From: Cuniculiplasma divulgatum
GTDB lineage: Archaea > Thermoplasmatota > Thermoplasmata > Thermoplasmatales > Thermoplasmataceae
Length of the DNA: 32,000 nt
Direction of reading: 5' to 3'
NCBI RefSeq assembly: GCF_900083515.1
Contig: NZ_LT671858.1
Coordinates: 840,001-872,000, forward strand
Shown here piece after piece: positions 1 to 32,000 of this stretch. Each line of letters begins with the position of its first letter. Positions within the stretch are counted from its first letter, which is position 1. Under the pieces are notes generated by a model. It saw only the letters and a list, made by a program, of their open reading frames with translations. It did not search any database and was not told the origin of the DNA. The position numbers were made by a program, and so were the translations under genes.

Positions 1-73
1 CAACAGGCCAGGGTTTTAGAAATGATGGATTCATTTACAATTATCTAAGAACAGAATCAGATAACAATAGGGC

Positions 74-1117
74 TTAAGTTCTTGGTGCTCCACAGTATGG
101 ACACTTCTCCGCCGTAGAATCGATGAGCGCCCCACAGTACTGGCACTTAACCTTTACTACCTCCTTTATTACAACCTGTTCGGTTTCCTTTGATTCGGGG
201 TTTAAGTGTATTTCAGTTTTATCCTTATCTTCACTATTTTCAGTCATTTTTAAATTCCCTCCATTAGTGGAATGTTTCCTGATCTTATTTTTGTTTCCAT
301 TACTGATCACTAAGGCTATTATTACTATTAATGCAAGAATAAATACTAGGGCTATTGCAAGATAGAAATATGGAAAAGGTGATGACTTCTGATGATTCAA
401 ATGTGTCGTTGAAATGCTTACTCCATAACTTGAATCCTTGACATATAGGGTATTTGAACATGTAAATCCGTCTCCCTGACCATTTGAATCAACTTCTTTG
501 TAATTATAGGCAACTATGAATCCGGAAGATTTATCATAATAAGCATTCCAGGTATAAGTCGCATTAAAGATCCCGTATGAATCATTCCGTACATAGGTTC
601 CATTTCCCTGAAGAAATATGGTTGTAATTTGCCCATTAGTTCCACCTGGTGAGTAACTGTAATCTGTTGATACAACTTTCATGTCAGTGTTCAGGACTTC
701 TTTTTCAGAGTTTACAGGGATAGACACATTTGTAAAGAACCAAACATGTGGATTTATGTAACCAGTTTCATTATCTGTGCCATATGTATAGCTGCAGTTA
801 TTGGTCGAAAAAGTGAAGTTCCCTTTAGCCATCTGGTCATTGAAATAATTATAATCACTGGATCTGATTGCACATGAATAGTTGTAATTCATTGACACTC
901 TATTATTGTTCAATAACTGTGTAACGGATTCAGTTCCGTTTATCCATGCATTTCCATAATAACCACTGTAATTTCCTTTACCATCACTTATTTGAATATA
1001 TTCATCATAGTTGAAATAGGTACCCTTCTGTGGCGCTGCCTGTACATGCACAGCGGGAATAGCCAAACTCAAGAAAATAATGAATACCAAAGCTGAAATG
1101 ATGTTTTTACGCATCAT
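74..1117 (-). CDS. Membrane-anchored, sequon-rich surface protein with a cytoplasmic C-terminal zinc ribbon (function unknown)
   Basis: ORF 74..1192 trimmed to the ATG-ATG at 1117/1114. MMRKNIISALVFIIFLSLAIPAVHVQA looks like a signal peptide. Many N-x-S/T sequons. One TM helix (FYLAIALVFILALIVIIALVI). K/E-rich tail ending CQYC-x10-CPYC. The ATG overlaps the TGA of the upstream ORF (ATGA). Confidence 0.6.
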   Translation of the reverse strand: MMRKNIISALVFIIFLSLAIPAVHVQAAPQKGTYFNYDEYIQISDGKGNYSGYYGNAWINGTESVTQLLNNNRVSMNYNYSCAIRSSDYNYFNDQMAKGNFTFSTNNCSYTYGTDNETGYINPHVWFFTNVSIPVNSEKEVLNTDMKVVSTDYSYSPGGTNGQITTIFLQGNGTYVRNDSYGIFNATYTWNAYYDKSSGFIVAYNYKEVDSNGQGDGFTCSNTLYVKDSSYGVSISTTHLNHQKSSPFPYFYLAIALVFILALIVIIALVISNGNKNKIRKHSTNGGNLKMTENSEDKDKTEIHLNPESKETEQVVIKEVVKVKCQYCGALIDSTAEKCPYCGAPRT

Positions 1118-2604
1118 CCTGAAAATCCACCTACGGAGTGTATATGTGCTGGATGAACTCCTCCAATACCACTGAATGTGGAATAATAGCAACCCTGGAC
1201 CATAAGCATTGGCATAAAGAACGGGAACAGAAATGGTGAAGGCATATAGTAGAAGTGGTATGGAGTGTTTATAACAGGTGCCTTTGAATCCACGTTAGTA
1301 ATCAACTCATTCCTAATTCCATGTACCAGACTTACTGCAGCTGCCATTATCTCTGACCTTTCAAATCCTGGAACACTATTCTCCAGAATATTATATGCCT
1401 TTGAAAGAAGATCGAGTGTTTCATTTGATTCCATGACCGGAACTGTTGCAACAACAGTAGAGGCAACCAAAGGATATTCAAGATAATTTTTAATAGCATC
1501 AATTATGACCGAAAGTTTATCCTTTATTTCCTCGGGTTGTAATTCTGAAATGGCAACGTAAGCAGAAGACAATTCCATATCTTCTGATTCATCGTATCCC
1601 CATTGAGAAAAAATTTGCCTCATTTTCACAAACTTATTCTTGGTTTCACTGACATCCTTGTTAATTGAAGCCATAATTGCTGCTGACTCGTAGGAAGGCG
1701 TAAGTTTCCTGAATTCATCCAAATTTTCGAAGGGATATGTTCCATCATATCTTCTGGAAAGATACACTATTGCAGCTACTGCCGTTGCAGATTCTCTGGG
1801 AATGTGGCTTTCATGCCTTACTTTTTTGAAAACTTCTTTAAATTCTTCCATATCTGAAACAACATCCTTACCTGATCCTGTAAGTATTTCCGTGGCCATT
1901 AATCGGTTTTCTATGTTTTTAGTAAACGAACCCATTTCCTCATATATACTGTGAAACTTGTTTTCCATAGATGTTACATCATCTTTGAATTTGGCCAGTC
2001 CAATTGCAGTGCTAAGAAGTGTGGATTTCTGTTCAATATCAGGTACAATGCCTTCAAGATAAGTATAGTAAATTTTACCTGTTCTGACTATATCATTAAG
2101 CTGATTCAATGTTGTCGACATGTCCTTTTCATAACTTGTGAAATCCTCATCAGAAAATCTGTAGAGTCTTAATGCAAGATCATGGACACACACCTTTCCC
2201 TTATCAGTAAGGTAAATATACATTTCATTATAAGACACAAGATTATTGAGAAGCGATTTTTTAGCCATTAACTGATTGAGTTTTTCTTCCTCGGACTTTT
2301 CGGTATTATATATCCCCTGAATATCAGTTTCCTGTTTTTTGACTTCCTCTTCTAGTTCCTCTTTTTTATCTTTCTTCTCAAGATGGAATCTAATTGAATG
2401 TTCCTTTCGTTCTTCTTCTTCCAGTTCCGACCTTTCTTTCTGAAATTGTTCTTTTTTGGACAAAATCTCACTGGATAAGTTTTCCATTTGTGAGATCTCA
2501 CTTTTCAATCTATCATAATCATCTTTGTTGTATATGTTAAGATAATTCTGTTCTTTTAAATAACTCAGACTTTGTGAATCTATGGTTGCATCCAATTTTC
2601 CCAT
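1114..2604 (-). CDS. Hypothetical protein: N-terminal coiled coil, helical Ala/Ser-rich repeats, aromatic/Gly-rich hydrophobic C-terminal tail
   Basis: 496-aa ORF with no competing frame. E/K-rich heptad-like region at about aa 30-125. Recurrent small-residue helices (STLLSTAIGLA, ESATAVAAIVYLS, YESAAIMASI, LSSAYVAISEL, LVASTVVATVPV, EIMAAAVSLVHG). Tail is PYHFYYMPSPFLFPFFMPMLMVQGCYY...GGFSG. No family recognised with confidence. Confidence 0.6.
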   Translation of the reverse strand: MGKLDATIDSQSLSYLKEQNYLNIYNKDDYDRLKSEISQMENLSSEILSKKEQFQKERSELEEEERKEHSIRFHLEKKDKKEELEEEVKKQETDIQGIYNTEKSEEEKLNQLMAKKSLLNNLVSYNEMYIYLTDKGKVCVHDLALRLYRFSDEDFTSYEKDMSTTLNQLNDIVRTGKIYYTYLEGIVPDIEQKSTLLSTAIGLAKFKDDVTSMENKFHSIYEEMGSFTKNIENRLMATEILTGSGKDVVSDMEEFKEVFKKVRHESHIPRESATAVAAIVYLSRRYDGTYPFENLDEFRKLTPSYESAAIMASINKDVSETKNKFVKMRQIFSQWGYDESEDMELSSAYVAISELQPEEIKDKLSVIIDAIKNYLEYPLVASTVVATVPVMESNETLDLLSKAYNILENSVPGFERSEIMAAAVSLVHGIRNELITNVDSKAPVINTPYHFYYMPSPFLFPFFMPMLMVQGCYYSTFSGIGGVHPAHIHSVGGFSG

Positions 2605-2646
2605 GGATGCTTCTTTCAGAAAGTTGTAAATATCCAGAGATTTAAT

Positions 2647-3822
2647 CTATTTCACCTTATTTAGCATAGTAAAACTGCTATTTAAATTATCATATTTTAG
2701 ATCGTTCTTTATTATAAGGTCAACTCTTCCGTTGTTTTCATCAATTTCTATATATTTGTCTCCATCGGTTGCCATTTCGAGAATGGATTGTAACTGCATT
2801 CTTCTTTCTATTGGTGTACCAAATCTCCTTATTCTCTCTTCATCAATTCTTGTGTAAGCATACATCAATTCGTAAAGTGATCTGTAAAATTGATCTGTTA
2901 TGGTCTCTCCTATTTTCTCTTCCATGACGTATCTTCTTTCTACACCCTCAAGATCAACGAAGAAGATGGTTCCATCAGATGATAATACTGCATCCTTATC
3001 AAGCCATACGTCAAAGAAATCAAGTCCCGAATAGATCCTGTCATCTTCCTTTTTAAGTGTCCTTGAAAAAGCTGTAAGGGCAGCCAACCCAGATTTCATG
3101 AAATTCACCATAAATTCTGTAGAAGCACGGTTATCATTAATGTTGAACATCTCAAAAACCTTGTTGATATTATTTCCAACTGTGCTGGTGGCATGAAAAT
3201 ATAATCTTATATTGGAAGGCATAAGTCTTATTTCCTGAACAATATCCCCATTATATCTTCTGTACCAGTAAAGTTCTCTTATTCTTTCCTGAAGTTCCTT
3301 CTCCATTGATACTATTCCAATAACTGGAGCTATTCTAAACCCATTAATGGAAGTTGGATCTGCCATTTCCGAAGTATTCATTGCAATTCTGGCTAGTTCC
3401 AGTCCCTGGCCGCCGTATGGAGACCCCCTAAGCCATGTCTCTCCTGTGATAAATCTATTACCACGATATCCAGAATTTTCTATCTTCTTCCTGTATTCAG
3501 GGTTTTCTGTGAGATCACTTATACTGTATGTATTAAGTGGTTCAAGCGAATATGGGTCAACTGTTGACCCAACACCCTTTATGGAAAGAAAAAAATCAGT
3601 TTGATCTACTGTACAAACAGGTTCAGGTCTTATGGCTCCTCTGTTATCATCCTCAATAAAGGAAACTGGTTGGATATTCTTATAACCTTCAATCTGGATT
3701 ATAGATTCTGGCAGGTAGAATTTGTCAATGTCATCAAGGTTATAATTTCGGAAATTTTTACTTCTTATTTTATAGGATGGTTCCTGAGGATACAGAATTA
3801 AATCCTTACCAAATATGTTCAT
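2647..3822 (-). CDS. Hypothetical protein, possibly an ATP-grasp or kinase-like nucleotide-binding enzyme
   Basis: 391-aa ORF, first gene of the 3822->74 operon. The motif order FFLSIKGVGS ... SPYGGQGLE ... IVQEIRLMP ... DVWLDKD ... FFVDLEG resembles Lys / Gly-loop / catalytic Asp / metal-binding acidic motifs of ATP-grasp or protein-kinase-like folds. This is a pattern-level inference only. Confidence 0.55.
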   Translation of the reverse strand: MNIFGKDLILYPQEPSYKIRSKNFRNYNLDDIDKFYLPESIIQIEGYKNIQPVSFIEDDNRGAIRPEPVCTVDQTDFFLSIKGVGSTVDPYSLEPLNTYSISDLTENPEYRKKIENSGYRGNRFITGETWLRGSPYGGQGLELARIAMNTSEMADPTSINGFRIAPVIGIVSMEKELQERIRELYWYRRYNGDIVQEIRLMPSNIRLYFHATSTVGNNINKVFEMFNINDNRASTEFMVNFMKSGLAALTAFSRTLKKEDDRIYSGLDFFDVWLDKDAVLSSDGTIFFVDLEGVERRYVMEEKIGETITDQFYRSLYELMYAYTRIDEERIRRFGTPIERRMQLQSILEMATDGDKYIEIDENNGRVDLIIKNDLKYDNLNSSFTMLNKVK

Positions 3823-3972
3823 GATCCTGATGATGCTGGAAACGTTTAAAAATATTCCACACTATCATTAAGTATACTGATTAATGACTATTGTTAATCT
3901 TATTTTCGAATTGATTTCTACTGCTCCAAGGTCATCTTAAACAACTTCCTTCAAAAAGTCTTAAATTGGGAG

Positions 3973-3980
3973 TAAATATA
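3973..3980 (+). promoter_or_regulatory. TATA-like box (TAAATATA) upstream of tRNA-Leu(CAA)
   Basis: AT-rich octamer ending 19 nt before the mature tRNA 5' end. That spacing is shorter than the usual archaeal spacing, so the call is weak. Confidence 0.25.
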
Positions 3981-3998
3981 ACGGCTTGGGAAATAGAA

Positions 3999-4083
3999 GC
4001 GGAGGTTGCCGAGCTAGGTCAAAGGCGGCAGACTCAAGATCTGCTTCCGTAGGGGTTCGCCGGTTCGAATCCGGCCCTCCGCA
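3999..4083 (+). tRNA. tRNA-Leu (anticodon CAA), class II with long variable arm, no encoded CCA
   Basis: Hand fold. Acceptor GCGGAGG/CCTCCGC plus discriminator A. D stem GCC/GGC. Anticodon stem GCAGA/TCTGC with loop CTCAAGA. Variable arm TTCCGTAGGGGTTC. T arm GCCGG-TTCGAAT-CCGGC. Confidence 0.92.
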
Positions 4084-4322
4084 TTCTCTTAATTATGATC
4101 GTAAGAAGAGTAATTATTTTATTGTCTACGATTGAATATTTTAATCCTACCTTAGTGTGATTAATAATCTAAAATTACTAATGAAAATAGGTATTTTAAT
4201 TGTAATCTATAATGTAGGTGAAGTGTAATCAGGTGAGTGGATCATACCAAATTCATGTAATAAGAGTCAATTTATACTTGAGAAAACAATACAGTTACTA
4301 TAATAAAATCCTACAGAAAAAA

Positions 4323-5354
4323 TTATTTTTTTTGAAAAATAAATATATACTCATGCTTGAAAACATAAAACCCACCCTTTAATGCTCTGTATCTCCAGAG
4401 ATCTTTTTGCTCTCTCTTTCCCTTGGTAACTTCAAAATTCTTAACAACAATTGATTTAAGGATAAAGCCAGAATCAATAACTCTCTCCATTGCATGAAAA
4501 CCAAGAGGAATCCAGTTGCCTTTGCTGTATTTATCCCCGATCACGAGTGCCATGTATCTCCTTTTTTCAAGAACTCTTGAAAGATTATTGATAACTTTCG
4601 TCAGCATATTCAGAAATTTTGATTCATCTGGAGCATTTGAAAGATCATTTTCTGAAGTCCCAAACTTTATTATATCCCAGTATGGAGGATGAAGAATAAT
4701 CAGCTGGGCAGAGTTCACATTATGTGATTCAAGAATACTGGTTATATCAAAAGTCTGGCTATCGCCAATAACTATATCCTGAAAGTTATGTTCGCTGTTG
4801 ACAGCCTTTGAAACATTCAACATAGCCATATTGGCAACATCACTTGAAATTTCTATACCAATTCCATTTCTGCCAAGTTTCGCACATTCAATAAGAGTTG
4901 TTCCACTTCCGAGAAATCCATCTACTACAACATCTCCCTTTTTTGTGTACCTTCTGAGAAGTTGATATGGAATTTGGGGTACAAAATTTCCCCAGTATGA
5001 AGCATTATGAGGGCCACTGCTGTCCCTTTTCTTAAAAATCCATAAACTGTCAGTTATAATATCTCCATACAGTTTCCATCTACTTAGGTTAATGTCATTA
5101 ATTTTGGAGTTTTGTGGTTCACCGAGGTTTTTAAGAAACCGATTAATATAATATAAAGCACGTTCTCTGGTTTTGGAATCTCGTATCTGTTTTATATCTG
5201 AAATTACGATTTCTTTGATAAATTGAGGATCAAACGATTCCTCTTGATTATACATAAGCCTGAACATTTCATTGTCGGATTCTTCAAGGATAGTGAGGAT
5301 TTTGTCCATTTCTCTCCTTATTTCATCTATCTTTGTCATATTTCTAGATAGCAT
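4323..5354 (-). CDS. SAM-dependent methyltransferase of the amino-methyltransferase (N6-A/N4-C) type; DNA versus RNA substrate uncertain
   Basis: AdoMet motif I VVVDGFLGSGTTLIECAKLGRNGIGIEI lies about 65 aa before the catalytic motif IV LIILHPPYWD. It is followed by SRVLEKRRYMALVIGD and GFILKSIVVKNF, typical of N6_N4 methylases. An N-terminal domain of about 110 aa is unassigned. Confidence 0.75.
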   Translation of the reverse strand: MLSRNMTKIDEIRREMDKILTILEESDNEMFRLMYNQEESFDPQFIKEIVISDIKQIRDSKTRERALYYINRFLKNLGEPQNSKINDINLSRWKLYGDIITDSLWIFKKRDSSGPHNASYWGNFVPQIPYQLLRRYTKKGDVVVDGFLGSGTTLIECAKLGRNGIGIEISSDVANMAMLNVSKAVNSEHNFQDIVIGDSQTFDITSILESHNVNSAQLIILHPPYWDIIKFGTSENDLSNAPDESKFLNMLTKVINNLSRVLEKRRYMALVIGDKYSKGNWIPLGFHAMERVIDSGFILKSIVVKNFEVTKGKREQKDLWRYRALKGGFYVFKHEYIFIFQKK

Positions 5355-5519
5355 CAGTATTTGAGTTAAATTCTCAACACAATCCTTAAATAAATTATCC
5401 TTTCCTGTCAGAATTATGAGATTAAGAGTCTTATATTATAATTTTCTATTTGGAAAAATATTTGATCGCTTTAGCATTAAAAAAAGAAAAAGATATTGAG
5501 TTTAAAGGAATTCAAATTT

Positions 5520-5801
5520 ATGTCATGGGTTCCAATTAATGCAGCTGAAAGAACCGTTTTAAATTTTCTTTCCAAGATCGATGAAGATCACAAACTCACA
5601 GTTTTAAGTTTCAAAAAGGATAGAAAAGTAACATTCACGAAACACGGAAAGGAAATTCTTATCACAGAAGATGGATTTAAAAAGGAAAGTTTCCAGGTAA
5701 ATGCAGAAGAGCTAAAGAAAAATGTTAAGGAAATAATTTCCAAAGAATTTCCAAGAAGTCATAAGGTTCAAATTTCAATGAAAAAAACTAGCGATGATTA
5801 A
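5520..5801 (+). CDS. Small hypothetical protein, Lys-rich
   Basis: The listed ORF starts at TTG 5496. The first ATG is in frame at 5520 (MSWVPINAAE...). Divergent from the methyltransferase. No recognisable motif. Confidence 0.45.
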   Translation: MSWVPINAAERTVLNFLSKIDEDHKLTVLSFKKDRKVTFTKHGKEILITEDGFKKESFQVNAEELKKNVKEIISKEFPRSHKVQISMKKTSDD

Positions 5802-5847
5802 ATTTAACGTCGCATTAGATTATCTTTATAAGTAACCAATAAATTGC

Positions 5848-6891
5848 ATGGTATTGAAGCAGGTAAGATACAGGAAAGATAGGGCAGTCTCAGAACTTAT
5901 AGGAACGCTATTGCTAATTGCAATAACAGTGATACTCATGACAACCCTTGGTCTTTTCCTATTTCAAAATGCTCCTAAGGGAAATCCAGAGGTTCCTAAA
6001 ATGGAAATTTTGTTAACCCGGGATGATACAAGTTACAATAATGAATATCTGATGATTGTACAGAGCGTCACTGAGAAAATTCCAGTTGATCAAATTGACT
6101 TAGAATATGTTGTAAATAAATTGAACAATCCTGTTATCATATCACTCAATGGTGATTCAACTTATTCTAGCTTTCCCGTGATTATGAAGATGAGTTATAC
6201 ATTTGAAAGTGAAAAGAATTATGTAATATCTCAGTTCAACAGTTCAGTGCAAATAGAGATATATCTCACTCCTAACATGAATCTTTCATATGTTTCTGTT
6301 ATTGATATGAGTACGGATTCTGTAATTGCTGGATCTCCAGTGACAGGAACATCAGTTGCTGGAAGTACTAACACACTTGAACCATTCGTAGCAGAGGAGA
6401 TAAACACAAACGATCTCACATATAATGATTTAAATACATCAAATCCCACAGGAATAGCATATAACAACGAGACAATATTCTTTCCTCACAACAAAGTCAA
6501 TGACACATTTGAGTTTAATTCCAGTAAATTTACAACTAATATACCAAAATATCAGATTTTCTGGAATTATAATAGTTCATTTCCATATACCCAGTTAAAC
6601 TCGAGCACTGTTAAAAGTTACGGAATGTATGCAACTTCAAGTTTTCATATTTCAAATAAATCACAAATTAAATTTAATTTTGTTATATCGGAACCAACCT
6701 ATGTTAAGGTTTATCAGGTAGGCAACCAGTCAAATACAATAGTTCCCCTTGATAAAACAGTATATAACTATAATTATAGCGGAGGAATTCTGAATATAAC
6801 AGAAAAATTCACGCTTGTAAGTGGTTATTATATTGTCCAAATTTATTATTTATATAAGTACAGTAATGGAATACTAGCAGTAGAATTCTGA
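5848..6891 (+). CDS. Archaeal type IV pilin-like protein (class III signal peptide, DUF1628-type N-terminus) with a large sequon-rich domain
   Basis: The N-terminus MVLKQVRYRKDRAVSELIGTLLLIAITVILMTTLGLF matches the archaeal prepilin/archaellin-type signal (charged K/R, small residue, then a hydrophobic helix). More than 10 N-x-S/T sequons follow. Confidence 0.7.
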   Translation: MVLKQVRYRKDRAVSELIGTLLLIAITVILMTTLGLFLFQNAPKGNPEVPKMEILLTRDDTSYNNEYLMIVQSVTEKIPVDQIDLEYVVNKLNNPVIISLNGDSTYSSFPVIMKMSYTFESEKNYVISQFNSSVQIEIYLTPNMNLSYVSVIDMSTDSVIAGSPVTGTSVAGSTNTLEPFVAEEINTNDLTYNDLNTSNPTGIAYNNETIFFPHNKVNDTFEFNSSKFTTNIPKYQIFWNYNSSFPYTQLNSSTVKSYGMYATSSFHISNKSQIKFNFVISEPTYVKVYQVGNQSNTIVPLDKTVYNYNYSGGILNITEKFTLVSGYYIVQIYYLYKYSNGILAVEF

Positions 6892-6959
6892 ATACACTTG
6901 TTCTATAACCTGAGATGGCAAATAAGAAAATTTTTAACTACTAACAATATAACAGACCT

Positions 6960-8309
6960 GTGACCATCTCTCCCATTGAAGAACGTTATGGAAGGCCAGC
7001 TGTAAAATCTATTTTTGAGCAGAGTTACAGGTTAAAATGCATGTTGAAGGTTGAAATTGCTGTTGCTGAGGCTCAGATGAAAAACCACGTCATACCTGAA
7101 GCAAACCTGGAGCCACTTAAAATGGTATTAAAGTCAGGTATTGACGAGCCAAGAATGAGGGAGATAGAGAAAGAAACAAAGCACGACATAATGGCATTCA
7201 TTCGAACGGTAGAAGAGCAATCGAATCATGCATTTAAGTTCCTTCATTTTGGTCTCACTTCAAATGATGTGATTGATACAGCAATGGCATTGCAATTGAA
7301 AGAGTTCTACACATTCCTCATGGAGGACCTTAAGGATATACAAGAGTCTCTTATGGAAAAGGTATCAAAGTTTAAAAAGACGGCCATGCTAGGAAGAACA
7401 CATGGCCAGCATGCAAGTCCCATAACATTCGGTCTTAAGATGGCAACCTATTTATCAGAGTTCAACAGGCACACTGAAAGGCTGATGGAAGTTAAGGGTA
7501 GAATACTGACAGGTAAGGCAATGGGGCCGGTTGGAACTGGGGCGTCAATGGGAAGGGAGGCAATGAATGTCAATAAGGACGCAATGCGCTCGCTTGGCCT
7601 TAATTACGAACTGGCCACGGGTCAGCTGGTTGATAGGGACAGATATGTCGAATTCATTGAGATACTGGGGAACATTGCAATGACCTGTGAAAAAATTGGA
7701 ACAGAGATAAGAAACCTTCAGAGACCTGAGATTTTCGAAGTAATGGAATATTTTGAATCGGCAAACCAGGTCGGTTCCTCATCCATGCCAAGCAAAAGGA
7801 ACCCAATTGAGTCAGAGAATGTATGCAGTCTTTCAAGAATAATAAGATCATTCGCAGTACCTGAGATAGAGGGTGCAATCACATGGCATGAAAGAGATCT
7901 TACAAACAGTGCACTGGAAAGGTTCACCATGCCTTATACATGTATTCTTACAGATTTTATTCTAAACAAGTTATCCAAAATTATCAAAAACCTGTATGTG
8001 AATGAGAAGAATATGAGAAATAATTTACTGGCATCACCCCTGTGCATATCAGAAAACCTGACAACACAGCTCACACTAAAGGGCATAGGAAGAACAGAAT
8101 CTCATGAACTGGTAAGAGAAGTTTCAATGAAGTACTTTGAATCATCTGAAAATCTTCAGGAGATTCTAATGAAATCTGAATTTGGAAGTCTATTTTCAAA
8201 AAGTGAGCTGGAAAAGATGTCTAACCCTCTGGAATTCACAGGTTCTTCGGAAGAAATATGTGACCTGGTATTAGACCAGACAAAAAAGTTGATAGGAGGG
8301 ATAAGATGA
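6960..8309 (+). CDS. purB: Adenylosuccinate lyase
   Basis: GTG start. N-terminal ISPIEERYGRP, then LTSNDVIDTA, GRTHGQHASPITFG and the signature loop GSSSMPSKRNP, characteristic of the fumarase/aspartase-superfamily PurB. Confidence 0.93.
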   Translation: MTISPIEERYGRPAVKSIFEQSYRLKCMLKVEIAVAEAQMKNHVIPEANLEPLKMVLKSGIDEPRMREIEKETKHDIMAFIRTVEEQSNHAFKFLHFGLTSNDVIDTAMALQLKEFYTFLMEDLKDIQESLMEKVSKFKKTAMLGRTHGQHASPITFGLKMATYLSEFNRHTERLMEVKGRILTGKAMGPVGTGASMGREAMNVNKDAMRSLGLNYELATGQLVDRDRYVEFIEILGNIAMTCEKIGTEIRNLQRPEIFEVMEYFESANQVGSSSMPSKRNPIESENVCSLSRIIRSFAVPEIEGAITWHERDLTNSALERFTMPYTCILTDFILNKLSKIIKNLYVNEKNMRNNLLASPLCISENLTTQLTLKGIGRTESHELVREVSMKYFESSENLQEILMKSEFGSLFSKSELEKMSNPLEFTGSSEEICDLVLDQTKKLIGGIR

Positions 8310-8881
8310 ATCAATCCATTCAAGGACAGATAATTCAGATTCTCAAAAAAGATGAACAGTCAATTTCGGGAATTAAGAAAGAACTGGATCAGGTGGGTTT
8401 AAAGTTGCACCGTTTAACTCTTGCAGGTTATCTCAGCGCAATGGTGGACGCCGAAACACTAAAGGTCAAGGAAATAAAACCTGCAAAAGTTTATTCACTG
8501 AATCAGAAGGGAACAGTATCCCTTTACCGCAAGATAGGAAAGGCAATAAAGGATACCTATAACGAAAATCACGGAGATATATGCCTATCATTTCTTTATT
8601 ACACCTTCCAGAGACCAATTTTCATCAGGGAGTTTGAACTCTGCGATATAGATCTTCCAAGGAATTACAGAAAGTCATTTTCAACTAAGAAGCTCAATTA
8701 CATAAAGTCATTTCAGGAGGCAGGCATTGAGATACCTGAAAATGAAATGTTGATAGAGCCTGAAAGTACTAACAATACACAGCTACTGAGGATAATGCGG
8801 ATATTGTTGCTTTCTCAAAATAATCTAATGCTGGAGTCTACACTCATTGACATGGAACAAAAAACTCTGGAGGATATCTGA
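8306..8881 (+). CDS. Hypothetical protein with a probable N-terminal winged-helix DNA-binding domain
   Basis: The ATG overlaps the purB TGA (ATGA at 8306-8309). IIQILKKDEQSISGIKKELDQVGLKLHRLTLAGYLSAMVDAETLKVKEIKPAKVYSL is wHTH-like. Confidence 0.55.
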   Translation: MNQSIQGQIIQILKKDEQSISGIKKELDQVGLKLHRLTLAGYLSAMVDAETLKVKEIKPAKVYSLNQKGTVSLYRKIGKAIKDTYNENHGDICLSFLYYTFQRPIFIREFELCDIDLPRNYRKSFSTKKLNYIKSFQEAGIEIPENEMLIEPESTNNTQLLRIMRILLLSQNNLMLESTLIDMEQKTLEDI

Positions 8882-8949
8882 CCATATAATTTCATCGTTA
8901 TAATAGAATTAAATGTAATGTTTTAATATTCATCTAGTATGGAGATTTA

Positions 8950-10008
8950 ATGAAGAGTCTTCCCGGGAAGTCAGTATACAATGGTCATTTACCATTAGGT
9001 TGCACCATGTGTGCAAAGGGGGCAAAGATGGTACTTTTCGTATCAGGGATATGTGATGCGAAGTGTTTTTATTGCCCATTATCAGAACAAAAAAAGATGA
9101 ATGACGTGATGTTTGCAGATGAAATGCCACTTGCAAATATGAAAGATGCCATTTTTGAAGCAAAGATGATCCAGGCTACCGGTACTGGAATCACGGGTGG
9201 TGATCCACTAAAGTTCTATGAGCGAACGGCTGAATATATCAAAATTTTGAAGGAGGAATTTGGAGATTCTCATCATATTCATTTATACACAATAAGCGGT
9301 TCCAAGGAAGCTATAGAAACTGTAGCAAAGGCATGTCTTGATGAAATAAGATTCCATCCTCCAGAGGAGATATGGCGTGTTATGGACCGTTCTATTTTCA
9401 AGGACAGGATAAAATGGTCCAGAGATATGGGAATGAGTGTTGGTATCGAGGTTCCAAGTCTTCCAGGAAGGTTTGAGGACACAAGAGCATTAATCGATTT
9501 CAGCAGGAAAATGGACCTTGATTTTATTAATCTCAATGAACTGGAATTCTCAGAAACGAATTATGAAAATCTTCTTGGCAAGAACTACAAAATTAAAAAT
9601 GATGTAGAATCTGGTGCGAAAGATTCACAAAAACTTGCCATAGATATGGTGAAGGAAAATCCTGATTTTACAGTTCACTACTGCTCCGCTTCTTTTAAGG
9701 ATGGAGTTCAGCTCAAGAATCGTCTTAAGAGGAGAGCAAAAAATGTGGCAAAGCCATATGACATAGTTACAAAGGATGGAACCATAATTAGGGGTATAAT
9801 TCAGGGCGGTCCTGTGGAGGAGATGGCTGAGGCACTTTTAAATATTGGAATTCCCAAAAATGAAATGCAGATAAATAAGATAAAGAGAAGAGTTGAGATA
9901 GCACCATGGATCGTTGATGATCTTAAGGGAAAACTTGATTATGAAATTTACCAGATAGAAGAATACCCAACGTGGGATGCCATAGAGGTCGAGAGGGTAA
10001 AAATTTAA
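8950..10008 (+). CDS. Radical SAM protein (archaeal family related to pyruvate formate-lyase activase)
   Basis: CDAKCFYCP is the CxxxCxxC 4Fe-4S/SAM motif. It is preceded by GCTMCAKGAKMVLFVSG and followed by ITGGDPL. Confidence 0.8.
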   Translation: MKSLPGKSVYNGHLPLGCTMCAKGAKMVLFVSGICDAKCFYCPLSEQKKMNDVMFADEMPLANMKDAIFEAKMIQATGTGITGGDPLKFYERTAEYIKILKEEFGDSHHIHLYTISGSKEAIETVAKACLDEIRFHPPEEIWRVMDRSIFKDRIKWSRDMGMSVGIEVPSLPGRFEDTRALIDFSRKMDLDFINLNELEFSETNYENLLGKNYKIKNDVESGAKDSQKLAIDMVKENPDFTVHYCSASFKDGVQLKNRLKRRAKNVAKPYDIVTKDGTIIRGIIQGGPVEEMAEALLNIGIPKNEMQINKIKRRVEIAPWIVDDLKGKLDYEIYQIEEYPTWDAIEVERVKI

Positions 10009-10028
10009 TAAGTTAGTGAAAACAGGAT

Positions 10029-10676
10029 TTAATCCTGTAGTTCTATTTTATCTATTTTTCTGTATGCCATTGAACCATCCATTACATCTTCAAATTTTTG
10101 AATTTTGAGGATCTTTTTATTAAATCCAATGACCAGAGATTCATATTCTCCCCCCTCTCCAGCAATGTTGATTCTCAAACTATTTCTCAGTTTTATCAGT
10201 TCAGAGATCATGTCCTGGTCAATCACCTTCCCAAGATTTTCATGTCCAAGGCCTTCCGCCGAAACGCTCACTATTATGGGTCTTATCCCTGAAAGAATTA
10301 CGCTTCTTAATTCATTTTCCTGATCCATAAGCCACAGCGGTGAATAGGATAGAAGGTTATTTTCAGTACAGAACTTTTCTATTCTAGTCTTCTGGAAATT
10401 TGATGCTATTGCCCCACTAATTATTGCCCTTGCACCTAACTTTTCCGCAAGACTTAGTAAATCTTTATAGAAATTGGTTTCGCTAATAAAAACTGTATCA
10501 AGTCCAATCAATTTTGCTACATATTTGGCAATTTTGTAATTAGGCACATGAAACATTTCAGAATACTTTACAGGCTCGACAGTTACACAGCATACTACCT
10601 CTAGACCCTGTTCCTGAGCTATAACTGTGGAAAGAAATGAATCTTTTCCACCTGATAATAATGAAATAGCTTTCAT
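10029..10676 (-). CDS. dph6: Diphthine-ammonia ligase / MJ0570-family PP-loop ATPase
   Basis: Trimmed to [16 protein letters not shown] (PP-loop SGGKDS). C-terminal [10 protein letters not shown] motif typical of the DUF71/Dph6 family. Confidence 0.8.
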
Positions 10677-10719
10677 ATTAAACTTAAATATCATTCTCAT
10701 ATATCATACTGGTGAGAAA

Positions 10720-11193
10720 ATGGTAGTAAAAGTCGGAGATATGGCACCAGATTTCGAATTGCCAGATGCAAAAAACAAGGTTAGAAAGTTATCGGAGTTT
10801 AGAGGAGGGAACGTAGTTCTTGCATTCTTCCCAGGAGCATTTACGGGTGTTTGCACAAAGGAAATGTGCGCATTCAGAGACTCTATGGCGGCATTCAATG
10901 ATATGAAGGCAAAGGTCCTGGGAATTAGCGTTGATACTCCATTTTCACTTGCGAAGTTTGCAGAAACAAACAATCTAAACTTTGATCTTCTCAGTGATCA
11001 CGGAAAACATGTAATCACTGAATATGGTATAGTCCACAAGAACTTTATAGGTCTTCCAAAGCTGGATGTTTCAAAAAGATCTGTATTTATACTTGATAAG
11101 ACTGGAAAGGTAGTATATGCATGGGTTTCAGAAGACCCTGGAAAGGAACCAGATTACCAGGTAATAAAGGACAAGCTTAAAACAATGAACTAA
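10720..11193 (+). CDS. Peroxiredoxin (AhpC/TSA, thiol peroxidase)
   Basis: Trimmed to [16 protein letters not shown]... with the active site [20 protein letters not shown] Shine-Dalgarno 6-10 nt upstream of the ATG at 10720. Confidence 0.88.
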
Positions 11194-11216
11194 TTTTAAT
11201 CCATACCATTCTATTA

Positions 11217-11224
11217 TTTTTTTT
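11217..11224 (+). terminator. Oligo-T tract (T8) downstream of the peroxiredoxin gene
   Basis: Archaeal terminators are oligo-T runs. This one lies 24 nt after the stop codon in a convergent intergenic region. Confidence 0.3.
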
Positions 11225-11510
11225 AAATTCTAATACTTTTGGATAATATTCTAATAATCAGTTTTAATCAATTTTTTATATGTTCTTACATAAATTAAAT
11301 ACCGTAATAATTAATGCAAAAACGAGTGATAAAACAATAATCTATCCTGATAGTTATTAGCGAGGACAGATATACTGTTAAAACAAGTTTGAGAAAATTA
11401 AATTGAAGAAATTTATTCTCCATCGAGTCAGTATTTTAGAAAAACCTAATTTAGATACTATAAAGAAGTAAAAGTTAGGTAATTATATCAGATTTATTTA
11501 AAATAAATGT

Positions 11511-14500
11511 TTATGGTTTGTCTGAAAGTTTTGATGGCCACCAGTTATATTTCTTTATTATGGTCATGATTGCTGGAATGAAGAATGGCCAGCTAATGAA
11601 TGTGTCTATCAACACTCCTAGCCCAACTCCAATACCTATCTCCTGGACGAGTGGAATTGCACTGAAATAAAGCGCTGCGAATGTCACAAATAGTAATGTT
11701 CCAAGTAGCATGATCACGCTTCCATTTTCAGTGACACTGGTTACCACAGCATCTCTGAGACCGGATCCTTTCATTACTTCCTCTCTCACTCTTGTGATCA
11801 TAAATATGTCATAATCGAGACCTACGGCAAGTAAAGTTATAAAAACGAACACTGGCATGAATATAACGACTGGAAATCCCTGGAGATAGTGGAAAATAAC
11901 ATAGGAAACGGAAAGGGAAGCGAGTACAACTGCCATAACCATTATAATTAGCCTGAGAGGTGTAAGGACAGATGAGAGCTGTATTAGCAGTATTAAAAAT
12001 ATGGTTATAGCCAGAATTGGAAGGATTTCAGAAAATGATACCTGTGTTGTGTGCAAAGCATCTGATAAGCTCTGTGTTAAACCACCAACCGCCACACTGT
12101 ATGTCGTTTTCGCATCAGGTACAGCTTTAATGTTCCCATAGAGATTGGTTACAGTGTTAATTGCCTTATTGCCCCATCCTATATTGTATGTCTGAAATAC
12201 TATCTCGACGTAATTTGGGTTTGTGGTACTTATAAAAGTATTTGTCTGATTAATGTAAGTAGCAGCCGCTGCAGATGGAACATTGGATGGAACGTAACCG
12301 GTGTAGTATCCAAAAGGTCTTCCAGGTCCAAGTACTTCTGAGATACCTTTTGTATTAATAGTTGCGTTTTCTATTTGAAGAACAGTCGACATTTCTGCAG
12401 TGTTGAGAACTCCATTTGACACCAAAGGTTGTGGGAGCTGTACGATTTCAAAATCTCTATCGAAGAAATCTCCATTAAAGCTATCATTAACAACCTGAAT
12501 GGCAGATGTTGCGGGACTTTGAGGTAATAGTTTAAGTATGTCAATTCCCGAAGGCGTAACTTCATAAACAGTTAGTCCAAGTATTGATACTACCACAAAG
12601 ATAGCTACCATTGCTTTAATGTGTTTCGTTGAAAAAAGACCGATTGCATGTAGATGTTTATGACTACCTTCATGAAATTCTCCATTAGCAGTTTTCTTGA
12701 ATATTTTTGTTCCATACCTGTGAAGAATGGAAAGTAGTAGTGTATTGGCTACTAAAAGTGTAATTGTTACGCCTATTGCGTTAGCAAAGCCTGAATCGCT
12801 AAAAAAGGGTATATTTGCAAGCCAGAGAACAACTTCAGAAAGGATCACTGTGAGACCGGAAGTAAAGACAGCGTGACCAGCCCATCTTGCAGACATAACT
12901 GTTGGTCTTTCCGTTTTCTTTCGAAGCTCTGATCTGTATCTGGCCATTATGTAGACAGTATAGTCACTACTGAGCCCAAGGATAAATATCAATAATAGCG
13001 TGGGCGTTATGAAAGAGGCTTCAGTGTGTAAAACATAGGTATAGAGATATCCTACTATTCCAAGGGATACTACGGTAGAAACCATAAACATGAGTATGGG
13101 TATAAAGGCAGCCTTTACAGACCGGAAGAACAGTCCAACTATCAGAATCGAAATTAGTATACCAGCTCCCAGTGCTTTTATTAAACCAGAAGTAACCTCT
13201 CCTGATAACTGACTTGCGAGCTCATTTGATCCTGCTACCAGAAACTTGCTTCCTTTATACAGGGAGGAGGCATTATTAGCAATGGACTGAATTTTATTAC
13301 CAACCCTAGCAGAATAATTCCCCTTAAAGGTATAAATGAATATGGATGTACTGTGATTATAGCCCACAAAGTTATGATAAAGATACGGTGTCGGAACCAG
13401 AGGCAAATCCTGTAATGGATAAGAGGACATAAACTGGTTTACAACCGCCTTTACGGAGGTTGAATTAATAACTGAGCTAAGATAAGTCGATAGGAAGTTT
13501 TTATTCGCCTCAAATAGTGGGTTTCCTGCAAAATCTTTTAAACTAGACCTTACTGAAAGAAGATTTGCTATTGAATCAAGCTGTAGCTTAGTTGCTGGCT
13601 GGCTGAGGTTATATGCCATACCGGCAAATTGAATTATTGAAGTATTATCCGTAGAAACAATTAAAGTCTTAATTTTAGAAAAGGAATTTCCCGATTCCTC
13701 CTTAAGAAGTTGGATAGAAAGGTTTACATTCTCACTTAAAGGGCTTGATACGTATCTGGTTAGATTCTGGTGAACTATTATAAATTGACCTATTGGGTAT
13801 AGACCATAACTACTTAGGGATGCATTAAAAGATGAATCCTTAAGACTAAGTTCTGAGCCGACCTGCATAATGGCATTTAATTGGTTCACATTGCTTGATG
13901 TTAATGTCGAATTCACATATTTCGAGAACAGGTTGGTGTATGCTTTCTGTAAATTGAATACAGGACTATTCGAGGGCAACTCCTGAATCACTGTATTATA
14001 TGCTAGGGATTCGGATTCAGTCACGTTTCTTCCATTAATATAAGCGTTATTTAAGGACAGAAAATAGATCTCTTCCGGACCCAAAAATATAGGGCTTGTT
14101 TTGTTTATTCCGGATCCAAGTTCGTTCATATTCTTTGTAATATTATAGTTGGCGGAAATCAATTTAAGTATCCCGTTAGTGTAGTTTTGTAGCGTATCTC
14201 TCTCAGTGACAATAATGTTTTCTGTTCCTGTATAATTTTTAGTTGTTTTCAGATACTTATTCATTTCACTTTGAAAACTTATAAGTGCATTCATTCCCTG
14301 AGAGGTGGTTGTTGTAATATTTTGTGAAACAATTATTAATTCTGATGTGTTGGTAGACTGTCCTGCGGCAGATGGACTAAAATATTTAGATACTTCAGAA
14401 GTGGCGTTACCAGACATTGTTTTACTAGAACCAAACCCACTGGTAATATCGAAGCTAGTGTGTGAAAAGACTAGAAGCGCACCATAACCCATCAACACGA

Positions 14501-14582
14501 TCAAAACTATCCATATAACAATAATTTTTCCGCTATTCTTTGATACACCTTTGCCAATCCTCTCAAAGACGGACTCAAACAT
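11511..14582 (-). CDS. MMPL/RND-superfamily membrane exporter
   Basis: Two hydrophobic six-helix blocks. Each is followed by the MMPL signature (GLSSDYTVYIMARYRSE and AVGLDYDIFMITRVREE) and preceded by a large sequon-rich extracytoplasmic loop. The start could also be the ATG at 14603. Confidence 0.88.
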   Translation of the reverse strand: MFESVFERIGKGVSKNSGKIIVIWIVLIVLMGYGALLVFSHTSFDITSGFGSSKTMSGNATSEVSKYFSPSAAGQSTNTSELIIVSQNITTTTSQGMNALISFQSEMNKYLKTTKNYTGTENIIVTERDTLQNYTNGILKLISANYNITKNMNELGSGINKTSPIFLGPEEIYFLSLNNAYINGRNVTESESLAYNTVIQELPSNSPVFNLQKAYTNLFSKYVNSTLTSSNVNQLNAIMQVGSELSLKDSSFNASLSSYGLYPIGQFIIVHQNLTRYVSSPLSENVNLSIQLLKEESGNSFSKIKTLIVSTDNTSIIQFAGMAYNLSQPATKLQLDSIANLLSVRSSLKDFAGNPLFEANKNFLSTYLSSVINSTSVKAVVNQFMSSYPLQDLPLVPTPYLYHNFVGYNHSTSIFIYTFKGNYSARVGNKIQSIANNASSLYKGSKFLVAGSNELASQLSGEVTSGLIKALGAGILISILIVGLFFRSVKAAFIPILMFMVSTVVSLGIVGYLYTYVLHTEASFITPTLLLIFILGLSSDYTVYIMARYRSELRKKTERPTVMSARWAGHAVFTSGLTVILSEVVLWLANIPFFSDSGFANAIGVTITLLVANTLLLSILHRYGTKIFKKTANGEFHEGSHKHLHAIGLFSTKHIKAMVAIFVVVSILGLTVYEVTPSGIDILKLLPQSPATSAIQVVNDSFNGDFFDRDFEIVQLPQPLVSNGVLNTAEMSTVLQIENATINTKGISEVLGPGRPFGYYTGYVPSNVPSAAAATYINQTNTFISTTNPNYVEIVFQTYNIGWGNKAINTVTNLYGNIKAVPDAKTTYSVAVGGLTQSLSDALHTTQVSFSEILPILAITIFLILLIQLSSVLTPLRLIIMVMAVVLASLSVSYVIFHYLQGFPVVIFMPVFVFITLLAVGLDYDIFMITRVREEVMKGSGLRDAVVTSVTENGSVIMLLGTLLFVTFAALYFSAIPLVQEIGIGVGLGVLIDTFISWPFFIPAIMTIIKKYNWWPSKLSDKP

Positions 14583-14881
14583 ACACCCTAATTTTATTAA
14601 CATATTAATGATTTACTAATTAAAGAAAATGGAGACATTCAGTGGAATATTTTTAGAAGTCTTCAAAGAAGTTATCTATAAACTTGATTGATATTGAATT
14701 CCCTAATCAAATTTTAAAATTTGGATTTTCTATGGAAAAACATTAGACTTAATTTCATCAATTATTGCAATCTTTTTCTTAAAGGTTAATTGCGGAAATA
14801 CACTTATTATGTGAAAAATATCTATAATCAGGCAATGTTAAAAAATATTTTTCACTCACCTTCCAGCAAGCTTTAGTATGT

Positions 14882-14889
14882 TTTATGTA
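14882..14889 (+). promoter_or_regulatory. TATA-like box (TTTATGTA) for tRNA-Leu(CAG)
   Basis: The box ends 26 nt upstream of the tRNA 5' end, which fits archaeal TATA-to-TSS spacing. Confidence 0.35.
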
Positions 14890-14914
14890 TTACAGATCAA
14901 TAACACTTTGTTTT

Positions 14915-14999
14915 GCGGAGGTTGTCGAGCATGGTCAAAGGCGATGGATTCAGGGTCCATTCCTGCAGGGGTTCGCCGGTTCAAATCCGGCCCTCCGCA
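14915..14999 (+). tRNA. tRNA-Leu (anticodon CAG), class II, no encoded CCA
   Basis: Hand fold. Same acceptor stem as the CAA isoacceptor (GCGGAGG/CCTCCGC plus A). Anticodon stem ATGGA/TCCAT with loop TTCAGGG. T arm GCCGG-TTCAAAT-CCGGC. Confidence 0.92.
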
Positions 15000-15060
15000 T
15001 CTGATTATAAATAAAAATGTGAACATGAGTAGTTCTATATTATATTTAGAAATCTTATTA

Positions 15061-18000
15061 TTACCATTCACGGAAGGAATCTTTTAATTTTTTTCTGCGC
15101 CTTCTTCCTCTGAAATATGAAATCATTGCATAAATGTAGAACAGTATTCCCATATAAATTAATATGTTAAGGAAAAGGTATATTGGAGATTCATATGAAA
15201 TTGTTCGCACATTAGAGTTTACAGTAGCACCGCCATCCAGCACTGCTATTACCTTAAAGTAATATTTTGAATCTGGGTAAATTCCATTTATGAATGCAAT
15301 ATTATTTGAATGTCCGGACATTCTGACCTTGTTCCAACTTAATTGACCTGATGTACGGTATTCCACTATATAGTAAGAAACGGTTGAAGACGAAAAAGAG
15401 ATTGACCAAGAGATAAATGAAGTAAAGAAAAATAACGGAATCAATCTATCAATAGTTATTGATAGGGCGGATTCTAGGAGAGAGCTGATATTTGGCTGAA
15501 GCAATATAAGCTGATCTACCTTATTCTGTTCCAGTGTATAATTAGTTTTTGTTGAATAGAAATATCTAGCGTCAGTAGTTACCTGATCTTTTCCAGTTGG
15601 TAACCAAATGGAAAAATACCCAAATCTATCAGAAGAAGCATTAATATCACTGTAGGATATCTTTGCGGAAGCTATAGGTATAGTGATGCTGTATTCCGCG
15701 TCATAATAACCGTTTGCAACTGTTCCATTTAGGTAATAGCCATTTCCATTTCCACCTAAGGAGAAGGGAAGGTAAGTCACATTGAACCCTGGTTTTAGTC
15801 TCAGGAATCCTGATGTGTTTTTATATCCATTTTTTGTGGATTTAATAGTGAAATTAATAAACTGAGGGATCACCGAATAAACTATTATTCCATTATGGTC
15901 TAATATTTCTGATCCATTTGACAGACTTAACTTGGCTCCAATAGGCGATATATCAAATGATAAATTGACTGGTATTTCCTGTTCTCTAACTTTAGTATCA
16001 GAATTCGCAAAGTGAGATGTATTTGTTCTAAAGCCCATTGAATTAGTTGTGAGATTGGTACAAGATCCTAGTGATGAAAATCCAGTAGTATCGTTTAATC
16101 TGAGATTGGAAGTGTAATCAATGATTGATGTAAAGTTGTTGCTGTAATTAGAGTCTGCAGGATAAGAGAAATGTAAATGCAAAGAGCTGACGGATGGTAA
16201 ATCTATATCAAACTGAAATGTCATTTTTAGTTGACGGTAAAACCTTATTTTCAGGGATTCACCAGAATTTACCTGAATTGTCCTGGAATTTTCTATTTTT
16301 CCATTAAGAGTTACAGTGTTACCGCCAGTATTGGAAATATATATAAACATCGGACTTGATTGATTTAACTCTATGGATGGATAAGCGCCACTATTTTTCT
16401 CAAATGATCCTGAAGGATTGGATGAATTATAAGAGAATTCTATGGAGTTACTGGTATTTTTAATTTGTAGAGTAGAACATGCAGTTTCATTAAAAGGATA
16501 AATTGGTTTACCTGAAACTGGTTGAGTTACTGATAAATATCCATTGTTGAAGACATTTTCAGATGAAGAAGCAGTTCCACTGTTGAGAGGCTTTCCTTCT
16601 CCACTGCTGAACTCAAATATAAAACTGGCATTGGTACCATAAATTGACTGTGGAAAGACCTGCAAATCCTTTGTCGTATTACCTACTGTTATCGTCAGTT
16701 TATCCACTTTGAGCTGAACCACTACTTTTTTTGATAATATTTTTTCTGTACCCAAATTTCTTAAATAAATATAATTTCCAGCCTTGAATGATTCATATAT
16801 TGAATTACCTATCTGGCACAGTCCTGCTCTGATAGTAGAACCGTAAGAACCAATGGTAAGCCCAGCGAAGGAGATGTATTGGCTGGAAGCAGATGTTAAT
16901 GGTGACATCGAAACTTCTGTGTTGAAGTTTACATAAGATGTATTAATCTGGCCATATGTCACGCTGTAGCCATAATATGAATAAATTTGTGATATATCTT
17001 TTGCAAGTAATCCAGCATTAATAGACCCAAGGCCTGTTACCGGATTCCATCCGTATGTTGCTGTGTAATAGCCATTACTCCCACCTACTGCAGGAATTAT
17101 AGCCTTTCCGTACTGGTTAGTTCTTGAAAGGTTAAAAAGTAGTGGATTTATGAAACCAAGTTTTCCATGAAGATCCTGATCTATTAGTATAAAAGAACCT
17201 GCAGTAATCGGTGTTGCGAGGCTAGTACCTCCAAGCGTTATAGCATTTCCCCTTGAAAAGACAGTCACCCCACCATCATTAGGATTAGCTACTGCAGATA
17301 TATCTGGTACCCCTAAGGATTGTCCGTGAAAACCGGTCGCATTCTGATAATTAGGTGCTGAAAAGGCTGTACTGTAACCACCACCACTTCCGCTCCATGA
17401 TGTCTGTGTATATTTTCCATCTGCATAATTTAAAGTAGTACCGCCTACTGATGTTACATATGGATCTCCGGCTGGAAAGTTAACTGTCAAAGCTTTTGTT
17501 GCATCATAGGCTCCCTGATCACCCGATGCTGCAAATATGTGAATGTCCTTTTTGTTTGCTTCAAGAAATGCTTGATTATAGGTATACATTAATCCATTAG
17601 AAAGAGAGGACTCTGCAATTCCCCAGCTCATACTTAGACCATTGACGTTACTGATATTATTTATTGTATCGTTTACCCCACCTTGAAGATATCCAACTTC
17701 AGCATTTGGAACTATGATTAGATCTATATGTGCTCTTGGAGCTATCGCATGAAACCACTCAACGTCAGTTGCGGTTTCAAGGGACCAGCTGGAATTAAGA
17801 TTCTTAGGTGACCCATATGGATAGTAGTAGGATATGTTCGCAGTAGGTAGATTATATAGGGAATTGAATGATTCAAGGTCATAATTGAGGGATGGGTCTC
17901 CGAAAGCATCAACAATAGCAATTGTAAAACCCTGGCCACATGTATCGTTTTGGTAAAATCCGGTTAGATTATAAGCTTGTCTTATTTGAGAAACATTATA

Positions 18001-18225
18001 TGGAAAACCCTGGCCTACCAGCTGTGGTTTCTGTTTTAAAATAGCAAGCTGTGGTGAGGCATTAACATTCCATGCGAGACCACTGCGACTTGTGTTAGTA
18101 GTTGTTAGATTTTTGTAATTATATTTTGCATTATCTACAGAGGAAGTGCTGGATAAAGATATGACGGTAAATCCTGAAGCAATCATCAGGAATATAATTG
18201 AAATGACAACTAGTTTTCTGAACAT
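15061..18225 (-). CDS. Secreted S53 (sedolisin/kumamolisin-type) serine-carboxyl peptidase with a long C-terminal beta-rich region and TM anchor
   Basis: Signal peptide MFRKLVVISIIFLMIASGFTV. Sedolisin blocks IAIVDAFGDP, ETATDVEWFHAIAP, SMSWG, AASGDQG, PYVTSVGGT and GGTSLATP (catalytic Ser). C-terminal TM helix plus RGRRRRKK. Confidence 0.9.
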   Translation of the reverse strand: MFRKLVVISIIFLMIASGFTVISLSSTSSVDNAKYNYKNLTTTNTSRSGLAWNVNASPQLAILKQKPQLVGQGFPYNVSQIRQAYNLTGFYQNDTCGQGFTIAIVDAFGDPSLNYDLESFNSLYNLPTANISYYYPYGSPKNLNSSWSLETATDVEWFHAIAPRAHIDLIIVPNAEVGYLQGGVNDTINNISNVNGLSMSWGIAESSLSNGLMYTYNQAFLEANKKDIHIFAASGDQGAYDATKALTVNFPAGDPYVTSVGGTTLNYADGKYTQTSWSGSGGGYSTAFSAPNYQNATGFHGQSLGVPDISAVANPNDGGVTVFSRGNAITLGGTSLATPITAGSFILIDQDLHGKLGFINPLLFNLSRTNQYGKAIIPAVGGSNGYYTATYGWNPVTGLGSINAGLLAKDISQIYSYYGYSVTYGQINTSYVNFNTEVSMSPLTSASSQYISFAGLTIGSYGSTIRAGLCQIGNSIYESFKAGNYIYLRNLGTEKILSKKVVVQLKVDKLTITVGNTTKDLQVFPQSIYGTNASFIFEFSSGEGKPLNSGTASSSENVFNNGYLSVTQPVSGKPIYPFNETACSTLQIKNTSNSIEFSYNSSNPSGSFEKNSGAYPSIELNQSSPMFIYISNTGGNTVTLNGKIENSRTIQVNSGESLKIRFYRQLKMTFQFDIDLPSVSSLHLHFSYPADSNYSNNFTSIIDYTSNLRLNDTTGFSSLGSCTNLTTNSMGFRTNTSHFANSDTKVREQEIPVNLSFDISPIGAKLSLSNGSEILDHNGIIVYSVIPQFINFTIKSTKNGYKNTSGFLRLKPGFNVTYLPFSLGGNGNGYYLNGTVANGYYDAEYSITIPIASAKISYSDINASSDRFGYFSIWLPTGKDQVTTDARYFYSTKTNYTLEQNKVDQLILLQPNISSLLESALSITIDRLIPLFFFTSFISWSISFSSSTVSYYIVEYRTSGQLSWNKVRMSGHSNNIAFINGIYPDSKYYFKVIAVLDGGATVNSNVRTISYESPIYLFLNILIYMGILFYIYAMISYFRGRRRRKKLKDSFREW

Positions 18226-18275
18226 GATTTTCCCGTATTGGAAATTTTATTAATATATGTATCACTTTCTGTTTA

Positions 18276-19406
18276 TTGGACGAAAAAAAATTTTTGACTA
18301 AAAAATTCAGGGAATATTACTATCAGAATAAACAGGTATATACAGAACAGTTAAACAAAAGGGAAATCGGTTTCATACCATTCGAAGGAACAATGATTAG
18401 ACATAGAAAAGTTGAAGATTTACTGGATCTACAGAATTTTCTCATGGATAACATTCCAAGACATCTTTATCACTCTGTTGCTTACTACAAGTACCCTGAT
18501 AAAAGGTCAATGCAGGAAAAAGAGTGGAATGGGGCAGAATATGTATTTGATCTGGACGCAGACCACATTCCGGGTGCAGATCAAATGTCCTATGAACAGA
18601 TTCTAAGGGAAGTGAAAGATCACACCTTGAGGCTTTTGAATAAATTTCTTATTGGATATTTGGATTTAGATCCTGAGAGTCTTAATATTTATTTTTCGGG
18701 GGCAAGGGGTTACCACATTCATATAAAAAGTGATAAAATTTACCAGATGAACTCTGATCAGAGAAGGGAGATTTCTAATCTTGTCAGGGGAGAGGGCATA
18801 TCAATCAAATCCTTTTTAGGCATAGCATCGAAAACTCCCATTACTGGAAAAGGTTGGATATCAGATATAAACAGCGAATTGATAGATACACTTAACAAAA
18901 TCGCACAGGGGGAAAAAACGGAATATGTAGACAGAGTCGGGGAAGATAAGATAAAGCAGTTGCTTGATAGGACTATATCAGCAAAGGATAAGAGGAAGTA
19001 CAGACAAATCTATATGGAACAGGGGATTGAAAAGTACAGTAACACTAACATAAAAATGATTGAAAATCTACTTGAGAAAATTATAAGTGAATATGTTAAA
19101 AAAAATTCAGTAGAAATTGATGAACCCGTTTCAACTGATATTCATAGACTGATCAGGTTTCCATATAGCCTTCATGGAAAAACTGGGTTAATTGTAAGAA
19201 AAATAGATATAGATTCACTTAAAACATTCGAACCCCTGAGTGAGGCAATTCCAAATATATTTGGGGATGATCCGATCGGAGTAAGGATGAAAAAACCTTT
19301 TGAAATAAATTTCAATAGAATTCATTATAAATTAGAAGAGGAAGATACAGTTCCATCCAATCTGGCAATATTTTTATCTCTTTCTGGAAGAGCTAATATA
19401 TATTAA
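18276..19406 (+). CDS. priS: DNA primase small (catalytic) subunit PriS
   Basis: TTG start. AEP-primase motifs YVFDLDADH (DxD) and FSGARGYHIHI, plus VSTDIHRLIRFPYSLHGKTG. Confidence 0.9.
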   Translation: MDEKKFLTKKFREYYYQNKQVYTEQLNKREIGFIPFEGTMIRHRKVEDLLDLQNFLMDNIPRHLYHSVAYYKYPDKRSMQEKEWNGAEYVFDLDADHIPGADQMSYEQILREVKDHTLRLLNKFLIGYLDLDPESLNIYFSGARGYHIHIKSDKIYQMNSDQRREISNLVRGEGISIKSFLGIASKTPITGKGWISDINSELIDTLNKIAQGEKTEYVDRVGEDKIKQLLDRTISAKDKRKYRQIYMEQGIEKYSNTNIKMIENLLEKIISEYVKKNSVEIDEPVSTDIHRLIRFPYSLHGKTGLIVRKIDIDSLKTFEPLSEAIPNIFGDDPIGVRMKKPFEINFNRIHYKLEEEDTVPSNLAIFLSLSGRANIY

Positions 19407-19473
19407 TTATTATTTGATAGTAAATTAAAGAAAATTAAATATACGTAAACTCAATGTAGAAAACGGTGGAAAA

Positions 19474-19899
19474 ATGGAATTAAAAAATACCAAGACTTTA
19501 GAAAATTTGAAGGCAGGTTTTGCTGGAGAAAGTCAGGCTAACAGAAGATACCTTTATTTTGCCCTGAAGGCAGACGAAGAGGGACAGCAGGAAATAGCAC
19601 AGGTTTTTAGATCAACAGCAGACGGTGAGACTGCACATGCTTTCGGTCATCTTAAATATCTGGCACTCGTAGGGGACCCAGTAACCAACGAGCCAATTGG
19701 AACAACCGAGCAAAACCTAAAGTCAGCCATAGCTGGAGAAACATATGAATACAGTCAGATGTACCCCGGCTTTGCAAAGGATGCAAGAGAAGAGCATTTA
19801 GACGAAATCGCCCACTGGTTTGAAATACTATCGAAGGCCGAAAAATCACACGCAACAAAATATGAAAAGACTCTCGCCGAAATGAAGAAAAGCCAGTGA
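19474..19899 (+). CDS. Rubrerythrin-family diiron protein without a rubredoxin domain (sulerythrin-like)
   Basis: Four-helix diiron ligand motifs ESQANRRY, GETAHAFGH, GETYEY and AEKSHATKY. The 141 aa leave no room for a C-terminal CxxC rubredoxin module. Confidence 0.88.
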   Translation: MELKNTKTLENLKAGFAGESQANRRYLYFALKADEEGQQEIAQVFRSTADGETAHAFGHLKYLALVGDPVTNEPIGTTEQNLKSAIAGETYEYSQMYPGFAKDAREEHLDEIAHWFEILSKAEKSHATKYEKTLAEMKKSQ

Positions 19900-19904
19900 T
19901 TGGA

Positions 19905-20471
19905 ATGCAAAAAATTACTGAAGGGGAAATTATCCCCCCTGAAAAATTTTCAAAGATTTTAACAGAAGAAAGAAAAAAAATTATAGCAGTTAAAAGACAC
20001 AGAAGAATCGCAAGTAAAACTTTCAGTTATCTATTCGAAAACAGGGATACTGTATTGAATCAAATCAATGAAATGATACTTATTGAAAATGTTCACGATG
20101 CCAAAGAAAAAGATCATATTCTAAAAACCTATAATGAACTGATACCAGGAGATAAAGAATTCAGCGTTTCCATGTTCATAGAAATCAGCGATGAGAAAAA
20201 ATTATTAAAGGAGATGCCCAGACTGACAGGAATCGAAAACAATGTTTACCTGGTATTTGCAGATACTGAACTAAAGGGAATACCTGAAGAAGGAAGATCT
20301 ACAGCAACACTTGAGTCAACTTTGCAGTATTTGAAATTCAAATTTGATGAAAAGAAGGCTGAAAGCTTTAAGAAAACAAAAAACGCATTCGTTGTAACCA
20401 GGCACTCCATATATAAGGAAAGTGCTGAAATTAATGAAGAATTACTTTCAGACCTGAAAAAAGAACTTTAA
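19905..20471 (+). CDS. DUF3501-like protein
   Basis: MQKITEGEIIPPEKFSKILTEERKKIIAVKRHRRIASKTFSYLFENRDTVLNQINEMILIE resembles my recollection of the DUF3501 N-terminus. Immediately follows rubrerythrin. An alternative GTG at 19896 overlaps its stop. Confidence 0.55.
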   Translation: MQKITEGEIIPPEKFSKILTEERKKIIAVKRHRRIASKTFSYLFENRDTVLNQINEMILIENVHDAKEKDHILKTYNELIPGDKEFSVSMFIEISDEKKLLKEMPRLTGIENNVYLVFADTELKGIPEEGRSTATLESTLQYLKFKFDEKKAESFKKTKNAFVVTRHSIYKESAEINEELLSDLKKEL

Positions 20472-20489
20472 CCCTATTCATCTTATCTC

Positions 20490-20495
20490 TTTTTT
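20490..20495 (+). terminator. Oligo-T tract (T6) after the rubrerythrin/DUF3501 pair
   Basis: CTCTTTTTTAAAAA lies 19 nt after the stop codon. Confidence 0.3.
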
Positions 20496-20573
20496 AAAAA
20501 ACTATATAATGCCAGGCTCCATTAATATGTCGTTTCGGTAAATTTTAAATAGACTTGGAAATTATCAATTCCA

Positions 20574-21473
20574 ATGATAGATGTAAGTGGAGTGTTCTAT
20601 TCATACAAAAAGAACATAATCACATTAAAAAATATTACTAAGACTTTCGAACAGGGTAAGATATATGGAATTGTTGGTCCAAATGGCGCAGGGAAAACTA
20701 CACTTTTGAACGTGATGTCCGGGGTTCATACGCCAGGAGCTGGCAGAATTCTTGTAGATAGTTATGACATAGTAAATGATAGGGAAAAGTCCATCAAAAA
20801 AATAGGTCTAATGCCAGACGGCTCGTTTCTTGATCCTGATGAGAAGATAATAAACCAAATGATGCATTTTGGCTCATACTATGATTTATCTATAAAAGAG
20901 GCAAGAGAAAGAGCATTGAGTCTTATGAATAAATTTGGTCTTTCGGAGGAATTTTCAAGAAAATCCATGAGAAACCTGTCACTTGGGCAGAGAAGGAGAG
21001 TTGGATTGACAATGGCTCTTCTTCATGATCCGGATAACATCCTAATGGATGAACCGTACAATGGTTTTGATCCTTTCGGCATAAAGATGGTGACAGATAT
21101 AATGCTCGAAGCCAGAAATAGTGGTAAAACGGTCATAGTTTCATCCCACATACTTAAGGAGGTACAGTCAGTGGCAGACGAGTTTGTATATCTTGAAAAT
21201 GGACAGCTACTAAAATCAATAGATATAGAAACGATGTCAAAGAATATTGGTAAAATATGGGTAAAAGTTTTGAACCCGGACGATAATCTTTTAAGATTGC
21301 TTCAGACCTTTGGAACAGTCAGGAGGATTAACCAGGCATATGAAATTACAACACCATCGGATAATAAGGTTGAGACTTCTGAAATTAACAGTGCTCTTGT
21401 AAAGGAAAACTACAAAGTAGATTCAATCTATTATGAGAAAAGAACAGTTGAGGATGAATTTTTCTCAAAGTAA
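20574..21473 (+). CDS. ABC transporter ATP-binding protein (ABC-2 type) with an extra C-terminal domain of about 80 aa
   Basis: Walker A GPNGAGKTT, signature LSLGQRRRV, Walker B ILMDEP and H-loop SSHIL. Confidence 0.9.
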   Translation: MIDVSGVFYSYKKNIITLKNITKTFEQGKIYGIVGPNGAGKTTLLNVMSGVHTPGAGRILVDSYDIVNDREKSIKKIGLMPDGSFLDPDEKIINQMMHFGSYYDLSIKEARERALSLMNKFGLSEEFSRKSMRNLSLGQRRRVGLTMALLHDPDNILMDEPYNGFDPFGIKMVTDIMLEARNSGKTVIVSSHILKEVQSVADEFVYLENGQLLKSIDIETMSKNIGKIWVKVLNPDDNLLRLLQTFGTVRRINQAYEITTPSDNKVETSEINSALVKENYKVDSIYYEKRTVEDEFFSK

Positions 21474-21481
21474 TAGAATAG

Positions 21482-21553
21482 CAGGTCCACCGGGAATTGA
21501 ACCCGGATCATGGGCTCCGGAGGCCCATATGATATCCTTTACACCACGGACCT
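21482..21553 (-). tRNA. tRNA-Arg (anticodon CCG), A1-U72 first pair, no encoded CCA
   Basis: Hand fold of the reverse complement. Acceptor AGGTCCG/TGGACCT plus discriminator G. U8. D stem GTGT/TCAT (one G-U wobble, one U-U mismatch). Anticodon stem TGGGC/GCCCA with loop CTCCGGA. 4-nt variable loop. T arm CCGGG-TTCAATT-CCCGG. Confidence 0.85.
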
Positions 21554-22037
21554 ATCTTTTGTAGCCTATATTCCTAAGAAATTCTCTTCTCTTTCTTTTA
21601 TCTTCCTCTGTTTCAACTCCCAGGGGAGAAAATCCATCAATAACTCCAAGAATAGCTCCACCATTTTTACCTCTGAATACGATGGCAGAAATAGGATTAG
21701 CAGTTGCAGCAAAGACACTGCCTACTTCCTGGCAATTTTTTATGGCATTTAAAACAGTTATGGGAAACGCATCTCTTATTAATATGAGGAATGTGTGTCC
21801 GCATTTTAGATTTAAAATGTTTTTGATGCCAGTTTCTTCCAGTTCAGGATCGTTAGATTCAAATCTAACCAGTCTGTCTCCGGAAGCCTCTGAAAAGGTG
21901 ATGGAATAGGACGCTTTAGGGATGTATGTTTTTATGATTTCTTCCAGATCTTCCACAGTTTTTATGAAATGTGAATAACCTAGTATAAGGTTGCAACCCT
22001 TTGGATTTTCCAGATCAACTACGTCAATGTTTTCCAT
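21552..22037 (-). CDS. Adenosine-specific kinase family protein (PF04008 / PAE2307-like)
   Basis: 161 aa with LILGYSHFIKTVEDL, SEASGDRLVR, NAIKNCQEV, ATANP and GVIDGFSPLGVETEEDKRKRREFLRNIGYK, which match my recollection of this conserved archaeal family. Confidence 0.7.
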   Translation of the reverse strand: MENIDVVDLENPKGCNLILGYSHFIKTVEDLEEIIKTYIPKASYSITFSEASGDRLVRFESNDPELEETGIKNILNLKCGHTFLILIRDAFPITVLNAIKNCQEVGSVFAATANPISAIVFRGKNGGAILGVIDGFSPLGVETEEDKRKRREFLRNIGYKR

Positions 22038-22085
22038 AGCTTACAATGCAATTATAATCTTAATATTTTTCTAAATTGTATATTG

Positions 22086-22748
22086 TTAGTTGAGAAGTTT
22101 TAAGACTATACTTCCGTAAATTATAAGCACAAATACAACAAGGATATCAAGCAATGAATCCGGTACTATATACACCAGCATTAAAAGTCCGATGAAAAGT
22201 GCGGAAGTTGGTTCTTTTCTGTAATAATCACTCAACGTTGAGATTATACTTGTCATGTTTCTTATTAAACCTTTCCTGTTAAGATTAATAAGAATCACTG
22301 AAACATATGCCACTATGGTAAAGAGTGCGCTAATGTAACCACCCACAAATGGGATATAGGCAAAAACTAGTGAAATAAATGAAATAAATGCGGCAATGAG
22401 AAATATTTCACCCTTTGATGATAGAGAATCTGAAAGTGATGTCCTTATGGAAAAAGAGCCCTTATCAACGAGATCTGAGACTGAGAAAGTTTGCCAGAAT
22501 ATAGCAAGAACAAGGAAAAAATCAATTATTATATTCCCAATAAAGTCCACAAGAAATAAATCAACATGATAAAGTGGATGAGCGGTCTTTAAATAAACCG
22601 ATGTTATATCAAACTCACTGGCGTCCACTAAAACAGCAAACACAGCCAAAATTATGTAACCAAATATAAAAGGTAAAACTATGGATGGTTCCTTTTCAAT
22701 GAAATCCATTGCCTTCTTCAGTGAATAAGATTCATCAGGCATATTCAA
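22086..22748 (-). CDS. Integral membrane protein, function unknown
   Basis: 220 aa with five or six hydrophobic helices. No motif recognised. Confidence 0.6.
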   Translation of the reverse strand: MNMPDESYSLKKAMDFIEKEPSIVLPFIFGYIILAVFAVLVDASEFDITSVYLKTAHPLYHVDLFLVDFIGNIIIDFFLVLAIFWQTFSVSDLVDKGSFSIRTSLSDSLSSKGEIFLIAAFISFISLVFAYIPFVGGYISALFTIVAYVSVILINLNRKGLIRNMTSIISTLSDYYRKEPTSALFIGLLMLVYIVPDSLLDILVVFVLIIYGSIVLKLLN

Positions 22749-22875
22749 CTACATTTTGATCTTTGATATATATTTTTATACAAATTTTTCCATTTTTCCC
22801 ATAATTATCTAAATAATATATTCATATAGATAATAAGTTAGGATAATTTTTTAAACTATTTCGCATAACAAGGTA

Positions 22876-23922
22876 GTGGATAAAGATTTTGATTATGAGA
22901 CCGTAGTCATAGGTGCTGGCACGGGTGGTCTGTCAGCTGGTTGTATATTAAAAAATCAAAAGAGGGATTATGTAATTCTTGATAAGAAGGAGGAGATAGG
23001 CTTACCGGTAAGGTCTACGGGAGCAGTATCGCTGGAATGGGTAAAAAAAATTGGCATGCCAACAGCAAAAGAAATAGTCGCTTCTAACATTTATAATATG
23101 TCATTCAGAACGGAAAAAGGTAAGAGAATTGATCTAAACTTTGATCATCCAGTAGGAATGGTCTATGATTTCACCAAATACGAGAAATACCTTTCCTCAG
23201 GTTTTGCAGGAAAGCTTAACATTAAGATGAAAACAACAGTTAGTGAAGTTAAGGGGAATCAGATTAAAACAAATGATGGTATTTTAACAGCAAAAAACGT
23301 TATTATGGCAGCTGGACCACAATCAAATCTAGGTTCCAAACTCACGAAAACACAAGCGCTTGTGGCATATGAGGAAACAAGGGAGCTTGATGAAAGAAAG
23401 GACTTTCAAATGATACTCTGGTTTAGTGATCTTGCCCCAGGTGGATATTTTTGGGATTTTGCTGACTCAAAAAATACCAGAAAAATTGGAGTTTGTTATT
23501 ATCCTCTTAGTGGTGAGGCACCAAAAAGTGTACTAAAAAAATTTACAGAAAAATTTCCAGAGCTTGATGGCGAAATAGTTCACACAATGGCACATCAGAT
23601 CCCGCTGACAAAACCTTCTGATCAGGTTGTCAGAGAAAATCAGCTTTGGGTGGGAGATATGGTTAATGCAGTCCTTAACACAACGGCGGGGGGTTTGCAG
23701 GGCGCATTTTGGTCCGGAAAGGAAGCAGCTATCGCAACTGTAAACAATGATCTACAACAATATCAGAAAGTATGGGATAATCAGATAAAACCATGGCTAA
23801 TGAAGCATAATGAATTGCATTCCAGAATTCATGCAAGGGGTGAGAGAAGCGTTGGAACATATATCACGCTGGCAAAACTCATGCCAAAGAAGATTAAGAT
23901 GAGAGTTTTCGGTGGCTTGTAA
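22876..23922 (+). CDS. FAD-dependent oxidoreductase, geranylgeranyl-reductase family
   Basis: GTG start. Dinucleotide-binding VVIGAGTGGLSAG...ILDKKEE, plus the later GDMVN and GGLQGAFWSG motifs typical of GGR-like flavoproteins. Confidence 0.75.
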   Translation: MDKDFDYETVVIGAGTGGLSAGCILKNQKRDYVILDKKEEIGLPVRSTGAVSLEWVKKIGMPTAKEIVASNIYNMSFRTEKGKRIDLNFDHPVGMVYDFTKYEKYLSSGFAGKLNIKMKTTVSEVKGNQIKTNDGILTAKNVIMAAGPQSNLGSKLTKTQALVAYEETRELDERKDFQMILWFSDLAPGGYFWDFADSKNTRKIGVCYYPLSGEAPKSVLKKFTEKFPELDGEIVHTMAHQIPLTKPSDQVVRENQLWVGDMVNAVLNTTAGGLQGAFWSGKEAAIATVNNDLQQYQKVWDNQIKPWLMKHNELHSRIHARGERSVGTYITLAKLMPKKIKMRVFGGL

Positions 23923-24014
23923 TTTAATATAACCAAATTACTTTTTTAATTTTCGCTATTAATAATAGAATTGTAATGGAAAAGTAGCTTTCCTAATTAG
24001 GACTTAAAAGAATG

Positions 24015-24022
24015 TTTATAAG
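24015..24022 (+). promoter_or_regulatory. TATA-like box (TTTATAAG) for the alcohol dehydrogenase gene; spacing suggests a leaderless mRNA
   Basis: The box ends 22 nt before the ATG at 24044. Confidence 0.3.
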
Positions 24023-24043
24023 TAATTTCGATATTTTGAAGGT

Positions 24044-25090
24044 ATGGAAGCAAAAGGATATGCAGCAGGAGAAGCAGGAGGAAAATTATCACCATATAAC
24101 TTCGAGAGAAGAGAACTTGGTGAAAAAGATGTCTTAATTGACATAAAATACTGTGGAATTTGTCATTCAGACATTCATCAGGTCAATAATGATTGGGGAG
24201 GAGCTTCATACCCCATGGTGCCTGGACATGAGATAGTTGGAATTGTAAGAAATGTTGGCAGTGGTGTAAAAAAGTTCAAGCAGGGAGATAGGGTTGGTGT
24301 TGGTTGCATGGTTGATTCGTGTGGACAATGTGGACCATGCAAGAGTGGACTACAGCAGTATTGTGAAAATGGTGCAACATTTACCTACAGTTCAAAGGAC
24401 AAAGTAAGTGGGGGTGTTACCTATGGTGGGTACTCCGATAAGATTGTGGTCGTTGAGGATTTTGTTCTTAAAGTTTCTGAGAAACTAGATTTTGCGGCCA
24501 CTGCTCCCCTATTGTGTGCAGGAATTACAACATATTCTCCACTGAAACACTGGAATGTGAAAGCCGGTCAAACAGTAGGCGTGGCAGGATTAGGAGGGCT
24601 TGGTCATATGGCAGTCAAGTTAGCCAAATCAATGGGTGCAAATGTTGTTGTAATGACGACATCTGAGAAGAAAAAGGATGAGGCAAAGAGACTTGGAGCA
24701 GATAAAGTGATTATATCCAAAAATATAGAAGAAATGAAGAAAAACAGGATGTCGATGGATCTGATAATAGATACAATCCCGGCGCCACATGATATGAATC
24801 TTTATATTTCACTTTTGAAAATTGATGGAAGCATAGTTCTTGTCGGATTACCGGAAAAGGAATCTCAACATGTTATATCTGCGGGATCGCTTATCAATGG
24901 AAGAAGGTCAATTAGTGGATCAAATATAGGCGGTATAGAAGAAACTCAGGAAATGTTAGATTATTGTGATAAGCATAATATTGTTTCTGACATAGAACTC
25001 ATACCCATGTCAAAAGTCAATGAGGCATATGTAAGAACAGTTAATTCAGATGTCAAATATAGATTCGTTATCGACATGAGTACATTATAA
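24044..25090 (+). CDS. Zinc-dependent NAD(P) alcohol dehydrogenase (cinnamyl-ADH / YahK-like)
   Basis: CGICHSD and GHEIVG catalytic-Zn ligands. Structural-Zn cluster CGQCGPCKSGLQQYC. Rossmann GVAGLGGLGH. Confidence 0.9.
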   Translation: MEAKGYAAGEAGGKLSPYNFERRELGEKDVLIDIKYCGICHSDIHQVNNDWGGASYPMVPGHEIVGIVRNVGSGVKKFKQGDRVGVGCMVDSCGQCGPCKSGLQQYCENGATFTYSSKDKVSGGVTYGGYSDKIVVVEDFVLKVSEKLDFAATAPLLCAGITTYSPLKHWNVKAGQTVGVAGLGGLGHMAVKLAKSMGANVVVMTTSEKKKDEAKRLGADKVIISKNIEEMKKNRMSMDLIIDTIPAPHDMNLYISLLKIDGSIVLVGLPEKESQHVISAGSLINGRRSISGSNIGGIEETQEMLDYCDKHNIVSDIELIPMSKVNEAYVRTVNSDVKYRFVIDMSTL

Positions 25091-25135
25091 TCATTTCATT
25101 TTCCATAATTTTGAAACCGTTCTTATAAAGAAAGG

Positions 25136-25143
25136 TAAATATG
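25136..25143 (+). promoter_or_regulatory. TATA-like box (TAAATATG) for tRNA-Cys
   Basis: The box ends 25 nt upstream of the tRNA 5' end. Confidence 0.35.
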
Positions 25144-25167
25144 CAATATTCTATTACGGAATTTTAT

Positions 25168-25239
25168 GGATAGGTGGCAGAGAGGTTATGCGTAAGACTG
25201 CAGATCTTATTTATTAGGGTTCAAATCCCTACCTATCCT
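25168..25239 (+). tRNA. tRNA-Cys (anticodon GCA), discriminator U73, no encoded CCA; integration target of the downstream element
   Basis: Hand fold. Acceptor GGATAGG/CCTATCC plus T. Anticodon stem TAAGA/TCTTA with loop CTGCAGA. Variable loop TTTAT. T arm TAGGG-TTCAAAT-CCCTA. Confidence 0.9.
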
Positions 25240-25240
25240 C

Positions 25241-25280
25241 TACCAGAGATGGTACAATAATTATTATACCATAGATGGAT
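25241..25280 (+). repeat. Two direct repeats TACCA(G/T)AGATGG (25241-25252 and 25267-25278) bracketing a TTATTATA box just upstream of int
   Basis: 11/12 identical, 26-bp period. They lie between the tRNA 3' end and the int ATG at 25289. Confidence 0.5.
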
Positions 25281-25288
25281 ATGCAAGC

Positions 25289-26578
25289 ATGAACCCATTA
25301 ACAAGACATAGAAAACTGCTGGAAAATAAGAAGGTTGAAAGATGGTATTCGAATCTGAAAGCAAGATCTCAAATCACTTCTGACACTTATATTCGAAATT
25401 TTGGGCTGTGGTTGGAGTATCTAAATCTCGATCCTGATTCTATTATTTCTATGGCGAGGGATAACTTTGACGAATTTAAAGGGGCAGTTTCGGATGTTAT
25501 AAGGGATTTAGAGAAAAAAGGTACTATGGGATCTTCTATATCTACAAGTCTTAAAGCTGTTTTATCCTACCTTAAGTTCAATAACGCATCTGTTAAATTA
25601 GGAATAAATATTACTAATGAAAACCGCAATCTGAAGGCAGAAAAGGAAGTTATTCCTACGAAAGATGAAATTGCTAAGGTCCTGAGGATAGCAACCTTAA
25701 GGGAGAGAGTTTCGATTTCTCTTATGGCATTTACAGGGTTAAGACCCGAAGTCCTAGGGAATATAGACGGTACCAATGGCCTAACGATAGGAGACATTCC
25801 AGATCTAAAGATCAAAGATGGAAAAATAGTCTACGAACACATGCCAGTTCAAATAAGCGTTAGGCCAGAGCTGTCTAAAATTAGAACCGCATATTTTACG
25901 TTTCTTGGTCCGGAGGGATCTGAATACCTTAAAGAATACCTTGATGCACGAATGACTTCAGGCGAAAGACTTACGACAAAATCCCCTGTAATATTACCTA
26001 TAGAAAAGCAGTCATCAGAGAAAAAGAATCGGTTTTTACTTACTACATTGCTTCTAAGAAGGATTAAGAAAACAATCGCTAAGGCGGGTTTTGAATGGAG
26101 ACCATATATTTTTAGAATATACTTTGGGACTAACCTTGATAGCGCTGAGGCAAAAGGACTTATTTCACATCCATGGCGTCAGTTCATTATGGGGCATAAG
26201 GGAGACATTGAGGAAACATATACAAAGAGGGAGGGAAAGGTCGACGAGGGAAGAGAGCAGTATTCAAAATGCCTTAGCTTCATAGAGACTGTTGAACATA
26301 GCAAATCGCAAGGAGATATTAAGAAAAGTGTTATGGTTGAAATTCTTTCTCTGGTCCTTGGATATACTCAAGACAAGATAGACCAACTAGACTTAGATAA
26401 AATGAGCAATGAGGACTTTCAAAACCTAATTAAAAAAGGACTTCTCGGAAATATGACTGGTAATGGAACAAGGCAAAAGATCGTTAGTGAAAAAGAAATA
26501 GAGCAATACATGAATCAGGGATATGAGGTTTTTACAACTCTTCCATCTGGTAAAATAGTTATGAAACTCTCTTTATGA
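25289..26578 (+). CDS. Tyrosine recombinase / integrase (intact, non-partitioning type)
   Basis: Catalytic-type residues in order: R in MAFTGLRPEV, H-x-x-R in HPWRQFIMGH, and Y in IEETYTKREG. Located next to a tRNA 3' end. About 115 aa continue after the presumed catalytic Tyr. Confidence 0.85.
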   Translation: MNPLTRHRKLLENKKVERWYSNLKARSQITSDTYIRNFGLWLEYLNLDPDSIISMARDNFDEFKGAVSDVIRDLEKKGTMGSSISTSLKAVLSYLKFNNASVKLGINITNENRNLKAEKEVIPTKDEIAKVLRIATLRERVSISLMAFTGLRPEVLGNIDGTNGLTIGDIPDLKIKDGKIVYEHMPVQISVRPELSKIRTAYFTFLGPEGSEYLKEYLDARMTSGERLTTKSPVILPIEKQSSEKKNRFLLTTLLLRRIKKTIAKAGFEWRPYIFRIYFGTNLDSAEAKGLISHPWRQFIMGHKGDIEETYTKREGKVDEGREQYSKCLSFIETVEHSKSQGDIKKSVMVEILSLVLGYTQDKIDQLDLDKMSNEDFQNLIKKGLLGNMTGNGTRQKIVSEKEIEQYMNQGYEVFTTLPSGKIVMKLSL

Positions 26579-26767
26579 TTCATTCTTTATTTTAGTCCTT
26601 ATCTTATCGCCCTTTCACACTAAGACAATATAATTACATTAAGAAGTTTTAGCAGTTCTTCAAACAAAGTAGATGAAGGCAATATTTTTAAAAAAATAAG
26701 TAGATGGATTCATTTTAATTATAATACCTAAGGCATCATGAATTTATATTAAGATCATGGCCAAGAA

Positions 26768-26794
26768 GATCTCATGGATCCTTACCATGAGATC
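26768..26794. repeat. Perfect 10-bp inverted repeat GATCTCATGG / CCATGAGATC with a 7-nt loop
   Basis: Read directly from the sequence, about 190 nt downstream of int. Confidence 0.6.
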
Positions 26795-26820
26795 CTTATA
26801 ATTCACTCAGATCCTTTTTA

Positions 26821-26929
26821 AATGCATGTAACATGTCAGTGATATAGGCTTTCGATGAAAGTATCGGGAAATACAGGTTTCCTTTCGGTGTGCCTTTCGG
26901 TGTTCTTTCGATGGTTCATGTTATGCATT
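26821..26929. repeat. Iteron-like cassette: four copies of CTTTCG(A/G)TG flanked by an imperfect inverted repeat
   Basis: Copies at 26849-26857, 26882-26890, 26894-26902 and 26905-26913. The last three are tandem with an 11-12-bp period. Flanks are AATGCATGTAACATG (26821-26835) and CATGTTATGCATT (26917-26929). Confidence 0.7.
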
Positions 26930-27016
26930 ATATTTTTACTCTTTACCTGGAAGAATCAGGGCTTCTTCCAGAGAAAAAACAAAAATTTAGAGCGCCTTTA
27001 TATCTATATATGCCCA

Positions 27017-27030
27017 GGGGGAGGGGGGGG
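27017..27030. other. G5-A-G8 homopurine tract
   Basis: GGGGGAGGGGGGGG read directly, in an otherwise AT-rich noncoding region. Confidence 0.8.
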
Positions 27031-27170
27031 TCATTCCATGGTAATGGCTAATTCAGATTGGTATCAATTCTATCAGCCCTAAGAGTCATGGTTAATTAAT
27101 AATAGGGTTCGCCGCCACCACCACATGTGATTTTACTGAATTTATTCTTTAATTTACGAGATTTATAACA

Positions 27171-27195
27171 ATGTCATGCCAATGTAACATGACAT
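27171..27195. repeat. 8-bp inverted repeat ATGTCATG / CATGACAT with a 9-nt spacer
   Basis: Read directly. The same ATGACA(T/C) core recurs as the tandem ATGACATTTTT / ATGACACTTTT at 27470-27493. Confidence 0.55.
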
Positions 27196-27551
27196 ATAAC
27201 ATGAGATTACGCATTACAGATATGCTGAATATTCCGGTAATTCTGCGAATACAGATTAACATTACAAAATTACTGTACTCAATCATTTCTGAATATACCC
27301 TCATTCTATGAGAAGGACCATATAGCAATAACAAAGCCTATGGTTCAGCCTTGGGAAATGATCGGGTTTCATCTTATGTAATACGCCCGTTGAATTAATT
27401 AAGGGAGGGGACCCCCATACTAGGGATATTTGAGATATTGCTTCCCTATGCCCAATTTCAGGCAACATAATGACATTTTTAGATGACACTTTTAAAAATT
27501 ATATCCTTATTTGGGAAGTTTCCAGGAATATAATAGCACGGCTGACCCGGC

Positions 27552-27794
27552 TTAGTCCTCATCCGTAACGGCATGCTCTATGGCCAGTTTGTACCTGTAA
27601 ACTCTGCATCCCCTTTCCCTGGTTACAAGTCCCATTCTAGTCATGTTGATCAGGGCCCTGGACACACTATAACTGGGTACATCCATGCCCCTGCCTTCCA
27701 GGTAGTAACGGATCTGTTCGGTTGTCTTGCTCCTCTTGGTTAGTGATTCAAGGATCAGCTCCTCCATGTCACTTAACCTGATCTCTATCTTCAT
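27552..27794 (-). CDS. Small winged-helix DNA-binding protein (element-encoded regulator)
   Basis: Trimmed to MKIEIRLSDMEELILESLTKRSKTTEQIRYYLEGRGMDVPSYSVSRALINMTRMGLVTRERGCRVYRYKL, an 80-aa wHTH pattern. Last gene of the operon. Confidence 0.6.
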   Translation of the reverse strand: MKIEIRLSDMEELILESLTKRSKTTEQIRYYLEGRGMDVPSYSVSRALINMTRMGLVTRERGCRVYRYKLAIEHAVTDED

Positions 27795-27801
27795 GGTCCA
27801 T

Positions 27802-27984
27802 CTATTTCCTTCTGGATGGTTTGCCTCTCCTGGATATGGAACTAACAGCAGCTGCAACCATGAGAATAAAACCCAATGCACCAAGCAACAATGGAATAAA
27901 AGGATATTCAGGCAACATGCCCTTTACGTCCAGGAAGAATGAAACCAGAATGATTAATAGGCCTGTTACAAAGAGCTTAATCAT
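27802..27984 (-). CDS. 60-aa two-TM membrane peptide with a basic C-terminal tail
   Basis: Two hydrophobic helices (LFVTGLLIILVSFFL and FIPLLLGALGFILMVAAAV), then SRRGKPSRRK. The ATG overlaps the upstream TGA (ATGA). Confidence 0.5.
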   Translation of the reverse strand: MIKLFVTGLLIILVSFFLDVKGMLPEYPFIPLLLGALGFILMVAAAVSSISRRGKPSRRK

Positions 27985-28292
27985 TCTGCAGCTCCCTCCC
28001 TTTCCTCATCATCCCATGGATCTGAGGGTATTTCTCCTGGATCGTCAGGCAGATATGGTTCATCGATTCCTGGCTCCTTATCCCATGGTCTTCCTGGAAG
28101 ATCCCTTTCAGGTCCAGGAAACATGTGATCTGTTTTGTTGATTATAGTCCTTGTATTGAATATGCGATTTACCACTCTGTTTTTAACCATCTTCAAATTA
28201 GGTAATATAATTACACTGGAAAGGTTAAGCATACCTTCAAAGGTAGTAGTTGAAGGTATCATTTTGAAAGAATCAAAGTAGATGGCTTCCAT
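27981..28292 (-). CDS. Hypothetical protein with a Pro/Asp/Glu-rich C-terminus
   Basis: 103-aa ORF in the operon frame chain. It starts 1 nt after the stop of the upstream ORF. Confidence 0.45.
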   Translation of the reverse strand: MEAIYFDSFKMIPSTTTFEGMLNLSSVIILPNLKMVKNRVVNRIFNTRTIINKTDHMFPGPERDLPGRPWDKEPGIDEPYLPDDPGEIPSDPWDDEEREGAAE

Positions 28293-28293
28293 T

Positions 28294-28800
28294 TTAGATC
28301 ATCTCCCTGTATCGTTTCAGTGCATCGGATCTCTTCATGCCTTCCTCTTTCATCCTTCTTCTCTGTTGCATGGTAATCTCGGGATGTCCTTTTAGCCATG
28401 ATTCTTCCCTTTCCCTGTAGAGCGATTCTATAACATTTTGTCCCTTTCGTTCAACACTTCCTGGTATGTCAGGATCAATTCCCTGGATTCCCTTCTTTAC
28501 GACAATATCCCGGTTAAGCATCTCATATGTAAAGTAACCCTCAGATCCTTTTTTTGAGATCTTCCTCTGAGTTACAACAACATTGTGATCCTTAAACTTG
28601 GAGCTGCTGCATACATCCTCATTCGAATACCATGATCTGTGTTTGGCATTGGGATCCATGGGGCATATGGGAGCTGCACATCTTTCATAAAGGGGACATG
28701 CCTTAAAGGGTGTTTCTTCCTTATTCTGCAGCCTCTCGATAAATGATCTAACCTTTTCCTGGTCATCCTGGCTAAGCATGTATTCTGAAAGGGTTATCAT
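28294..28800 (-). CDS. Cys-rich hypothetical protein
   Basis: 168 aa. Cluster CPLYERCAAPICPMD...C suggests metal binding. ATGA overlap with the upstream ORF. Confidence 0.5.
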   Translation of the reverse strand: MITLSEYMLSQDDQEKVRSFIERLQNKEETPFKACPLYERCAAPICPMDPNAKHRSWYSNEDVCSSSKFKDHNVVVTQRKISKKGSEGYFTYEMLNRDIVVKKGIQGIDPDIPGSVERKGQNVIESLYREREESWLKGHPEITMQQRRRMKEEGMKRSDALKRYREMI

Positions 28801-29021
28801 TGAACCGCCTCCTTTGTTTCCCTCATTTCTGCATACATTCTCTGTACCATTTCCTGAACCTCTGGAAGTGTCCAGGAAAATTTCGCATGTGTGCAGCTGA
28901 TGGAAGAATCAAGAACACAATACATTCTTATGATTCCATCCTGATCCGGCGCTGCCTCTACGGGATAGGGTGTTTTCCCTTCCCTGACTATTATACATTT
29001 TGTTTTGATTTCAGATTGCAT
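28797..29021 (-). CDS. Hypothetical 74-aa protein
   Basis: GAGGTGA Shine-Dalgarno 6-7 nt upstream of the ATG at 29021. Its stop overlaps the next start. Confidence 0.45.
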   Translation of the reverse strand: MQSEIKTKCIIVREGKTPYPVEAAPDQDGIIRMYCVLDSSISCTHAKFSWTLPEVQEMVQRMYAEMRETKEAVQ

Positions 29022-29128
29022 TTTAGTTCACCTCATCTCTGAATATTTTGTTTCCAGCCCATACAATGACCCTTATAATGTAATAAGTAAGTCCGTTGTC
29101 CAGGATCCTTCTTATTGTTTCTATTCCG

Positions 29129-29446
29129 TTATTGCTCATTTTCAACTGAAACCACCTCCATCTTTGATCCGCATTCATCACAGTACTTCGCTCCTGGAAG
29201 GTTGTAATTTGAACACTCCTTGCAGATCCTCTTTAAAGCACTGCTCCGTTCAATCCTTATCTGTTCATTTCTCATTGCATAAACTATGTGAAAACAACTG
29301 TAAGAATTGCAAATCTCACAATGTAAGAGTCTTAGTTCCGGATCTAAAATTAAAGATCCCGTTCTTCCTGTATCGTTTTCATGCAGCGTGCAGATCACTA
29401 TTTCCTTTCTTTCTTCCACTTTCAGTTTTCCATTTTCCATTTTCAT
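29129..29446 (-). CDS. Zinc-ribbon protein
   Basis: Trimmed to the ATG at 29446, which has AAGGAGGT 3 nt upstream. Motifs CEICNSYSC and CKEC-x10-CDEC. Confidence 0.55.
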   Translation of the reverse strand: MKMENGKLKVEERKEIVICTLHENDTGRTGSLILDPELRLLHCEICNSYSCFHIVYAMRNEQIRIERSSALKRICKECSNYNLPGAKYCDECGSKMEVVSVENEQ

Positions 29447-29453
29447 TACCTCC

Positions 29454-29708
29454 TTAGATCTCCCTGAATACCAGGTAAAGTGATTCCTCATCCTCTATGC
29501 TTATCATGGTTAGGGATAATCCTCTTGTTTCAAACTCGGAAAGAAGTATTCTGAATATGCCTCCTGGCAATCCAGCATCATCAACTCCCTGTTTGTATTC
29601 CACATCTATTTCCTCATCCGTTCCTTGCTTGACCTCCAGTCCCCATCCATAAAGATGGAATATGCTGTCAGCCACTTTTTTCAAACTTTCTATACTCTGT
29701 TCATTCAT
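29454..29708 (-). CDS. Hypothetical 84-aa acidic protein
   Basis: Part of the operon chain, with an 8-nt overlap with the upstream ORF. Confidence 0.45.
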   Translation of the reverse strand: MNEQSIESLKKVADSIFHLYGWGLEVKQGTDEEIDVEYKQGVDDAGLPGGIFRILLSEFETRGLSLTMISIEDEESLYLVFREI

Positions 29709-29982
29709 TCTCTATCACTTCCTCTTTGGAGCATAAGGCCGCCCCTATGCCATCCTGTAAAAATTTTAGGATCTTAAAATCTGAGTCAAGCTCAGCTATA
29801 GATATCACTTTATCAAGTGGTATTCTATGGGTTCTTCCTGACTTCAACCCGTCAATTATAATTCTACTGAATGCGATTCTCTGAAACTCTCCTGTAAGTT
29901 TGTATGGTGCGTTCTTTGGTCCTATGTAATTTACACTTACAGTTGATCCCTGAAGATCCTTCCATGACATCTGAAGGATCAC
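29701..29982 (-). CDS. Hypothetical 93-aa protein
   Basis: GTG start at 29982 overlaps the TGA of the 670-aa ORF and has AAGGAGG 9 nt upstream. An alternative ATG lies at 29970. Confidence 0.45.
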   Translation of the reverse strand: MILQMSWKDLQGSTVSVNYIGPKNAPYKLTGEFQRIAFSRIIIDGLKSGRTHRIPLDKVISIAELDSDFKILKFLQDGIGAALCSKEEVIENE

Positions 29983-31991
29983 TGTTGATCGCCTCCTTTC
30001 AGTGGCCTGCTAAAAAAGACATTTGCCTCGCTTCCTTTATTGCCCCTTGTAAACCCTAGATCTTTCATCAGTCGATCGACGGTTTCACTGTTCTGGCGGT
30101 AGTATGCTCTCGGGATCGCTATGTTGAATTTATCCCCGTAGATGGAAACGCCGGTATCAGATGCGTTAAGATGAACTCCATGCTCTAGTAATAAATTGAC
30201 CGATTCTTCTCCCTGTTCTTTAGTTAGAGGTAATCCATGGAGTGGTTCTTGATTCAGGTTCCTTTCGTCATTATTAGAGTTTTCATTCTGGACGTCGGGT
30301 TTTAAAGGGTCTCCTTGCAGGTCTGGACTAAGAGGACGAAGAGGACTATCATTTTGGAAGGGGGGTAACTGATCATTCTCCTTTTTTGATTGCTGAGGCT
30401 TTGATTTATTGGCTTTAATATCGTTTTTGCTGTTACTTTGAGTGTGGGGGCTTCCTTTCTCATCGTCCTCATCGTCCTCATCGTCCAAGATTGACTGCTG
30501 AGCCTGTTCTATACTGGATAATTTGGCAAGAACAAATTCAGTGTCATATCTCGATCTCAATTCACTGATCTTTTTTTCATCAGGGATCTTTACCACAGTG
30601 TAACGTTTTGTGTAGTCCTGATCGTTACCATCGTTTCCTTTCCTAGTCCTTGTTATTCTCGGTCTGTCTGTTTTTAGGCCTAATGCAGATAATATCTTCC
30701 CTGCCTGTTTCGCGTAATCCCTTCCAATTTCATCATAAATTGCGCTAAGATATATTCCGGTATAGCTTCTTCCTCCTATACTGTACTGAGCAGTGGCCTC
30801 AGGAGAGTCCATTAGCGTCAGGACTTCATTGGCGATAATCCCGTTAGGAGTTTCAGCTGCAACCTGTGCATTCCTTAGTATCTGAGATTTAAGCACGTCC
30901 CCTATTTCCGATTTTAGTTCAGGTATGATCTCAAGAAGATCCTCAAAAAATGAAATAACCTCAAAAAGCCTTGGTTCTGTATGAGACTCATACAATTTCA
31001 AAAAATTGCTTCCCTTGATTTCGTTTATTTTATCGTGCCATTTTACCTTGAAATTAAGGAGCATGCCCCTGATTCTTCTGGCATCTCCGGTAAATTGATC
31101 CAGCGTTTTTCCTTTGATTTTCCTAGGTACATCTTCTCTGGCAAGTTCAAAGTCCATGTTTATTTGAAAGCTCTTTGATTCGATGGCATCATCCCTGAAC
31201 GGTGTCCTCCCGGCAAGAACCAACGGCCCAAAGATTCTATAACCTATTATAGCTGAGAATCCCTGCTGGATTTCATTATTTGCGTTGAGTACTAAGGCGT
31301 TCGCGTTATATTTTCCGTTGAGTATGGCAGCTAAGTCATTGTCCATCTGCCCTTTTTCATCCACGAAGAGAGGCGCACCGTACAGGTCAGAAATTCGCTT
31401 AAGAGCAGCTGATTTTATGTCAATAGAATAAAAGCCAAAAGGCGTTATCTCGCATGTTGTCGTTAGCAGTCTGGATTTTCCTTTACCGTAAGGCGCCAAT
31501 ATGTGAATAAAAGGAAAAGATGTATCCTTTAACGCATCAAATATCGCAGCCTTCATTACATATAGAGAAAGAATTATCTCATCCTCCGGTTTCAATTCCA
31601 TGAAAGTGTGAATAAATGCTTTTATTTCGCAATATAGTGCATATTCGCTCTCATATTCAACTGGAGCGGGAGGGAATTTAACAGATTCGAACCTATCTTC
31701 CTTTAGTATCCGATCACGTTTTGTTTGAGCTATCTGCGGAGCAGGCAATATAGTGATTTCTGAATTTTCAGAATCAGGATCCGGAATTTTTACTTCCGGC
31801 ACAACTTCCGTTTGTCCGTTCTTATATTTCAAAAACAACAACGATCCCTTTTCGTCGGTGAACTCACAATAGTGCCAGCCACCGTGAGAAAATCGTGTTT
31901 TGTATAGTTTTTGTTTCTCTTTGTTATCCTGGTCATTTTTCACTGCATCTCTTAGGTCTTTTCCATCTTTTTTAGTCCTATCGTTTGCCAT
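29979..31991 (-). CDS. P-loop NTPase, putative element replication / helicase-like protein (DUF3631-like core)
   Basis: Walker A LAPYGKGKSRLL and Walker B APLFVDEKG about 35 aa later. Then AAILNGKYNAN...FGPLVLAGRTPFRDDAIESKSFQINM, resembling the core of primase-associated NTPases of mobile elements. Acidic linker DDEDDEDDE. About 90-aa C-terminal domain. Confidence 0.6.
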   Translation of the reverse strand: MANDRTKKDGKDLRDAVKNDQDNKEKQKLYKTRFSHGGWHYCEFTDEKGSLLFLKYKNGQTEVVPEVKIPDPDSENSEITILPAPQIAQTKRDRILKEDRFESVKFPPAPVEYESEYALYCEIKAFIHTFMELKPEDEIILSLYVMKAAIFDALKDTSFPFIHILAPYGKGKSRLLTTTCEITPFGFYSIDIKSAALKRISDLYGAPLFVDEKGQMDNDLAAILNGKYNANALVLNANNEIQQGFSAIIGYRIFGPLVLAGRTPFRDDAIESKSFQINMDFELAREDVPRKIKGKTLDQFTGDARRIRGMLLNFKVKWHDKINEIKGSNFLKLYESHTEPRLFEVISFFEDLLEIIPELKSEIGDVLKSQILRNAQVAAETPNGIIANEVLTLMDSPEATAQYSIGGRSYTGIYLSAIYDEIGRDYAKQAGKILSALGLKTDRPRITRTRKGNDGNDQDYTKRYTVVKIPDEKKISELRSRYDTEFVLAKLSSIEQAQQSILDDEDDEDDEKGSPHTQSNSKNDIKANKSKPQQSKKENDQLPPFQNDSPLRPLSPDLQGDPLKPDVQNENSNNDERNLNQEPLHGLPLTKEQGEESVNLLLEHGVHLNASDTGVSIYGDKFNIAIPRAYYRQNSETVDRLMKDLGFTRGNKGSEANVFFSRPLKGGDQQ

Positions 31992-32000
31992 CGCTTATTT

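Follow-up and report, generated by a model that had tools for sequence, protein, structure and literature searches.

An apparently active cryptic plasmid, integrated at the tRNA-Cys gene of a Cuniculiplasma archaeon, with a split replicase of the pRN1 type

In the 32,000-nt stretch of DNA analysed here (the window) we found what appears to be an integrative cryptic plasmid that is active and has a split, pRN1-like replicase; its autonomous replication is predicted from gene content. The tRNA-Cys(GCA) gene belongs to an archaeon resembling Cuniculiplasma divulgatum (Thermoplasmatales) and very probably hosts an integrative plasmid (a 'cryptic integrated element') of 9,267 bp, whose left 6,773 bp are positions 25228–32000. 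The region past 32000 was read from public contigs with an identical 670-aa gene; one of these, L004, is 100% identical to window positions 29883–32000. The right end was placed from 98–100% identical contigs of other samples, the window's own attR lying beyond 32000, in keeping with the initial annotation, which had put the right boundary outside the window. The whole element is colinear in six contigs. The host flank (14044–25245) is 99.5–100% identical to C. divulgatum PM4 (LT719092.1), CP133596.1 and several MAGs, and G+C is 41% in the element's operon versus 36% in the host part.

The initial annotation proposed that an element resembling a plasmid or provirus had integrated at tRNA-Cys, and attL, attR, attP and empty attB were all found. 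Besides the window, L011 carries attL; four metagenome contigs (L005–L008) carry attR, and the circular attP junction, which had been suggested as a sign of excision, is present in public contigs from two independent assemblies (L003 and L004). Empty attB sites, likewise anticipated in relatives, occur in seven Cuniculiplasma genomes or MAGs (L012, L013, L015–L018 and L020), and seven of the 10 sampled homologous loci are empty at the tRNA-Cys site. All four junction types share an 18-bp core, CCTACCTATCCT(C/T)TACCA, which reads CCTACCTATCCT-C-TACCA in attL (25228–25245); homology between attL and attP begins at 25228 and that between attL and attB stops at 25245. The expected att duplication is thus present in L005–L008, but it comprises these 18 bp and not the 3′ half of the tRNA.

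The host tRNA-Cys(GCA) gene lies on the plus strand at 25168–25240 (ARAGORN) or 25168–25239 (Rfam RF00005, 61.6 bits). It is identical to the tRNA of the empty sites and stays intact after integration because the element brings the same terminal nucleotides, the crossover segment being the final 12 nt of the tRNA. Since position 25240 is C in the element and T in the host, the crossover falls to the left of it; the distribution of this C/T marker (core position 13) fits a crossover inside CCTACCTATCCT, except in L006. In the attP sequence of L003 and L004 the element-side arm TATCCTCTACCAGAGATGGT (25234–25253), the presumed core-binding site of the integrase, pairs at 18 of 20 positions as an inverted repeat with ACCATCTTTGGTAGTGGATA across CCTACC (25228–25233), the predicted 6-bp overlap. 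In the mechanism that we propose, a 429-aa tyrosine recombinase would bind the two 20-bp inverted arms around CCTACC in attP and would catalyse strand exchange with the 3′ end of the tRNA gene, where the same sequence occurs. A repeat search also returned a near-perfect palindrome, ATGGTACAATAATTATTATACCAT (25249–25272), between the core and the start of the integrase gene, a candidate operator or promoter element.

The recombinase gene (25289–26578, plus strand) starts 49 nt after tRNA-Cys, and the initial reading of a tRNA followed by an intact integrase holds. The protein is a divergent tyrosine recombinase with a C-terminal extension of ~110 aa and invariant residues R152, Y273, R276, H303 and Y311. 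PF00589 was matched by four of 37 family members; a family profile searched against the PDB retrieved P. abyssi XerA (E=0.026) with the GLRPE and RPYxxR motifs aligned. The AF2 model (pLDDT 80) gave XerA, phage integrases, IntI, lambda Int and Cre as top Foldseek matches (3.8e-7 and weaker).

Read from these junctions, the element exists in nature in integrated, excised and absent states, although the attP contigs that represent the excised form could alternatively stem from tandem integrated copies or mixed-strain assembly. Near-identical copies are present in samples of several projects (ENA, Logan and JGI contigs). In another MAG the site is tRNA-Phe, where a backbone of 98% identity is joined to a different integrase block; the plasmid backbone has moved between integration modules. 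Relatives of 6–9 kb, bounded by tRNA repeats, were found in genomes of six Thermoplasmata species; nothing similar was found in plasmid, phage and IMG/VR collections.

Most of the element within the window is a tightly packed minus-strand gene train (27552–31991). Initially described as a nine-gene operon, it runs on past 32000 with a primase-polymerase (Prim-Pol) gene and a 57-aa gene (p57), which are followed in the public contigs by an RHH gene (PF21983, 3.9e-8) and a divergent gene of ~306–328 aa. Two of three proposed ATGA start/stop overlaps were borne out (27981–27984 and 28797–28800), while the third, at 29979–29982, is GTGA. The last 23 nt of the 338-aa Prim-Pol gene (31978–32000, minus strand) overlap the start of the 670-aa gene by 14 nt; in L004 the gene occupies positions 2929–3945 (PF09250, 2.1e-23), and its product shows the DxD, GGTH and D motifs.

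The 670-aa P-loop protein (29979–31991, minus strand) returned no sequence family match in Pfam, NCBIfam or the PDB. It has an invariant Walker A (G169–K172) and Walker B (D211 E212), and consists of an N-terminal beta domain, an ATPase core (~160–280), a winged-helix-like region, a disordered acidic linker (502–583) and a small C-terminal domain. Foldseek searches of the PDB with the AF2 model (pLDDT 75) matched MCM, the C-terminal region of NrS-1 (gp28), vaccinia D5 and mpox E5, PriRep1, ASFV PrimPol (C962R) and BPV E1, with the D5/E5, NrS-1, PriRep1 and ASFV proteins as the best structural matches, all at TM-scores of 0.2–0.36 and 10–14% identity; BFVD matches were phage primase-helicases. 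The relatives that reach ~1000 aa are fused to Prim-Pol; remote ones contain Prim-Pol together with PriCT-1. These low-scoring fold matches, together with the domain-fusion context, suggest that the protein is a replicative helicase of the D5/NrS-1/MCM type with an SF3/D5-like AAA+ fold. As in the viral and mobile-element primase-helicases, a primase-polymerase would be paired functionally with a hexameric AAA+ helicase, but those proteins lack counterparts of the long acidic linker and of the N- and C-terminal domains seen in the 670-aa protein.

By homology and fold, then, the long operon encodes the 57-aa protein, Prim-Pol and an SF3/D5-like hexameric helicase, a replicase of the pRN1-ORF904 type split into two overlapping genes. 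We propose that the excised circle would replicate autonomously through this operon, and that the RHH (CopG/NikA-like) and winged-helix (wHTH) proteins probably control copy number and transcription. The origin may lie in the 973-bp non-coding spacer between the integrase gene and the operon (26579–27551), which is the best candidate for that role or else a regulatory region; the element showed no recognisable origin, copy-control RNA or partition system. The spacer has 16–30 stop codons per frame, no gene is called there in the 98%-identical L001, and it showed no Rfam match and no DNA similarity in distant relatives. It was first described as an ORF-poor repeat region of 0.97 kb; ORF-poor it is, but its repeats are modest: a 10-bp perfect inverted repeat (26768–26794), a 12-nt unit in ~2.8 tandem copies (26881–26913) and an imperfect 27-nt inverted repeat (26929–26989). 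Positions 26627–26716 are a decayed duplicate of the 5′ end of a 103-aa gene of the operon.

The remaining genes, all on the minus strand, are small. A wHTH DNA-binding protein (27552–27794), whose position is also called as an 80-aa gene in L001, shows weak Pfam matches (DUF5817_CT 9e-4, HTH_27 0.01, MarR_2 0.04); its start was revised to the ATG at 27794, giving 80 aa (the ORF is open to 27884). Upstream in the operon lie a 60-aa protein with two hydrophobic segments in a hydropathy scan (27802–27984), the sole membrane protein of the element and without a match in family searches, and a 103-aa acidic protein (27981–28292) with a weak match in L024, whose gene carries a 39-nt deletion in the L001 variant. 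The 168-aa p168 (28294–28800) has four invariant cysteines (C35, C41, C46 and C64) and is conserved beside the helicase in distant relatives (tblastn, 34–38% identity; L027 and L030–L032), with no match in Pfam, the PDB or PADLOC. These are followed by a 74-aa protein (28797–29021, also called in L001), a Cys-rich Zn-ribbon protein (29129–29440; Zn_Ribbon_1 1.3e-4 and DZR 2.2e-4, both under the gathering score), an 84-aa acidic protein (29454–29708) and the 93-aa p93 (29701–29982), whose GTG start overlaps the helicase stop. The Zn-ribbon protein was likewise revised, to 103 aa from the ATG at 29440, and its gene varies most between variants (16 codons differ from L001). The strong GGAGG ribosome-binding sites noted at the outset were recovered as GGAGG-like sites upstream of p93, p168, the Zn-ribbon gene (AAGGAGGT) and the 60-aa gene (GGGAGGGA). 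The early assignments of wHTH, two-TM, Zn-ribbon and P-loop products also stood. Calling the genes almost entirely unrecognisable was an overstatement, since integrase, helicase, Prim-Pol, RHH and wHTH proteins are assignable; without assignment are the small ORFs of 93, 84, 103, 74, 168, 103 and 60 aa and the ~306–328-aa gene.

The initial annotation saw no capsid or conjugation hallmark and left the element class open. Across the whole element, too, genes for a capsid, for packaging or for conjugation were not found, and Pfam and PHROGs gave no capsid or packaging match; the Prim-Pol, the SF3/D5-like helicase and the RHH protein, with viral and conjugative hallmarks absent, settle the class as plasmid. 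For about half of the genes no function could be assigned, which leaves room for a helper-dependent or particle-forming life style. We consider it unlikely that the element is a helper-dependent satellite or vesicle-borne plasmid, which would replicate as a plasmid but spread in membrane vesicles or in the particles of an undiscovered Cuniculiplasma virus. pSSVx and pSSVi hijack fusellovirus particles in this way, and pRN-type satellites are of similar size and have a comparable Prim-Pol/helicase replicon; moreover, near-identical copies recur across projects although the element lacks transfer genes of its own, and its backbone has switched integration modules. However, a helper virus is not known, no gene sharing with any virus was found, and clonal dispersal of the host explains the spread equally well, since Cuniculiplasma genomes worldwide are >98.7% identical (PMC5155288).

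Marginally less probable still is a small temperate virus with a capsid made of small proteins that escaped recognition. Functionally characterised homologs are lacking for several ORFs, and the two hydrophobic helices of the 60-aa protein recall the capsid proteins of spindle-shaped archaeal viruses, which are small and hydrophobic; since Thermoplasmatales viruses are, to our knowledge, essentially unknown, hallmark genes could be missed. Against this, at 9.3 kb the element is smaller than any spindle-shaped or pleomorphic archaeal virus with its own replicase and integrase that we know of, and it encodes neither a packaging ATPase nor a large structural, adsorption or spike protein. Related elements keep the helicase, p57, p168 and int but not the 60-aa gene or most small ORFs, and neither IMG/VR nor INPHARED contains relatives of the helicase family. 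A fixed, decaying and immobile genomic island is very improbable: despite the decayed gene fragment in the spacer and the conserved genomic islands of Cuniculiplasma (Golyshina et al. 2016, PMC5155288), every gene is intact, int included, the same backbone sits at tRNA-Phe, and both the attP contigs and the unoccupied sites contradict immobility.

As an integrative plasmid, the element resembles the pRN family of Sulfolobales (pRN1, pRN2, pHEN7, pDL10 and the integrated form pXQ1), likewise small cryptic archaeal plasmids (5–10 kb), some of which reportedly integrate into tRNA genes. In both, the replicase combines a PF09250 Prim-Pol with a P-loop helicase, the architecture of pRN1 ORF904 (PMC2777425), and a small RHH (CopG-like) regulator lies upstream. 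Unlike in the pRN family, primase-polymerase and helicase are separate overlapping genes, no PlrA-like protein was recognised, and the host is a euryarchaeal acidophile rather than a crenarchaeon; no PLSDB plasmid showed sequence similarity to the helicase. SSV-type integrase genes are split on integration, whereas that of the element is not.

The Thermococcales pTN3, pT26-2 family and TKV elements are, similarly, plasmids of euryarchaea that occur in a free form and, through a tyrosine recombinase, also inserted at tRNA genes; they evolve by module exchange (PMC6972569, PMC2926602). They are larger (~18–38 kb), have other replication proteins and mostly use SSV-type 'suicidal' integrases that are disrupted on integration, whereas the integrase gene here is undisrupted; we detected no sequence similarity to them. 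The element falls into the same operational class as the Thaumarchaeota cryptic integrated elements with AEP and S3H (Krupovic et al. 2019, PMC6563490): tRNA targeting, an integrase, a primpol with a superfamily-3 helicase, wHTH and RHH regulators, many ORFans, no viral or conjugative hallmark, and a size inside their range. It differs in phylum and has no sequence relationship to them, and its free (attP) and empty (attB) states are documented, which is not so for most of those elements. Integrative cryptic plasmids are a familiar type of archaeal element, and the tRNA-Cys element itself is so far undescribed; given its predicted Prim-Pol and helicase replication, it is therefore an undescribed example of that familiar type and not a separate one.

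By function and anatomy, the element is a cryptic integrative plasmid. The initial annotation had placed an integrated element at tRNA-Cys(GCA) (25168–25239/25240 by ARAGORN and Rfam); the observation is confirmed, and its interpretation is both supported and sharpened. Att sites were sought in 13 contigs carrying the exact 670-aa protein, in contigs with the alcohol dehydrogenase gene of the flank and in integrase contigs, and all four were recovered from these public contigs and the window. The empty tRNA-Cys site expected in relatives, attB (...GGGTTCAAATC-CCTACCTATCCT-T-TACCA-ATTAGTATC...), is present in seven loci (L012, L013, L015–L018 and L020) whose flank is at least 99.5% identical. 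In attL (window 25228–25245 and contig L011) the left side of attB runs into CCTACCTATCCT-C-TACCA-GAGATGGTAC..., and attR, as seen in contigs L005, L007 and L008, joins the left side of attP to the right side of attB and has the T. The predicted att duplication was likewise found, with attR carrying the same core in L005–L008, 9,267 bp away in element coordinates. The junction expected of circular excision, attP (...TTTGGTAGTGGATA-CCTACCTATCCT-C-TACCA-GAGATGGTAC...), occurs in two independent assemblies (L003 and L004), for which tandem copies may be an alternative source. When JGI metagenome contigs were scanned for exact attP and attR patterns, none was returned, though another index has attR-bearing JGI contigs.

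The element length of 9,267 bp is the sum of window 25228–32000 and the colinear rest in L004, with six contigs in agreement. As had been anticipated, the right boundary lies past the window: for the copy in the window, attR is predicted to lie some 2.5 kb after 32000, with the sequence ...GGTAGTGGATA-CCTACCTATCCT-T-TACCAATTAG and a start about 2,495 bp from the window end. Integration leaves the tRNA-Cys sequence unaltered. In attP, ACCATCTTTGGTAGTGGATA and TATCCTCTACCAGAGATGGT form an 18/20 inverted repeat around the 6-bp spacer CCTACC, the classical core site layout of tyrosine recombinases. Homology between attL and attP starts exactly at CCTACC (window 25228), and the C/T difference seven bases to its right goes with the arms, the pattern that strand exchange in or adjoining CCTACC would give. 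The sole exception is L006, whose attR (at about position 176) has at core position 13 the element-type C and not the T of the host. A simple crossover to the left of that position does not account for this, which could stem from polymorphism in the host, from heteroduplex repair or from exchange at another point.

The host flank (window 14044–25245) is 99.5–100% identical to C. divulgatum PM4 (LT719092.1), to CP133596.1 and to several MAGs from acid environments; the guess of a Thermoplasmatales-like lineage was right, given this identity to PM4. Ten homologous loci were sampled, of which seven are empty and none has this element, which is therefore mobile and uncommon rather than fixed. The exact integrase sequence was found in a single contig of 1.9 kb. 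The tRNA-Cys core is used by further elements as well. A larger, different element occupies the same site in PM4 (LT719092.1; L014 11185–21047) and in L021; it encodes a 439-aa integrase 47% identical to that of the window, a 618-aa ORF, a DDE transposase and many ORFans, its far end lies past the 10-kb flank, and within that flank a homolog of the 670-aa helicase is absent. A third occupant, a 4.47-kb island without an integrase (L019 11185–15662; GCA_027367175.1, DAICVD010000004.1), carries two radical-SAM proteins and an MFS transporter between two copies of the CCTACCTATCCT core, with a left junction of the PM4-element type. The same MAG also holds a variant of the plasmid at tRNA-Phe (L001).

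The intact 429-aa integrase ORF starts at 25289, downstream of the core end at 25245, and so remains whole in the integrated form; the full ORF is present both in the window and in the circular form (L004). The protein falls under the Pfam threshold for PF00589, which 4 of 37 relatives reach, and the single sequence gave no match against PDB. R152, Y273, R276, H303 and Y311, corresponding to the catalytic R...(H/Y)xxR...H...Y set, are invariant in the 37 homologs. The family profile has a marginal PDB match to P. abyssi XerA (E = 0.026), in which GLRPE and RPYxxR align with the R and HxxR boxes, and Foldseek comparison of the AF2 model (pLDDT 80) retrieved XerA, phage integrases, IntI, lambda Int and Cre (3.8e-7 and weaker). 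The conserved residues and the modelled fold identify the protein as a tyrosine recombinase; it has a C-terminal extension of about 110 aa. The family comprises more than 580 cluster representatives (90% identity); the matches listed derive from metagenomes and Thermoplasmata-type MAGs, and NCBI labels some of them 'site-specific integrase'. The element fits the tRNA-targeting class with a tyrosine recombinase and a non-partitioning, pNOB8-type integrase.

After int comes a 973-bp stretch with 16–30 stop codons per frame in all frames. It had been described as an ORF-poor repeat region; it is ORF-poor, but only weakly repetitive. A decayed copy of the 103-aa gene's 5′ end, now frameshifted, lies at 26627–26716. 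The spacer has no DNA similarity to distant relatives, so that no conserved origin motif can be derived. An Rfam scan of 25000–32000 matched only the tRNA, and a sigma-70 promoter and terminator scan stayed at shuffle level, the sigma-70 model being unsuited to archaea. The gene train on the minus strand (27552–31991) consists of abutting or overlapping members and has a G+C content of 41%, versus 36% in the host part. The ATGA overlaps at 27981–27984 and 28797–28800 are real, while the one reported at 29979–29982 is actually GTGA. Strong GGAGG ribosome-binding sites had also been claimed, and GGAGG-like sites do precede several operon genes. The products fit their first description: the wHTH has weak Pfam matches, the 60-aa 2-TM peptide shows two hydrophobic stretches, the account of the Zn-ribbon and Cys-rich proteins stands, and Walker A and Walker B motifs are invariant in the 670-aa P-loop protein. 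Neither the small ORFs nor the ~328-aa and 335-aa genes gave anything usable when scanned with Pfam, PHROGs, NCBIfam and PADLOC, and a three-sequence profile of the 168-aa protein p168 found no match in PDB.

The operon starts beyond the window end with a 57-aa gene (p57) followed by a 338-aa Prim-Pol gene, both on the minus strand; the last 23 nt of the latter lie in the window and it overlaps the helicase gene by 14 nt. Prim-Pol matches PF09250 (2.1e-23, 84 bits versus a cut-off of 22.8), with DxD, GGTH and D motifs visible in its sequence. The 670-aa protein has no sequence family in Pfam, PHROGs or NCBIfam, and a single-sequence PDB search was also empty. All Foldseek matches of its AF2 model (pLDDT 75) are replicative hexameric helicases: in PDB, MCM, the NrS-1 C-terminal region, poxvirus D5/E5, PriRep1, ASFV PrimPol and BPV E1, and in BFVD, phage primase-helicases. 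The SF3/D5-type and MCM fold matches have a probability of about 1 and TM-scores of 0.2–0.36, with no match to an SF3 sequence family; because these TM-scores are low, the evidence for a helicase is at the level of fold. An exhaustive search with the helicase profile yielded 2,555 cluster representatives (50% identity) at E <= 1e-3. Relatives that reach about 1000 aa are fused to Prim-Pol, one of them (P0089) having a precomputed PF09250 match, and Prim-Pol domains are present in P0236, P0265 and P0319. An N-terminal Prim-Pol was found in four of eight remote relatives scanned, two of these also having PriCT-1 and one a DnaG-type Zn ribbon; among the others, one has an NrS-1-type HBD and one a domain resembling the primase large subunit. 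From the fold matches and the fused relatives, we infer that Prim-Pol and the helicase make up a putative replicase of the pRN1-ORF904 type, split into two genes. Upstream lies the gene for a 52-aa RHH protein (PF21983, 3.9e-8); the gene adjoining it is divergent and encodes ~306–328 aa, and since it has just three homologs, the ~328-aa protein is unsuited to useful structure prediction.

Could the element be something other than a plasmid? It might be a minimal replicon of Thermoplasmatales transmitted in particles or vesicles, either a satellite of an unseen virus or a tiny temperate virus, in which small unassigned proteins such as the 60-aa two-helix membrane peptide and the conserved 4-Cys p168 would mediate packaging or export. 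We regard this as improbable; if true, it would offer a first way into the virosphere of acidophilic archaea that lack a cell wall. The helicase family has no relatives in INPHARED or, by profile scan, in IMG/VR, and the element DNA in the window (25228–32000), the helicase and the integrase have no match in PLSDB or INPHARED. A provirus is unlikely, as no ORF matches a capsid, packaging or other virion hallmark among the known families in Pfam, PHROGs and NCBIfam. An ICE or conjugative plasmid was rejected: there is no VirB4/TraG-type ATPase or pore complex, the helicase is the sole P-loop protein, and the NikA-like match reflects an RHH fold only, with the relaxase absent. The 60-aa peptide is the only membrane protein in a total of 9.3 kb. 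A casposon is dismissed by the lack of a Cas1 match and by ends that are direct repeats of the tRNA 3′ end.

Relatives of the cryptic plasmid's helicase occur in six species-representative genomes, all Thermoplasmata and including 'I-plasma', and att repeats were found in two of these (L024 and L027) as well as in the near-identical L001. The L024 element (8.48 kb, L024 7642–16138), found in a different species of Thermoplasmatota, shares the tRNA-Cys core but has it inverted with respect to int, so that the integrase is distal to the tRNA; the L027 element (6.1 kb) is at tRNA-Gly. Helicase, p57, p168, an integrase and usually Prim-Pol recur across related elements, and the other small ORFs do not. 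The L001 element (9,227 bp, L001 7452–16696) is at tRNA-Phe(GAA), with 18-bp repeats at 7452 and 16679, and shares with the window element a 6.2-kb backbone of 97.9% identity. A contiguous block of ~3.05 kb has been exchanged; it spans int and attP, the ~330-aa gene, the regulator, p57 and the N-terminal part of Prim-Pol. The replacement integrase is unrelated, a canonical PF00589 protein that bears a double zinc ribbon at its C-terminus. The pair is a clean natural example of modular retargeting, tRNA-Cys versus tRNA-Phe. Codon differences from L001 number 25 synonymous versus 30 non-synonymous, too few for a test of any single small ORF. The part most variable between variants is the Zn-ribbon/p84 region (window 29099–29585), within which contigs L003 and L005 lose homology; the Zn-ribbon gene has 16 codons differing from L001. 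Helicase homologs of ~50% identity (P0069, P0073, P0074 and L028) are found in MAGs that binning assigns to the Micrarchaeaceae (ARMAN-type), a group living as episymbionts on Cuniculiplasma (PMC5498576); the homologs could reflect cross-lineage spread or mis-binning, and in L028, the only context examined, Prim-Pol and integrase gene calls are absent.

The closest analogues include the pRN plasmids of Sulfolobales and their integrated forms, the 'cryptic integrated elements' of Thaumarchaeota with AEP and S3H (PMC6563490), and the Thermococcales integrative plasmids (PMC6972569, PMC2926602). The Prim-Pol domain PF09250 is common to the element and the pRN1-type replicon; pRN1 RepA fuses primase and helicase, whereas the element has two genes overlapping by 14 nt. 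Searches of PLSDB for pRN relatedness with the helicase (tblastn) and 25228–32000 (blastn) returned nothing, and in the Pfam and NCBIfam scans no small ORF matched any family, none being recognised as PlrA (ORF80). At the sequence level the element belongs to none of these three groups. We found no description of this or any Cuniculiplasma plasmid in the searchable literature or in plasmid and phage collections, and papers on Cuniculiplasma and acidophile genomic islands (PMC5155288, PMC12302457, PMC10354927) do not describe it.

Two further loci in the window stand out. At 74–5354, three large minus-strand ORFs of 372, 496 and 391 aa have no significant Pfam match, the first showing just a sub-threshold C-terminal Zn-ribbon match; they end beside tRNA-Leu(CAA) (3999–4083), which is followed by a DNA methylase (4323–5354), and the locus may be a second island or a defence locus. 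At 15061–18225, between tRNA-Leu(CAG) and the primase small-subunit gene, a 1054-aa ORF with no Pfam match is kept in all Cuniculiplasma loci examined.

To our knowledge, there are no genetic tools for Thermoplasmatales acidophiles. The element is small and fully delimited and combines a defined attP/attB pair with an intact integrase and a replicase that is self-contained, which makes it a practical base for building integrative or shuttle vectors. Names can now be given to two protein families, one of divergent integrases and one of helicases that Pfam does not cover. Biologically, the element is expected in kind and brings no new principle; its main value is practical, as a vector scaffold, as an att/Int pair and for the annotation of two uncovered protein families.
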